A stretch of 61,961 nt of DNA, counting the filler, from Pseudomonadota bacterium (GTDB lineage: Bacteria > Desulfobacterota > Desulfobacteria > Desulfobacterales > JBDRRP01), in assembly GCA_043825735.1 (NCBI GenBank). It is 6 parts of 6 records of this genome, joined end to end, with 100 filler letters (N's around TTAATTAATTAA, not from the genome) between each part and the next. Parts side by side here need not be neighbours in the genome. Positions count along the whole stretch, not along the records: positions 24,222 to 52,316 come from JBDRRP010000144.1; 5 more parts are not named here. One strand, given 5' to 3'. Below are positions 1 through 61,961 of the stretch, in pieces (the first letter of the stretch is position 1; every line of letters begins with the position of its first letter). The notes under the pieces are model-generated. The model saw only the letters and a list, made by a program, of their open reading frames with translations. It was not told where the DNA came from and did not search any database. The translations under genes were made by a program, and so were the position numbers.

Positions 1-2
1 GG

Positions 3-680
3 GAGAAGCTTAAGGCATTGAAGGCGGATTACATCAACGCCTATATGGGGATGCACAAAAAAGCGAGACTCAATCACGCCCAGGATAAAGCCAAGAGTGA
101 GATCGCACGGGATTACCGGGTAGCCCAGCTTCAAAAGCTGACAGCCATCGATTTGCTCAATCGGCAGCAGTTGATCGAGTTCCAGGACCGGCTTGGTAAG
201 CTGAAAACTTGTTTTGGACTGACTGAGCGTGACCTGGAAGCAGATCCCAAGTGCCCACACTGTAACTTTTGGCCAGGAATGGAAACCGCCGGTCCCTCTG
301 CCAACTCGGTCATAGATGCACTACGCAGCGATCTTAGCAATCTGCAGCGGTCATGGACGCACTCCTTGCTTTCGGATCTGGGGGACCCTGTTGTTCAGAA
401 GAACTTTGAGTTGCTGAAGCCCAAGCAGCGCAAGCTCATCGATGCCTTCATTGCATCTAAAGAGATTCCGGATGAGATCGGAAACGACTTTCTGCAAGCA
501 TTAATAGACGCGCTTTCCGAACTATCCAGCGTCCCGGTGCGGGTCAGCGACCTTCGCGCAGCATTGTTCCCTGACAATGGAGCGGCGACGCCAGGGGAAC
601 TCAAAGACCGTTTCGAGAGGTTCATTTCGGATCTGCTCAAGGGGAAGGATGCAGGGAAAACCAGAATTGTGCTGGAGTAA
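3..680 (+). CDS. C-terminal part of DUF6079-family ATPase (BrxC/PglY of type III BREX), 5'-truncated by window edge
   Basis: Open from window start; CPHC motif and C-terminus ...ELKDRFERFISDLLKGKDAGKTRIVLE as I recall for DUF6079 proteins; followed by methyltransferase and SNF2 helicase in BREX-3 order. Confidence 0.75.
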   Translation, partial: EKLKALKADYINAYMGMHKKARLNHAQDKAKSEIARDYRVAQLQKLTAIDLLNRQQLIEFQDRLGKLKTCFGLTERDLEADPKCPHCNFWPGMETAGPSANSVIDALRSDLSNLQRSWTHSLLSDLGDPVVQKNFELLKPKQRKLIDAFIASKEIPDEIGNDFLQALIDALSELSSVPVRVSDLRAALFPDNGAATPGELKDRFERFISDLLKGKDAGKTRIVLE

Positions 681-683
681 ATC

Positions 684-2525
684 ATGACCAGAGACGAGTT
701 GATTGAGCGCCTGAAAGGCCACGAATGGCGGGATATCGAGTTCAAAGCTGCTCAATTCGAAGTGCCCAGAGACGTTTATACCACCGTATCAGCCTTTGCC
801 AACACCGAGGGCGGCCATATCGTCTTCGGAGTCAAAGGGAAGAAAGGCGGCTTTGAAATTGTAGGCGTAATTCCGGATTGCGTTGATAATGTTCAGAACG
901 CATTCCTCAATACGATCCGGTCCGGTAATAAGGTCAGTGTTATTGTTCCTGTGCGTGAGAGCATAATCCAGGACGATGCCGGCACGGTGTTGGTCTTTTT
1001 CATCCCGGAAGCCAACCGCAAGGAAAAGCCTGTACACCTCGACGGCAGGTGGGAGGAGTCTTACATCCGTCGAGGCGCTTCCGATCAACGCTGCACTGTG
1101 GAAGAGGTCAAACGATTTATCCGTGATGCTTCATCGGAACCTTTCGATGGCGAGCCAATAGAGGACATTTCAGCAGAAACGTTTTTCGATGAAGAAGTCG
1201 TTGCCTGGTATCGTGGGGTTTTCAACAGAAGGGAACCCGGACGTCATGAAGCGCTCAGCGACGTCGAATTCCTTCGGGACTGGGGGTTCATCATTGAGAA
1301 GCAGAAGGCACTGACCCCTAACCGGGCTGGGATTCTCTTTTTTGGCAAGGCACGCTATGTGAGGCAAATCCTTTCCCGCCCTGTCGTCGATTTTCAGCGT
1401 ATCGACTTCCCGAGCGACGAATGGACCCCTGAAAAACGATGGAATGACCGTGTTATTGTGGAAGAGAACCTGGTCCGGGCATGGTGGCTTTTGGTCGACC
1501 GATTCATGAAAGTCTCCGAACGTCCATTTAGCATCGACGCTACGACAATGCGAAGGGATGACGAGCCGCCGGACTATATCTCCTTTCGGGAAGCGGCAAT
1601 CAACTTGCTCATGCACCAGGACTATGGCGACCATGGACGCCTTGCTCGTATTCAGATTTTTCGTGACCGTACCGTCTTTTGGAATCCCGGCGACGCCTTC
1701 TACACCAAGGACCAGCTGCTCGACACCGGCACCAAGGCGGTCCGCAATCAGAATATCGTGAACGCATTCCGTCGGATCGGGCTCAGCGACCAGGCCGGAA
1801 CCGGGATTCGTGCCATATACAAAAACTGGAATGCGCTCGGAAACGTTCCTCCCGAAATGGACAACAATCGAGCCGAAAAAACCTTTGAACTCATCTTAAA
1901 GCGGGAACCGCTGTTCACCGAACGCCAACGAACACTTCAAGCCACGCTTGGAGTCCACCTATCGGAAGCCGAGGCCGAGGCCTTCGCCTATGCCTGCAAG
2001 ATGGGCCGGCTCTCTGTCACCGACGTTCGCTCGCTCACTACCAGTACTGCGGCCGAGGCCACTGCCATCCTTGATCGGTTGGTTCTCCAGGTCCTGCTTA
2101 AGGCTGTTGATAGCGAGGCGGGAATCTATGAACTACAGGATCAGTTTAAAACCACCCAGGCCTGCTTGCCCAGTGAACAAGTAGAAGCTAATGCCGGCCA
2201 CTTGCCCACTGAACAAGTAGGCAAAAAGGGAAAAAGCTTGCCCAGTGGTCAGGTAAGGCCACTGACGGAACTGGCTGCCAGGCAGTGGGACATTCTGGCG
2301 CTCTGTGATATGCCCAGATCTCTCAAAGAACTGCTTGAACTGGCAGGGATAAAATCAAGAAATTACTTTGTTTCCAAATACTTGCAGCCGATGCTCGATG
2401 CCAGGCTGATCCGGATGACAAATCCAGAGAGCCGAACGGCGCCAAATCAACGATATGTTCTCACAAAGACCGGTCTGGAACTGAATGCGTGGGCTCAGGA
2501 CAACCGAAAGCGGCCGGACAAATAG
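684..2525 (+). CDS. Schlafen/AlbA_2 domain + HATPase_c_4-like domain + C-terminal winged HTH protein
   Basis: N-terminal EWRDIEFK and VSAFANTEGGHIVFGV; FREAAINLLMHQDY, WNPG, RNQNIVNAFRRIGLSDQAGTGI; C-terminal YLQPMLDARLIRMTNPESRTAPNQRYVLT. Confidence 0.85.
   Translation: MTRDELIERLKGHEWRDIEFKAAQFEVPRDVYTTVSAFANTEGGHIVFGVKGKKGGFEIVGVIPDCVDNVQNAFLNTIRSGNKVSVIVPVRESIIQDDAGTVLVFFIPEANRKEKPVHLDGRWEESYIRRGASDQRCTVEEVKRFIRDASSEPFDGEPIEDISAETFFDEEVVAWYRGVFNRREPGRHEALSDVEFLRDWGFIIEKQKALTPNRAGILFFGKARYVRQILSRPVVDFQRIDFPSDEWTPEKRWNDRVIVEENLVRAWWLLVDRFMKVSERPFSIDATTMRRDDEPPDYISFREAAINLLMHQDYGDHGRLARIQIFRDRTVFWNPGDAFYTKDQLLDTGTKAVRNQNIVNAFRRIGLSDQAGTGIRAIYKNWNALGNVPPEMDNNRAEKTFELILKREPLFTERQRTLQATLGVHLSEAEAEAFAYACKMGRLSVTDVRSLTTSTAAEATAILDRLVLQVLLKAVDSEAGIYELQDQFKTTQACLPSEQVEANAGHLPTEQVGKKGKSLPSGQVRPLTELAARQWDILALCDMPRSLKELLELAGIKSRNYFVSKYLQPMLDARLIRMTNPESRTAPNQRYVLTKTGLELNAWAQDNRKRPDK
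2165..2255 (+). repeat. Three 36-bp-period repeats with quasi-palindromic core CTTG-N2-CA-N-TG-N2-CAAG inside the gene linker
   Basis: cttgcccagtgaacaagtag (2165), cttgcccactgaacaagtag (2201), cttgcccagtggtcaggta (2237). Confidence 0.8.
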
Positions 2526-2660
2526 TTGGCGTATCCAAGCCAACTTGTCCACTACCAATGTGTACAAGTTGGAACTTAGTCAGTCTTCGAGTGACCAACC
2601 TACAGCCAAGCAGGGTACATGTTAGTCACTGACCAAGTTTTCAGAACGGAGTAGCGATAT

Positions 2661-5558
2661 ATGCCACAGATGAAACAGATAGGCGGCGACATGCAAAAAG
2701 ACATTGGCCTGTCAACTATGTCCGACCAATCAGGGCCAGTTGAATGCCTTGGAATGGAATTTTCGGACGACAATGCCAGGCACGAGTATTTCATTGAGAA
2801 ACTTGCTGAAAAGCTGAAGGACCCGGAGTTCAGAAAAATCGATGGGTTTCCCATTGGTGAGGACGAGGACATCCTTGCACTATCTAACCCGCCCTATTAT
2901 ACGGCCTGTCCTAATCCCTGGCTGGCAGATTTCGTTGGCTGCTACGGGTCATCGTTTAGTCCTAAAGATAAATACCACCGTGAGCCTTTCGCAGCGGATG
3001 TGAGTGAGGGCAAGACTCACCCCCTTTATTCTGCTCATGCCTACCATACTAAAGTGCCACACAGGGCAATCATGCGGTACATCCTGCATTACACCAAACC
3101 TGGTGATTTGGTAATGGATGGATTCTCAGGGACGGGAATGACCGGAGTCGCTGCTCAATTGTGTGGTAATAGAGAGGAAGTCCAAGCACTCGGCTATCGG
3201 GTAAAGGATGATGGTACAATAATTGACGAACGTGGAAATGCAATCTCAAAACTTGGCGCTCGTCGTGCGATTCTTAACGATCTCTCGCCGGTAGCATCGT
3301 TTATTGCTGCTGGCTACAACGCACCTATCGACATTGATGTTTTCAAAATGGAAGCCAATCGCATCTTGCGCGATGTCGATGAAGAACTCGGATGGATGTA
3401 TGAAACAAACCACCCCGGAGGGGGAAAGAAAGGCAGGATCAACTACACCGTATGGAGCGAAGTTCTTGCCTGTCCAGAATGTGGTGAAGAAATAATTTTT
3501 TCTAAAACTGCATTTGATTCTTCAACAAAAAAGATAAATAAATCATTTTCATGCCCTCGATGTTCCGTTGCTTTAACAAAAAACAGCCTTGAACTGATAT
3601 TCGAAACCTATTTCGACCCAGCTATACAAGATACTGCCAAACGCCCAAAACGAGTTCCTGTCTTAATTAATTACAGTGTCGGCAAAACAAAGTATGAAAA
3701 GGCACCGGACGATAATGATATGTCGATCCTTAGGCGCATCCAGGAACTTCCAATTCCTACGATCGTACCCACCTTCAAGATTCCTGACATGCAAATGATG
3801 CGTGTTGGCCGGATGAAGACTACAGCAGTTACCCACTTGCACCACTTTTTCATGCCTCGGGCTACTCAAGCGCTTGGCTTTCTCTGGAAGAAAGCTCAAG
3901 CAATTGAAAGCCGCTCATCTCGATCTGCGATTTTGTTTCTCGTTGAACAGGCAATTTGGGGCATGTCGGTTCTCGCGCGGTACGTACCGACTCATTACTC
4001 ACAAGTAAACCAATATCTATCAGGTGTTTTTTATGTTGCATCCCACATCGTTGACGTTTCACCATGGTACATACTGGATGGAAAGGCCAAGAGGCTCCAA
4101 AAGGCTTTCTTAACGATTGCTCAGAACAATGCTCCAGTAATAATTTCATCAAGTGATTGCGCTCAACTGCCATTGCCTCCAAGCTCGCTGGATTATGTAT
4201 TCACAGATCCACCCTTTGGAGAAAATATTTACTACTCTGATTTAGATCTGCTCATTGAATCATGGCATCGAGTTTTAACAAATCCTCAACCAGAGGCCAT
4301 AGTAGATAGAGTTAAGAAGAAGGATCTTAGAGATTACAAACATCTAATGCTTTTGTGTTTTAAAAAATACTTTGATGCTTTAAAACCAGGGCGTTGGATA
4401 ACTGTAGAGTTTTCAAATTCTCAAGCATCAGTCTGGAACAGTATTCAGACTACATTACAGGAGGCTGGTTTTGTCGTCGCCAATGTTGCAGCCTTGGACA
4501 AAAAGCAACGTAGCTTTCAATCTGTAACATCACCAACCGCGGTGAAGCAAGATTTGGTCATCTCAGCATACAAACCAAACGGAGGTTTAGAAACACGCTT
4601 TGCGAAGAGTGCAGAAACGGAAGGTGGGGTCTGGGAATTCATTAGGACGCATTTAAACAATCTTCCTGTTGTCCGCCCCAGAGGTGGCCAACTGGAGCCG
4701 ATCGCAGAGCGTGACCCCCGGATACTTTACGACCGCACAGTTGCCTTCTATGTCCGCCATAACATTCCAGTCCCCATATCGTCACCGGAGTTTCAATCAC
4801 TGCTTGCAGACAAATTCCCGGAACGGGACGGCATGTATTTTCTACCGGAACAGGCTGTCGAGTATGACAAGACACGAATGAAAATGGAAGGGGTCGGTCA
4901 GCTCAGCATTTTTGTGGAGGACGAACGCAGTGCTGCCAACTGGCTGCGCAGCTTCCTGAAAAGGAAGCCCTCCAAGTATCAGGAAATCCAACCTGAATTT
5001 TTCGAACAATTGAACCAGAGCTGGAAAAAATGGGAGACCCGACCGGAGTTGCGGGCGATGTTGGATCTGTATTTCCTCTGCTATCACGGTGAAGGGGATG
5101 TGCCATCGCAAATCCACAGCTACCTTTCCACTAATTTCAAGGAATTGCGAAACCTGCCGGCAGACAATGCCATGCTGAAGGCAAAAGCGCGTGATCGCTG
5201 GTATGTTCCAGACCCAAAAAATCAAGTTCAAGTTGAGCAGTTACGGGAAAAGCGGCTGTTGGAAGAGTTCTGGACCTATCTTCCCACCGGATACGAGGCG
5301 GCTGCACGCAGGAACGAACCTCAGCAGAACCTGCCGGGGTTGGACCAGCCCAAGGTTAAGACACCCAAAGGAAAACGTCTGGCGATTGTCCGAACCGAAG
5401 CGGTGCGTATTGGATTCAACTATTGCTTCGGAAGAAACGACTACCACACCATTATTGCCGTGGCGAACTATATTCCCAATGATGTGATTGAAAACGATGA
5501 GCAGCTGCAAATGATCTACGATAGTGCTGTCACGAGAAGCGGCATCGAGCCGGATTGA
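2661..5558 (+). CDS. DNA amino-methyltransferase, PglXI-like (BREX type III)
   Basis: Motif I DGFSGTGMTG, motif IV FTDPPF, internal CPEC...CPRC Zn finger, N-terminal VECLGMEF...KLKDPEFRKIDGFPIGEDEDILALSNPPYYTACPNP; start could be 2661, 2691 or 2718. Confidence 0.8.
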   Translation: MPQMKQIGGDMQKDIGLSTMSDQSGPVECLGMEFSDDNARHEYFIEKLAEKLKDPEFRKIDGFPIGEDEDILALSNPPYYTACPNPWLADFVGCYGSSFSPKDKYHREPFAADVSEGKTHPLYSAHAYHTKVPHRAIMRYILHYTKPGDLVMDGFSGTGMTGVAAQLCGNREEVQALGYRVKDDGTIIDERGNAISKLGARRAILNDLSPVASFIAAGYNAPIDIDVFKMEANRILRDVDEELGWMYETNHPGGGKKGRINYTVWSEVLACPECGEEIIFSKTAFDSSTKKINKSFSCPRCSVALTKNSLELIFETYFDPAIQDTAKRPKRVPVLINYSVGKTKYEKAPDDNDMSILRRIQELPIPTIVPTFKIPDMQMMRVGRMKTTAVTHLHHFFMPRATQALGFLWKKAQAIESRSSRSAILFLVEQAIWGMSVLARYVPTHYSQVNQYLSGVFYVASHIVDVSPWYILDGKAKRLQKAFLTIAQNNAPVIISSSDCAQLPLPPSSLDYVFTDPPFGENIYYSDLDLLIESWHRVLTNPQPEAIVDRVKKKDLRDYKHLMLLCFKKYFDALKPGRWITVEFSNSQASVWNSIQTTLQEAGFVVANVAALDKKQRSFQSVTSPTAVKQDLVISAYKPNGGLETRFAKSAETEGGVWEFIRTHLNNLPVVRPRGGQLEPIAERDPRILYDRTVAFYVRHNIPVPISSPEFQSLLADKFPERDGMYFLPEQAVEYDKTRMKMEGVGQLSIFVEDERSAANWLRSFLKRKPSKYQEIQPEFFEQLNQSWKKWETRPELRAMLDLYFLCYHGEGDVPSQIHSYLSTNFKELRNLPADNAMLKAKARDRWYVPDPKNQVQVEQLREKRLLEEFWTYLPTGYEAAARRNEPQQNLPGLDQPKVKTPKGKRLAIVRTEAVRIGFNYCFGRNDYHTIIAVANYIPNDVIENDEQLQMIYDSAVTRSGIEPD

Positions 5559-5565
5559 TCAATTT

Positions 5566-8227
5566 ATGGGGAACAGCCAAGAAACGGATGAATCGAAAAG
5601 CGAATGGGCTTGGTCAAAAACACACCAGGCCTTGGTTCGCATCGTAGAATCGATAGACCTTTGGGATTTGCCTTCTGTCCGGATCTGGTTGCCGGACCGT
5701 GATGCCATTGTGCAGGTTCCGGCAAACGACCTGCTGGCGCCGTCTCATGCCATAGAGCGCAAGACAGTGGAAGCTCGCTTGCGATATCTACTCATGGCGG
5801 CACGGCTGTCCAATCTGCTAACCGAAGATGTGTTGCTTGCACCCATTGACGCTTCTGTTATCCCTTTGCCCCACCAAATCAGGGCACTGCGAAAAGCCAT
5901 TTCGCGGGACCGCGTTCGTTTTCTGCTGGCTGATGAGGTTGGGTTGGGAAAAACCATCGAGGCAGGACTCATCCTCCGGGAGTTAAAGCTTCGCGGCTTG
6001 GTGACACGGTCTCTGGTGATTTCCCCGCGTGGGTTGATCATGCAATGGATCGCAGAGATGAAGACACACTTCGGCGAGAAGTTCCGTCATTTCCAGCCAG
6101 CCGATTTTCCATCATACCGCCGGATAGCGGAGACTGACAACATCTGGCAAGCGTACCCGCAGATCATCTGTTCGCTCGACGCGGTGAAACCCCTGGAGTC
6201 CCGTAAAGGTTGGAGTCGGGAGCAACTCGACCAACACAACCAGGACCGTTTTCTGGATCTCATAAGCGCAGGCTGGGACCTGATCATTGTCGATGAAGCG
6301 CACCGCATGGGAGGAAGCACTGCCCAAGTGGCACGCCACCAACTGGGCAAGGGATTGGCCGAGGCTGCGCCATATCTGCTCCTGCTCTCGGCAACCCCGC
6401 ATCAGGGAAAGAGTGATGCCTTCCACCGGCTTCTTACACTGTTGGATCGAGACGCCTTCCCGGACCCGTCCAGTGTCGTGAAGGAGCGCGTTCTCCCTTA
6501 CGTTATCAGGACCGAAAAGCGACAAGCGATCGATGCCGATGGAAAACCGCTTTTCAAGCCGCGTGTCACCAAGATGGTCACCATCCCTTGGAAAACTGAG
6601 CATGAAAGCCAACGCCAGCTTTACGAATCTGTTACCGAGTATGTGCGAGCGGGCTACAACCGGGCTTTGAGAGAAAAAAAGGGATATCTTGGCTTTCTGA
6701 TGATTCTCATGCAGCGCTTGGTCACCTCGTCCACACGGTCAATTACGACCACTTTGGCGCGGCGCATGGATGCCTTGAATCAAAGCGTCGACTCGAATTC
6801 TCGGGAATTGATGTTATTCGATGACGATTGGGGTGATTTGGACGGGCAGGCTCAGCTTGAGGACTTACTGGCGTCAAGATCTACGCCTCTGGATGCCGAG
6901 AAAGAAGAAGTCCGACATCTTCTCGACCTGGCATTCCGGGTGGAAGCCCAAGGCCCAGATGCGCGTGCCGACGCATTGCTGGAATGGATCTATACCCTGC
7001 AGAAGGAGGAGGGTGAGCCCGACCTGAAAATCCTCATATTTACCGAATTCATTCCAACGCAGGAGATGCTGGCCGAATTTTTGACAGTAAGGGGTTTTTC
7101 GGTAGTCTGCCTGAATGGGAGCATGGATATGGACCAGCGCAACCACGTCCAGGATTGTTTTGCAGGGGACGTCCGTATCCTAATTTCCACAGATGCCGGC
7201 GGGGAGGGCCTCAATCTCCAGTTCTGTCACGTTGTCATCAACTACGATCTCCCCTGGAACCCGATGCGTCTGGAACAACGCATCGGTCGTGTGGATCGCA
7301 TAGGTCAGACGAAGATCGTTCGGGCCATGAATTTTGTATTGGAAGATACCATTGAATGCCGCGTTCAAGAGGTCCTGGAGGAAAAGCTCTCTATCATTCT
7401 GGATGAGTTTGGCGTCGATAAAACCGGCGATGTACTCGACACCATTGAAGCCGGCGCGATTTTCGACAAACTTTATCTGGAAGCACTGCTTCACCCCGAA
7501 CATATAAGCGATACTGTGCAAAGGGCGGCTGCCACTGTCCAGGAAGAGGCTTCACGCGCTCGGGCACAACAGTCCCTGTTCGACGATCCGGTTGCCTTGG
7601 ACACAGCCGACGCAATGAAGACGCAGCAATTGCCCATTGGGGAATGGATCGAAGCGATGACATCGAATTACCTCGATGCTCATGGTGGGTCCCTCAAACA
7701 TGATGGCGCTGCGTTCCAGATCCGCTGGCCGAATGAACAAGATACACATTTGGTTGCCTTCCCAGGGCGCCAATGGAACCTGCCCGCCGGTGTTGATCTG
7801 CTATCGCTCGAACACCCGAGAGTCCGAGGGGTGATTACCCACTTGCCCCGCCAGGCTCCTGGATGTCCCATCGAATGTATCACCCTTGACGGCATTCCCG
7901 ATGAAATTAACGGCTTTTGGTCACTTTGGAAGATCGGAATGCTTACCTCTGACCGGCGCCGCCAACGCATACTGCCTGTATTTGTTCATGATGATGGACG
8001 CGCGCTGCAGCCTACCGCTCGATATCTTTGGGAGGAGCTCAATATCAATCGATGGCAGGTCAACGGCGCTGTCGCTGGTGGCAAAAACCAAGAGGCTTTT
8101 CGTGCTTCCATGGCGGCTGCCATGGAACAGGGGCGTGAGGTATTTATGCAACTCAGGCAGCGGCATTTGGCGCAATTGAACCTGGAAAACGACAAAGCTG
8201 AATACAGCTTTCGTGCCCGTCGCAAGC
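5566..8227 (+). CDS. SNF2-family helicase, BrxHII-like, 3'-truncated at contig end
   Basis: LLADEVGLGKT, IVDEAH, LLSATP, STDAGGEGLNLQ, QRIGRVDRIGQ. Confidence 0.85.
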
Positions 8228-8327
8228 NNNNNNNNNNNNNNNNNNNNNNNNNNNNNNNNNNNNNNNNNNNNTTAATTAATTAANNNNNNNNNNNNNNNNN
8301 NNNNNNNNNNNNNNNNNNNNNNNNNNN
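8228..8327. other. Artificial contig linker
   Basis: 44 N + TTAATTAATTAA (stops in all six frames) + 44 N. Confidence 0.97.
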
Positions 8328-8374
8328 TGTGGGTCGCCGCGAATATTCTAACAATTTTAAATGGTTAGGTATGC

Positions 8375-8402
8375 TCGCAACATAAATTCTCTTATCGAAG
8401 GT
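8375..8402 (-). other. dif-like / tyrosine recombinase core site
   Basis: Reverse complement ACCTTCGATAA-GAGAAT-TTATGTTGCGA: 11-6-11 layout with ATAA and TTATGT inner arms. Confidence 0.45.
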
Positions 8403-8968
8403 TTGGCTGTAAGTGTGATTTCCAGAAGATGTCTCAGGTGGACATAGTGGGATGAATCGACATGTTATGGGTTCAATTTATTGAAACGGAAAAACTTAAG
8501 GGATGTCCCGCTTTCTGCGGATGGAACTTCTCACCTTTAACGACCCCGAATTCCGCCTGCCTGCCACTTGTCCAGCCATAGTTCGAAGAACGACGGCGGA
8601 TAACCCGCCTGGAGGGCTTCTATCCCGGTGAGCGGAGCTTTTACAGCTGTGTGCTTGACCGGTTCACAGCAGGGAGATCATTGTCTTGGCATGGCTCTAT
8701 ATTCGAGATCGGCTTCTTGAAAGCCGGATATCCCCAACTATCAATTCCAGTTGGCCATCACCGAGGCAATCGGTCTAAGTCGGTTAAAACTAATACAATC
8801 GGAAATAGCGTTTGACAACAGGCCTTCGTCTGGCATATTTTATCCTTGTTTATCCCGGTTTGTCTGGATTAAAGACCCGTAAATCAGATCCATGGCAAAC
8901 CCAACCATGAACCGATAGCAGAAGGCCATTGCGAGACAACCAATGGTGCTAAATGTGAGTAGAGACAA

Positions 8969-9172
8969 ATGATGGAAGATCGATGGCTCTCCGTAGACGA
9001 TATTGCGGCTTATCTCGGCATCAAGCGGGATACTGTTTATAGATGGATAAGTGAAAGAAATATGCCTGGGCACAAGATCGGCCGCTTGTGGAAGTTTCGG
9101 AAAGAAGAGGTCGACGAGTGGATGCGAAGCGGAGGTGGCACGGAAAAGCGCAAAGACAGTGCCAAGGAATGA
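8969..9172 (+). CDS. Excisionase-like HTH_17 DNA-binding protein
   Basis: DRWLSVDDIAAYLGIKRDTVYRWI...MPGHKIGRLWKFRKEEVDEW; a type commonly found at the head of RM operons. Confidence 0.85.
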   Translation: MMEDRWLSVDDIAAYLGIKRDTVYRWISERNMPGHKIGRLWKFRKEEVDEWMRSGGGTEKRKDSAKE

Positions 9173-9185
9173 TCGGGAAAAGGAT

Positions 9186-9305
9186 ATGAGTGAAATGAAT
9201 CTGTTCCGCATCAAGGGCGATACCGTTCAGGGTCTCGAGGATGGGCAAAATCGAGAGCGGCCGGTAATGATCAGGCGCCAGAACCAGGGGAGATGCTGCG
9301 CATGA
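9186..9305 (+). pseudogene. Probable 5' remnant of a NucS/DUF91-like endonuclease gene
   Basis: RBS AAAGGA then MSEMNLFRIKGDTVQGLE, resembling recalled MSDIKLFRI...VxELxG starts; stops after 39 codons. Confidence 0.35.
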
Positions 9306-12300
9306 CATCATCCAGCCTAAAAACATCCGGTATTTGGGACAACCACCATCGTGGGTCAATTGGTGATTTTCTCAAAGAAAAGATTCTCCAAGGCTCAGAT
9401 CTCTCATTCGTTTCCGCTTATTTCACCATTTATGCATATGCCGCCCTCAAGGACCAGCTGGACCAGATCAATCATCTTCGGTTTCTGTTCGGAGAACCAC
9501 AATTCATCCAATCACTTGACCCTGACAAAACAGAGAAAAAAGCCTTCAGGATTGAGGACGACGCCCTTTTCCTATCCAATCGCCTTGAGCAGAAACGAGT
9601 GGCTAAGGAATGTTCGGATTGGTTGAAAAGTAGAGTCGATGTCAGATCGATTATCAAGCCGGGCTTCCTTCACGGCAAGATGTACCATATGGACAACAAT
9701 GGCGTTCAAGAAGCCATTATCGGAAGCTCGAACTTTACGGTGCGCGGCCTTGGTCTGGGCGCTTTGGGCAACAACATCGAGCTTAATCTGGAAGTTGATA
9801 GCACCAGAGATCGAAAAGACCTGAAGAATTGGTTCGACGAGGTTTGGAACGACAAAGAGCTCGTTGAAGACGTCAAGGCTGAGGTCCTGAACTACCTCGC
9901 GCAGCTATATGAAAATCATTCACCGGAGTTCGTTTACTTCAAGACGCTCTTCCACATCTTCGAGAATTACTTGTCGGAGGCAGAACGTGGTGGCCTCCTC
10001 GATGAGAAGACCGGCTTCTTCGAATCCGGTGTGTGGAACATGCTTTATGAGTTCCAAAAGGACGGCGTAAAGGGCGCGATCAACAAGATCTTGAAGCATC
10101 ACGGCTGCATCATCGCAGACAGTGTCGGCCTGGGAAAAACTTTCGAAGCGTTGGCGGTCATCAAGTATTTTGAACTTCTCAACGGTCGCGTGCTCGTACT
10201 CTGCCCCAAAAGGCTGGAGGATAACTGGAAGGTCTACCGCGAAAACGATACACGCAATCCCCTCCTCATGGATCGGTTTGCGTTCACCGTGCTGGCTCAT
10301 ACCGATTTGGGGCGGGATACTTATGAAACTCACAATTGGGGCAATTATGATCTCGTGGTTATTGATGAGTCTCACAACTTCCGCAATAACGCCCGGGGCA
10401 AGGTTCAGGAAGACGGCATTCGCAAGACTTCGCGTTACGAGTTTCTGATGGAACGGGTTCTTCAGACGGGAGTGGATACCAAGGTGCTGCTGCTCTCGGC
10501 AACCCCTGTGAACAACAGCCTCAAGGATTTGCGAAATCAGTTCCTGCTGATCACACAAGATCAGGACCGGGCCTTCCACGAGTCGCTTGACATCTACAGC
10601 ATTGCCCAGGCGATGAAGAATGCGCAGACCCACTTCACCCAATGGGCTGACCCGAAGAAGAACCCGGAACGTAAGGTCAGCCGCCTGCTCGACGCCTTGG
10701 ATTCCACGTTCTTCAAGCTGCTTGACGAACTTACGATAGCACGGTCCCGTCGACATATCATCAGCTATTACGGGACCAAGCGTATGGGAGAATTCCCCAA
10801 AAGGCTCAAACCAATAGCCCTGCATCCGGCTACAGATATCAAGGGATACTTTCCGTCCTACGATGACCTGCATGCGGCTATCTCGGAATACAAGCTGACC
10901 ATCTTCAATCCGTCCGCCTATCTGAAAGACGCCCATGTAAACCGTTACATCAAGGACGGCGCGCAGCTGGTTCTTTTCAACGACCAGAAAAGCCGCGAGT
11001 CCTATCTTATTGGCATGATGCGTACAAACTACCTGAAGCGACTCGAAAGCTCCGTGCACAGCTTCGAGGTATCTATCGACCGTACAATCAAAAAAATTGA
11101 CGACCTGTTGGAGAAGATCGACCATTTCGAAGGCAACTTCGATGAGTACACTCAACCAGACCTGTTCAAGGATCAGGGCGAGGAAGAGGAGGCGGAGCTG
11201 CTGGAACGCCTGATGGTAGGTAAAAAGCTCCCGATCCGGTTAGAACACCTGAAACGCAAGGAATGGAAAATAGACCTCAAGAAGGACCGCATACAGTTGA
11301 TTACCATCCACGAGAAAGCTGCGGCCGTCACTGCGGACCGGGACGCCAAGCTTCAGGAGTTAAAATGTCTGATCCAGGACAAAATCAACCACCCACTTAA
11401 CGACGACAATCGAAAACTGCTTGTTTTCACGGCCTTTTCCGACACCGCACAATACCTCTATGCAAACCTGAAGGACTGGGCGCTCAAGGAGATGGGCCTG
11501 CACAGCGCGCTGGTTACCGGCACCGGCGATAACCGCACCACTTTCAAGCAGACCGGCTATGCCCGCCAGACCGATTTCATCTCCATCCTGACCAACTTCT
11601 CACCCCGCTCCAAGCTTCGTGCGAAGATGCCGAACATGCCGCAGGAGGGCGAGATCGACATCCTCATCGCCACCGACTGCATTTCGGAGGGCCAGAACCT
11701 GCAGGACTGCGATTACCTGATCAACTATGACATCCACTGGAACCCGGTGCGGATCATCCAGCGCTTCGGCCGAATCGACCGCATTGGCAGCACCAACAAA
11801 CAGATTCAACTCGTCAACTTCTGGCCCACTGACGACCTGAACAAGTACATCAACCTCAAGGACCGCGTCGAAGCACGTATGGCAATGGTGGATCTTGCTG
11901 CCAGCGGTGCCGACAACCTTCTCGATCCCGATCAACTCGAAGCTCTGGTTGCTGAAGAACTGACCTATCGTGAGAAGCAGCTCCTCCGGCTCAGAGACGA
12001 GGTGATCGATCTGGAGGAGATGGGCGACAACGTCTCACTCAGTGAATTCACGCTCGACGATTTCCGGGTTGAGCTTATGAACTTTTTGATCAGCAACCGC
12101 AAACAACTGGAGGACGCCCCGCTGGGCCTCTATGCCGTGGCACCGACGCTTGATGAAATGAAGGACGCAACATTGTTTGACAAAAACTGGCACGAGATCG
12201 TGAAGCCCGGTGTGATATTCTGTTTGCGGCACAAGTACCCGCCGCAGGAGAAACGATCCTCCAACGTTAATCCGTTGGGGCGGTATTACCTTCTCTATAT

Positions 12301-12628
12301 CCGGGATGACGGCACCGTTCGCTTCACCTTTACTCAGGCCAAGAGCGCCCTTTCCATGTTCCAGAAGCTCTGTGTCGGGAAGGCAGTTCCGTATCAGGCG
12401 CTCTGCGATCTGTTTGATCGGGAGACGGAAAGCGGCGCCAGGATGGACACGTACAGCGATTTGCTGGTCAAGGCTATCAATGCCATTGTCCGCACGTTCC
12501 AAAAACGGACTGCAGCCGGGCTACAGTCCGGCCGGGATTTTATTATCCCCGACAAGCAGGAGCAAGCCACGGATGCCTCTGATTTTGAACTCATCACCTG
12601 GCTTGTCATCAAATCCGGGAAGAACTGA
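9302..12628 (+). CDS. PLD nuclease + SNF2 helicase fusion (RM-associated)
   Basis: FVSAYF and HGKMY...GSSNFT (PLD HxK...GSxN); IADSVGLGKT, IDESHNFRN, LLSATP, TDCISEGQNLQ, QRFGRIDRIGS; start 9302 preferred over 9293 on RBS spacing. Confidence 0.88.
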   Translation: MTSSSLKTSGIWDNHHRGSIGDFLKEKILQGSDLSFVSAYFTIYAYAALKDQLDQINHLRFLFGEPQFIQSLDPDKTEKKAFRIEDDALFLSNRLEQKRVAKECSDWLKSRVDVRSIIKPGFLHGKMYHMDNNGVQEAIIGSSNFTVRGLGLGALGNNIELNLEVDSTRDRKDLKNWFDEVWNDKELVEDVKAEVLNYLAQLYENHSPEFVYFKTLFHIFENYLSEAERGGLLDEKTGFFESGVWNMLYEFQKDGVKGAINKILKHHGCIIADSVGLGKTFEALAVIKYFELLNGRVLVLCPKRLEDNWKVYRENDTRNPLLMDRFAFTVLAHTDLGRDTYETHNWGNYDLVVIDESHNFRNNARGKVQEDGIRKTSRYEFLMERVLQTGVDTKVLLLSATPVNNSLKDLRNQFLLITQDQDRAFHESLDIYSIAQAMKNAQTHFTQWADPKKNPERKVSRLLDALDSTFFKLLDELTIARSRRHIISYYGTKRMGEFPKRLKPIALHPATDIKGYFPSYDDLHAAISEYKLTIFNPSAYLKDAHVNRYIKDGAQLVLFNDQKSRESYLIGMMRTNYLKRLESSVHSFEVSIDRTIKKIDDLLEKIDHFEGNFDEYTQPDLFKDQGEEEEAELLERLMVGKKLPIRLEHLKRKEWKIDLKKDRIQLITIHEKAAAVTADRDAKLQELKCLIQDKINHPLNDDNRKLLVFTAFSDTAQYLYANLKDWALKEMGLHSALVTGTGDNRTTFKQTGYARQTDFISILTNFSPRSKLRAKMPNMPQEGEIDILIATDCISEGQNLQDCDYLINYDIHWNPVRIIQRFGRIDRIGSTNKQIQLVNFWPTDDLNKYINLKDRVEARMAMVDLAASGADNLLDPDQLEALVAEELTYREKQLLRLRDEVIDLEEMGDNVSLSEFTLDDFRVELMNFLISNRKQLEDAPLGLYAVAPTLDEMKDATLFDKNWHEIVKPGVIFCLRHKYPPQEKRSSNVNPLGRYYLLYIRDDGTVRFTFTQAKSALSMFQKLCVGKAVPYQALCDLFDRETESGARMDTYSDLLVKAINAIVRTFQKRTAAGLQSGRDFIIPDKQEQATDASDFELITWLVIKSGKN

Positions 12629-14088
12629 TGGCTGATCTCAAAGCGCTAATAAAGCAGGGTGAAGGCATTTCCGTTGAATTCAAGGAATGTCGGCGAACCC
12701 TTAACCGGGATGTTTATGTGACCGTCTGCGCGTTCCTCAACCGTCACGGCGGAACCCTGCTGCTTGGGGTTAGTGATGCCGGTGCAGTGACCGGTGTTGA
12801 TCCCGACTGTGTTGGGCAGATTAAAAAAGATTTTGTAACGGCCATTAACAATCCGCAGAAGATCAATCCGGCCTGTTATCTGTCGGTTGATGAAGTACGG
12901 ATTGACGGGGAAACCGTACTTTATATTTTTGCTCCGGAGAGCTCTCAGGTACACCGTTGTAACGGGCGCATCTTCGACCGGAATGAAGACGGGGATCTGG
13001 ATATTACCGATCACACGCGCATGGTGAGCGACCTGTACCATCGCAAACAGGCCGCTTATTCCGAAAATAAAATTTATCCGTATGCCACGCTGGAACATCT
13101 CCGAAAAGACCTGATTGCCAAGTGCCGAAAAATCGCAGGGTTGCAACGCGAAGAGCACCCGTGGCCGGCCATGGATGACCTGGAGCTGTTGAAAAGCGCT
13201 CAATTGTATCAGACCGATTTTGAGACTGGAAAAAGCGGTGTCACCCTGGCGGGGATTCTTCTGCTCGGCAGGGATGAAACCATACTGTCTGTTGTGCCGC
13301 ATCATCGAACGGATTTGATTCTGCGGCGGATCAATCTCGACCGCTATGACGATCGTGACGATGTGCGCACCAACCTGATCGAGAGCTATGAGCGGACCAT
13401 GGCGTTCATTGCCAAGCACCTGCCCGACCCGTTTTATCTGGAGGGGGATACCCGCATCAGTATCCGCGATGCCATCTTCCGTGAAGTCGCATCCAATATT
13501 CTGATCCACCGGGAATACCTGAATTCCTTTCCTGCTAAGTTGATTATCGAACGCGGACAGGTACGCACTGAAAACAGCAACAAGCCGCACGGGTTTGGAT
13601 TGATTAATCCGGCGAATTTCACGCCTTATCCTAAAAACCCTGTGATTGCCCGGTTTTTCCGTCAAATCGGGCGGGCGGATGAACTCGGTTCCGGTGTTCG
13701 CAATCTCATGAAGTATGGTAAGGCCTACAGCGATCACGACCCCGAGTTGGTGGAAGGCGATATTTTCAGGATACTTATCAGGTTACCTGGCGTTGATACC
13801 TCTGAACGACACGTCGAGGCACAAGTCGAGGCACAAGTCGGGGCACAAGTCGGGGCACAAGCTGAGATCCGCATTTTGACGGCCTGTACCGCTGCCCCGC
13901 TTTCGTCTGCGGAAATTGCAGCCGCCTTGGGGCACAAGCAGTTGAGCGGGAACCTGCGCAAGGCCCTGCCCAGACTGCGGGAAGAAGGCCTGTTGGAATA
14001 CACCATCCCCGACAAGCCCAACAGCCGCCTACAGAAATACCGTTTGACCGATGCGGGGAAACATTTGCTGAAGTCTATGCAGGAATAA
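12628..14088 (+). CDS. Second Schlafen/AlbA_2 + HATPase_c_4-like + winged HTH protein
   Basis: EGISVEFKE, VCAFLNRHGGTLLLGV, FREVASNILIHREY, KNPVIARFFRQIGRADELGSGV, LLEYTIPDKPNSRLQKYRLT; TGATG overlap with helicase stop. Confidence 0.88.
   Translation: MADLKALIKQGEGISVEFKECRRTLNRDVYVTVCAFLNRHGGTLLLGVSDAGAVTGVDPDCVGQIKKDFVTAINNPQKINPACYLSVDEVRIDGETVLYIFAPESSQVHRCNGRIFDRNEDGDLDITDHTRMVSDLYHRKQAAYSENKIYPYATLEHLRKDLIAKCRKIAGLQREEHPWPAMDDLELLKSAQLYQTDFETGKSGVTLAGILLLGRDETILSVVPHHRTDLILRRINLDRYDDRDDVRTNLIESYERTMAFIAKHLPDPFYLEGDTRISIRDAIFREVASNILIHREYLNSFPAKLIIERGQVRTENSNKPHGFGLINPANFTPYPKNPVIARFFRQIGRADELGSGVRNLMKYGKAYSDHDPELVEGDIFRILIRLPGVDTSERHVEAQVEAQVGAQVGAQAEIRILTACTAAPLSSAEIAAALGHKQLSGNLRKALPRLREEGLLEYTIPDKPNSRLQKYRLTDAGKHLLKSMQE
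13813..13860 (+). repeat. 4 x 12-bp in-frame tandem repeat (VEAQ/VGAQ)
   Basis: gtcgaggcacaa x2 then gtcggggcacaa x2. Confidence 0.9.
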
Positions 14089-14127
14089 AGCAGGATAAAA
14101 AATGGAACTGAAAGCACAGTTACAACC

Positions 14128-14871
14128 ATGAACACAGACACAAGAAAACAAATCGAAACAGCGCTTCGGGCCTTTTCCGGCGCTGACCTGCGCGCCGCCT
14201 CCATTGGTCTGCTGAACACCCTCGGTTACCACAGTGAGAAGGCCCTTGATCTTGACAATACACCGGGCGCCTTTCTTGCCGAGTTCGACAAACGTGACCG
14301 AAAATTCCGCAAGGCAAAGGCCCTGTTCGAGCGCTGGAAGTCCGTCGAATTCCTGTTTCAGATTACCGATGACGAGGTGCGCCATGCCGGTGCGCAGGGT
14401 ACGCTTTTTGATTCCGGTTATGATCAAGGAAACTACCAGTCCTATCTGTTCTTCGCCCTTGATCTGGAGAAGAACCATTACACACGCACCCAGCTCGCAG
14501 ACATTACGCGAGAGATTAACCTGCTGTTCGATATGCCCGCCATGCTGCTCATACGGCACAACGGTGCGCTGACGTTCTCGGTTATTGACCGGCAGCTGCA
14601 CAAAAAGGATCAAGGCCGCGATGTGTTAGAAAAAGTCGCCCTCATCAAAGACATTCGTATCGAAAGCCCCCACCGGGCGCATATTGAAATTCTGTTTGAT
14701 CTTACATTTACCGAGCTTCTGGCCAGACATAAGTTCAGCAACTTTGTCGAGCTGCATAACGCCTGGCAGAAGACGCTGGACACCAAAGCATTGAACGAAA
14801 AGTTCTACCGGGAGCTGTTCAACTGGTATTTGTGGGCGGTACAAATCGTCCGATTCCCGAAACCCGCTTCA
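14128..14871 (+). CDS. N-terminus of type IIG (Eco57I-like) restriction-modification enzyme, truncated at contig end
   Basis: YTRTQLADITREIN...DVLEKVALIKDI...PHRAHIEIL...WQKTLDTKALNEKFYRELFNWYLWA as I recall for IIG enzymes paired with PLD-SNF2 helicases; MTase motifs are not in view. Confidence 0.7.
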
Positions 14872-14971
14872 NNNNNNNNNNNNNNNNNNNNNNNNNNNNN
14901 NNNNNNNNNNNNNNNTTAATTAATTAANNNNNNNNNNNNNNNNNNNNNNNNNNNNNNNNNNNNNNNNNNNN
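14872..14971. other. Artificial contig linker
   Basis: N-run with TTAATTAATTAA. Confidence 0.97.
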
Positions 14972-15169
14972 GAGCCCTGTGCCCAGAATGTGCCCAAGAA
15001 AAGGCTCTACTCCATCAAGGAGTTGGCCAGCGAAATCGGAGCAACCGAATGGTTCTGGCGATCACAGGTCTGGGACGGCCAGCTTCCGTATGTCCAGGTC
15101 GGTCGGAAAATGCTCATCGACAGCAACGATGTCGAAAGCTTCATCCAACGTCACAAGACCACTAATTGA
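14972..15169 (+). CDS. Excisionase-like HTH protein (absent from ORF track)
   Basis: Manual translation ...VPKKRLYSIKELASEIGATEWFWRSQVWDGQLPYVQVGRKMLIDSNDVESFIQRHKTTN*; possible GTG start at 14990. Confidence 0.7.
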   Translation, partial: EPCAQNVPKKRLYSIKELASEIGATEWFWRSQVWDGQLPYVQVGRKMLIDSNDVESFIQRHKTTN

Positions 15170-15210
15170 CCAACAAGGCTGATTCAGACGGATTCAGCGA
15201 GGAGGCTAAA

Positions 15211-15549
15211 ATGGATAGTATGAAAGATTTTTTCGAGAAGTACAAAAGCGAAGTCGATGAAGGTCCGGAACCGGACGAACACACTGTACCGGAGGCTGAA
15301 CCCACGATTAACATAATGGCCGAGGCCTTAATGCACTGCATCCAAAACCAGATCTGCGTCAACTGCGGCAACCCCCGCATGATGATGTATCGGGGAACCT
15401 GGAACGAGCACGAGACGGTGGAAAGCTTCCACTGCCCGGAGTGCGGCGAAAACTATTCGGCCGAATTCAACCACGAAGAAAAGGCTTTCCGGCTAATCGC
15501 AGAGGACAATTCCTGGATCGATCGTTTGATGGAAGAAACAGACGACTGA
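15211..15549 (+). CDS. Acidic hypothetical protein with Zn-ribbon
   Basis: RBS GAGGAGG before ATG 15211; CVNC and CPEC pairs. Confidence 0.6.
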   Translation: MDSMKDFFEKYKSEVDEGPEPDEHTVPEAEPTINIMAEALMHCIQNQICVNCGNPRMMMYRGTWNEHETVESFHCPECGENYSAEFNHEEKAFRLIAEDNSWIDRLMEETDD

Positions 15550-15740
15550 TTGGCAAGGCTCCCTCAGGCTGCTGGGGGAGCCTTCCGCAGCCAATGCGAC
15601 CGGCTGCACAAACCGGGACGGAAAAAGGTCGGTCCCCACAAATCATCGGAGGCCACACCCTTGGTAATTTCGATGACCGATATCGGGAGCTGACAGGCAT
15701 AAAATATATCGCATATCACAACTTGAAGGTGTGGTATTTT

Positions 15741-15965
15741 ATGGAAGGATGGGCAAACATAAAGAACGCAGCCAAGTACGCCGATATCTCGGAGCGTACC
15801 CTGCGTACTTGGCTCAAGGAGGGCCTGCGGCATGCGAAGCTCCCTACCGGTACAATCCGGATTCGCTACGATGCCCTGGATGCCTTCCTTGAGCAGTTTG
15901 CCGATTCGCAAAACCAAGTGGATACGATGGTTGATGGACTTTTCCAGGAACTTACAACCCAATGA
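15741..15965 (+). CDS. Excisionase-like HTH protein
   Basis: MEGWANIKNAAKYADISERTLRTWLKEGLRHAKLPTGTIRI; directly upstream of integrase. Confidence 0.75.
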   Translation: MEGWANIKNAAKYADISERTLRTWLKEGLRHAKLPTGTIRIRYDALDAFLEQFADSQNQVDTMVDGLFQELTTQ

Positions 15966-15978
15966 AAGGAGAAATGCC

Positions 15979-17220
15979 ATGGCGGTAAAGGTAAGGGAGC
16001 GCCCGGATGGATCGGGCGATTACTGGGTTTTTATCGACTACAAAGGCCAGCGCAAGGCCAAGAAAATCGGTAAAAACAAAAAATTGGCGATGGAAATCGC
16101 CAGAAAAATCGAGGCCAAGCTCACGCTGGGCGACCTTAGCCTATTGGAAAAGGAGGAACCCGAAAGCCAGGATTTCGAAACCTATGCGACCTATTGGCTG
16201 GAGGACTACATCAAGCCGTTGCGACGGCAATCAACCTATGAACGCTACGGCGACATACTGAAACGGCATGTATTCCCGAAGATCGGCAAGCGGCCGATCG
16301 CCGAGATCAAGCGTGCTGAAATCAGGAACCTGATCGTCAGCAAGAAAAAGGCGAAGCTTTCTCGAAGCATGATTTGCCTGATTCGAGATGTCATCAGTGG
16401 CCCTATGGGATATGCGGTTGACGAGGAGCTCATCCCTGGCAACCCCGTGACTGGCATTCTGAAACGGCTGCAACTTGAAAGAGACAAGCGGATCACCGTC
16501 GAACCCATGAACGAACAGGAGGTCGAACTATTCCTGGCTACCTGCTTCCGTCAATACCGGGAACATTGGGAATTTTTCCTGTGTGCGTTCCGGACTGGCA
16601 TGCGTCTGGGTGAGCTCCTGGGATTAAAATGGAGTGACATCGACTGGAACCAGAAATTCATCCGCGTACAGCGATCCTATAAACGCGGCCGCTTCGACAA
16701 GACCAAAACCGGCAAAGCTCGGCGGGTGGACATGTCGGATCAACTGGCTGCTGGTCTCAATCAACTGCTGACGGCCCGAAAGAAGGAAGCCCTCAAATCG
16801 GGCCTGGGCGAGCCGGTGGAAACCATATTTCATCGGGATGGCAAACCAATCGAACAGAACCATATCCGGCGGGTGTACAAGCGGGTCCTCGTCAAGGCAG
16901 GCATCCGTGAGATGCGTTTGCACGACATCCGTCACACATTTGCCAGCTTACTGCTGAGCAGGGGCGAAAGTCCCGTATATGTAAAGGAACAGCTGGGGCA
17001 CTCCAGTATAAAAATCACTGTTGACATCTACGGCCACCTCATCCCGAGCAGCAACCGGGGTGCTGTAAACCGCCTCGATTCCCCTCCCCCATCCGCAACT
17101 ATCCGCAACCTATCCGCAACCACCAAAAAGACAAAAGCCATAACCCATAAGGATTACGGCTCTTTCTTTTCCGTGGTGCCGAAGGGGAGACTCGAACTCC
17201 CACAGGGGAACCCCTACTAG
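15979..17220 (+). CDS. Tyrosine recombinase / phage integrase
   Basis: RBS AAGGAG; TGMRLGEL, HDIRH, LGHSS, DIYGH catalytic set; reads into antisense of tRNA-Leu. Confidence 0.93.
   Translation: MAVKVRERPDGSGDYWVFIDYKGQRKAKKIGKNKKLAMEIARKIEAKLTLGDLSLLEKEEPESQDFETYATYWLEDYIKPLRRQSTYERYGDILKRHVFPKIGKRPIAEIKRAEIRNLIVSKKKAKLSRSMICLIRDVISGPMGYAVDEELIPGNPVTGILKRLQLERDKRITVEPMNEQEVELFLATCFRQYREHWEFFLCAFRTGMRLGELLGLKWSDIDWNQKFIRVQRSYKRGRFDKTKTGKARRVDMSDQLAAGLNQLLTARKKEALKSGLGEPVETIFHRDGKPIEQNHIRRVYKRVLVKAGIREMRLHDIRHTFASLLLSRGESPVYVKEQLGHSSIKITVDIYGHLIPSSNRGAVNRLDSPPPSATIRNLSATTKKTKAITHKDYGSFFSVVPKGRLELPQGNPY
17091..17121 (+). repeat. Three ATCCGCAAC direct repeats, candidate integrase arm-type sites
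   Basis: atccgcaact atccgcaacc t atccgcaacc about 55 bp from the tRNA 3' end. Confidence 0.6.
17125..17170 (-). terminator. Probable intrinsic terminator after tRNA-Leu
   Basis: Imperfect stem agccataacc/ggattacggct with A-tract on the left and T-tract on the right. Confidence 0.55.
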
Positions 17221-17260
17221 ACCCTGAACCTAGCGCGTCTACCAATTCCGCCACTTCGGC
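17174..17260 (-). tRNA. tRNA-Leu(CAG)
   Basis: Reverse complement GCCGAAGTGGCGGAATTGGTAGACGCGCTAGGTTCAGGGTCTAG...GTTCGAGTCTCCCCTTCGGCACCA; long variable arm, encoded CCA. Confidence 0.97.
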
Positions 17261-17493
17261 ACTGACACAGAACCGACATAAACCTTGATTTACGCCGAAA
17301 GATGACTTAATTATATTTTTTTCATTTGGCTGTCAAGCGGGAAATCGTCGCCCGGCAGCCGAAAGAATATCGCTCTGCATCCGTCCGGACCGCTGTCACC
17401 CTGAGCGGAGGACCTGCTCAAAATATTAGGTAATATATTTAAATGCGTGTTTGTCCGCAATCAGAAAACCCTGAGCCGTGTCCGTCCAATAAA

Positions 17494-18429
17494 ATGATCA
17501 TTATCAGAGACCTCAAACACATCGCCGCCCCGTTTCGCAATGCGGTTGTGACCATCGGTAATTTCGACGGCGTGCACATCGGCCACCAGGCGCTGTTTCA
17601 CGAAGTGGTTGAAACCGCTGACCGGTTGGATGGCAAATCCGTTGCTATCACGTTTGAGCCGCATCCCATGCGGGTGCTCGATCCCGACGGACACCCTGCC
17701 CTGATCACCCTCTTCGAGCAAAAGTCCGAGCTTATTCGTACAGCGGGCATCGACGTCCTGCTGGCGATTCCATTCACCCGGCAGTTTTCCAGTATCCCGG
17801 CCAGAGAATTTGTTACCGAGTTGCTGGTAAAGCGCATCGGCATGAAGGCCATCATCATCGGAAACGACTATGCCTTCGGGAAAAACCGGGAAGGCAATAT
17901 CGACCGGTTGAAGGAGTGGGGCGCCGAGCTGAACTATGAGGTTCGTGTCGTGGGCTGGATACAGGGGCCTCAAAACGGCGGCCACCGCATCAGCAGTACG
18001 AAAATCCGCCAGTTGATCATGGACGGTGACATGGACCGTGCCCAAAAGCTTCTGGGCCGACACTATCAGGTCCGCGGGGACGTGGCCCACGGACGCGACC
18101 GAGGGGGCCGGCTGCTGGGTTTCCCCACGGCCAACATCACCCTTCAAGACGAACTATGCCCCAAAACGGGTGTTTATGCCGTGACGGTGGAATTGGATGG
18201 TGTCACTTACCAGGGCGTAGCCAACATCGGCTTCAGCCCCACCTTCGATGACCATCTGTTTACCGTTGAAGTCCACCTGTTTGATTTCAACCGCGATATT
18301 TACGGGAAGAAGCTCCGGGTCAACTTCATCGAGCGTCTCCGTGATGAGATTCGCTTCTCCGGCCTCGAGCAATTGTCCGAGCAGATCAAACTGGATGTCA
18401 TCCGGGCCAGAGAAATCCTCAGCGCCTGA
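17494..18429 (+). CDS. ribF: Bifunctional riboflavin kinase / FAD synthetase
   Basis: TIGNFDGVHIGHQ, ISSTKIR, GRLLGFPTAN, GFSPTF, VEVHLFDF. Confidence 0.96.
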   Translation: MIIIRDLKHIAAPFRNAVVTIGNFDGVHIGHQALFHEVVETADRLDGKSVAITFEPHPMRVLDPDGHPALITLFEQKSELIRTAGIDVLLAIPFTRQFSSIPAREFVTELLVKRIGMKAIIIGNDYAFGKNREGNIDRLKEWGAELNYEVRVVGWIQGPQNGGHRISSTKIRQLIMDGDMDRAQKLLGRHYQVRGDVAHGRDRGGRLLGFPTANITLQDELCPKTGVYAVTVELDGVTYQGVANIGFSPTFDDHLFTVEVHLFDFNRDIYGKKLRVNFIERLRDEIRFSGLEQLSEQIKLDVIRAREILSA

Positions 18430-18480
18430 GCTGTAGCCTTTGGCCCGCGTAACCCTTTTCCATCCGGAAACGCCTAATGA

Positions 18481-18668
18481 GTGACCATCCACAAATGGCA
18501 TCTTTTGGCCCCTGGCGGCGTTCTCGCTCATTTGCACTCCTCGGGTTGTTCGTCTGGAACCTGGTGCGAAGCACCGGGTTTCCAAGACAAATAGGCCCAC
18601 TATGCCTGCGTTTGCAAATTCGCTCAGGCCTTGCCAGGAGCCAAAATCTACCACCTGTGAACGGGCAC
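18481..18668. mobile_element. 188-bp MITE-like imperfect palindrome flanked by TAATGA direct repeats
   Basis: Ends gtgaccatccacaaatggcatcttttggc vs reverse complement gtgcccgttcacaggtggtagattttggc; TAATGA at 18475-18480 and 18669-18674. Confidence 0.65.
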
Positions 18669-18670
18669 TA

Positions 18671-19792
18671 ATGAACCGTAAAACCACCATATCATTAGGC
18701 ATCGGCATCGCCCTCTCCCTGCCGGCCCTTTACCTGGCTTTTCGCAACGTGCCTATGGGAGCGCTTCTGGTCTACATGGGCAATATCAATTATCTGTGGA
18801 TCATCCCCGCCGTGATAACCGTAATGCTGGGGTTTATCGCCCGGGTGATGCGCTGGCAGATCATACTGGGAGCATCGCACCGGATCGGGTTCTGGGCGGC
18901 CTACCACCCCTTGATGATCGGCTTTGCGACCAATTGCATACTGCCGGGCCGCATCGGCGAAATCGCACGGCCGATGATTCTTCAGCGTCGAGAAAAGGTG
19001 CCCTTCACGACTGGCCTTGCCACAGTAGCGGCCGAGCGGCTTTTTGATATCGTCATGCTCGTGATTTTTTTTGCCGTGGTGCTCTCCCTGGTGGACATCG
19101 ATCCGGAGATCCGCTACAGCTTCGGCGCCTACACCCTGAATCGAGACACCCTCATCATGATCGGCAGCAGCATGGTGAAACTGAGCCTCGTGCTCATCGC
19201 CGGTGTTGTGATGGTGAGCCTGGCCCGCACCCGAGGACTCATCGTCACCGTAATCCGCGCCCTGCCCCAAACGATGTCCTTCGCCGGTGCGCGATGGACT
19301 GACGCGGTGTCACGACGGGTGGCGGCGCCGCTGGTCAGTGTGGTGGAAAACGTGGCCGCCGGATTCGTCACCGTGAAGCACCCTAAAAATCTGGCGGCCT
19401 GTCTGGGGTTGTCGTTTATGGTATGGGGGCTTGCGGCCGTCAGCTACTATTTTGTCGCCAAGGGCAGCCCGGGCATCGCATTGGGCCTGGGTGAGCTTTC
19501 CGCGATAATGATCATCGTCAGTTTTTTCATCGCCTTGCCCTCGGTTCCCGGGTTCTGGGGCATATGGGAGGCCGGCGGCGTGTTCGCCCTTTCGCTGTTC
19601 GCCGTGCCCGCAAAAGAGGCCGCCGGATACACCCTGGTCAACCACGCGGTACAAATGTTTCCGGTCATTTTCGCCGGTCTGGTATCGGCACTGATCACCG
19701 GGATCAGCATCCGACAGGTGGCGGCATCGGTGGACGCCCCGCCAGCGGCCCCTGGCGTTGCAACGCCGCCCTCCGATGGTTATGGTTGTTGA
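18671..19792 (+). CDS. Lysylphosphatidylglycerol synthase TM / flippase-like membrane protein (UPF0104)
   Basis: Multiple TM segments; RVMRWQ, NCILPGRIGEIAR, AERLFD, LPSVPGFWGIWE. Confidence 0.85.
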   Translation: MNRKTTISLGIGIALSLPALYLAFRNVPMGALLVYMGNINYLWIIPAVITVMLGFIARVMRWQIILGASHRIGFWAAYHPLMIGFATNCILPGRIGEIARPMILQRREKVPFTTGLATVAAERLFDIVMLVIFFAVVLSLVDIDPEIRYSFGAYTLNRDTLIMIGSSMVKLSLVLIAGVVMVSLARTRGLIVTVIRALPQTMSFAGARWTDAVSRRVAAPLVSVVENVAAGFVTVKHPKNLAACLGLSFMVWGLAAVSYYFVAKGSPGIALGLGELSAIMIIVSFFIALPSVPGFWGIWEAGGVFALSLFAVPAKEAAGYTLVNHAVQMFPVIFAGLVSALITGISIRQVAASVDAPPAAPGVATPPSDGYGC

Positions 19793-19969
19793 CTGTGCCG
19801 GGATGGCCGCTGACACCGTTCTCGAAGCATCAGGCATGTCCCAATAGAGCCGTCACTGGCCACAGGAAGAACCGGTACGACGGCAAAACCGGTGCATGAT
19901 TTCGCGGAAATGACTTCGACATGTGAGGAAGGACGCTCCGCAGTTCTTCCGTTTTGCAAGGGTACGATT

Positions 19970-20479
19970 ATGGCAATACTGGAAATCATTACATACCCCG
20001 ATCCCTTTCTCAAAACCAAGACCCGTCCGGTGCCGGTGGTCGATGACGCCATCCGGCAGCTCATCGACGATATGGCCGATACCATGTATTCCGCCCCCGG
20101 AATCGGTCTGGCCGCCACCCAGGTGGGCGTGGATCAACGCCTCCTCATCTACGATATTTCTCCCCCCGAAACCGAAAACGGAATGACGGTGCTCATCAAT
20201 CCGGAGATCGTCGACAAGGGTGGAACTCAGCTCTCCGAAGGTGAAGGGTGCTTGAGTGTGCCGGACTTTCGGGCCGATGTGACGCGCTATGAATGGGTGC
20301 GGGTGACGGCGCTCGATCGCGACGGCAGACCGATCACCATCGAAGACAAAGGACTTCACGCCATTGTTCTTCAACATGAAATCGACCACCTCGATGGCAT
20401 TCTTTTTATCGACCGCATCAGTGCACTGAAACGTGAAATGTACAAACGCCGCGTCAAAAAACAACTGAAAACCGCATGA
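19970..20479 (+). CDS. def: Peptide deformylase
   Basis: GIGLAATQ, EGCLS, QHEIDHLDG. Confidence 0.97.
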   Translation: MAILEIITYPDPFLKTKTRPVPVVDDAIRQLIDDMADTMYSAPGIGLAATQVGVDQRLLIYDISPPETENGMTVLINPEIVDKGGTQLSEGEGCLSVPDFRADVTRYEWVRVTALDRDGRPITIEDKGLHAIVLQHEIDHLDGILFIDRISALKREMYKRRVKKQLKTA

Positions 20480-20483
20480 ACAT

Positions 20484-20630
20484 TAGAAGCTGTTTCAAAA
20501 CATTCAATCAGGTCCAAGGTCAAGGCGGACGAATTGATTCAAACGCAGGAATACAAATGGTATTTCGAGTATTGAATCATTCGTCCAACGCCGAGATTGG
20601 GCCTCAGGGGAGGTTTTGAAATGGCTTCTA
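20484..20630. mobile_element. 147-bp MITE-like element with 18-bp terminal inverted repeats bounded by TA
   Basis: TAGAAGCTGTTTCAAAAC ... GTTTTGAAATGGCTTCTA (16/18 match); internal hairpin ggacgaattgattcaa/ttgaatcattcgtcc; AT-rich relative to flanks. Confidence 0.8.
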
Positions 20631-21565
20631 TCCCCTTGCGCATCGTCTTCATGGGCACGCCGGATTTCGCCGTCCCCGCCCTAACGGCCATTCATGGCCG
20701 CGGACACCATGTGGTGTGCGTGGTGACCCAGCCCGACCGCCCCAAGGGACGCGGCAGGCTCCTGACCCCGCCGCCCGTCAAAAATGCCGCCGCGGTGCTG
20801 GGGCTGCCAGTGATCCAACCGGCAACCATTCGCTCCGCAGAGGCGCTGCACGATATCCGCCGCCTTGCTCCGGATGCCCTGGTGGTAGTGGCCTATGGCC
20901 AGATCATCCCCGCCGCGCTGTTGAAAATCCCGAGACTGGGTCCCATCAATATTCACGCCTCCCTACTGCCAAAGTTCCGGGGCGCGGCGCCCATCCAATG
21001 GGCCATCATCACGGGTGAACGTGAAACCGGCGTCACCACAATGCTGATGGATACCGGGGTGGACACCGGAGATATCCTGCTCTCGGCAGCCACCCCCATT
21101 GCCGACACCGACACGTCCCAGAGCCTCCATGATCGGCTGGCCACAATGGGCGGTGAGCTGATTCTGGATACGCTGGAGGGTTTGGCCCAAGGCGCCATCT
21201 CACCCGTCCCCCAGAATCCTGCGTATGCCACCCTGGCGCCCATGCTCAAAAAAAGCGACGGCGCCATCGACTGGACGGCCCCGGCAGCAACCATCGCCGC
21301 CCGCATCCGCGGACTCACACCGTGGCCGGGGGCGTTCACCACGATCGACGGCAAACGGATCAGCGTGCTTGAAGCGACAGTAGTGCCCATGCCCGAATCC
21401 GCCATGCCGGGCACTGTGCTCAGGCGTTTCCAGAATCAACTGGTCGTGGCAGCCGGCAGTGAAGCCCTGGCCATCACACGCGTTCAGGGGGCTTCCGGAA
21501 AAACGCTGGTCATCGCCGATTATCTTCGCGGCCGCCCGATCTGTCCCGGAACGGTGCTGACATGA
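20621..21565 (+). CDS. fmt: Methionyl-tRNA formyltransferase
   Basis: IVFMGTPDFA, VTQPDRPKGRG, NIHASLLPKFRGAAPIQ, DTGDI; follows def. Confidence 0.96.
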   Translation: MASIPLRIVFMGTPDFAVPALTAIHGRGHHVVCVVTQPDRPKGRGRLLTPPPVKNAAAVLGLPVIQPATIRSAEALHDIRRLAPDALVVVAYGQIIPAALLKIPRLGPINIHASLLPKFRGAAPIQWAIITGERETGVTTMLMDTGVDTGDILLSAATPIADTDTSQSLHDRLATMGGELILDTLEGLAQGAISPVPQNPAYATLAPMLKKSDGAIDWTAPAATIAARIRGLTPWPGAFTTIDGKRISVLEATVVPMPESAMPGTVLRRFQNQLVVAAGSEALAITRVQGASGKTLVIADYLRGRPICPGTVLT

Positions 21566-21617
21566 GCCGGCACCGGATGCCGCCACCGAAGACTACCCCT
21601 TCCAGGCGATCGGGTTC

Positions 21618-22979
21618 ATGAACCCGAACACCGCACGATACCTGGCCCTTCAGCTCCTCATCGCCATGGAGGACCGCCGATTCACGCTCGACCGAATCCT
21701 GGAGGATCGTCAGGCATCCATGGACACTCTCGATCCCAGGGACCGCGCCCTGGTGCAGGCCATTGTTTACGGCGTGCTGAGATGGCGCTCACGGCTGGAC
21801 GCCGTCATTGATGCCTGCCTGTCGTCACCCGGACGTCGTATCGACCCTGTCATCCGCAACATCCTGCGCATGGGCATTTTCCAGTTGAGTGCCCTGGACC
21901 GCATCCCGCCGTCCGCAGCGGTTCATAGCGCGGTGGAACTGGCCCGCGCTTCGGGGAAAAAACAACTGGCAGGATTTGTCAACGCCGTTCTCCGCCAGGC
22001 GCAGCGTCGGGGCGTGGATGAACTGTTGCGTCCGCCCTCCGAGGACCCAGCCGCAGCGCTGGCACTTGAGCACGCCATCCCCAGATGGATGGCTGATCGA
22101 TGGCTGGCGCGCTACGGCAATGAAGAAGCGAGCGCTTTCTGTCGAGGGATAAATACCGTGGCCCCGCTGGTGGGGCGGGTGAATACACTGAAAACGACCC
22201 GGGAGGCCGTAATGGCCGCGCTGACAGCCGACGGCGCTTGCACCGCCCCCACTACCGTCTCTCCCGACGGTCTGGTCATCACCGGGCTCACCGGTCCCAT
22301 CGCCAAAATGCCGGCCGTTGCCCAGGGGCACCTGCGGATCCAGGACGAAGGCGCTCAACTGGTAACCTTTCTACTGGCCCCGAAACCCGGGGAAACCGTG
22401 CTGGACGCCTGTGCCGGACGCGGCGGCAAGACCGGCCACCTGGCACAGCTCATGGAAAACCAGGGCCGACTATTGGCAGTCGACAGTGATGTGCGGCGGC
22501 TATCCGCACTGGCTGCGGACATGCTGCAACTGGGCATTTCCTGTGTCGACACGCTGCGCCTGGATTTAAATCATCCGGTGCCGCCGGGCACAATGAGCGC
22601 GTTCGACCGAATCCTTTTGGATGCCCCCTGCTCGGGAATGGGGGTGATTCGGCGCAATCCGGACACGAAGTGGACACGCCAGCCATCGGACCTGACCCGC
22701 TACGGCGACCGACAGCGGCGATTTTTGAGCCACCTGGCACCGCTTGTCAAACCTTCCGGGGTTCTGGTATACGCGGTATGCAGTCTTGAAGCCGAAGAAA
22801 CCACCGTTGTGGTCACCGATTTCCTGAGTCGACACTCGGCGTTTTCACTTTGCCCCCCACCCTCTTCCTTGGATTTACACTCCCGAGGGCTGGTGGATGC
22901 AGACGGTTGCTTTCGAAGCACCCCGCACCGACACGGCATGGACGGTTTTTTCGCGGCAACTTTCAGACGGAACCCATGA
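21618..22979 (+). CDS. rsmB: 16S rRNA m5C967 methyltransferase
   Basis: NusB-like N-terminus (FVNAVLR), QDEGAQL, LDACAGRGGKT, LLDAPCSGMG, YAVCS; def-fmt-rsmB order. Confidence 0.92.
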   Translation: MNPNTARYLALQLLIAMEDRRFTLDRILEDRQASMDTLDPRDRALVQAIVYGVLRWRSRLDAVIDACLSSPGRRIDPVIRNILRMGIFQLSALDRIPPSAAVHSAVELARASGKKQLAGFVNAVLRQAQRRGVDELLRPPSEDPAAALALEHAIPRWMADRWLARYGNEEASAFCRGINTVAPLVGRVNTLKTTREAVMAALTADGACTAPTTVSPDGLVITGLTGPIAKMPAVAQGHLRIQDEGAQLVTFLLAPKPGETVLDACAGRGGKTGHLAQLMENQGRLLAVDSDVRRLSALAADMLQLGISCVDTLRLDLNHPVPPGTMSAFDRILLDAPCSGMGVIRRNPDTKWTRQPSDLTRYGDRQRRFLSHLAPLVKPSGVLVYAVCSLEAEETTVVVTDFLSRHSAFSLCPPPSSLDLHSRGLVDADGCFRSTPHRHGMDGFFAATFRRNP

Positions 22980-23938
22980 TGCCAAGATTGCTCAAGGTAC
23001 TGGTGGTGGTGCTGCTGTTCGTAACGCTGGCCGGCGGTAGTGCATACTTCACCATCATGTTTATCGTAAAAGGCGAAAAGAGCGTCGTCGTTCCAGACCT
23101 TTCCGGCAAAGATGTGGTTTACGCGCTTCAGTTACTCAGCGATCTCGGGCTCAACACAAAGGTCACCGGTGCGGAGTACCACGACTCGGTGGCGACGCAT
23201 CATATCATTTTTCAAAAACCGTCACCGGGAAGTGAAATCAAAAAAGGGCGCGATGTCCGGCTCATTATCAGCAAAGGCCCTTTGCGCACGGTGGTGCCTC
23301 GGCTGGTGGGCACTCGCCTTGATAATGCCAGGGCCGTTCTGGAAGAAAACGGTCTGTGTTTAGGCCAGCTTTCAAGTTGGCACAACGGCGACACACTGAC
23401 CGGCCAGGTAGCGGCTCAGGAGCCGTCGGCAGGGGCCCCGGTGCTGAGAAAAGACTGTGTGAATCTTCTGGTGAGCCTTGGCCCCCCGCCCGAGGAATTT
23501 GTCATGCCGGCACTCACCGGTCTACCGGTCGAGGAGGCCATTCTTTCTGCCGAGCAGGCCAGTCTTTCCGTCACCGACATATCGCGGGAACGGCGTCCGG
23601 ATCTACCCGATGATAGCGTGCTGGCCCAGTCGCCGCTCTCCGGCTACCGCATGGCGACCGGTGACACCGTACAACTGGTGGTCAACCGGAGACATCCCGG
23701 CAGCCCCACCACGGCCACCGTGATGTCGACGCACTCAGGATTTATCCGGCACCGGTTGGGATCCGGCTTTCTGCGCCAGCATGTCCGTTTGCATGTTGTC
23801 GGTGCTGGCATCGCCTTTGATCTTTTTGATGAATATGTTGCCCCTGGCACCGAGTTGTGGTTTATGGTTCCCGTCACGGGTAACACCGCCGTAACGCTTT
23901 ATGTAGACGGAGAGCCGGTCGAAACACGCGTGCTTTAA
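22976..23938 (+). CDS. Membrane-anchored PASTA-domain protein
   Basis: N-terminal TM, three repeats starting VPDLSG / VPRLVG / MPALTG with Q-x-P-x-x-G motifs. Confidence 0.85.
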   Translation: MMPRLLKVLVVVLLFVTLAGGSAYFTIMFIVKGEKSVVVPDLSGKDVVYALQLLSDLGLNTKVTGAEYHDSVATHHIIFQKPSPGSEIKKGRDVRLIISKGPLRTVVPRLVGTRLDNARAVLEENGLCLGQLSSWHNGDTLTGQVAAQEPSAGAPVLRKDCVNLLVSLGPPPEEFVMPALTGLPVEEAILSAEQASLSVTDISRERRPDLPDDSVLAQSPLSGYRMATGDTVQLVVNRRHPGSPTTATVMSTHSGFIRHRLGSGFLRQHVRLHVVGAGIAFDLFDEYVAPGTELWFMVPVTGNTAVTLYVDGEPVETRVL

Positions 23939-24121
23939 ACTTGGGCCATCTGCACAAAGAGTTGGTGGATGGATAGGGTCCAAGGGGTCGAGGGGTCGAG
24001 TGAAAAGCAACTAAGAAAACAGCCAATTACGTCTGCGGACCGAAAGACTTAGGGGCGCCTGCAGTGTATCTGCGTTTTGATCTCACCGCTAATATGCCGC
24101 TCGGATCTGCTGCCGGCCGAA

Positions 24122-24221
24122 NNNNNNNNNNNNNNNNNNNNNNNNNNNNNNNNNNNNNNNNNNNNTTAATTAATTAANNNNNNNNNNNNNNNNNNNNNNN
24201 NNNNNNNNNNNNNNNNNNNNN
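24122..24221. other. Artificial contig linker
   Basis: N-run with TTAATTAATTAA. Confidence 0.97.
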
Positions 24222-24809
24222 CTTTTCAATAGCATCCGAGATGCCATATTGGTGGCCGATACCAACAGAACGATCATCGACTGCAATCCAGCTTTATTAG
24301 ATCTTTTCGGTTATTCGAAAAAGGAGGTGCTGGGCAAGCAGACTCTATCCATTTATAAAAACGAAGAAGAGTTCAGACAGGTGGGAGCCGCGATCAAAGA
24401 CCATATTGGCGATCCCGGATTTTTATACACCGTTAATTACCAAAAAAAGGACGGCTCGGTTTTCCCTGGAGAAACCAATGTGTTTTATTTGTTGGATGAT
24501 GAGGGCGCTATAGCCGGATTCATCGGCCTTATTCGTAATATCAACGAGCGCAAGTTAGCGCAGGCACAGCGGGATAAGTTAATTGCGGACCTTCAAAAGA
24601 CACTATCCGAGGTTAAAACGTTACGGGGTTTTCTTCCCATTTGCTCGCACTGCAAGAAAATCCGTGATGACATGGGCTATTGGAATCAGATTGAAGCCTA
24701 TATCGTAGAACATTCTGATGCGGAGTTCAGCCACAGTATTTGCCAGGAATGCGCTAAAAAATATTACCCCGGGATGGATATTTATGGCAGTGAACAAACC
24801 CAAGAATGA
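24222..24809 (+). CDS. PAS-domain sensory protein, C-terminal part
   Basis: PAS/PAC (NPALLDLFGY, KKDGSVFP, RNINERK) and Cys-rich tail LPICSHCKKIRDD...HSICQEC. Confidence 0.8.
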   Translation, partial: LFNSIRDAILVADTNRTIIDCNPALLDLFGYSKKEVLGKQTLSIYKNEEEFRQVGAAIKDHIGDPGFLYTVNYQKKDGSVFPGETNVFYLLDDEGAIAGFIGLIRNINERKLAQAQRDKLIADLQKTLSEVKTLRGFLPICSHCKKIRDDMGYWNQIEAYIVEHSDAEFSHSICQECAKKYYPGMDIYGSEQTQE

Positions 24810-25123
24810 TTATCCTATGCGCCAACCTTCACTGGCCATGGAAAGATCCACCATACCAACCCAATCCTTGAAAGTTCAATACAGCTTGTTTCGACAACCA
24901 TTCCTGGGAAATAATCCTTCCAAATATGGCAGGATATTACGAGGACTCCGCCTATGAAAATAAAGTATTCCGAATGTTGATCAGATCAAGGAATACCATT
25001 ACCATTCCTCGGTGTTTGTATATGTTTCCGGCAAGGCCATTTCCTCAGTGATATATCGGATTCCGAGATACCCCAACCCATAAGTTCACTTGAGCAGACT
25101 ATTCCGATTTCCTATTAGAATTG

Positions 25124-25209
25124 ATGGATCCGTAAAAAGTCGGATTTTTCCTTTTTTCGTCATCCCGGACGAGTGAAATGAGATCCGGGATCCAGTGACT
25201 TTACGCCAG
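25124..25209. repeat. REP/MITE-like remnant
   Basis: gatggatccgtaaaaagtc end (inverted match tttttacggattcatc near 38665-38680) and gtcatcccggac...gatccgggatccag hairpin. Confidence 0.45.
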
Positions 25210-25261
25210 ACTTCATTCCGTAAGAGTCAATTTGGCGTACTTGTTACGAAATTGTATCGGT

Positions 25262-25300
25262 AAAAAACAAAACGGATTCAGGCGCAAGTCCTGAATCCGT
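25262..25300 (-). terminator. Intrinsic terminator after tRNA-Lys
   Basis: 11-bp perfect stem acggattcagg/cctgaatccgt followed by T-rich tract on minus strand. Confidence 0.8.
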
Positions 25301-25310
25301 GGAATTTTCG

Positions 25311-25387
25311 TGGTGGGCCGTGTTGGAATCGAACCAACAACCTCCTGATTAAGAGTCAGCTGCTCTGCCTAGTTGAGCTAACGGCCC
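25311..25387 (-). tRNA. tRNA-Lys(CTT)
   Basis: Reverse complement GGGCCGTTAGCTCAACTAGGCAGAGCAGCTGACTCTTAATCAGGAGGTTGTTGGTTCGATTCCAACACGGCCCACCA. Confidence 0.97.
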
Positions 25388-25476
25388 CCATTGGGTACTG
25401 CAAATGTGTCGAGGCTCCTAACAGGTTTAAAACACCTTGTCAAACCAAAATTCGGCATGGAAACCATCGGCAAATA

Positions 25477-26199
25477 CTACTGGCGCCACGGCGGCGCGCG
25501 GCGACGGCGCTTATTTTTTCGCCCTTCTTTTTTCCGGTCGGCCCCGGTGCCGCCAGGCAGGAGCATGTCGGCGTCCACGGTGAAACTGCCCGGCGTCGGC
25601 GCTGTTTCGGCGGGCGGTGGTTTGCGATCGAGCGCGGCGGGAGGGGCCTTGGGCGGGGGCGGGGCGCTGAAGCACCCTAACGGTATTTCGGTGGCGGTGA
25701 ACATGCCGTCGCCGGCGGTCCAGAAGCTGACCCCCAGCGCCTCAGCCTGCGCCGTGTTGACCACCAGGGGTACCGGTGAGCGGTCCAGGCGTTTTCCGAT
25801 GCGTTCGGCCAGCGCCCGGTCCCGGCACAGGACGATCGGCGCGTCATCGGTGCCGCTGAGGCCCTTCATCGCCGCGTGAAAATGGGCCTTTCGGCGGATA
25901 AAGGTAAACACGGTTTTCGGCAGGGCAGAGGCCGGTTCCGGGGTGGGCAGGTGCTCCCGGCTGCGGGCACGGATCCGCTGCGCGTCCATCTCGAAGCCGG
26001 CATCCTGGAGCGTCAGCAACGCCTCGTTGAGGTGGCCGATCCGGACATGCCGCCAGCCGGGCTCTTCGTTGAGAACCTTGAGCAGGGTCTTGATGGTGAC
26101 ATAGCCGTCAAAATCCAGCACGACGCCGAATGCTTCAGGGTGCCTCCCCAGGATGTAGGCGACGAATTGGGAAAGCTGTTTGGGGGTTGTGCCGCTCAT
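25477..26199 (-). CDS. RNA 2'-phosphotransferase (KptA/Tpt1)-like protein, divergent
   Basis: LSQFVAYILGRHPEAFGVVLDFDGYV and RIRA N-lobe motifs; C-lobe motifs degenerate. Confidence 0.7.
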   Translation of the reverse strand: MSGTTPKQLSQFVAYILGRHPEAFGVVLDFDGYVTIKTLLKVLNEEPGWRHVRIGHLNEALLTLQDAGFEMDAQRIRARSREHLPTPEPASALPKTVFTFIRRKAHFHAAMKGLSGTDDAPIVLCRDRALAERIGKRLDRSPVPLVVNTAQAEALGVSFWTAGDGMFTATEIPLGCFSAPPPPKAPPAALDRKPPPAETAPTPGSFTVDADMLLPGGTGADRKKEGRKNKRRRRAPPWRQ

Positions 26200-26615
26200 G
26201 GCAAATTCGACGCCTCGGGCAACTCGGGTCTGACTTTCAACACCGTTTCCTTGCGAATGTGTACCGTACCGGGCTTGGCGCCGCGGGGTTTGGTGACATA
26301 GCGTGCTCGGGTACAGGCCACCGGCGTAACCCCACCGTTTCGGGCCTTGCTGTAGTAGGCGGCGATGGCCGCAGCCGCCGTCAGTACGGCCCGGCCCGGC
26401 TCCAGACCGCTGCGGGCGCGAAGCAGCACGTGGCTGCCGGGCATCCCCCGCACGTGAAACCAGTAATCGTCAGGGCGGGCCAGCTTGATGCTGAGATAGT
26501 CGTTGTCCGCGTCGGTCCGACCGACCCAGACCTCCCATCCGTCGCCGATGGGGTAGGTGCGGATGCCAAGCCCGGGGGCGTCGCTGTCAGCAGAGTCGTT
26601 CGTGGACGGGCGCAT
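26196..26615 (-). CDS. NFACT RNA-binding domain protein (DUF814)
   Basis: VGRTDADND, WFHVRGMPGSHV, AAYYSKAR, KPRGAKPGTV. Confidence 0.88.
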   Translation of the reverse strand: MRPSTNDSADSDAPGLGIRTYPIGDGWEVWVGRTDADNDYLSIKLARPDDYWFHVRGMPGSHVLLRARSGLEPGRAVLTAAAAIAAYYSKARNGGVTPVACTRARYVTKPRGAKPGTVHIRKETVLKVRPELPEASNLP

Positions 26616-26625
26616 AAGGACGCTT

Positions 26626-27021
26626 TCAGGGAAACCGCTGGATGTGAATTTCAGTGTTGCGGGACCAGTCTGAGAATTTTTGCTGGAGCCATCGCTTGAA
26701 TGCGCTTCGGGAGGCCGGTATGAGCAGCAGGATGCCGAAAAGATCGGTGATGAATCCGGGGGTCAGCAGTACCACGCCGGCCAGAAAAATGATCATCGCA
26801 TCGATAAGATCATCGGCGGGCATTTCCCCGGCGTTGAGTCGGGCGCGGACCCTGAGCATGGTCTGAAGTCCCTGTGTCCGTGCCAGATGCGCTCCGGCGA
26901 TGGCCGTCACGATGACGATGGCGATGGTATTCAGGGCCCCTATCGCGGTGCCCACCTTGATCATGACATAGAGCTCCAGCACGGGAATCAAGGTAAACGC
27001 GACAAACAGCTTTAAAAACAT
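26626..27021 (-). CDS. fxsA: FxsA family membrane protein
   Basis: IPVLELY, LLTPGFITDLFG. Confidence 0.88.
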   Translation of the reverse strand: MFLKLFVAFTLIPVLELYVMIKVGTAIGALNTIAIVIVTAIAGAHLARTQGLQTMLRVRARLNAGEMPADDLIDAMIIFLAGVVLLTPGFITDLFGILLLIPASRSAFKRWLQQKFSDWSRNTEIHIQRFP

Positions 27022-27234
27022 GGCATCCTCCGGCACATTATGGTCGATGGGTTCCAAATATGATGGCAGCGGCAAGGCCTGTCAAGGCCGCAGCGCATTG
27101 TTGACACCGGTGAGGGCGTATCCTATTTTTACAGCACACACGGCGTCGTTGCGCACCATTGACCGGGCTGGGTTGTAACCCCGCACCCCCTGACGGCTCT
27201 CAACCGTGGTAACCACAGACAAGGAGATTACCCG

Positions 27235-28869
27235 ATGATGCAACCCATGGATGGACCCCAGGCCGATGAAATGGCCCAGCAGCAGGCCGTCTTGAACCAC
27301 CTTAAAAAAACGTTTGCGGCATTCAAGCACCCCATCGACATCTTTCTTTTCGCAAGCCCGGCGAAAGAGGATGTTTTCGCCCAGGCAAACCGGCAGGTGA
27401 TTCGTGCCTTTCGGCAACTGACCGATAAAATTTCCCTCAGGGAGTTCGGCCTCGACCATGAATATGCCAGAAAGTGGGGGGTCACCGACGTCCCGACCCT
27501 GGTCATTGCGCCGGATGTATACAATATCCACTGGATCGGCGCACCGATGGGAGAAGAGGGCCGCACCTTTCTGGAACTGCTGCTGCACGTGGGTACCCGG
27601 GACAGCGGGCTGAGCGATGCCGCCAAGACCGTTATCCACCGCATCGACACCCCCCGAAAGATCAAGGTCTTCGTCAGCCCCACCTGCCCGTACTGCCCCC
27701 AGGAGGCGGTCAACGCCGTCAAGGCGGTCATTGAAAACCCCGAGCAGATCTCCCTTGAGATCATCGACATCCAGTGCAAACCGGAGATTGCCGATCAGTA
27801 CAACGCCCACAGCGTGCCCCAGGCTTTTGCAAACGACGTGCTCATCGGCCTTGGGGCCCAGTCCGAGGAGGTGTTTGCCGCTTCTTTGCACAAGATGGAG
27901 CCCCAGACCATTTTCATCCCGGAAAGCGATGCCGAAGTGGTCGAAACCGATTTGGTGGTTGTGGGCGGCGGGCCGGCAGGGCTCACCGCCGGAATTTACG
28001 CGGTGCGCAGCGGTTTGAAGACCGCTGTCATCGAGCGCGACGCCCTGGGCGGTCAAGTGGCCCTGACCCCGGTGGTGGAAAACTACCCCGGCTTCACGCA
28101 AGTGGGGGGCAAAACCCTGGTGGACATCATGGTGAGCCATGCCTTGGAATACGTTCAGATCTTCCAGGGCGAAGCCGTGGTGGGGATCACTCCGGGCGAG
28201 CCCATTGTCGTTCAGACCAGCCGGAGGAAGTTTCTCACCAAGACGCTGCTGCTGGCCACGGGCGCTCGGCATAAACTGTTGGGGGTCCCCGGAGAGCAGC
28301 GACTGGCCGGCCGCGGTGTGAGCTACTGCGCCACCTGCGACGGCCCCTTGTTTCGCGGAAGAAAAGTCATCATGGTGGGGGGCGGCAATTCGGCGGTGAC
28401 CGAGGCCCTGCACCTTCACAACATCGGGGTGAACGTCACCATGGTGCATCGCCGCGATGCGCTCCGTGCCCAGGACGTGCTGGTGGACAAGGTCAAGGAA
28501 TCGGGCATGACGGTGCTCTGGAACACCGAGATCACGGAAATCCTCGGAGAGGAGCGGGTCTCCGGCGTTGGGCTGATCAACAACCAGAGCAAAAAAACCA
28601 GTACCCTTCCAGTTGATGGCGTTTTCATGGCCATCGGATACGAACCGTCGGTGGATCTGGCCAAGGCCATCGGTGTGGCGCTCAATGACGAGGGTTACAT
28701 TAAACACGACGACAAGCACCGGACCAATATCCCCGGAATTTATTCCGCGGGCGATGTGGAAGGTGGCTACAAGCAGATCGTTACTGCCACCGGCATGGGG
28801 GCCGCGGCCGCAATGACCATTTTTGAGGACTTGATTAACCCATACTGGCAGCAGCAAAAGGCCGGCTGA
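27235..28869 (+). CDS. Thioredoxin-fold domains fused to thioredoxin reductase (AhpF/TrxB-like)
   Basis: CPYC in Trx fold; GGGPAG, VSYCATCDG, GGGNSA, HRRD, TNIPGIYSAGD. Confidence 0.9.
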   Translation: MMQPMDGPQADEMAQQQAVLNHLKKTFAAFKHPIDIFLFASPAKEDVFAQANRQVIRAFRQLTDKISLREFGLDHEYARKWGVTDVPTLVIAPDVYNIHWIGAPMGEEGRTFLELLLHVGTRDSGLSDAAKTVIHRIDTPRKIKVFVSPTCPYCPQEAVNAVKAVIENPEQISLEIIDIQCKPEIADQYNAHSVPQAFANDVLIGLGAQSEEVFAASLHKMEPQTIFIPESDAEVVETDLVVVGGGPAGLTAGIYAVRSGLKTAVIERDALGGQVALTPVVENYPGFTQVGGKTLVDIMVSHALEYVQIFQGEAVVGITPGEPIVVQTSRRKFLTKTLLLATGARHKLLGVPGEQRLAGRGVSYCATCDGPLFRGRKVIMVGGGNSAVTEALHLHNIGVNVTMVHRRDALRAQDVLVDKVKESGMTVLWNTEITEILGEERVSGVGLINNQSKKTSTLPVDGVFMAIGYEPSVDLAKAIGVALNDEGYIKHDDKHRTNIPGIYSAGDVEGGYKQIVTATGMGAAAAMTIFEDLINPYWQQQKAG

Positions 28870-28962
28870 TAGAATGCTGCGCAGGGGTTAAAGAAGAAGC
28901 GGTCTTAGACCGCAATTAAACACCACCAGCTTTGCCTAAGATCATTTGAATTTTCAAGAATG

Positions 28963-28997
28963 CGGCGCCGGGGTCCATGTCCCGGCGCCGTTTTTTA
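28963..28997 (+). terminator. Intrinsic terminator
   Basis: cggcgccggg/cccggcgccg stem followed by tttttt. Confidence 0.8.
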
Positions 28998-29247
28998 TGA
29001 ACTGTTGCTGTCTCCGGTTGCCGCCATGCTCACCGGATTTATGGTTTCTCATTGAACCGGTGTATAGCGACTGTCGGATTTTGGAGCGGATGGTTTGCAC
29101 CCACCGACACAATGATCGCATCTTTGTAATGGATCATGGCAATAGCATTGCTTTTCCGCAAATCAACCCCGCGTTCCCTATTTGGCGGTGAAACACAACA
29201 CTTTGATAGCACTCTGGTTTTTCTGTTTCATGGAAAATGAAACCACC

Positions 29248-29263
29248 GGGCACGCGAAATGCA
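29248..29263 (+). promoter_or_regulatory. Candidate sigma-54 promoter
   Basis: GGGCACG-N4-ATGCA (GG-N10-GC) about 68 nt before ATG 29331; a second match TGGC-N7-TTGCT at 29137-29152. Confidence 0.4.
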
Positions 29264-29330
29264 TTAGCCGCAAAGGTTACAACGATCAGAGCCATGGTGG
29301 TGTTTATCTGAATGCAACAGGAGGCAGTCA

Positions 29331-30650
29331 ATGAGTGATGATGTCATACGCGTAGGGGGGAAAAAACGCAGTTTTTTCATGGATAAAGTCAAGGAGTTGC
29401 TGCCCGATGGCGGCAATTTGAACCTGTGCCTGACCTGTGGTGCATGCTCATCCGGTTGCCCGGCCAGCGGGTTAGACGGTATGGATCCGCGGAAATTCCT
29501 GCGGATGGCGGCGTTGGGGCTGGATGCGGAAATTGCCAAATCCGATTGGCCGTGGATGTGTACCATGTGTCAGCGGTGCATTTATGTCTGCCCAATGAAA
29601 ATCGACATCCCCCAGTTGGTATATAATGCCAGGGGGTTGCGGCCGAGAGAGGAGCGCCCCAAGGGCATTCTGGGTTCCTGCGACATGGCCCTTAAAAACG
29701 AGAGCACCAGCGCCATGGGGGCCTCTCCCGACGATTTCGTATACGTGGTGGAAGACGTGCTGGCGGAATATCAGGAGGCTCAGCCGGAGTTTGCCGACAT
29801 GCAGGCGCCCATCGACAAGGACGGCGCCTATTTCTTTTTGAATCAGAACTCCCGGGAGCCGGTCACGGAACCCGACGAGATGGTGCCATTGTGGAAAATC
29901 CTCCACCTGGCCGGGGCCGATTGGACCTACGGCAGCCACGGGTGGGCCGGAGAGAATTACTGCATGTTTCTGGCCGACAACGCCGACTGGGAACAGGTGA
30001 CCCGCACCACGGTCAACCAGGCCAACAAGCTGGGGTGCAAGGTCTTTCTCAACACCGAGTGAGGGCACGTCACATTCTCAGTCCGGGCCGGACTGAAAAA
30101 ATTCAACCTCAAGCACGATTTTGAAGTCAAAAACATCTACGAATATTATGCTAAGTGGATTCGCGAGGGCAAGCTGAAGGTCAATTCCGACTGGAACAAG
30201 GATCTCAAGATCAAGTTCACGGTTCAGGATCCTTGCCAGATTGTTCGGAAAAGCTACGGCGATCCTATTGCAGAAGACCTGCGGTATGTGGTTAAAGCGG
30301 TGGTGGGTGAAGAAAACTTCATCGACATGACTCCCAACCGCTCAAACAACTACTGTTGCGGCGGCGGCGGCGGGTTTCTCCAGTCCGGTTTCAAGGAGCA
30401 GCGCCTGGAGTTCGGCAGGATCAAGGACGAGCAGATCAAGGCCACCGGGGCCGACTACTGCATTGCCGGCTGCCATAACTGCCACGCCCAGATTCACGAG
30501 CTCAGCGAGCACTACGGGGGGCATTACCCTGTGGTTCACATGTGGACGCTCATCTGCCTGTCATTGGGCATTTTAGGACCGAATGAGCGGGAGTACCTGG
30601 GAGACGATCTGAAAGAGGTCAACGTATTCCACCCCGAAACCGCCATGTAA
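29331..30650 (+). CDS. HdrD/GlpC-like Fe-S oxidoreductase (2x[4Fe-4S] + CCG domains), probable selenoprotein, 439 aa
   Basis: CLTCGACSSGCP, CTMCQRCIYVCP, NTE-TGA-GH at 30060-30062, frame stays open to DPC...CCGGGGG...CHNC; joins the two ORF-track fragments in one frame. Confidence 0.85.
30075..30099 (+). promoter_or_regulatory. Candidate bacterial SECIS hairpin
   Basis: tcagtccg-ggc-cggactga perfect 8-bp stem starting 16 nt after the in-frame TGA, G-rich apex. Confidence 0.65.
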
Positions 30651-30709
30651 CCTCGTCATCAGGTGGGGAGTCCCGGCACCCGGGGCTCCCTGAACCGACC
30701 GGGGCCGTT

Positions 30710-31078
30710 GTGGAAAGTGATCGCATCACCGTCGGAGATCTTGAGCGTCGCTGGGAAAAAGCGCTCAGCGCTACCCAGACTGCCGTTCGTCGGCAGCCGG
30801 AGGCATACCACCGCCTCAAGGCGCTCACCGGCGAGATCGTCTCCGGCCCTCTGGATATCCGCGATTACCTGCCCACCGTACGAAAGATGATATCCCTTCT
30901 GAGAGCCCTCGATCCCCATGGCGGCGAGAGCATTTTTCATTATTTTGAAAACCGCATATCCCCTGCGGACGTCTGGCAGGTCAACCTGTTCCGGATGGAG
31001 TGCACGGATCTGCTCGCTCACCTCAAGGCTTTCGATGACTGGCGCATCAAAAACCGTCGGCTGAAAATCGTCAAGTAG
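30710..31078 (+). CDS. Hypothetical protein
   Basis: 122-aa ORF with plausible composition, converging on the next gene. Confidence 0.55.
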   Translation: MESDRITVGDLERRWEKALSATQTAVRRQPEAYHRLKALTGEIVSGPLDIRDYLPTVRKMISLLRALDPHGGESIFHYFENRISPADVWQVNLFRMECTDLLAHLKAFDDWRIKNRRLKIVK

Positions 31079-31949
31079 CGGCCAGATACAGCGGCATCAA
31101 TCGTTGAAACAATGCGGCGATGTCTGTGGCGATATCGCCCCCACGTTCGATGACCGCTTCTTTTGGCAGGGACCCGGCGATTTCCATCACCACGGGCGCT
31201 TCTGTGGTTGCTGCGTCCATGAGTGCCGACGGGTTTGTGGCCGAGCGGGATGAGGGTGCTGCGGTGTCCTGCCATCCATTTTCAGTCGGTTGCAGGCGCA
31301 GGGAGAGCGCTTGACCGGTAAAGTCAACGGTCAAATCGTTTTCAGCGGCGGTGGTTTGCAGCTGCTGCTCGTTTTCCGGTCGTCTAAGCCAGTCAGCCAA
31401 GGCCTGCCAGTCGTGCTCGGCAATGCCCGAAGCAGCGGATCTGGATACTCGCAATCCGTATGTCATCGCCTGGGAATCCACCCTGACGAAAAACACCGCG
31501 GGATCTCCGAGGCCCTTACGCTTGCGGTGCGTGGCATCCTGCCAGTGGACCTCAGGGCGCTGGGCAGCGGCCCAGGACTGAATGGACAATTCATCACGCG
31601 GCAGTTTTTGGGCGACCGCACCACCCAATTGATCACGGCCACGCCATCGGGTGCGTGCCGCGGAGTCTTTGAAATCGGTGGCCAGCATACCATCGAAGCG
31701 CCGGTTTCTGACACCGGAAGCCTTTGCGGCCTTGCGTTCATTAAGCGCCACTTCGACCTCGGCGTAGTGTACCTCCATCTGCCGCCGGATCTGAATACTG
31801 CGCTGCAGATCCATATCGGTCTGGATTTTCTCTCCATCTTCCCATTGAATCTCCATCTGGCCGTTCTTCATGGAAAGCACTGTAAATACGCCTTTTTCAT
31901 TTTCGTACTGCTCGTCGACCTGGAATTGAAAAAATTGGTTTAACGCCAT
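31071..31949 (-). CDS. Hypothetical protein
   Basis: Strong RBS AAGGAGGT before ATG at 31949; 292-aa ORF. Confidence 0.65.
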   Translation of the reverse strand: MALNQFFQFQVDEQYENEKGVFTVLSMKNGQMEIQWEDGEKIQTDMDLQRSIQIRRQMEVHYAEVEVALNERKAAKASGVRNRRFDGMLATDFKDSAARTRWRGRDQLGGAVAQKLPRDELSIQSWAAAQRPEVHWQDATHRKRKGLGDPAVFFVRVDSQAMTYGLRVSRSAASGIAEHDWQALADWLRRPENEQQLQTTAAENDLTVDFTGQALSLRLQPTENGWQDTAAPSSRSATNPSALMDAATTEAPVVMEIAGSLPKEAVIERGGDIATDIAALFQRLMPLYLAAT

Positions 31950-32288
31950 GACACCTCCTTGCTTGCTGTTTTTCGCGCACATTCGCTTTGCGCTCGCTGG
32001 AAAAACGGTATGTCTACGATGCCGATTGGCCGGGAGTCACATGTGCCGAAATCAAGTACAGCACCGGAGTTTTGAAAAAACTCCCTCAAAGGCATCGCCA
32101 TTCATCTGGCGGCACCCTGCCATCGGCGTTCCGAAACAGGACGCATGAGTCTATACAATAATCATCTTTTCGCGGTTTGCTTGAATTTTTTTTTAACGTG
32201 TTCGGGGCCGCTGGGATTATCTGCGGTCGAATGCGATCATTTCGTCGATGACCAGTGTCATTCCGGCCATGTGAAACTACCGGCGGGA

Positions 32289-33794
32289 TTAACCGCGCGA
32301 GGCCACGGCTTCCGTTGCAACGCGCTCATAGATACCGGCGAGGTTTGTCACCAGCCGCCGCCAGCTCAAGTGCGTCATGGCATTGGCGATGGCCGACCGT
32401 TCTTTTTCTCCGATATCGCGATTTAAGAGCTTTTCCATGCCCGCGGTGAGGCTTTCAGCGTAATGCGCGCGCGCCTCAGGTGCGGGCGCGTCGCCAGCGG
32501 TGAGCGCGATGGGGGGCACCAGCACGACCAGACCCGCCTCGGTCAATGAGCTGGGGACATAGTCCGGCGGGCCGCCGATGTTGGCGGCCACAGACGGCGC
32601 GCCTGAAGCCAGGGCCTCCATGAGCACCATGCCGTAGGGCTCCACATGGGAGGGCAGCACATAGATGTCCGCCGCCCGGTAGATATCGGGCAGAGCGGTG
32701 CGCGCCACTTTTCCCGGCAGGCGCACATGGTCGGCCAGTCCCTTGGATGCAATAAACGCTTCGAGATCCGACCGACTTTCAGGGTCACCCTCCCCGACGA
32801 TGACGGCGGTCACGTCGTGGCCGCGTGCGCGCAAAAACCCCACGGCCATGGTGAGTTCCTTGAATCCCTTCCAGTCCACGAACTTGCCTACCGCCACGAC
32901 CAGGCGCGCATCGGCTTTCAGCGCGTATCCGAAAGCATCCCTTATGACGGTGGCCGCATCCACCGGTCGCCAGTTGAACAGTTCCGGCTCGAATCCGTAG
33001 CCTTCGATGGAGATGCGCTCCTGAGGGATCTCGAACATCGCCACGCACTCGTGAACCGAATCCGGAGAGATGGCGCACACGTGATCGGCGCTGGAAACGC
33101 AGGGCACCACCAGGTCCCTGAACCGGGGGGCGTCTTTGATGAGTTTGTGGGCCGTGCCATGGGCTGAGGCGACCAGGGGAATCCAGGGTGCAATGAGCCG
33201 TGCCAGGCCGTTCAAGAGCCACAAGTGGTTGATATGGATGACATCCGGCTGAAGCTGAGCCACCTGCTGGGCAATGCGGCGGCCGAACACGGTGAGCCAG
33301 TCAAGAAGTTCGTCATTGGTGCGGTCACGGTAGGCCAGTACCGGATAGGGCATGACCACGGACATCCCCGAAATCAGCGTTTTCACCGCGCCGGGGACCG
33401 GGACGGCATCTTTCGGGGTGAACAGGCAAGTGGCGATCCGCTCACCCGGAACGCCTTGGATATGGGTGGCATCCAGCGGTTCATATCCGGCGGAAAGCAG
33501 ATGAAAGTCGATACCCTGGCGAATGGCCTCCGCGGCGATCTGCTGAAGATACACTCCGGAGCCGGTTTCTCCCGGGAGCTGGCCGTGGACGAACAGCACG
33601 CGTCTGGGGCGGCCCTGCCGGCGACGGGTTTCGACAGCCGATCGCCATACAGACGCCTCAGATTCCCGGGTCCGCGCTGGCCGTTCATATTCAGGCCACC
33701 GCTTGAGGCGATCCAGCAAGGACGGGGGATCGTGGGAGAATGCATCGGCGACGGGTGGTATGGGCGGTGTGGCAGCGCCTTTCGTGAGTGGCAC
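32289..33794 (-). CDS. Glycosyltransferase family 4 (GT-B)
   Basis: TGSGVY, AVGKFVDWKG, LPSHVEPYGMVLMEALASG. Confidence 0.88.
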   Translation of the reverse strand: MPLTKGAATPPIPPVADAFSHDPPSLLDRLKRWPEYERPARTRESEASVWRSAVETRRRQGRPRRVLFVHGQLPGETGSGVYLQQIAAEAIRQGIDFHLLSAGYEPLDATHIQGVPGERIATCLFTPKDAVPVPGAVKTLISGMSVVMPYPVLAYRDRTNDELLDWLTVFGRRIAQQVAQLQPDVIHINHLWLLNGLARLIAPWIPLVASAHGTAHKLIKDAPRFRDLVVPCVSSADHVCAISPDSVHECVAMFEIPQERISIEGYGFEPELFNWRPVDAATVIRDAFGYALKADARLVVAVGKFVDWKGFKELTMAVGFLRARGHDVTAVIVGEGDPESRSDLEAFIASKGLADHVRLPGKVARTALPDIYRAADIYVLPSHVEPYGMVLMEALASGAPSVAANIGGPPDYVPSSLTEAGLVVLVPPIALTAGDAPAPEARAHYAESLTAGMEKLLNRDIGEKERSAIANAMTHLSWRRLVTNLAGIYERVATEAVASRG

Positions 33795-33855
33795 AGGCGG
33801 TCCTTTCAGTACTCGAACAGCTCAGTGATTTTCTTTCTGTCTCATGATCAACGGT

Positions 33856-35310
<1,455 letters not shown>

Positions 35311-35424
35311 GGCGAGCCTCCCCGGTTTTGGGTCCGATGCACGCGAAGGGGTATCCGTCCGCAGCGGCGGACCGGGTCACCGACCATATTGCCGCAAAGG
35401 GGCGCCGAAAGACAAGCCCCGGAA

Positions 35425-35928
35425 TCAGTCCTCGGCCAGCGGCATCACATCTGCGCCGGTGACCCGCAAGAGCTCGCCGGGGGTGAGACGCAACATGGCG
35501 TCGATGTCGCCGCCGCCGCCGTAGACGGTTTCCATCGCCGTGACGGACGGGTCCACCAGGGTGCGCAGCTGCGTTCGGTGGCCGAAGGGCGGCATGCTGC
35601 CGACAATGAAGCCGGTGATATCCAGTGCGTCTTCCGCCGTGGCGAATTTCACTTTTTTTCTGCCCACCCCGAGCTGGCCGGCAAGTTTTTTCCGGTCCAC
35701 CCGCGCCAGGCCGTTGGTAATGACCAGAAGGGCCGTATCGTCGCAGCGAAACACAAGGGACTTGATGATCTGATCCGTGTCGACGCCCAGGGCCAGGGCC
35801 GCGTCTGCCACGGTGGCCGTGTGGGCGCCTAGTGGAATGATTTCGGCGGCGATCTGCCGGCGGTCAATAAACTGCTGCAGGGCAGGGCTTCCCAGTACGG
35901 CGGCGGTATCCGTTGTCGACGCGTTCAT
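35425..35928 (-). CDS. YbaK/EbsC aminoacyl-tRNA editing domain protein
   Basis: QIIKSLVF, TGFIVGSMPPFG, YGGGG; alternative start at 35970. Confidence 0.85.
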   Translation of the reverse strand: MNASTTDTAAVLGSPALQQFIDRRQIAAEIIPLGAHTATVADAALALGVDTDQIIKSLVFRCDDTALLVITNGLARVDRKKLAGQLGVGRKKVKFATAEDALDITGFIVGSMPPFGHRTQLRTLVDPSVTAMETVYGGGGDIDAMLRLTPGELLRVTGADVMPLAED

Positions 35929-36014
35929 GGCGTTCTTTCCATCGGCGCTTGGCCGGTTGTCTGTCTCCATATGTCACCCGACCATAGCAAAAGATGCGGT
36001 GGCGATAAATAGGC

Positions 36015-36056
36015 TTGACCGGAATATAAACTTTATTTATATACAAAGTATATAAA
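36015..36056 (+). promoter_or_regulatory. Sigma-70-like promoter overlapped by perfect 9-3-9 inverted repeat (candidate PadR operator)
   Basis: TTGACC-17 nt-TATATA; TTTATATAC-AAA-GTATATAAA at 36036-36056. Confidence 0.65.
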
Positions 36057-36069
36057 AACTGGAGGGTTC

Positions 36070-36642
36070 ATGGCGATCAAGTATTCCATCCTCGGTCTGC
36101 TTCACTACCAGCCCATGCACGGGTACCGCATCAAGGAGCACATCGAACGCAATTTCGGACACATGTGGTCCATCAACTACGGACAGATCTACCCCAACCT
36201 GAAGAAGCTCAAAGACGATGGTCTCATCACGATGGCCGAAGAAGTGTGTGAAGGCGAGAAAGGCCCGCCGCGCAAACTTTACACCATTACCGAGGAAGGA
36301 CGTCGCGCCTTCAGGCAGTGGCTGACCGAGTCGCCTGAGCGCGGCATGCTGCTGCGGGACCCTTTTCTCATGCGCTTTGTGTTCTTCGGATTCGGCGAGA
36401 AAACGGACGCGTTGAAGCTCATCGACGATCAGGTCGTTGACTGGGAACGCCAACTGGCCCGCCGTTACGGCAATCTGGCCCGTTGGGAGAATTCAGGGGT
36501 GTATGCACGGCTGATGGGGGAACTGGGGGTCCGGATGAATGAGCTCTTTCTCGATTGGCTGAAATACGCCAGGAAAGAAATTGACGCCGACCTCGAATCC
36601 CGGCCGGCGCTGGTACTGGAGTCTGTGGCAGATGATCAGTGA
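36070..36642 (+). CDS. PadR-family transcriptional regulator
   Basis: ILGLL, HGYRIK, GQIYPNLKKL, RKLYTITEEGR. Confidence 0.93.
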   Translation: MAIKYSILGLLHYQPMHGYRIKEHIERNFGHMWSINYGQIYPNLKKLKDDGLITMAEEVCEGEKGPPRKLYTITEEGRRAFRQWLTESPERGMLLRDPFLMRFVFFGFGEKTDALKLIDDQVVDWERQLARRYGNLARWENSGVYARLMGELGVRMNELFLDWLKYARKEIDADLESRPALVLESVADDQ

Positions 36643-36692
36643 TTTTAACCCGCAGAAGGGTGGTCCGCTTTCCGCACCTCCAGGGAGTCGCG

Positions 36693-37679
36693 ATGGATTA
36701 TGACGGTATCACCCTGGTCACCGGCGCGGCCGGGTTTATGGGCTCGCATGTGGTGGAATATCTTGCCGCGCAGGGCGTGAGGGTGCGCGCAACCGCCCGG
36801 CCAGGAAAGGACACGGCATTTTTTGACCGGCTGGGTGTTGAATTCGTCGGGGCTGATCTTACCCGGCCAGGCACCCTGCCGCCGCTGTTTGAGGGCCCCG
36901 TGGATCGGGTGATCCATTTGGGCGCCATCTGCAACTTTTCCACCCCCTACGAGCGGCTTTACCCAACCAATGTCCTGGGCGTGGGGCATATGGCCGATCT
37001 GGCGTTGAAGGCCGGGGTCCGGTGCTTTGTGCACGTGACCTCCACCAGTGTCTATGGATGCGGCACCGGCGCGCCCTTCACCGAAGAAAGTCCCCGGGCG
37101 CCCAAGGACGACTACGGTCGCAGTAAGCGTGACGGTGAAGATGAACTCTTCCGCAGGATGGATCAGGGGTTGCCGGCGGTGATCGTGCGCCCATGCACGG
37201 TTTACGGCCCCCGCTGCACCGACGGCGCCGGAAAGGCGTTTTCAAGAGCCACCGCCATCGCCGCCATACCGGGCAGCGGTGAACACCTGCTCTCCAACAT
37301 CCGTGCCGAAGACGTAGCCGCTGCAGCGGTCCATCTGTCGCGGCACCCGGCCGCCATCGGGGAGATTTACAACCTGGCCGACGACAGCCATCCGAGCCTC
37401 AAAACAGCGCTGACCCTGGCGGCCAAAACCTTTGGGACAAAGACGCCCGGTCTGCATCTGCCCCTTTTTCTGGTGAGGGCGCTGGCTCGGCTGGACGGTG
37501 TTGTTTCCAGCCTCCGGGGGCGCATCCCGGATCTGGAATACGAGGCGGCCTGTTACCTTTCTGAAGACTATGTCGTGGACAACAGCAAGCTCAAGGCGAC
37601 GGGGTATCGATTCATTTACCCGGACTTTATCGATTCCATGGCTCAGATGGGACAGTGGTACCGGAGCACGCTGCACTGA
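36693..37679 (+). CDS. Extended SDR (NAD-dependent epimerase/dehydratase, 3-beta-HSD-like)
   Basis: VTGAAGFMG, YGRSK, RPCTVYGP. Confidence 0.88.
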   Translation: MDYDGITLVTGAAGFMGSHVVEYLAAQGVRVRATARPGKDTAFFDRLGVEFVGADLTRPGTLPPLFEGPVDRVIHLGAICNFSTPYERLYPTNVLGVGHMADLALKAGVRCFVHVTSTSVYGCGTGAPFTEESPRAPKDDYGRSKRDGEDELFRRMDQGLPAVIVRPCTVYGPRCTDGAGKAFSRATAIAAIPGSGEHLLSNIRAEDVAAAAVHLSRHPAAIGEIYNLADDSHPSLKTALTLAAKTFGTKTPGLHLPLFLVRALARLDGVVSSLRGRIPDLEYEAACYLSEDYVVDNSKLKATGYRFIYPDFIDSMAQMGQWYRSTLH

Positions 37680-37713
37680 GTGCACTGTTAACGAAAACCG
37701 AATCGGAGGGATC

Positions 37714-38544
37714 ATGAGCGAGGTTATTGTGATCACAGGGCTGGCCCAGGGCATGGGAAGGGAGGTGGCCTGTATGCTGGCTGCTTCCGGCGCGTCGGTG
37801 GCCGGGTTCGACATGGATGCCGGCGGCATTGAATCGCTTAAAGCAGAACTGGAAAAAATCGGCGGCGACCACTATCTGACCACCCTGGACATTACCGACC
37901 GGCCGGGTATCCTGGCGTTCAGAGACGCGGTGGTGGCACACTACGGCCGGGTGGATACGGTGCTCTCCAACGTGGGCATCGGGTTTTTCGGCCCCTTCGA
38001 AGAGGTGGATCTGGAGCGCGCCCTCAAATGCCTGGAGATCAACGTCATCGGGGCGGCCGCCATACTGCAGGCCTTTATCGCGCCTATGCGCGCACAGGGG
38101 CGGGGAAAGCTCATCGCCATGAGCTCTCTGGTGGGGCAGATCCCTTTTCCCTTCGAGTCCATTTACACGGCCAGTAAATTCGCCATCGAAGGCCTGGTGG
38201 AATCCATCAAATACGAGGTGGAACCGTTCGGACTGAAAGTCGCCCTTATCGAGCCGGCCCAGGTGTCGACAAGTTTTGCCGCCAAAATTCACACGCTGCC
38301 GCCGGAAGGATCGCCCTATCGGGAAAGGGCAGGGCGCTTCATCAACAGAGACAACCAGCTCATCAAGGGCGCTACGACCCCCGGGCAGGCGGCCCGCCGG
38401 ATCGTCGCGGTGCTCCAGTCGCCGGCGCCGAAACTGCACAACCAGGTCGACTTCATGAGCACGTTCTTTCTCTTTCTCAACTGGTTGCTGCCCAAGTGGG
38501 CACGGGATTGGATTTTGCTCAACCACATGGACATCAAAACATAA
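37714..38544 (+). CDS. Classical SDR oxidoreductase
   Basis: ITGLAQGMG, NVGIG, MSS, YTASK; RBS GGAGG. Confidence 0.9.
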   Translation: MSEVIVITGLAQGMGREVACMLAASGASVAGFDMDAGGIESLKAELEKIGGDHYLTTLDITDRPGILAFRDAVVAHYGRVDTVLSNVGIGFFGPFEEVDLERALKCLEINVIGAAAILQAFIAPMRAQGRGKLIAMSSLVGQIPFPFESIYTASKFAIEGLVESIKYEVEPFGLKVALIEPAQVSTSFAAKIHTLPPEGSPYRERAGRFINRDNQLIKGATTPGQAARRIVAVLQSPAPKLHNQVDFMSTFFLFLNWLLPKWARDWILLNHMDIKT

Positions 38545-38567
38545 ATAGCATCGGTAAAAAGTCAGAA

Positions 38568-38656
38568 TCTCGCGCAGAGACGCAGAGGCGCAGGGAAAAG
38601 CACTCGCGCAATTCCATTTTACGCAGTTCTCAGCGTCTCCGCGCCTCTGCGCGAGA
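38568..38656. repeat. Intergenic inverted repeat built of cgcagag units
   Basis: tctcgcgcagagacgcagaggcgcag ... gcgtctccgcgcctctgcgcgaga. Confidence 0.75.
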
Positions 38657-38727
38657 AAATTGCTTTTTTACGGATTCATCAAGATTCGAATGCCGGCATG
38701 GAAAGTCGGTGGCTTCAGGAGGTGATC

Positions 38728-41109
38728 ATGGAAACAGCATTGGCGACACCCCTTTCCGTTTCCGATACGCGGATCGGCCGATTGCGCGCACGCATCATCG
38801 ATGCGCCACAGGAAGTGTGCATCGAACGGGCACGGTTTCTCACCCGGTCAATGGAAAAGCACTGGGAAGAAGACCCGCTCACCCGGATGAGCCACGCTCT
38901 GGCGCATATTCTTAAAAATATCAGCGTCATCATCCGAGACGACGAGTTGATCGTCGGGTGCCGCACGTCCAAGCTCAAAGGGGCCCCGCTGTTTCCGGAA
39001 AACAAGGCGCGCTGGCTGGAAGGGGACGCGGAAAACTTCGACCGGCGTGAAGTGCAGCGCGCCCTGATCACCGCTGCTGAAAAAACGGAGCTGCTCCAGG
39101 AGATCCTGCCGTTCTGGGCGGGGCGATGCGTCGAAGACGATTTCGAGGCCGCGCTGCCGGACGACATCATGGAGGACATGGACAAGTACATCTTCACCTT
39201 CATGCTGGAGATCACCTACGGCGTCGGCCATTTCACCATGAACCACCGGCAGGTGCTCGAAAAGGGCACCGGGTGCATTATCTCAGAGGCCCGGAAGCGT
39301 CTGGAGAAGTTGCCCGCACACGATCGGAATGGGCAACAGGGGCTCCTTTACCAGGCCATGATCCGTTCGCTCACCGCGGCGGTCACCTTTGCCGGTCGCT
39401 ACGCCGACCTTGCCGAAAAGATGGCCTTCGCCGAAAAGGACCCGGTCCGGGCCGAGGAGCTGCGACAGGTGGCCCGTGTTTGTCGAAGGGTACCCGCGCA
39501 TCCTGCCGAAACGTTCCATGAGGCGGTTCAGGCGATCTATTTTGTCCACCTCATCGCCCAGATCGAATCCGGGGGAAACTCCATCTCTCTGGGGCGGCTC
39601 GACCAGATTCTGTTGCCTTATTATGAGCGGGACATTGCCGCCGGCCGCATCGAGCCGGTCCGGGCCCGGGAGCTGGTGTCACTGCTGTTTCTCAAGATCA
39701 ACGAGATCTGGAACGTTCTGGAGGAAGCTTACATCCCCGGCGGTGAAGGCACCGAAGGAAAAACCACCCAGAACGTGGTGGTGGGGGGCATGGACGCCAA
39801 CGGCCGGGACGCCACCACCGCGCTGAGCTTCATCGTCATGGACGCCTACGCCCAGCTCAGAACGGTGCAGCCCAATTTCGGCGTGCGGCTGAGTCCGGAT
39901 GCGCCCGATCTTTTTTTCGCCCGGGCCGTCAGCTATGCCAAGGACGGCGTGCTGCTTCATTTTTTCAACGATGAGGCCATCGTGGCCTCCCTGGTGGATG
40001 CCGGTCATAGCCTCGAAGACGCGCGCGATTACGGTGTGGTCGGCTGCCTGGAACCGAGCGCCCAGGGAAAGACATTCGGGTCGACCTTTGCCGTTCAGTT
40101 CAACGGCATTAAATGCCTTGAATTCGCCCTGGCCAACGGCGTGGACAACATCTTCGGCTATCTGTCAGGTCTTGAGACCGGCGATCCGGCCGGTTTTACC
40201 GATTTTGAGCAACTGTGGCAGGCCTATGACCGGCAGGTGACCCACTATGTCAAACAGATGGTCCGGGGGATCACCTGCCTCGATGCGGCCATCGCCGCAA
40301 AGGTGCCCTCGCCGTTTGCCTCGGCCATGATCGATGGCCCCATGGACACCGGACGCGATCTCACGCGCGGCGGTGCCGTGTACAATTCGACAGGCGTGCA
40401 GCTCATCGGGTTTTCAAATATCGCCGACAGCCTGACTGCTGTGAAAAAATGTGTCTTCGATGAGGGCCGGTTCACCATGGCGGATCTTTCCCGGTGGCTC
40501 TCCGACGACTGGACCGATGCCGAGTCCGCACAGGCCTATTCTTTGAACAAGGTGCCCAAATACGGAAACGACGACGACGGGGCCGATGCCATGGCCGCGC
40601 AGGTGATGCACCATTTTTGCGACGTCCTTTCCGTCCACACCAACTTTCGCGGCGGGCGTTTCTGGCCGGGGATCTTCTCGGTGGGATTTCACATCACCAT
40701 GGGCGCGTTTACCGGGGCCACCCCGGACGGCCGCTATGCCGGCGACGTTTTGGGAAACGGCATCACGCCCAGCGAAGGACGCGCGGTGTCCGGCCCCACG
40801 GCACTGATGAATTCCGTCGTCAAGCTTCCCTTGCGGCGGGTTACCAACGGACTCAATCTCAACATGCGTTTTGACGGGGAGTCGATCAACCCCGCCATTT
40901 TTCGGAGTATTATCAAAACTTACTTCCAGAAGGGCGGGGTTCAGGTTCAGTTCAACATGGTGGGCACCGCCATGCTGGAAGCGGCACAAAAAGATCCAAG
41001 GAAATACCGCGACCTCATCGTGAGAATCAGCGGCTATTCGGGTATTTTCGTCAACCTGAGCGACATCGCCCAGGAGGAGATTATCCGGCGGACACGCTAT
41101 ACCCTTTAA
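38728..41109 (+). CDS. Glycyl radical enzyme (PFL2/diol dehydratase-like, substrate unknown)
   Basis: CIERA, DELIVG, GRLDQ, Cys loop GCLEP, PKYGND, ATPDGR, Gly loop LIVRISGYS; RBS AGGAGGT. Confidence 0.93.
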   Translation: METALATPLSVSDTRIGRLRARIIDAPQEVCIERARFLTRSMEKHWEEDPLTRMSHALAHILKNISVIIRDDELIVGCRTSKLKGAPLFPENKARWLEGDAENFDRREVQRALITAAEKTELLQEILPFWAGRCVEDDFEAALPDDIMEDMDKYIFTFMLEITYGVGHFTMNHRQVLEKGTGCIISEARKRLEKLPAHDRNGQQGLLYQAMIRSLTAAVTFAGRYADLAEKMAFAEKDPVRAEELRQVARVCRRVPAHPAETFHEAVQAIYFVHLIAQIESGGNSISLGRLDQILLPYYERDIAAGRIEPVRARELVSLLFLKINEIWNVLEEAYIPGGEGTEGKTTQNVVVGGMDANGRDATTALSFIVMDAYAQLRTVQPNFGVRLSPDAPDLFFARAVSYAKDGVLLHFFNDEAIVASLVDAGHSLEDARDYGVVGCLEPSAQGKTFGSTFAVQFNGIKCLEFALANGVDNIFGYLSGLETGDPAGFTDFEQLWQAYDRQVTHYVKQMVRGITCLDAAIAAKVPSPFASAMIDGPMDTGRDLTRGGAVYNSTGVQLIGFSNIADSLTAVKKCVFDEGRFTMADLSRWLSDDWTDAESAQAYSLNKVPKYGNDDDGADAMAAQVMHHFCDVLSVHTNFRGGRFWPGIFSVGFHITMGAFTGATPDGRYAGDVLGNGITPSEGRAVSGPTALMNSVVKLPLRRVTNGLNLNMRFDGESINPAIFRSIIKTYFQKGGVQVQFNMVGTAMLEAAQKDPRKYRDLIVRISGYSGIFVNLSDIAQEEIIRRTRYTL

Positions 41110-41134
41110 CTGGATGAATGTGAGGAGCACGCCG

Positions 41135-42070
41135 ATGAGCAAGGTGATGACCACAAAGGATGCCATCTCCCGGTTCGTGAGCCCCGGCGATTTTCTCTTT
41201 ATCGGGGGCTACATCTGCCGGACACCGTTTTCAGCCATTCACGAGATCATCCGTCAGGGCAAGGGCGATCTCACGATTACCCGAAGCAATGCGGCCGATG
41301 ATTTCGACATGCTCATCGGCGCCGGCCTGGTGAAACGATTCTTCGCCACATTTCTCTCTCTGGGCATTTACGGCCTGGGCCGGTGCTACCGCCGGTCCAT
41401 GGAGCACGGCATTCCCAGAAAGATAGAAGTCGAGGAATACACCAACCTGTCGCTGCCCATGATGCTCAAGGCCGGGGCCTTGGGGATTCCCTTCATACCG
41501 GTGCGCGACATGGTCGGCACGGATCTTCTCAACGTGAAGTCTTTCATGGGCGATGGGAAATACAAGATGATCGACTCGCCCTTCGACGGCAGCCCGACGC
41601 TGCTGGTGCCGGCCCTCAACCCAGATGTGGCCATCATTCATGTTCAGCAGGCCGATGAAGAGGGAAATGCCCAGATCTGGGGCATCGGCGGAGACTGCCA
41701 GATGGGAGCCAACGCAGCCAAAAAAGTGATCGTCACCTGCGAGCGCATCGTGAGCCGGGAGGTCATCGGAAAGGACCCCTCGCGTACCATCGTCCCCGCG
41801 TTCAAGGTGGTGGCGGTGGTGGAAGAGCCCTTCGGCGCGCACCCGGGGTACACGCCGGGGTTTTACGACGTGGATTTCGGTATGGGATACCTCTACCAGC
41901 AGGCCTCCAATACTGTCGAAGGGCTGGACGCCTTTCTCAAGGAATGGGTCTTCGATATCGAAGACCGCAGCGCCTACATCCAGCACTACATCGCACGCTT
42001 TGGCTACGCCGCCTTCAAAAAACTGGCGGCGGCCTTTGATTACAGCTATCCGGTCAACTACGGGTACTGA
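41135..42070 (+). CDS. Family I CoA-transferase subunit A (GctA-like)
   Basis: AIHEIIRQG, AGALGIPF, PALNPDVAIIHVQQADEEGN, PFGAHP. Confidence 0.88.
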   Translation: MSKVMTTKDAISRFVSPGDFLFIGGYICRTPFSAIHEIIRQGKGDLTITRSNAADDFDMLIGAGLVKRFFATFLSLGIYGLGRCYRRSMEHGIPRKIEVEEYTNLSLPMMLKAGALGIPFIPVRDMVGTDLLNVKSFMGDGKYKMIDSPFDGSPTLLVPALNPDVAIIHVQQADEEGNAQIWGIGGDCQMGANAAKKVIVTCERIVSREVIGKDPSRTIVPAFKVVAVVEEPFGAHPGYTPGFYDVDFGMGYLYQQASNTVEGLDAFLKEWVFDIEDRSAYIQHYIARFGYAAFKKLAAAFDYSYPVNYGY

Positions 42071-42107
42071 GGATAACATTGACGTTGCCCCGGCAGATGA
42101 AAGATCA

Positions 42108-42189
42108 ACCACGAAGAACACGAAGATCACGAAGATAAAAACTAAATGCAGTGGAATAAACACTTCGTGATCTTCGTGCACTTCGTGGT
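42108..42189. repeat. Intergenic inverted repeat with 9-nt period (cacgaag x3 / cttcgtg x3)
   Basis: accacgaagaacacgaagatcacgaag ... cttcgtgatcttcgtgcacttcgtggt. Confidence 0.85.
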
Positions 42190-42295
42190 GATAAACCCGT
42201 AGCGGAGTCTAACCGTTGTCACAGTGAAGCTTGGTCATTGTAGATCGACGGAATACATTTTCCCTGCAAACCAGACATTGGAGGGAGCAACCACA

Positions 42296-43096
42296 ATGGG
42301 TACCGATCAAAAAAAGTATATCAAACCGGAGTTGATGGCCTGCTGCGGTGCCAGGGAAATCAAGGACGGCGACGTGGTGATCGTCGGCACCGGGTTTCCC
42401 GCCATGGCAGCCAACATCGCCAAGCACACTCACGCGCCGCGGGCCGTGATGATGCAGGAGTCGGGCGTCATCGACGCCCGGCCCAAGCGTCCGGCCCTGT
42501 CGGTGGGCGATCCCTGCCTGAACCCCGGCGCGGCCATGATCGGCGGACTGGTGGAGATCATGGGCATGGTGCTTCAGGCCGGCTGGGTGGACGTGGGCTT
42601 TCTTTCGGGCAGCCAGGTGGACCGGTTCGGCAACATCAACACCACCGTCATCGGCGATTATCAAAATCCCAAGAGCCGGCTGCCCGGCAGCGGCGGGGCA
42701 AATCCCATCGGCGCCCTGGCCAAAAGGACCCTGATCATCGCCCTGCACGACAAGCGGCGATTGGCGGAAAAAGTCGATTTCATCACCACGGCGGGCTATC
42801 TCGACGGTCCCGGGGCCCGCGAAAAATGGGGGCTCCCGCCAGGGACCGGTCCGCGGTGCATCATCACCAACAAGGCCGTGCTCCGGTTCGACGCGGAGAC
42901 CAAGGAGGCCTACCTTTTTTCCTATCACCCGGACTGCACCATCGAGGAGATCGTGGCCAACACGCCGTGGGACCTTAAGGTCCCGGACAACGTCGGACCG
43001 ACCGAGCCGCCCACCCCGGAGGAGCTGCGGGTGCTTCGGGAAGTTCTGGATCCTCACGGGATGATCCGTATCTATGAAACCAAGGGGTATGTTTAG
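42296..43096 (+). CDS. Family I CoA-transferase subunit B (GctB-like)
   Basis: VGTGFP, QESG (candidate catalytic Glu), QVDRFGNINTT, RLPGSGGA. Confidence 0.88.
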   Translation: MGTDQKKYIKPELMACCGAREIKDGDVVIVGTGFPAMAANIAKHTHAPRAVMMQESGVIDARPKRPALSVGDPCLNPGAAMIGGLVEIMGMVLQAGWVDVGFLSGSQVDRFGNINTTVIGDYQNPKSRLPGSGGANPIGALAKRTLIIALHDKRRLAEKVDFITTAGYLDGPGAREKWGLPPGTGPRCIITNKAVLRFDAETKEAYLFSYHPDCTIEEIVANTPWDLKVPDNVGPTEPPTPEELRVLREVLDPHGMIRIYETKGYV

Positions 43097-43339
43097 AATA
43101 CCATTCCAAATCGAAATCGGGATCGCTATCGAAATCGAAATGTTATTGACGTCGCGTGCCGGACCACGGGGGTATCGGCGGCCTCTCGACAGGCGCCCTG
43201 GAATGAGACGACGTAATGGCTGACGGCCTGGCGGTGTAAATCGATTTCGATCCCGGGGAAATCAACCACCAGTGAAATCAAGTGGTGTGATGAACCCCGA
43301 ATTTTCAATGATCCACGCTTACCGGGAAAGGAAAACCAT

Positions 43340-44707
43340 ATGGACGAAACGCGTCAACTGGCCGCCTTCTGCTCGGCCGTATCACTTTCATCCCTGCCGC
43401 CGGCGGTGGTCCACAAGGCCAAGCTGTGCATACTCGACTACATCGCCAATATCTACGGATCGCTGGAGCTCGACACCGTGTGGAAGGTCGTGAATCTTAT
43501 CCGTTCGGTTGAGGCGGCGGAAAAGATCACCGCCCTGGGTTGCGGGTTCAAGACGGACATCCACCAGGCGGCCTTTATCAACGGCACCACCGCTGAGGCC
43601 ATCGAGGCCCAGGACGGTCTCAGGTTCGGCGGCAACCATCCGGGGGCTGCGGTGATCCCGGCAGCCCTGGCCGTGGCCGAGGAAACCGGTGCCGACGGCG
43701 GTGCGCTGATCGCCGCCGTTGTGGCCGGATACGAAGCGGCCAACCGGTCCGCTGCGGCCATGCACCCCTGGCATACCCTCAACGGGTTTTTGCCCACGGG
43801 AACCTGTGGTACCTTCGGTGCGGCCGTGGCCGCCGCAAAACTCAGGGGCCTGGATGCCGAAGGCCTGCTCAACGCAGTGGGCAATGCAGGATATTTACTT
43901 CCCATTTCCATGGCCGAGCATCTCATGGGCGGGTACACCATCAAGATCGTGCAGGGCGGCCAGGCAGCCAGCGCCGGCATCATGGCCGCTGGACTGGCCG
44001 GCGCCGGCGTCACCGGCGCCCCTTATGTGCTGGAAGGCTCGGCGCTAAATGGGGGGTTCACAAAGATCACTGCCGCCGCCCCGCCCACTCTGGCGCGGAT
44101 CACCGACGGTCTGGGTGAGCACTACTCCATCATGGATATTTACTTCAAGCCCTATACGGCCTGTCGTCACACCCACGGCGCCGCCCAGGCCGCACTGGCG
44201 CTGGCCGAATCCAGGGGCGTCGATCCGGCGGCGATCACCGAGATTCTGGTTGAAACATACGGCATTGCCGAGCTTGCCGTGGGCAAGGGGGTGGGCGCGG
44301 ACAGCTCTTTTGTATCGGCGCAGTTTTCCATCCCCTACGTGGTGGCCGTCTGCCTTACCGACGGCGCCCTGGGGCCTCGGCAGCTTGCTGAAAAGCGCAT
44401 CAAAGATCCGGCGCTGCTCGCTCTGGCGGCGAAGGTTGTGGTCAAAACCGATGAGCAATTCAACAGCGCCTATCCCGGGAAGACCTCCAGCCGAATCACC
44501 ATTTCGTTTATCGACGGAACTTCGGTGTCTGAGCAGGTGGACATCCCCACCGGGGACCCGAGAGATCCGATGGATGCCACCGCCATCGGTGACAAGCTCT
44601 ACCGGTTTGCCGGAGATCGGGACCGGGGCAAGTCGTCGGAAATCATTTCTCTGGTGCTCGATCTGGAAAACCAGCCGGATATCCGGCGGCTGGCGTCGTT
44701 GATCTAG
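43340..44707 (+). CDS. MmgE/PrpD family protein
   Basis: AAFINGT, HPGAAVIPAALA, AVVAGYE, FKPYTACRHTH, AQFSIPY, GDPRDPM. Confidence 0.9.
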   Translation: MDETRQLAAFCSAVSLSSLPPAVVHKAKLCILDYIANIYGSLELDTVWKVVNLIRSVEAAEKITALGCGFKTDIHQAAFINGTTAEAIEAQDGLRFGGNHPGAAVIPAALAVAEETGADGGALIAAVVAGYEAANRSAAAMHPWHTLNGFLPTGTCGTFGAAVAAAKLRGLDAEGLLNAVGNAGYLLPISMAEHLMGGYTIKIVQGGQAASAGIMAAGLAGAGVTGAPYVLEGSALNGGFTKITAAAPPTLARITDGLGEHYSIMDIYFKPYTACRHTHGAAQAALALAESRGVDPAAITEILVETYGIAELAVGKGVGADSSFVSAQFSIPYVVAVCLTDGALGPRQLAEKRIKDPALLALAAKVVVKTDEQFNSAYPGKTSSRITISFIDGTSVSEQVDIPTGDPRDPMDATAIGDKLYRFAGDRDRGKSSEIISLVLDLENQPDIRRLASLI

Positions 44708-44764
44708 AATGCGCTTATGCAAAAAGCTCCAGTTGGTCTTTTCCTAAAGTGATATTGAACCAGT

Positions 44765-44995
44765 CACGGAGGACACGGAGATTTTATAAACAAAATTAAT
44801 CGCTTTTGGTTTTCTCCGTGCCCTCCGTGACTCCGTGGTGATCACAATGTCATCGGGGCCACCGGTCTTTGACGCTAAACTGGCGTTTCATAGAGAAGCG
44901 GAAATTAGAAATCACAACAGAGTCCGCAAAGAGCGCAGAGGCAAACCGTTAATCATGCGATGAGTTCTCTGCGGACCTCTGCGATCTCTGTGGTT
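44765..44995. repeat. Two intergenic inverted repeats with about 9-nt period
   Basis: cacggaggacacggag ... ctccgtgccctccgtgactccgtggt (44765-44839); acagagtccgcaaagagcgcagag ... ctctgcggacctctgcgatctctgtggtt (44913-44995). Confidence 0.75.
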
Positions 44996-45056
44996 CAAAA
45001 TCATTTATGCGATTTCACTCGATTCAAAGGCTTCTCAGTAAAATAAAGGAAAGTTA

Positions 45057-46217
45057 ATGGATTTCAATCTGAGCAAAGAACAAACAATGCTCCTGGAGAG
45101 CCTGCGGGACATGGCCAGACGGGAGAAGTTCAAGGAACTGGCCGCCCACATCGATCGGACAGGGGAGTTTCCCGAGCACCTGATGCCCAAATTCGCCGAA
45201 ATGGGACTTTTGGGGATGACCCTTTCTCCGGAATACGGCGGCGTGGGGGAAAGCGCGCTCACCGCCGTGCTGGCCATCGAGGAGCTCGCCAAATACAGCC
45301 CCATGATCGCCGCGCCGGTCTTCGAGTCCAACGTGGGCCCGGTCCGGGTCATCGACATGTTCGGCACCGCCGCACAGAAAGCCGCCATCATTCCCGGTGT
45401 CTGCCGCGGCGAGAACAGCGTTTCGGTGTGCATGACAGAGCCCGAAGCCGGCTCGGATCTCACCAGCCTCAAAACGTGCGTGGAAGACAAGGGCGACCAT
45501 CTGCTGCTGAACGGGAGAAAGGTGTTCATCACCGGTGGCGGGCACGCCAGTCACTATCTTGTCTACTGCCGGTTCGGTGAAAAACCCGGCTACAAGGCCA
45601 TCGGGGCGGTGATCGCCGAAAAGGGTATGGCCGGTTTTACCTTCGGCAAACAGGAACAATACATGGGCCTTCGGGGGATGCCCTCCTGCGATCTTTTCTT
45701 CGACAATGTGAAAATCCCCAAGGAAAACGTGGTGATCAACAAGGGAGAATTCGGCAATCTGATGATGACCTTCGACATCGAGCGCTGCGGCAACGCGGCC
45801 ATGTGTCTGGGCGTGGCCGGCGGCGCCATGGCGGCGGCCAAAAACTACGCCCTTCAGCGCGAAGCATTCGGAAAGCAGATCTGCGAATTTCAGGCCATCC
45901 AGTTCATGGTGGCCGAGATGGCCATGAAACTGGATGCGGCCAAACTGCTGGTCTACCGGGCCGCCACCGGGGCGGGCCAGGGGTTGCCCTCCATCTACGA
46001 GGCATCCCTGGGCAAGTGCTACGCCAACGAGATGGTCAAGGAAGTCACCGATCTGGCCATTCAGATATTCGGCGGATACGGGTATTCAACCGAGTTCCCG
46101 CTGGAGCGGATGCTCCGGGACGCCCGGGCGTGGGGGGTCGCCGGCGGAACGCTTCAGATGCTCAAGATCACCGTGGCCAGCATGATTTTCGGCAGGCGCT
46201 TCGATCAGCGTAAGTAA
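45057..46217 (+). CDS. Acyl-CoA dehydrogenase
   Basis: MTEPEAGSD, LNGRKVFITGG, REAFGKQI, AIQIFGGYGY. Confidence 0.93.
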   Translation: MDFNLSKEQTMLLESLRDMARREKFKELAAHIDRTGEFPEHLMPKFAEMGLLGMTLSPEYGGVGESALTAVLAIEELAKYSPMIAAPVFESNVGPVRVIDMFGTAAQKAAIIPGVCRGENSVSVCMTEPEAGSDLTSLKTCVEDKGDHLLLNGRKVFITGGGHASHYLVYCRFGEKPGYKAIGAVIAEKGMAGFTFGKQEQYMGLRGMPSCDLFFDNVKIPKENVVINKGEFGNLMMTFDIERCGNAAMCLGVAGGAMAAAKNYALQREAFGKQICEFQAIQFMVAEMAMKLDAAKLLVYRAATGAGQGLPSIYEASLGKCYANEMVKEVTDLAIQIFGGYGYSTEFPLERMLRDARAWGVAGGTLQMLKITVASMIFGRRFDQRK

Positions 46218-46257
46218 CATCCGGATAATCCGGGTCAACCCAAATGGGAGAGACGTC

Positions 46258-46698
46258 ATGAGTCAGTACTATCGGGACGGGGAGCATCTTTACGAAATCT
46301 ACAACTATTTTCTGGATCAGGTGCTGAAGGACGAAAAGATCGGGCCCAAGATGGCCAAGGCCAACATTATTATCAAATTCATCTACACCGACCCGGACTG
46401 CGAGATCACCATCGATCTAAAAAATCCGCCGGCCAAGGAAGGCTATTACGGCACCTTTTACCTCGGGCCCACCGATTTGAAGGAAGATGTCTGGAGCAAG
46501 CAAAGCGCCGACCACTCCCACCGGTTCTGGCACGGGTTCGAGAATCCAGTGGCAGCCGTGACCCGGGGCAAGGTCAAGCAGGGCGGCAAGATCACCGCCA
46601 TGCTCAAACTGCTGCCCGTGGTCAAGCCTACCTTCAAGCGGTTCCCCGAGATCCTTCGGGAAATGGGATACGACGAGCTGGTGGTGACCAAAAAATAG
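46258..46698 (+). CDS. SCP2 (sterol carrier)-like lipid-binding protein
   Basis: ADHSHRFWHG.ENPVAAVTRGKVKQGGKITAMLKL resembles the SCP2 C-terminal pattern. Confidence 0.6.
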   Translation: MSQYYRDGEHLYEIYNYFLDQVLKDEKIGPKMAKANIIIKFIYTDPDCEITIDLKNPPAKEGYYGTFYLGPTDLKEDVWSKQSADHSHRFWHGFENPVAAVTRGKVKQGGKITAMLKLLPVVKPTFKRFPEILREMGYDELVVTKK

Positions 46699-46736
46699 AT
46701 AAGCGGATACCGACTCTTTATTAGGGAAAAATTCCG

Positions 46737-48611
46737 ATGAACGGCAATACCGGAATCATTCTACGCATCGATCTTTCACAGGGCAGAACCACCCTGGAGC
46801 ATTTGCCCGAGGCCGTCTACCGGCAGTACGTGGGCGGCAGCGGACTGGCGGCCAAGTACTTCTGGGAAAACGGCGACTTCGACGCGGACCCGCTCTCACC
46901 GAAGGCCATGCTGATCTTCATGAACGGCCCCTTTGCGGGGCTTCGGCTATCAGGCGCCAGCCGCAGCAGTGTGGCCGGGCGCTCGCCCCTCACCGGGGCC
47001 TGGGGGGATTCTTCCAGCGGCGGGTATTTCGCCCCGGCGCTCCGGTACGCCGGCTTTGACGGCATCGTCATTACCGGCCGCGCGTCGACGCCGGTGCTGT
47101 TGCGGATCCATGACAACGGTGCAGACATCGAGGACGCCGGCCACCTGTGGGGGCGCACCGTCAGCGAGACCGACGCTCAGCTTAAAAGTGACTATGGGAA
47201 GTTCTGTCGGACCCTGGTGATCGGGCCGGCCGGTGAAAACCGGGTGCGATTTGCCAATATCATGGGTGAGGCGCACCACGCCTTCGGCCGGGCCGGGTTC
47301 GGCGCTGTCATGGGCGCCAAGCAGCTCAAGGCCATTTCCGTCACCACCGGTCGGCGGCAAATGAACGTGGCCGATCCTGACGCCTACGCGGCAATACGAC
47401 AGACCATCAACACCCAGGTCCGTGAATCGGTGACGGCCATGGTCCTGGGCGAGCTCGGCACGGCGGCCAAACTGGAATACGGCGTTGCCATGGGGGATGT
47501 GCCCATACGAAACTGGACGTCCAGCACCTGGGAAGAAATGGGGGAGGCCCTCACCGGCAGCACGCTTTCAGAGACCTATCTCACGGGGCGCCGGTCCTGC
47601 GCGTTTTGCAGCATTGCCTGCAAGCGCATCGTCCGGGTGGATGAAGGGCCTTTTGCCGTGTCCAAAGGGCCGGGGCCGGAGTACGAGACCATCGTCTCCT
47701 TTGGCGCGCTGCTGGGGTCCATGGATCTGGCAGCCACCTGCAAGGCCGCCAGGGTCTGCAACGAGGCCGGAATGGACACCATCTCCGCCGGGGCCACCCT
47801 GGCTTGGGCCACCGAGGCCATGGAGAAGGGCGCACTGTCCGATGAGGACACTGGCGGGCTACGGCTGACATGGGGAAACATGTCCGATTATATCGACATG
47901 CTCCAGCGCATTGCCGGAAGACAAGGTCCTTTGGGACGACTTTTGGCCGACGGTAGCGTGGCGGCTGCGATAAAAACAGGAAAGGGCGCCCTTGACTACA
48001 CGGCTCACAGCAAGGGTCTGGAAGCGCCCATGCACGACCCCCGGGGCGGCGGTCACGGTCTGGCCCTGGCCTATGCGGTCAGCCCCCGCGGCGGCTGTCA
48101 CGTGGCAACTGCCATGCTTCCCATGGAATCGGGCGCCTGCTATTACCCGGAAATCGGTTTCGACGTCGAACTGGAGCCCATGACCGACCGGGACAAGGCC
48201 ATGGCGGCTGTGGTGGCCACCGAAATGGGGGCCATCGAAAACAGCGCCTGCTACTGCCAGTTCGCCGACCGGGATCTCACGCTGACCCAGTGGGTGGGAC
48301 TTTTCGACGCCGTGGCCGGCTACGGCTGGGACATCCGCGACATGCTGCGGGCCGGCCGTCGGGTGTTTTATCTCAAACGCCTGCTCAACTACCGCTACGG
48401 TCTGACCGCGGCCGATGACGTACTGCCCCCGCGAATGCTGGAACCGGCCAGCGACGGCGAGCCCGAGGGCATCCGTATGAATTTCTCAAAAATGCTTTCG
48501 GAATTTTACGCCCGCATGGTCATGGACCCGGAAAGGGGGATTCCCCGAAGGGGGGCCCTTGAAGGATACGACATGGCGTCTGAAGCGGATGTGGTGTGGC
48601 CGCCGGCATGA
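46737..48611 (+). CDS. Aldehyde:ferredoxin oxidoreductase family (W/Mo-pterin)
   Basis: ILRIDLS, RSPLTG, IGPAGEN, GRAGFGAVMGAKQLKAI, CAFCSIAC, GPEYET, GMDTIS, HDPRG, RGGCH. Confidence 0.92.
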   Translation: MNGNTGIILRIDLSQGRTTLEHLPEAVYRQYVGGSGLAAKYFWENGDFDADPLSPKAMLIFMNGPFAGLRLSGASRSSVAGRSPLTGAWGDSSSGGYFAPALRYAGFDGIVITGRASTPVLLRIHDNGADIEDAGHLWGRTVSETDAQLKSDYGKFCRTLVIGPAGENRVRFANIMGEAHHAFGRAGFGAVMGAKQLKAISVTTGRRQMNVADPDAYAAIRQTINTQVRESVTAMVLGELGTAAKLEYGVAMGDVPIRNWTSSTWEEMGEALTGSTLSETYLTGRRSCAFCSIACKRIVRVDEGPFAVSKGPGPEYETIVSFGALLGSMDLAATCKAARVCNEAGMDTISAGATLAWATEAMEKGALSDEDTGGLRLTWGNMSDYIDMLQRIAGRQGPLGRLLADGSVAAAIKTGKGALDYTAHSKGLEAPMHDPRGGGHGLALAYAVSPRGGCHVATAMLPMESGACYYPEIGFDVELEPMTDRDKAMAAVVATEMGAIENSACYCQFADRDLTLTQWVGLFDAVAGYGWDIRDMLRAGRRVFYLKRLLNYRYGLTAADDVLPPRMLEPASDGEPEGIRMNFSKMLSEFYARMVMDPERGIPRRGALEGYDMASEADVVWPPA

Positions 48612-48626
48612 GGGGTGAGGGCGCCG

Positions 48627-48863
48627 TTACGGCGCTGGATGCAGTATCGCCCCGCACTGCTCGCACCGGTACCGGGGCGCGGCGTTTCCTTCCGGAGCGA
48701 TTTCATCGAAGTCAAACCGTCTTTTCCCGCTTGCTTCAAAGCACTCCGGGCAGTACCCGTCCCCAAGGTCTTCGGCCCTGATCGTCAGATGGCAGTGTCG
48801 GCAGCGCAGCCGGCGGGCTGCCGTCGGAATCAATACGATTTCGGTATGTGGACAATCGGTCAT
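48627..48863 (-). CDS. Small Zn-ribbon protein
   Basis: CRHC, CPEC, CEQC pairs in 78 aa. Confidence 0.6.
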   Translation of the reverse strand: MTDCPHTEIVLIPTAARRLRCRHCHLTIRAEDLGDGYCPECFEASGKRRFDFDEIAPEGNAAPRYRCEQCGAILHPAP

Positions 48864-48965
48864 AAAGCCCTTCGGGCGTGTTGACGGTATAAGGTCGGTG
48901 CCGGTGGTGTGTTCGGAGCTGATTGGCACTGCGTTATCTGCCCGCCGAGGGCGGGGAAAACTTTT

Positions 48966-49083
48966 TTGGCACGGATTACACGGATTACGCGGTCTAAATC
49001 GCCTTTGGCGCGGCAATTAACGCAGTGACCAATCTTTAAAACCGTATAGGCGCCATCCGCGTAATCCGTGTAATCCGTGCCAA
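48966..49083. repeat. Perfect 27-bp inverted repeat with 9-nt period
   Basis: ttggcacggattacacggattacgcgg ... ccgcgtaatccgtgtaatccgtgccaa. Confidence 0.9.
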
Positions 49084-49117
49084 TATCCGTTGCAGTTGCT
49101 GTTCGGCCAAAGGCCGC

Positions 49118-50542
49118 CTACTCCGGCAGCGCCGCCAGAACCCCTGCGATGAACGCATCCGTATCCCAGGTCTTCCGATCGGCCGTCGCTCCGAATCGCA
49201 CCAGCACGGCTTTCCGTGACGGAATGATGATGACTTTCTGTTCCTGAAACCCCTGCGCGGCATAGGCATCGCGGGGCGCGTGCGGCCACAGCCGGTTGCT
49301 TGGATCGCCTGGAGCGCCGGCGTTGAGCCAGAAAAGGGCCCCGTATTCGCCCTTGGGGGCCTTGGGCGTGGGCGTTGCGCTGTAGGCCGCCCATCCCTCG
49401 GGCAAAATCCGCTCGCCCTGCCAGACGCCGTCATTGAGATACAGCAGCCCGAAGCGCGCCCAGTCCCGGGGAGTGGCATAGCCGTAAGACGAGCCCACGA
49501 AAGTGCCGGACGAATCCGGCTCCATGACGGCGCTGAGCATTCCGATCCGGTCAAAGAGTCTGTCGTGAATGAACCGGTAATAGTGGGGGGTGTCCTTTTC
49601 CACGGCCTGCCTTACGATGCGCGCCACGATGTTGGCCGTGCCGCTGGAGTAATACCACTTGCTGTCGGGCGCTGCCTCCAATGGTTTTTTGGCGGAGAAG
49701 GCGGCAAAGTCGTAGGTGCCGTAAAGCATGTCGGTGGCATCATAGAGCGGCTTGTAGACTTCCTCGAAGGAAAGACCGCTGCTCATGCGCAGGAGCTCAT
49801 CGAGGGTGATCGCTTTCCGTGGGTCGTTTGCCGCCTGCCACTCGGGCACCGGCGCTGGTTTTTTAATGTCGAGGCGGCCGTCTTTAACGAGAATTCCCAC
49901 CAGGGCGTTGGTGATGCTCTTGGACATGGACCAGCCGAGCAGCGGCATGTCCTTGTGAAAGCCCTCGGCATAGCGCTCTGCAACCAATTGGCCGTCGTAG
50001 ATGACCACCACGGCCCGGGTCTTTCTCGGGTTGTCCGGCCTTGGTTCCCGGAAGGCATCCGTCAGGGCGGCATCCAGTTTTTTGACATCGATGCCCAGAG
50101 CGGCGGAATCCGCGGGTCCAGCGCTGCCGGCGGGCCAGGGCAGATCCGCCGACCGTACCGGACGCGAGGCCGAAAGATCGGGCGGCACGAACTGCTGCGC
50201 CCGCATGGCGGCTTCGCTCGTATCGATGACCAGGGAACATCCGCAGCCTTCCCGGTAGATGGCCGTAAGGCCGAACAGTCCGTGGGCGTCGGCCGTTACC
50301 GATTTATTTGTGAGATCGATGCGGTAGTCGAAAAACGGCGCCAGCGGGTTCACCGGCACCACGTCTTCACGGAACACTACGTCCGGGTCTCTGTGGGAGA
50401 TAAAGGTGCTGGAGCACAGATACTTGGACACGAACCCGCTGCCGATGGGGCCGGCCTTTTGCATGAACCAGCCAGCTGCCGCAACCGCCGCAATTAGCAC
50501 CACCCCGGTGCCGGCAAGACTCCATTTGACCCATTTTTTCAT
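49118..50542 (-). CDS. Serine hydrolase, beta-lactamase class C-like fold, membrane-anchored/exported
   Basis: SxxK (WSMSKS), LLRMSSGL, YYSSG, PRDWARFG; N-terminal hydrophobic segment. Confidence 0.85.
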   Translation of the reverse strand: MKKWVKWSLAGTGVVLIAAVAAAGWFMQKAGPIGSGFVSKYLCSSTFISHRDPDVVFREDVVPVNPLAPFFDYRIDLTNKSVTADAHGLFGLTAIYREGCGCSLVIDTSEAAMRAQQFVPPDLSASRPVRSADLPWPAGSAGPADSAALGIDVKKLDAALTDAFREPRPDNPRKTRAVVVIYDGQLVAERYAEGFHKDMPLLGWSMSKSITNALVGILVKDGRLDIKKPAPVPEWQAANDPRKAITLDELLRMSSGLSFEEVYKPLYDATDMLYGTYDFAAFSAKKPLEAAPDSKWYYSSGTANIVARIVRQAVEKDTPHYYRFIHDRLFDRIGMLSAVMEPDSSGTFVGSSYGYATPRDWARFGLLYLNDGVWQGERILPEGWAAYSATPTPKAPKGEYGALFWLNAGAPGDPSNRLWPHAPRDAYAAQGFQEQKVIIIPSRKAVLVRFGATADRKTWDTDAFIAGVLAALPE

Positions 50543-50623
50543 TTTGCGCTCCTGCCTCCGTAGAAAGAATATAGGCGCTGACGACGCGTGTTCAAAGCGC
50601 CTGTATGACATCTGAAATAACAG

Positions 50624-51147
50624 CGGGCGGGGATAAACTCCGCCCCTACATTTTAGGGAAAGGGTTTCGTAGGGGTGGGGTTTACCCCCGCCCGTGTATC
50701 GGTCGAAGCACGCTCCCCGTAAGTTAAAAGGCGATGCCAAGTGCACGCAAGCCGCACCGGCGTTTCCGGCAAATTTCCCCCTGATGCCTTTGAGCCTGCA
50801 GGGAGCGATATTATCGCTTCTACGGCGGGTTTGTCCACCGGTCTCCAAGATTCCCCATCCAGCATGCTGTGCTCATGATCTTCTGCTTGGGGGACGGGGT
50901 TTTCGGCCGTTAAGCGCGGTGACAGAAAAAAGCAGGAATTACCACAGAGAGCGCAGAGAACACAGAGATAATAATAACCATATAGTTATGCACTATTCTC
51001 CAGTTGGGGTTTCGGCTATTTCGTTGGGGCGGGGTTTTCTTGTCCGTCATAGCCTTGGCGACGGAGGATCCTCTCCCGCAATCGGCAAAGGTTACCCCAA
51101 GCGGCTGTGTTTACCGATCACGGGCGGGGGTAAACCCCGTACCCTAC
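50624..51147. repeat. Cluster of GTAG-type REP sequences
   Basis: cgggcggggataaactccgcccctac (50624), gtaggggtggggtttacccccgcccg (50669), cgggcgggggtaaaccccgtaccctac (51121), interrupted copy at 51023. Confidence 0.7.
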
Positions 51148-51452
51148 CTGGTTGAGTGCTCTCCGGTACCCCGATGGAATGCCGCGATGGACGCTTCGTT
51201 GCAACGACTAATTTAATATGTCAAATCTGCACCTGCCCATCCACTGGTGAAAGGTGCATTGCCAGGAATAAAAATTCGCAAAATACCATTTGCTTTTGCC
51301 GTTGCCCTTCGGCCGCAGGCCGCCCATCTGCGTAATCTGCGTAATCCGCGGTTAATTCTCTTTGGTGTTTGCCTTTCCGGCCGAAGGCCCCAATCCCTAT
51401 CCGCGCGGATCTTTGCGCGCTCTGCGGTTAAAAATCACTTTCCACGGTTTCA

Positions 51453-52184
51453 TCAAACTTGGATCGAGACCGGACAGCGTCCTACATAGACGCCATTGGT
51501 GGCGGTGTTTTGGAGCAGGGGATTGTCAAAGGTGATCGCGTGCCCGTCGGCGTCGGCGAAGACCTCGGACATAACGTCGAGAAAAGCCGCATCCGGCGGA
51601 TCGTTGGACCAGAGCGCAAAGACGCCGCCCGGTTTTAAAAACGCCGAAAGCCGCCGGAGGCCATCGATGGTGTAAAAAACACCGTGACTGGTATGAAGAC
51701 GGTGGCCCGGGGTGTGGTCGATGTCGAGCAGGATCGCATCGAAGCGGGCAGCGGCCGCCGCCGGATCGAAACCGTCGCCCCGGGCGCAGGCAAAGAAATC
51801 CGCCGGATGAAAGACGCACCGCGGATCGCCGCTGAGAATCTGTCCGTTGGGCACCAGCGCGCGCCGGTGCCAGTCGATGACCGGCGCCAGGGCCTCCACT
51901 ACCACAAGGCGCGCCACCTCGGCGTATTTGAGCGCCGCCGCCGCCGTATACCCCAACCCCAGACCGCCCACCACCACGTCCCATCCATCACCCGCCAGCA
52001 TCCTCAGAGCGATATCGGCCAGGGCCACCTCGGCGACGTGAAACAGGCTGCTCATGAGGTATTCGTCCCCGAGCTTGACCTCGTAGACCTCGGCGCCGCC
52101 CAGTGACAGCACACGGCGGCGGCGAAGGATCAGCTCGCCGAGGCGGGTCTGCTGGTAATCGAGTTCTTCGATAGTGGGGGGCAT
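51453..52184 (-). CDS. Spermidine synthase-like SAM-dependent methyltransferase
   Basis: LMSS, VVVGGLGLGYT, VVVEA, FDAILLDIDHTP, LKPGGVFALWS. Confidence 0.82.
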   Translation of the reverse strand: MPPTIEELDYQQTRLGELILRRRRVLSLGGAEVYEVKLGDEYLMSSLFHVAEVALADIALRMLAGDGWDVVVGGLGLGYTAAAALKYAEVARLVVVEALAPVIDWHRRALVPNGQILSGDPRCVFHPADFFACARGDGFDPAAAAARFDAILLDIDHTPGHRLHTSHGVFYTIDGLRRLSAFLKPGGVFALWSNDPPDAAFLDVMSEVFADADGHAITFDNPLLQNTATNGVYVGRCPVSIQV

Positions 52185-52200
52185 GGTGTTTCCTCGCTGC

Positions 52201-52316
52201 GTTGGGATCGTTGGGATCGTTGGGATCGTTGGGATCGTTGGGATCGTTGGGATCGTTGGGATCGTTGGGATCGTTGGGATCGTTGGGATCGTTGGGATCG
52301 TTGGGAACGATGGGAC
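52201..52316. repeat. 9-bp tandem repeat (GTTGGGATC) x11 perfect plus 2 degenerate units at contig end
   Basis: Directly counted 52201-52299, then gttgggaac gatgggac. Confidence 0.95.
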
Positions 52317-52416
52317 NNNNNNNNNNNNNNNNNNNNNNNNNNNNNNNNNNNNNNNNNNNNTTAATTAATTAANNNNNNNNNNNNNNNNNNNNNNNNNNNN
52401 NNNNNNNNNNNNNNNN
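52317..52416. other. Artificial contig linker
   Basis: N-run with TTAATTAATTAA. Confidence 0.97.
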
Positions 52417-52596
52417 ACAGGAGGAAGGTTCAATACAAAATCGGGCAAAATGCACTGAAATTGACGTGAATTCGTGGTTACCATTGACTATACAACACTT
52501 TTTAAACTTGGAAATTTGCCTTTATTCCGGGCAAAATACCCGATTTTGACGAATGCGCCTATCAACACTCAACACACATCCGTTGCCACCTCCTTT

Positions 52597-54237
52597 TTAT
52601 GTCCGCGGCAGTGAAAAGTAAAATGCCGCTCCCTGGTCAACTTTTCCCTCGGCCCAAGTCCGTCCGCCGTGCCGGGCAATGATGCGGTGCACATTGGCCA
52701 GCCCGATGCCGCTGCCCTCGATTTCATCGGCTCGGTGCAGGCGTTGAAACACGCCGAACAGCTTGTCCACATATGTCATGTCGAACCCGACGCCATTGTC
52801 ACGAACAAAAATCACGGTTTCGGAGTCCCGGCCGGGAAGAGACCCGATTTCGATTTGGGCCTGCTGCCGGGGCCGGGTGAATTTCAAAGCGTTGGAGATC
52901 AGATTGCTTAGCACAACCCGTAACAATGTAGCATCGCTTCCAACCGCGGGCAGGTCGCTGATGCGCCACGCAATATTCCTTCCGGCGGCATCGGGTTCCA
53001 GTTCCCGAATGACCTCGCGCACCAGGGTCTCGAGGTCCACCTGTTGGAACGACAGGGCATGACTCCCCATTCGGGAGAAGGAAAGGAGGTTGTCGATCAA
53101 CACTCCCATTTTGTTGGCTGAGTCGGAAATGGTATCCATGTAGTGCCGGCCCTGTTCGTCCAGCGCCGACCCAACTTTCTTTTGCAGCAGTGCCAGAAAA
53201 CCGTCGATATGGCGCAGCGGTGCCCTGAGGTCATGGGACACCGAGTAGGAAAAGGCACCCATTTCATTATTCGCCGCTTCCAATTCCGCCGTGCGTTCCC
53301 GTACTAATTCTTCAAGATGATCGCGGTATAGGGAAAGCTTCTCTTCCGCCTGCTTGCGCTCGGTGATATCCATGATATTGCCGACGACCTTATTAATCCG
53401 CCCAGCTTCACGCACTGCGGTGGCGGTGGTTCGAATCCATTTCCGACAGCCATCAGCGGATGTGAACGGGAACTCCAGATCATATCCGTCCCCCTGTTGC
53501 ACACAACGCTGAAACACCGCGAAAATGATGGGACGATCGGCTGGCTCATAACATGTCAGGCTGCGGTCAATATGCTCGGATGTCCCCGGCGCGAACGCCT
53601 GTGGCTCGAAGCCGTGAATGCGGTAGGTTTCTTCGGTCCAGAAGGAAGTCTGCTGTTCGACATCCCAGTCCCACCCGCCGATTTTGGCCAGCCGTTGTGT
53701 TGCATTCAGCAGTGTTTCGCTTTGGCGCAGGGCCGCTTCCGCCTGTTTGCGTTCGGCAAGCTCGCGTTGCAACTGCGCATTGGCGGCCTGGAGTTCTTCG
53801 GTCCGCTCGGCCACCTTTTGCTCCAGATGTTCGGTCAGTTCCCGGAGATGCAAGTGGGTCCGTACCCTGGCCAGCACTTCTTCCGCCTGAAACGGCTTGG
53901 TTATGTAGTCAACACCACCGGCCTTGAAGCCTTTGACTTTTTCGGCTGTCTCGCCAAGTGCACTGATGAAAATTACCGGAACCTCTCGACTGCGGTCATC
54001 AGATTTAAGACGGCGACAGATCTCATATCCGTCAATGTCCGGCATTTTCACATCCAGCAAGACGATGTCCGGCACCTTGGCTGCCACTGATCGCAGCGCA
54101 ATGCTGCCGTCGGAGGCTGGGCGTACACGATATCCATGGCCACTAAGAATACCTGTCAGAAGCTGCAGGCCGGCCAGGGTATCATCAACAATAAGGATTT
54201 CCTGTTGTTCTAATTCCTTTGTCTTTTTCCCATTCAT
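52597..54237 (-). CDS. Hybrid kinase: REC - PAS - HisKA - HATPase
   Basis: ILIVDD, LLDVKMP, YITKPF; IGGWDWD PAS; SVSHDLRAPL, NLISNALKF, RDNGVGF, GSGIGL. Confidence 0.92.
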   Translation of the reverse strand: MNGKKTKELEQQEILIVDDTLAGLQLLTGILSGHGYRVRPASDGSIALRSVAAKVPDIVLLDVKMPDIDGYEICRRLKSDDRSREVPVIFISALGETAEKVKGFKAGGVDYITKPFQAEEVLARVRTHLHLRELTEHLEQKVAERTEELQAANAQLQRELAERKQAEAALRQSETLLNATQRLAKIGGWDWDVEQQTSFWTEETYRIHGFEPQAFAPGTSEHIDRSLTCYEPADRPIIFAVFQRCVQQGDGYDLEFPFTSADGCRKWIRTTATAVREAGRINKVVGNIMDITERKQAEEKLSLYRDHLEELVRERTAELEAANNEMGAFSYSVSHDLRAPLRHIDGFLALLQKKVGSALDEQGRHYMDTISDSANKMGVLIDNLLSFSRMGSHALSFQQVDLETLVREVIRELEPDAAGRNIAWRISDLPAVGSDATLLRVVLSNLISNALKFTRPRQQAQIEIGSLPGRDSETVIFVRDNGVGFDMTYVDKLFGVFQRLHRADEIEGSGIGLANVHRIIARHGGRTWAEGKVDQGAAFYFSLPRT

Positions 54238-54337
54238 TATACACCTTCGTTTGGTTTTTAATGTCAGGCGTTGGACGTTGGGTTTCAGGTGCCGGGCGTC
54301 AGAATAAAAACCAATAACAGGAAAACTGAAACCGAAA

Positions 54338-57130
54338 TTACCGATCTGCTTCCTTCAGTAGTCTCAGCAGACGGCCGTAATCGAGCTTTTTCGCGAGTAC
54401 TCTAAATGCACTGCCAATGGTGGCGTCTTGCTCGGCAATCTGCTCGATCAGTATCAGAGTTTGGTCTGTGTCCAATATGATTACGGCATCATGCAACCGG
54501 CTGAGCAGATCGGCCGGCAGGGTCGCCAATCTTTCCGGGCGTATTTCAATCTCAGGTTCGATTGGCACGTCTTTTTCCCCTCTGTCTTCATATACATATC
54601 TCAGACTGAGATGTTTACCCATGACACCGAAGATCTCATACTCACGAAATGGCTTACGCACGAAATCATCGCAGCCCGCTGCCAGGATCTGTTCTCTTTC
54701 CTCCTCCAGGGCATGGGCGGTGAGCGCTGCTATGACGGTCGATTTGCCGGCCTCGGTCTCCTTAATGCGCTGTGTGGCTTCCAGGCCGTCCATCACCGGC
54801 ATGCGGATGTCCATCCAGATGAAATCCGGCTGCCACTCGCGAAAAACATCCAGCGCCTGCCGGCCGTCGACCGCTTCCTGCACCTGAAAGCCGACGGTTC
54901 TGAGAAGTTTCACCAACATCGTACGGCTGTCCTTTTTGTCGTCAGCCACCAGGACGCGTGGAATGTCCTGACCGGCTTCCAGGCCGATCACACGCCTCTG
55001 TTGCATCACCCTCTCTTTGATATCCGACGCTGCGGCCCCCTTGATATCGATCTCAAAGCGGAAGGTGCTGCCTTTGCCCTCCTTGCTGGCAACGGTAATA
55101 TCGCCTCCCATGATACGGACATAGTCCCGGCTGATGGCCAGCCCTAGACCGGTGCCGTTTTTTTTCGCTCTGCCGCTTGCCGTTTGCTCGAAATAGGCAA
55201 ACACCTTGTCCATTTCATCCTCGGCAATGCCGACACCGGTGTCTTCTACCTCAACCTTAAGGCGCATCCCCTCCGCCGTTCCATCTTCAACAACAACCCG
55301 CATGATGACGCCGCCTTGGTCGGTGAACTTAACGGCATTGCCCAAAAGATTGATCAGTACCTGACGCAGCTTGGCCTCATCGGCTGCCACATACTGCGGC
55401 AGATCGCCGATTCCAATAATCTCAAAATGCAATCCCTTGGTATCCGTACTGGAGCCAAACATGTCTTCCAGGTCATGAAGGAAAGCGCGGATATCGAAAG
55501 AAGATGGGTTCAAGGTTGTCTGTCCGGATTCTATTTTGGATATTTCCAGCACGTCGTTGATTAACGCCAAAAGGTGTTCACCGCTTCTGTTAATGATATT
55601 GAGTTGTTCTCGTTGCTCGGGTTGCAGTGAGATGTCTCTCTGCATCAATTGCGAATATCCCAAAATGGCGTTCATGGGGGTGCGCAGCTCGTGGCTCATG
55701 TTCGCCAGAAACGCGCTCTTGGCCCGGTTGGCGGCTTCGGCGGCCATCTTGGCCTGCTCCAACTGACGGTTCTTTTCTTTCAAAACGTGGGTCCGTTCGG
55801 CCACTTCCTCTTCCAGATGGTCGCGGTGCTTCCGCAACCGCTCCTGAGCCGCGAGCTTGTCTCGCAGCATCTTGTTGGCGTTCAAGGCCATGCCGCGTAA
55901 TTCGCGGAATGTTAGGCCGGTCACCTCGATTTTGCGGTCGGCGAATGCGGCCTCATGGAAAAATTCGTCGAACCGGGAAAAGTCCCGTAGCAGGCTGCGG
56001 AAAACCCGCCGCACGGATAGCAAAAGCAATATACCCACTGTTCCGGACACCAGCAGGATAAAAAAGATGTCTCTGCGCAAACCGGCATAGAGGGCGCGTT
56101 GGAGAATTGCGATATCCGCTTCCACGTCATCGATATAGACGCCGGTGCCGACCATCCATTGCCAATCGCTCACGCCCTTGGAAAACGACACCTTGGGCCG
56201 CTCTTCGCCTGTATCTGGTTTACGCCAGGAATAGAAAACATAGTCGCCCTCGTCGGTTTTCGCTGCCGCGATCAAGTCCTGGACGACCTTTACCCCATTG
56301 AAATCCTGGTGGTCCCAAATGTTCTTGCCTACCAGCTCCGGCTGTGCGCCGTGCGCAAGGACCACACCTTGCCAATCGTCAATGAAGATGTATCCGTTCT
56401 TGCCGTAACAAACCTTGGCGATATCGTCCAACAATTCCTTCTGAATATCAGCTTCTATATCCTTGACAGAGATGGTCGCCCCGAGTATCCACCCATAGGG
56501 TTTGAACAGTTTGACGTAAGAGGGAAGGAGAATATCGTCCCCGTTTTCGTTCGGCTTGGTCCAAGTGTAAAGATAACTCCCTTCGCCTTTCTTCAGGGCC
56601 AGTCCGATCATGCCGGCGATCGCCGGATGGTTCTCCCCGTCGCGGAAGAGTGGTAGGGGTTTGCCTTCAAGATTGGATTCGGCGGCACCGAGAACGATGC
56701 TGCCCTCGAGGCCAAGGATAAAAAACTCGCCCTTCCCGTGATAAACACGCATCGGCTGAAGGACATTGACGATCGTCCGCTTGATCTCCTCGGGCGATGT
56801 TGTAGCGGCATTCCTTTGCTGGATATTCTCCAGCATGGCGTACGCTTCGTAGACTTGCTCCTTCACCAGGGTGCCAGCTTTGGGAACGATTTGATTACGC
56901 TCGAACGCGATACGCTCAATAATGCGGTCGACCTCCCGCTTGATCATCTGTTTTTGTTGTTCAACGAAAGCGACCCGCATCGCAGTGGCGCGATCTTTGA
57001 ATTCGTCATGCCGATGGATGGCGTGCAAAAGGATAATAACTACCACCAGACCGCATAGAAGACCGCCGACCGCAGCCCAAAGAATCCGTTGGAAGCTCAC
57101 ATTTCGTTCAGCCATAGGCGCTCTCTCCAA
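54338..57130 (-). CDS. Hybrid sensor kinase: two Cache domains - HisKA - HATPase - REC
   Basis: Two TM helices around Cache repeats ([22 protein letters not shown]); [32 protein letters not shown]. Confidence 0.92.
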
Positions 57131-57157
57131 TCAGCGCATCAGGATCACATTTTAAAA

Positions 57158-57610
57158 TCATTTTGCATTTAGGCTGTCCGGAGGTGTTTCATTGAGCAAT
57201 ACCCAGAACATACCGATTTCTTTAACCGCTTCAATGAATTCAACAAAACGTACCGGTTTCACCACATAAGCGTTGACACCGAGCTGGTAACACTCTTGCA
57301 GGTCAAATGTTTCACGCGATGAGGTCAGGATGACGACTGGAATCGAGCGTGTCTGCTCGTCCGCTTTAAGTTGTCGCAACACCTGCACACCGTCCATCCG
57401 GGGCATTTTGAGATCGAGCAGGATCACCACCGGGTTGCCGGGGGGACGCTGTGCAAATATTCCCCTTCGATATAAATAATCCAGCGCCTCCACCCCATCC
57501 CGGGCAATGGCAACTCCATTGGCCAGGTTGTGCTCGGAGAGCGCGGATAGCGTTAATTCGATGTCCTTGGGATCGTCCTCGACCAACAGGATTTTCTTGA
57601 TAGATTGCAT
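57158..57610 (-). CDS. Single-domain response regulator (Rcp1-like)
   Basis: ILLVEDD, ILLDLKMP, ILTSS, YVVKPV, FW. Confidence 0.92.
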   Translation of the reverse strand: MQSIKKILLVEDDPKDIELTLSALSEHNLANGVAIARDGVEALDYLYRRGIFAQRPPGNPVVILLDLKMPRMDGVQVLRQLKADEQTRSIPVVILTSSRETFDLQECYQLGVNAYVVKPVRFVEFIEAVKEIGMFWVLLNETPPDSLNAK

Positions 57611-57821
57611 GGTCATCTCCTTGTAATGTCTGTTACAGCGCAAAGGCAAATACTACACTCCCGAGGGACTGTTACCGTATCCTGGTCCGGTTTGGAATGG
57701 ACCCGATTACGAAATCGATCGGCTATCGGGGATGTTTGAATTTCAACACATTGGAAATACAGTGAAACGATAATGTTAAACAAAAATAGATTGCACTCAT
57801 GACCAGCGGATCGCCTATGGC

Positions 57822-57921
57822 NNNNNNNNNNNNNNNNNNNNNNNNNNNNNNNNNNNNNNNNNNNNTTAATTAATTAANNNNNNNNNNNNNNNNNNNNNNN
57901 NNNNNNNNNNNNNNNNNNNNN
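57822..57921. other. Artificial contig linker
   Basis: N-run with TTAATTAATTAA. Confidence 0.97.
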
Positions 57922-60140
57922 TGGAAATCACCTGGCGTGTCCCCGCCAGTACCCTAGGACGGCATGCGTGCTGTGCGCTGCGCAGTGGGTGTGAAGCCCG
58001 TCCGACAACGTACCGAATTGGGAGTAAGCCGTGAGGCGGACTCCTCTCCGAGAATCCTACTCGGTTAAGGGCTAGGGTCAGGACAATATGGCGAGAGTAA
58101 TCAAAGAACCGCACGCGCCGTCAAGCGAGCGACAGACCTACCGGGATTATAAGGTCGAGGATGTGCTTCCTTGTGTTTGCGCATATGGAGAGGTTGCAGG
58201 TCTCTAACGTGCCTGTACGGGACCCATATTTCCATCGGCGTCCAGGTTCCGCCTAAGTGGTCTGCAATGGTCGATTGTACAGAACGTATCAACCCCGTCA
58301 CATCGCCCGATGCAATATCGGGCAGGCATTACCGCAAGGCGTGCTGATGGTGAGGCGGGAGAAAGAATCCGGAAGAAGCAAATGCCGGTCTGTAATGGGC
58401 CGGATAGAGCCTGCAACATTGGCTCAACGCGAAAGCCGCAGGGCAACAGCCCCGGCGAAAGCGTGCTGACGTCCGGAAGGTGTCTCATTGCGAGAGAGCT
58501 TGGAGAACCTTTTAAGATGGGAAAGCAAAAGACAGCCCTTAGAGCTGGTGCACTCATCGGCGACGCAAAGAAATGGAAATCCACAGAGTGGAAATATGCA
58601 AGGCGTCAGGCCAGAAGGCTGCAGGTGCGTATCGCAAAGGCTGTAAGAGAGAACAGATGGAATAAAGTCAGAGCGCTACAATATCTGATATCTCGCTCGT
58701 TCTACGCCAAGTTACTGGCTGTGAAACGGGTGACCTCCAACCAGGGGAAAAAGACTCCCGGCGTTGACGGCGTCCTGTGGCGGGGCGCCCGAGCCAAAGG
58801 GCGGGCTGCATGCAGCCTGCGCAGACGTGGCTATAAACCTCAACCACTCAGAAGAATTTATATCCCGAAGAAGAACGGCCGGAAACGCCCGTTATCAATC
58901 CCGACGATGCATGATCGGGCGATGCAAGCGTTATACAAATTATCGCTGGCTCCGGTTGCGGAAACGACAGCCGACAGGAACTCTTACGGCTTTCGCGAAG
59001 GTCGCGCATGTGCCGACGCCATTCAGGCGGCCTTTAACGCTCTGTCAAAGCCGAACTCGGCAACATGGGTGCTGGAAGGAGATATTAAAGGCTGTTTCGA
59101 TAATATCTCGCATGAATGGATGCTTCGCAATATTGTGATGGACAAGGTTGTTCTTCAAAAGTGGTTGAAAGCGGGGTATGTGGAAAACGGCATCACCTAC
59201 CCCACACGAAAAGGTACTCCGCAAGGTGGGATTATCAGCCCCACGCTTTCAAATATGACGCTGGATGGTCTGGAGGAAGCCGTGCGTTGTGTAGTTCCCC
59301 GCAGATCCCGCGTCAACTTCGTCCGCTATGCTGATGATTTTATCATAACAGGAAAATCAAAACGCCTGTTGGAAAATCAGATCAAACCAGCGGTAGAAGG
59401 TTTTCTTGCCGAGCGCGGTCTAACACTGTCAAAGGAAAAGACCGTGATCACCTATATCAAGAAAGGAGTTACGTTCCTCGGACAAACTTTTCGAAAGCAC
59501 GGTCGGGTGCTGCACATCATACCGTCAGTCGAGGGAGTCCTCGCCCTCGTAAGAAAAGTGGGAACGTTACTCCGGAAACACGTCTGCGCACCGATGCCGA
59601 TCCTGATCAAGAAGCTGAATGAAACGCTTCGAGGTTGGGGAAACTACCACCGCCATGTGGTGGCGTCGGAAGCCTTCGGTCGAATCGATACCTATGTGTT
59701 TAAACAATTATGGCGTATGGTCAGACGGCGTCACCAGAACAAATCGAAAGGATGGCTGATAAAACAATACTGGTCAGCTTCCGGCCGAAAACACCGGTTC
59801 GCCGTTCGTTCCAAGACTGCCTCAGGCAAAACAGTAGTTTATGAGGTTATAAAGTTGCACGCCATTGGTATCCGAAGACACATCAAGATAAAGGCCGATG
59901 CAAATCCTTATTTGCAAGAATATGCCAAGTACTTCTGGCGTAGACGGAATAATAAGGAGAGCAAATTATTGGCGGCAATGTCGGCCCGTGAACTACGGGT
60001 CATGAGTGCCGCTTAGGAGGTTAAACAGCCGGGCAACTCCCTAAGGGTTGCCTTTTGAGAGGCTTGAGCCGTATGATGGGAAACTATCACGTACGGTTCT
60101 TAGGGGGGAAAGGGGCTGAAAGGCCCCTGACCTACCCGGT
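57922..60140 (+). mobile_element. Group II intron, 5' end probably lost at contig break
   Basis: About 600 nt structured leader, RT/maturase ORF, domain V gAGCcgtatgatgggaaactatcacgtacggttc (60066-60099), domain VI ending cctAcccggt. Confidence 0.92.
58517..60016 (+). CDS. ltrA: Group II intron reverse transcriptase/maturase, no HNH endonuclease seen
   Basis: RLQVRIAKA, GKKTPGVDG, RPLSIPT, YGFR, DIKGCFD, GTPQGG, RYADDF, FLG, LRGWGNYH. Confidence 0.93.
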   Translation: MGKQKTALRAGALIGDAKKWKSTEWKYARRQARRLQVRIAKAVRENRWNKVRALQYLISRSFYAKLLAVKRVTSNQGKKTPGVDGVLWRGARAKGRAACSLRRRGYKPQPLRRIYIPKKNGRKRPLSIPTMHDRAMQALYKLSLAPVAETTADRNSYGFREGRACADAIQAAFNALSKPNSATWVLEGDIKGCFDNISHEWMLRNIVMDKVVLQKWLKAGYVENGITYPTRKGTPQGGIISPTLSNMTLDGLEEAVRCVVPRRSRVNFVRYADDFIITGKSKRLLENQIKPAVEGFLAERGLTLSKEKTVITYIKKGVTFLGQTFRKHGRVLHIIPSVEGVLALVRKVGTLLRKHVCAPMPILIKKLNETLRGWGNYHRHVVASEAFGRIDTYVFKQLWRMVRRRHQNKSKGWLIKQYWSASGRKHRFAVRSKTASGKTVVYEVIKLHAIGIRRHIKIKADANPYLQEYAKYFWRRRNNKESKLLAAMSARELRVMSAA

Positions 60141-60954
60141 CATCATTGACGGCATCTACATGCACAATCAGCCCGTTTTTGTCGTCAACTACGCTCTGAA
60201 CCGCGTAGCACGGATGGGTGCCTTGGGGGCTTTTCATCTGCGCACTTTGCGGATCGATCCGATTTACTTGACGAAATTTGCCGTCTTTGGTGTGTTCGCT
60301 CAGATTTTCAAACTCTGCTAAGGCCGATTCAATGGTGGCTTTCAAACGCTGTTGATCTTTGAGTTCCTCAGGCATTTTTATCAGCGAGCCGCTTTGCGCT
60401 TCACGCTGATCGATCCGTTCACATTCGGCCAGGAGCTTGTCGATCCGCTGATCGACTTCTTTAAGCTGCTTTTGATACCAGCGCTTGTCATGTTGCTGGG
60501 CTTTACCCGCATTGGCCCACAACTTGGTGCTGTCAACAAACAAAATGTTGCCCTGGATCAGATCCAGCTTTAAACATAATCGGGCGCAGAGTTTTAAAGC
60601 CTTTTTCAAAGCCGCTTTATGATTGCGTCGAAATTCGGCAATCGTTTTATGGTCTGGCTTTAAATTCTTCAGCAGCCAAATAAAAGATAAATTGTTGTGC
60701 AGTTCTCTTTCAAGTTTTCTTGAACTTTTAACGCCGTAACTGTATCCGTATAAAAGCAGTTTGAGCATCAGATGCGGATCATACTGACTGTTTCCTACTT
60801 TGCGCTCGTCAATATCAATGTCCAACTGGTCAAACTCGAGCGCATCGACAAAGGCATCGTATGCCCGAACCGGATGCTCTATTGAAACGTACTGATCTAT
60901 GCTCTCTGGAAACAGAATCATTTGGTTGCGATCATCGCCATATCGGTATGCCAT
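60141..60954 (-). pseudogene. IS1182-family transposase, 5' part, interrupted by the intron
   Basis: YDPHLMLKLLLYGY...SSRKLE...PDHKTIAEFRR, VDSTKLWANA, YAVQSVVD; frame runs into antisense intron domain VI. Confidence 0.88.
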
Positions 60955-61047
60955 TGCTTGCTCCTTTTTGTATCAGTGCTATAGCATATCGATAGGGCAA
61001 AATTAAGTGTTTTAACGCACAGTAAATCATAATTGCGACACAGTCTC
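60141..61047 (-). mobile_element. IS1182-family element, left part
   Basis: Probable terminal repeat GAGACTGTGTCGCAA (reverse complement of 61033-61047) upstream of the transposase. Confidence 0.75.
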
Positions 61048-61119
61048 GCAGGCGGGAATCCAGTATTTTTAATAACTTTTCTGGATTCCGGCTTTCCGCT
61101 ACGCTGCGGCCGGAATGAC
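61048..61119. repeat. REP pair, first copy truncated by the IS
   Basis: gcaggcgggaatccag ... ctggattccggc...gccggaatgac. Confidence 0.7.
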
Positions 61120-61169
61120 ATATTTAATTGCCTGGTTAATACATTCAATTTAACAATTGTGGCACAGTG

Positions 61170-61961
61170 CTATCGTCGAAGCAACTGCGACCAGCGCTTA
61201 TCTTTCAAAACGTCGCGGTTGGCGATATTCAAAGGCTCCTTTTCCTGCAACACATCGATAACGCATTCGGCCGCTTCGGTAGCCATCCGGATGACGCATT
61301 CACGGGTCAGAGCGGCCGTATGCGGGGTTAGGATGACATTGTCAAGCTTCAGCAACTTGTTGTCGGCGGCAGGCGGTTCCTGTTCCAGAACATCCAGGCC
61401 GGCGCCTCCTATTTTTTTGTTCTGCAGTGCCTCGGCCAGCGCGGCTTCATCAACAACCGGGCCGCGGGAGGTGTTGATCAGGAGCGCCTCCGGTTTCATC
61501 ATGGCGAACTCTTTGGCGCCCACCGCATGGCGTGTCCCTTCCGTCAGGGGGATATGGATGGAGATAATATCCGACTGGCTGAAGAGGGTTTCAAGGGCGA
61601 CAAACTTGACCCCCTTCCCGGCAGATCGTTTTAATTCTTCCGGCAGGAAGGGGTCGTACGCAAGCACCTTCATCCCGAAAATCTGGCGGCAGGCCTCTCC
61701 GAGGGTCGAGCCGATCCGGCCAAAACCCATTAAACCGAGGGTCTGACCGCGCAGGTCCCGGGGCAGATTCCGGTATCGCACTGAAAACCGGTCGGCGCGG
61801 ACCGAGCGGTCCATCAGGGGAAGCTGTTTGGACAGCGCCAACATGAGGGCCAGAGCGTGCTCCACCACGCTGATCGTGTTGACGCCGACGTTGGAGGTGA
61901 CGATCACCCCTTTTTCCGTGGCCGCCGCCACATCGACGTTATCAACGCCGCCGCCGGTGCG
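61170..61961 (-). CDS. D-isomer-specific 2-hydroxyacid dehydrogenase (SerA-like), 5'-truncated by window edge
   Basis: GLMGFGRIG, YDP, HIPLT, INTSRG, GLDV.EQEP, TPHTA. Confidence 0.9.
   Translation of the reverse strand, partial: RTGGGVDNVDVAAATEKGVIVTSNVGVNTISVVEHALALMLALSKQLPLMDRSVRADRFSVRYRNLPRDLRGQTLGLMGFGRIGSTLGEACRQIFGMKVLAYDPFLPEELKRSAGKGVKFVALETLFSQSDIISIHIPLTEGTRHAVGAKEFAMMKPEALLINTSRGPVVDEAALAEALQNKKIGGAGLDVLEQEPPAADNKLLKLDNVILTPHTAALTRECVIRMATEAAECVIDVLQEKEPLNIANRDVLKDKRWSQLLRR

Follow-up and report, generated by a model that had tools for sequence, protein, structure and literature searches.

The window, meaning the whole 61,961-nucleotide stretch analysed here, carries ten open reading frames within 36070..48611, all on the + strand of a single contig (G000:C144; JBDRRP010000144.1) and all with intact reading frames (Table 1). 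A profile search of the locus proteins gave Pfam matches to PadR, an epimerase-type SDR, a classical SDR, the PFL-like and Gly_radical domains of a glycyl radical enzyme (GRE), two CoA_trans subunits, MmgE/PrpD (N and C domains), an acyl-CoA dehydrogenase (ACAD) and AFOR (N and C domains); the remaining 146-aa protein had no Pfam match, PF02036 included. The ten co-oriented genes listed in a preliminary description of this DNA are thus confirmed, as is its statement that microcompartment genes are lacking, with 0 PF00936 matches in the whole genome (100% complete). No description of the operon was found in the literature searched.

Table 1. Features of the gene cluster and its upstream region
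Feature	Position	Strand	Basis
-35-like hexamer TTGACC, 5' of padR	36015..36020	+	seen in sequence
Palindromic operator candidate TATATAC-N3-GTATATA	36038..36054	.	conserved in padR upstream regions
PadR-family regulator, 190 aa	36070..36642	+	PF03551 (E 1.9e-22) and PF10400; 28/35 wide loci
Extended SDR (epimerase/HpnA/3-beta-HSD-like), 328 aa	36693..37679	+	PF01370; 33/35 wide loci
Classical SDR, 276 aa, most constant neighbour of the GRE	37714..38544	+	PF00106; 34/35 wide loci
GRE, 793 aa, eliminase type (C440-L-E442, H168, G769)	38728..41109	+	PF02901 and PF01228
Family I CoA-transferase subunit A, glutaconate CoA-transferase-like, 311 aa	41135..42070	+	205 bits to 1poi_A
Family I CoA-transferase subunit B, 266 aa, Glu of QESG kept	42296..43096	+	201 bits to 1poi_B
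Divergent MmgE/PrpD-family protein, 455 aa	43340..44707	+	PF03972 and PF19305
ACAD, 386 aa, catalytic Glu in LCAD/IVD position	45057..46217	+	residue alignment
SCP2-fold lipid-carrier-like protein, 146 aa	46258..46698	+	fold match to SCP2 domains
Tungsten-type aldehyde:ferredoxin oxidoreductase (AOR), 624 aa, accessory	46737..48611	+	PF01314 and PF02730

Gene order recurs at most of the 75 loci that encode close homologues of the GRE (59-76% identity, all MAG records, several anaerobic phyla). The cluster is therefore more than a chance arrangement, and the conservation check proposed in the preliminary description came out in its favour. Neighbour genes were counted in 35 wide loci; the SCP2-fold protein was present in 32 and the AOR in 12, and counts for padR and both SDRs are given in Table 1. 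Five reduced loci (L011, L015, L023, L038 and L058) hold only the extended SDR, classical SDR, GRE and SCP2 protein, with or without the AOR, and 10 of 50 carrier genomes yielded no PrpD orthologue. The CoA-transferase/PrpD block is dispensable, so the earlier idea of a ten-gene route keeps its conserved neighbourhood and loses this block as a constant part. No thiolase was found among the recurrent neighbours, and an enoyl-CoA hydratase adjoins the operon in one locus seen (L004). Also nearby are an MFS transporter (8 loci), two periplasmic binding proteins (L069), a paraoxonase-like lactonase (7 loci) and, close to the GRE, an amidase (L031, L034 and L049).

The palindrome upstream of padR is the sole exact copy in the genome. 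Among 43 regions upstream of padR in relatives, 29 carry it at up to two mismatches (shuffled controls: mean 0.2, maximum 2), with 0 matches upstream of the 10 other gene types; at locus L068 it lies directly 5' of an aldehyde dehydrogenase (ALDH) gene. It is probably the site that PadR would bind. In many relatives the operator is likewise preceded by a TTGAC hexamer; the one seen here was not called by the consensus promoter scan. The gene cluster is real, belongs to uncultured anaerobic bacteria and probably regulates itself.

From its residues we assign the GRE to the PFL-like superfamily, with the CXE motif of 1,2-eliminases and isomerases. It shows the superfamily signature of a Gly loop (RISGYS, with G769) and a Cys loop (GCLE, with C440) within a ten-stranded barrel, and C440, L441, E442, H168 and G769 are invariant among 73 aligned sequences. 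The best solved structure is the glycerol dehydratase (GD) of C. butyricum (1r8w; TM 0.94, 37% identity); GD and the GRE propanediol dehydratases (5i2a/5i2g, 9rco) share its fold at TM 0.92-0.94, and the ten structures that match its fold best comprise diol dehydratases and A. fulgidus PFL2. Like those dehydratases it keeps the mechanistic residues, C440, E442 and H168 being equivalent to GD Cys433, Glu435 and His164, whose roles are assigned in section 5.6 of a superfamily review, His164 protonating the leaving hydroxyl (PMC13450708). GD S642 aligns to V652, a Val as in propanediol dehydratase. Unlike in those enzymes, H281, F333, Y339, D447 and Y640, which we take to line the GD pocket, are replaced by N284, G339, T347, F454 and F650, all invariant, and the pocket changes tend towards non-polar residues. 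K345, E340 and E343, in a loop above the active site, are invariant as well; residues 331-344 and 652-662 have pLDDT <50 in the model. B12-independent glycerol and propanediol dehydratases differ further from the operon GRE, which has no adjacent activase or microcompartment and is encoded together with SDRs, SCP2, a Gct-like transferase, a PrpD-type protein and an ACAD.

A glycerol or propanediol dehydratase proper was rejected on the five replaced pocket residues and 34-37% identity, and an X-succinate synthase (BSS, MASS) on 24-26% identity with no small-subunit gene besides the SCP2-fold candidate. The GRE fell below the NCBIfam cut-offs for HpfG (538/1000 bits), HypD (502/1100), HpsG (444/1000), CutC (430/1050), PflD (512/1109), IAD (373/1100) and HPAD (252/1150), and narrowly missed the broad TIGR01774 model (668.9/678.2). 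To our knowledge, HpfG loci contain neither SCP2 nor the acyl-CoA block. The operon GRE has a clade to itself, the next cluster lying at 42% identity, in keeping with the earlier view of an uncharacterised eliminase-type enzyme; tight clustering with a characterised enzyme, which would have spoken against that view, was not seen.

No activase is encoded in the cluster, a fact that the earlier route omitted. The genome's two activases each adjoin one of its two other GREs (C93 and C48), whose Gly loops read RVTGYN and RVSGYS, respectively. An activase is adjacent to the GRE at 9 of 75 loci, and at least one occurs in each of the 50 carrier genomes tested. In other lineages activases lie inside the operon, of the C93 type in L057 (59%) and L061 (52%) and of the C48 type in L041 (55%). 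The activase is probably encoded elsewhere and borrowed from another GRE locus.

The model of the 146-aa protein (pLDDT 95.5) matched SCP2 domain 1ikt in Foldseek (E 8.8e-8); 37 matches had E <= 0.001, with SCP2-type proteins among the matches listed, and an ESM Atlas feature search led, at a score of 0.95, to SCP2-labelled clusters in which 20-40% of the members carry SCP2. The modelled protein has an SCP2 fold, in agreement with the preliminary description, and its lipid-carrier role is putative. SCP2 is fused to ALDH in L057 and in 3/3 longer homologues found. The product of the last gene is by sequence an AOR (357 bits to 1aor) rather than a benzoyl-CoA reductase (162 bits to 4z3w); its tungsten and its activity are predicted. 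AOR occurs at 20 of the 75 loci, ALDH at 13 and both at 3; 19/35 wide loci have AOR or ALDH, and 16/35 have neither. AOR and ALDH are interchangeable accessories from two unrelated families. Their interchange, together with the SCP2-ALDH fusions, supports an aldehyde intermediate. Thus, in the route proposed earlier (GRE to aldehyde to acid to acyl-CoA), the aldehyde is supported and the AOR becomes an accessory rather than a core step.

The extended SDR was under every NCBIfam cut-off (best HpnA, 100/368 bits), and its Gly-rich and YxxxK motifs are kept across an alignment of 53 sequences; the best solved relative of the classical SDR is 17-beta-hydroxysteroid dehydrogenase 1, at only 107 bits. 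The CoA-transferase is by sequence a two-subunit, family I, glutaconate CoA-transferase-like enzyme. The runner-up entry for subunit A reached only 79 bits, and the presumably catalytic QESG Glu of subunit B is invariant in 48 sequences. The MmgE/PrpD protein keeps H99, K198 and K266 of IDS epimerase (as H100, K202 and K270), with H85, Y145 and H150 changed to E86, T146 and L151 and D88 to E. In MmgE/PrpD isomerases H85 and H150 bind the second carboxylate, and characterised substrates of the family are all 1,4-dicarboxylates (PMC12290011). An isomerase (IDS epimerase, methylsuccinate isomerase) was rejected on the three replaced residues, and 2-methylcitrate dehydratase PrpD on 44.7/575 bits, below the NCBIfam cut-off. 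The methylsuccinate module of Cupriavidus and Pseudomonas likewise combines a CoA-transferase, an MmgE/PrpD isomerase and an ACAD, acting on a free acid and CoA ester (PMC12290011), but it has no GRE, and the operon protein lacks the second base (Tyr) and both carboxylate-binding histidines. The ACAD has G363 where MCAD has Glu376, and an invariant E242 in the helix-G position; in mammals this LCAD/IVD arrangement goes with long or branched substrates (PMC11153573). Its second-best solved relative is caffeyl-CoA reductase CarC (255 bits). 3-Sulfinopropionyl-CoA desulfinase (336/600) and acryloyl-CoA reductase (326/640) were rejected below their NCBIfam cut-offs.

We lean slightly towards a PadR-repressed catabolic operon in which the GRE would dehydrate a hydrophobic terminal diol by radical chemistry to an aldehyde, converted in turn to the acid and acyl-CoA. 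By analogy to GD, the Cys440 thiyl radical would take H from the terminal CH2OH, Glu442 would deprotonate the hydroxyl of that group, and His168 would protonate the neighbouring hydroxyl, with loss of water and formation of the aldehyde. The substrate would be bigger and more hydrophobic than glycerol, and the glycyl radical would be put in by the activase encoded elsewhere. The SCP2 protein may pass the aldehyde to either the AOR or an NAD-linked ALDH; the resulting acid would be processed by the CoA-transferase, ACAD and MmgE/PrpD protein, the last of which likely deprotonates a free monocarboxylate at the alpha carbon and expels a beta substituent. The two SDRs, given no role in the earlier route (nor was the MmgE/PrpD protein), may fix the configuration or redox state of a secondary alcohol ahead of the GRE step, or oxidise a released fatty alcohol.

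The GRE most likely removes either water or an ether group from a lipophilic diol, for example a glycerol ether lipid. The substrate class would then be hydrophobic, as the preliminary description proposed; no test told its long-chain diol, glycerol ether, steroid and hopanoid apart. Our lead candidate, a tentative one, is a monoalkyl glycerol ether (1-O-alkylglycerol). Dehydration would give 3-alkoxypropanal and oxidation 3-alkoxypropionate, from which beta-elimination would free a fatty alcohol, the C3 piece passing via acryloyl- or propionyl-CoA. This shares the logic of the DHPS dehydratase HpfG and its aldehyde-oxidising pathway, in which dehydration of a 3-substituted propanediol yields a 3-substituted propanal (PMC13450708). 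The operon GRE differs from HpfG in its sub-cut-off score and in the company of SCP2 and the acyl-CoA block, as noted above. Possible, though we would not count on it, is an oxygen-independent cleavage of glycerol ether lipids in which the GRE dehydrates or cuts an alkylglycerol, SCP2 channels the aldehyde, the MmgE/PrpD protein serves as a beta-alkoxy lyase and the activase is borrowed. Long-chain or isoprenoid 1,2-diols and triterpenoid polyol side chains would be the remaining candidates; an aromatic substrate is disfavoured. The six C-O eliminases in the 2026 superfamily review all have small polar substrates, and no word in the main text starts with 'ether' or 'sterol' (PMC13450708). A long chain would be hard to accommodate, since the active sites of GREs lie buried and accept a narrow range of substrates. 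The CoA-transferase is nearest a C5-dicarboxylate enzyme and MmgE/PrpD substrates are 1,4-dicarboxylates, which points to a polar acid and against a hydrophobic substrate. The MFS and periplasmic binding proteins near the operon, transporter types for small solutes, also count against it. Further points against the favoured reading are the 16/35 wide loci with neither AOR nor ALDH, the lack of a recurrent thiolase, the single enoyl-CoA hydratase seen beside the operon and the distance in the tree between this clade and the SCP2-fused GREs.

It is unlikely that the GRE itself cuts the ether bond. In that reading it would abstract H next to a hydroxyl of a mono- or dialkyl glycerol ether and expel an alkoxide, so that a fatty alcohol forms together with hydroxyacetone or an alkoxypropanal. 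Oxidation of the alcohol to a fatty acid would then fall to the SDRs, SCP2 and AOR or ALDH, and the C3 piece to the CoA-transferase, PrpD protein and ACAD. Replacing D447 by F454 would abolish what we take to be a polar interaction close to the leaving group in GD, and the gene set of the five reduced loci would be enough to harvest an alkyl chain. The nearest precedent is the GRE isomerases YbiW and PflD, which break a ring C-O bond by the same CXE chemistry; they act on sugar phosphates, and the operon GRE is 30-33% identical to them and under half the PflD cut-off. His168 is equally compatible with water loss, and a buried site would have difficulty accommodating a diether that carries two long chains. 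A small polar polyhydroxy acid, such as 2-deoxy-pentonate or its lactone, is an improbable substrate. Here the GRE would dehydrate a terminal diol, AOR or ALDH would yield a 3-hydroxy-dicarboxylate and PrpD a glutaconate-type acid, with the Gct-like transferase and ACAD acting next. The closeness to glutaconate CoA-transferase, the action of PrpD-family chemistry on free acids (PMC12290011), the lactonase and MFS genes (7 and 8 loci), and invariant K345, E340 and E343 over the GRE site all fit such an acid; the SCP2 protein (32/35 wide loci) and SCP2-ALDH fusion would go unexplained, H85 and H150 are gone from the PrpD protein, and the pocket shifts go non-polar.

We think it quite improbable that the GRE is a C-N lyase converting a sphingoid amino-diol to a 3-hydroxy long-chain aldehyde and ammonia. 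CutC has the same CXE motif (PMC13450708), an SCP2 protein is present, and an amidase lies close to the GRE in three loci, but the CutC score is low (430/1050), a ceramidase-family gene was found in just 10/50 carrier genomes, the PrpD protein and Gct-like transferase are left without a role, and the 132 bits of the SDR against 3-ketodihydrosphingosine reductase are far under the 400-bit cut-off. The ten genes chemically fit a route from a lignin-derived arylglycerol or beta-aryl ether, in which 3-aryl-3-hydroxypropanal is oxidised and PrpD yields a cinnamate, then its CoA ester. PadR-type regulators often sense phenolic acids, CarC is the second-best solved relative of the ACAD, and a benzoyl-CoA pathway hydrolase is present in the window's own genome. 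We nevertheless consider this route very unlikely: the ring-opening hydrolase TIGR03200 is above cut-off in 5/50 carriers (completeness not given) versus 26/61 in an order-level sample, a scarcity that leaves room for side-chain-only use. Scarcely credible is a non-canonical fumarate-adding GRE whose alkylsuccinate is processed by the CoA-transferase, MmgE/PrpD protein and ACAD. In Pseudomonas, methylsuccinate is converted by these three kinds of enzyme (PMC12290011), and a CXE-type A. fulgidus relative has been proposed, with debate, as an alkylsuccinate synthase (PMC8163825); BSS and MASS structures, however, rank only 45-49, small subunits are absent from the operon, isomerase residues Y145, H85 and H150 are missing, and AOR/ALDH and the SDRs are unexplained. 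We give just as little credence to a GRE that is never activated in this genome, the operon working without it or decaying. The cluster has no activase, both genomic activases sit beside other GREs, and known cross-activation is mostly among GREs with near-identical Gly loops, the comparison here being RISGYS with RVTGYN and RVSGYS; yet the ten frames are intact, the catalytic residues are invariant, C93- and C48-type activases have moved into the operon in other lineages, and 50/50 carriers hold an activase.

If the favoured dehydration of a hydrophobic diol is true, the operon would represent an undescribed anaerobic breakdown of such lipid compounds, and a GRE eliminase that works with a carrier protein on a hydrophobic substrate would widen the chemistry of the family. 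Ether lipids are widely used as stable sediment biomarkers; were one the substrate, enzymes could be named for anaerobic ether-lipid turnover. Among the 150 best representatives, two further GRE clusters (P0124 and P0128) have an N-terminal SCP2 domain. Together with A. fulgidus PFL2 (2f3o) they are, like the operon GRE, CXE-type enzymes without assigned function, but the operon GRE is 34% identical to 2f3o and sits on a separate tree branch, and the SCP2-fused GREs are not sisters of its clade.

The ten co-oriented genes are a real, conserved and uncharacterised operon within a 6.8-Mb genome of 160 contigs. Ten intact ORFs fill the interval (see table). Pfam gave nine of them the names they carry in the preliminary description: PadR, extended SDR, SDR, glycyl radical enzyme (GRE), CoA-transferase subunits A and B, MmgE/PrpD, acyl-CoA dehydrogenase (ACAD) and AOR. 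The remaining one, an SCP2-like protein of 146 aa, has no Pfam match, but its model (pLDDT 95.5) found SCP2 domains as its best fold match (1ikt, E 8.8e-8), in agreement with the name first proposed. Microcompartment genes had been described as absent, and no shell gene was found across the whole genome. The operon is bordered on the opposite strand by genes unrelated to it, which Pfam identifies, to the left, as a tRNA-editing-domain protein, pyruvate kinase and a glycosyltransferase and, to the right, as a beta-lactamase-fold hydrolase. The GC content of the operon is about that of the surrounding DNA.

Coordinates of the operon and related features (L, homologous or fetched loci; G, genomes, G000 being that of the window; C, contigs)
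Feature	Sequence	Positions	Strand	Remarks
Contig C144	window	24222-52316
Operon	window	36070-48611	+	ten ORFs
Palindrome TATATAC-N3-GTATATA	window	36038-36054		upstream of padR, shortly after TTGACC hexamer
REP-like intergenic inverted repeats	window	38556-38668, 42108-42189, 44762-44832, 48966-49083		arms of 20-42 bases, short tandem units
Membrane protein	L014	6003-7388		no Pfam match; between putative operator and padR
Two periplasmic binding proteins	L069	5309-8043		within operon
SCP2 domain fusion	L087 (G000:C40)	7909-10443	-	fused to two-part E1/transketolase-type ThDP enzyme
Stand-alone SCP2 gene	L088 (G000:C105)	4882-12338		profile-scanned for SCP2 only; surrounding run appears to be TetR regulator, acyl-CoA ligase, ACAD, thiolase
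C93-type GRE, second uncharacterised GRE cassette	L089 (G000:C93)	6748-11990		FadR-like GntR regulator, GRE (GCLEN, RVTGYN), activase, PNPOx-like split-barrel protein
C48-type GRE, third unassigned GRE	L086 (G000:C48)	9372-19114		with activase; TAXI-type TRAP transporter and Gct-like CoA-transferase B subunit nearby
Sole activase of one carrier	L186 (G063:C90)	5566-7896		beside ordinary MmgE/PrpD gene; no GRE within 11-kb region

Scanning a single genome for each species, we found 75 loci with GREs 59-76% identical, all in records titled as MAGs. According to these titles, the carriers (genomes holding a homologue of the operon's GRE) are Syntrophaceae, Smithella, Desulfobacteraceae, Desulfarculus, Desulfomonilia, Spirochaetes/Leptospirales, Dehalococcoidia, Chloroflexia, Actinomycetota, Syntrophomonadaceae, SAR324, Binatia and others. 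Because many contigs are short, we counted separately the 35 "wide" loci that reach at least 4.5 kb upstream and at least 8.5 kb downstream. Conservation of the neighbourhood in other genomes was borne out, with the core genes recurring in most wide loci: SDR in 34, extended SDR in 33, ACAD and SCP2 in 32 each, both CoA-transferase subunits in 29, PrpD in 29 and PadR in 28. AOR was present in 12 and an NAD-linked aldehyde dehydrogenase (ALDH) in 8, so that 19 have one or the other. Reduced operons also occur, either extended SDR-SDR-GRE-SCP2 with or without AOR (L011, L015, L023, L038, L058) or SDR-GRE-ACAD (L004, L029, L061), and two Binatia have the GRE without any other operon gene. Within the order the operon is patchy (22 of 401 genomes, the window's included), and it was not found in the sole same-genus genome, which is 97% complete. 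When 50 carriers were searched (50 of the 75 loci, picked for longer contigs), a PrpD orthologue was present in 40; in the other 10, whose operon is without PrpD, none was found anywhere in the genome. In six loci (L010, L042, L045, L054, L059, L003) a DUF362 gene separates the CoA-transferase genes or follows the ALDH gene. Occasional neighbours are a paraoxonase-like arylesterase (7 loci), an MFS transporter (8) and iron-containing alcohol dehydrogenases (6).

The palindrome upstream of padR was taken from the window first and counted in relatives afterwards. Allowing up to two mismatches, it occurs in 29 of 43 padR upstream regions and never upstream of the ten other gene types; dinucleotide shuffles gave a mean of 0.2 of 43 regions and a maximum of 2 in 200 shuffles. 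Judged by sequence, the palindrome would most simply be the PadR operator. In L068 it stands immediately 5' of the ALDH gene, and therefore that gene belongs to the unit. Elsewhere in the window's genome there is one further copy with one mismatch and eight with two. A promoter scan found no more sites than in shuffled sequence.

The GRE lies outside all characterised GRE families, both by cut-off and by pocket residues. It falls below every NCBIfam cut-off for characterised enzymes, and none of the 58 representative GREs scanned (of 150) exceeds one. As had been supposed, it does not group with a characterised enzyme: among 50%-identity representatives it forms its own cluster (68%), with the next at 42% and others at no more than 45%. 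The best matches of its model are glycerol and propanediol dehydratases (TM 0.92-0.94, 34-37% identity). Residues H281, F333, Y339, D447 and Y640 of the B12-independent glycerol dehydratase (GD), which we take to line the glycerol pocket, correspond to N284, G339, T347, F454 and F650 here, all invariant. Two aromatic side chains are thus gone and two polar ones have become phenylalanine, which suggests a roomier, less polar pocket than that of GD, a suggestion only because loop 331-344 is poorly modelled. C440, E442, H168 and G769 are likewise invariant across the 73 aligned homologues (of 120 listed). In GD the residues matching E442 and H168 are Glu435, which takes the proton from the C1 hydroxyl, and His164, which gives one to the hydroxyl that leaves (PMC13450708, in excerpt). 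P0121, the clade's nearest sister (42%), may be an inactive paralogue: its catalytic Cys is missing (GGVEL) and its Gly loop is altered. P0143 (1095 aa) has an activase fused to the GRE N-terminus.

The gene set had been called unlike any described GRE locus, and we found no description of it in literature on glycyl radicals with SCP2, MmgE, ether or lignin, a search of main texts, mostly from open-access journals. In the excerpted parts of PMC8163825, PMC13101534, PMC7077986 and PMC11659651 the locus is not described. Those of the 2026 superfamily review (PMC13450708) include no eliminase for a hydrophobic substrate.

AOR is present in 20 of the 75 loci, ALDH in 13 and both in 3, and each is of several sequence types. 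That two unrelated kinds of aldehyde oxidiser were recruited time and again speaks most strongly for an aldehyde product, while the 16 of 35 wide loci with neither count against it. L057 encodes the SCP2 protein as a fusion with the aldehyde dehydrogenase; the longer SCP2-protein homologues found (3 of 3) are the same fusion and may represent a single lineage. Among the 150 representative GREs, P0124 and P0128, with motifs related to A. fulgidus PFL2, carry an N-terminal SCP2 domain and provide a precedent for GRE/SCP2 pairing, but in another branch. Direct orthology of these fusions to the operon's GRE was rejected by a midpoint-rooted FastTree tree of 84 sequences, which drew on the best 75 of the 150 representatives and included no characterised sequences. 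As to their neighbourhood, the fusion was matched by a single contig, of 4.3 kb, which held no hint. We know of no described SCP2-GRE fusion, and a literature search on glycyl radical and SCP2 found none.

The nearest relative of the CoA-transferase is glutaconate CoA-transferase. The MmgE/PrpD protein keeps the family's catalytic His and both Lys, but Tyr145, which serves as the second base, and two histidines that bind carboxylate are missing (residue roles from the excerpted PMC12290011). From these residues, the missing Tyr145 and histidines would fit one-base chemistry, such as beta-elimination, on an acid that is not a 1,4-dicarboxylate. In the ACAD, Gly occupies the MCAD Glu376 position, and the invariant Glu242 aligns with a Glu of entry 1egc, presumably a mutant with the LCAD arrangement, where 4p13 has Thr. 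LCAD and IVD share this catalytic Glu arrangement (PMC11153573, in excerpt).

We lean, by a little, towards a route in which the GRE would form an aldehyde by dehydrating a hydrophobic terminal diol, the SCP2 protein would pass the aldehyde on, and its oxidation product would then be CoA-activated. Like the HpfG route, the operon would work by diol dehydration and subsequent oxidation of the aldehyde. The lead candidate for the substrate is 1-O-alkylglycerol, which would give each gene a role. That the GRE itself cleaves the ether bond seems unlikely. A polar polyhydroxy acid as substrate is slightly less likely again.

A sphingoid base is improbable, the ceramidase family being present in just 10 of the 50 carriers (carriers alone were counted). 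For an arylglycerol the prospects are poorer still, and an aromatic (lignin) substrate is disfavoured by the benzoyl-CoA ring-opening hydrolase, over cut-off in 5 of 50 carriers versus 26 of 61 order-level genomes. We give very little credence to each of two further readings: fumarate addition, with succinate synthases (and decarboxylases) only at ranks 45-50 of the structure matches, and an inactive GRE.

No activase lies in the operon; the two that the genome has are on C48 and C93, each next to another GRE. An activase is adjacent to the operon in 9 of 75 loci, of several types 36-76% alike, and at least one exists somewhere in all 50 carriers sampled. Where carriers have a single activase outside the operon (9 carriers, with six further regions picked by score left out), it sits beside a C93-type GRE in 7. 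The operon's GRE is likely activated in trans. Known cross-activation mostly requires near-identical Gly loops (PMC13450708, in excerpt).

The C93-type GRE occurs in 37 of the 50 carriers and, across the order, its cassette in 79 of 401 genomes. Within the order it is present in 16 of 22 carriers versus 63 of 379 non-carriers (odds ratio 13.4), and the control C48-type GRE in 9 of 22 versus 26 of 379 (odds ratio 9.4), counts whose significance is overstated by the non-independence of kin genomes and which share some genomes between the 50- and 401-genome samples. These counts do not establish a specific partnership of the operon with the C93-type cassette, since the control is enriched too and shared niche or kinship therefore explains much of the enrichment. 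The genome of L057 (G195) is without a C93-type GRE, yet has a C93-type activase inside its operon. In two genomes (G441, G422) the operon's padR is immediately preceded by a C48-type GRE.
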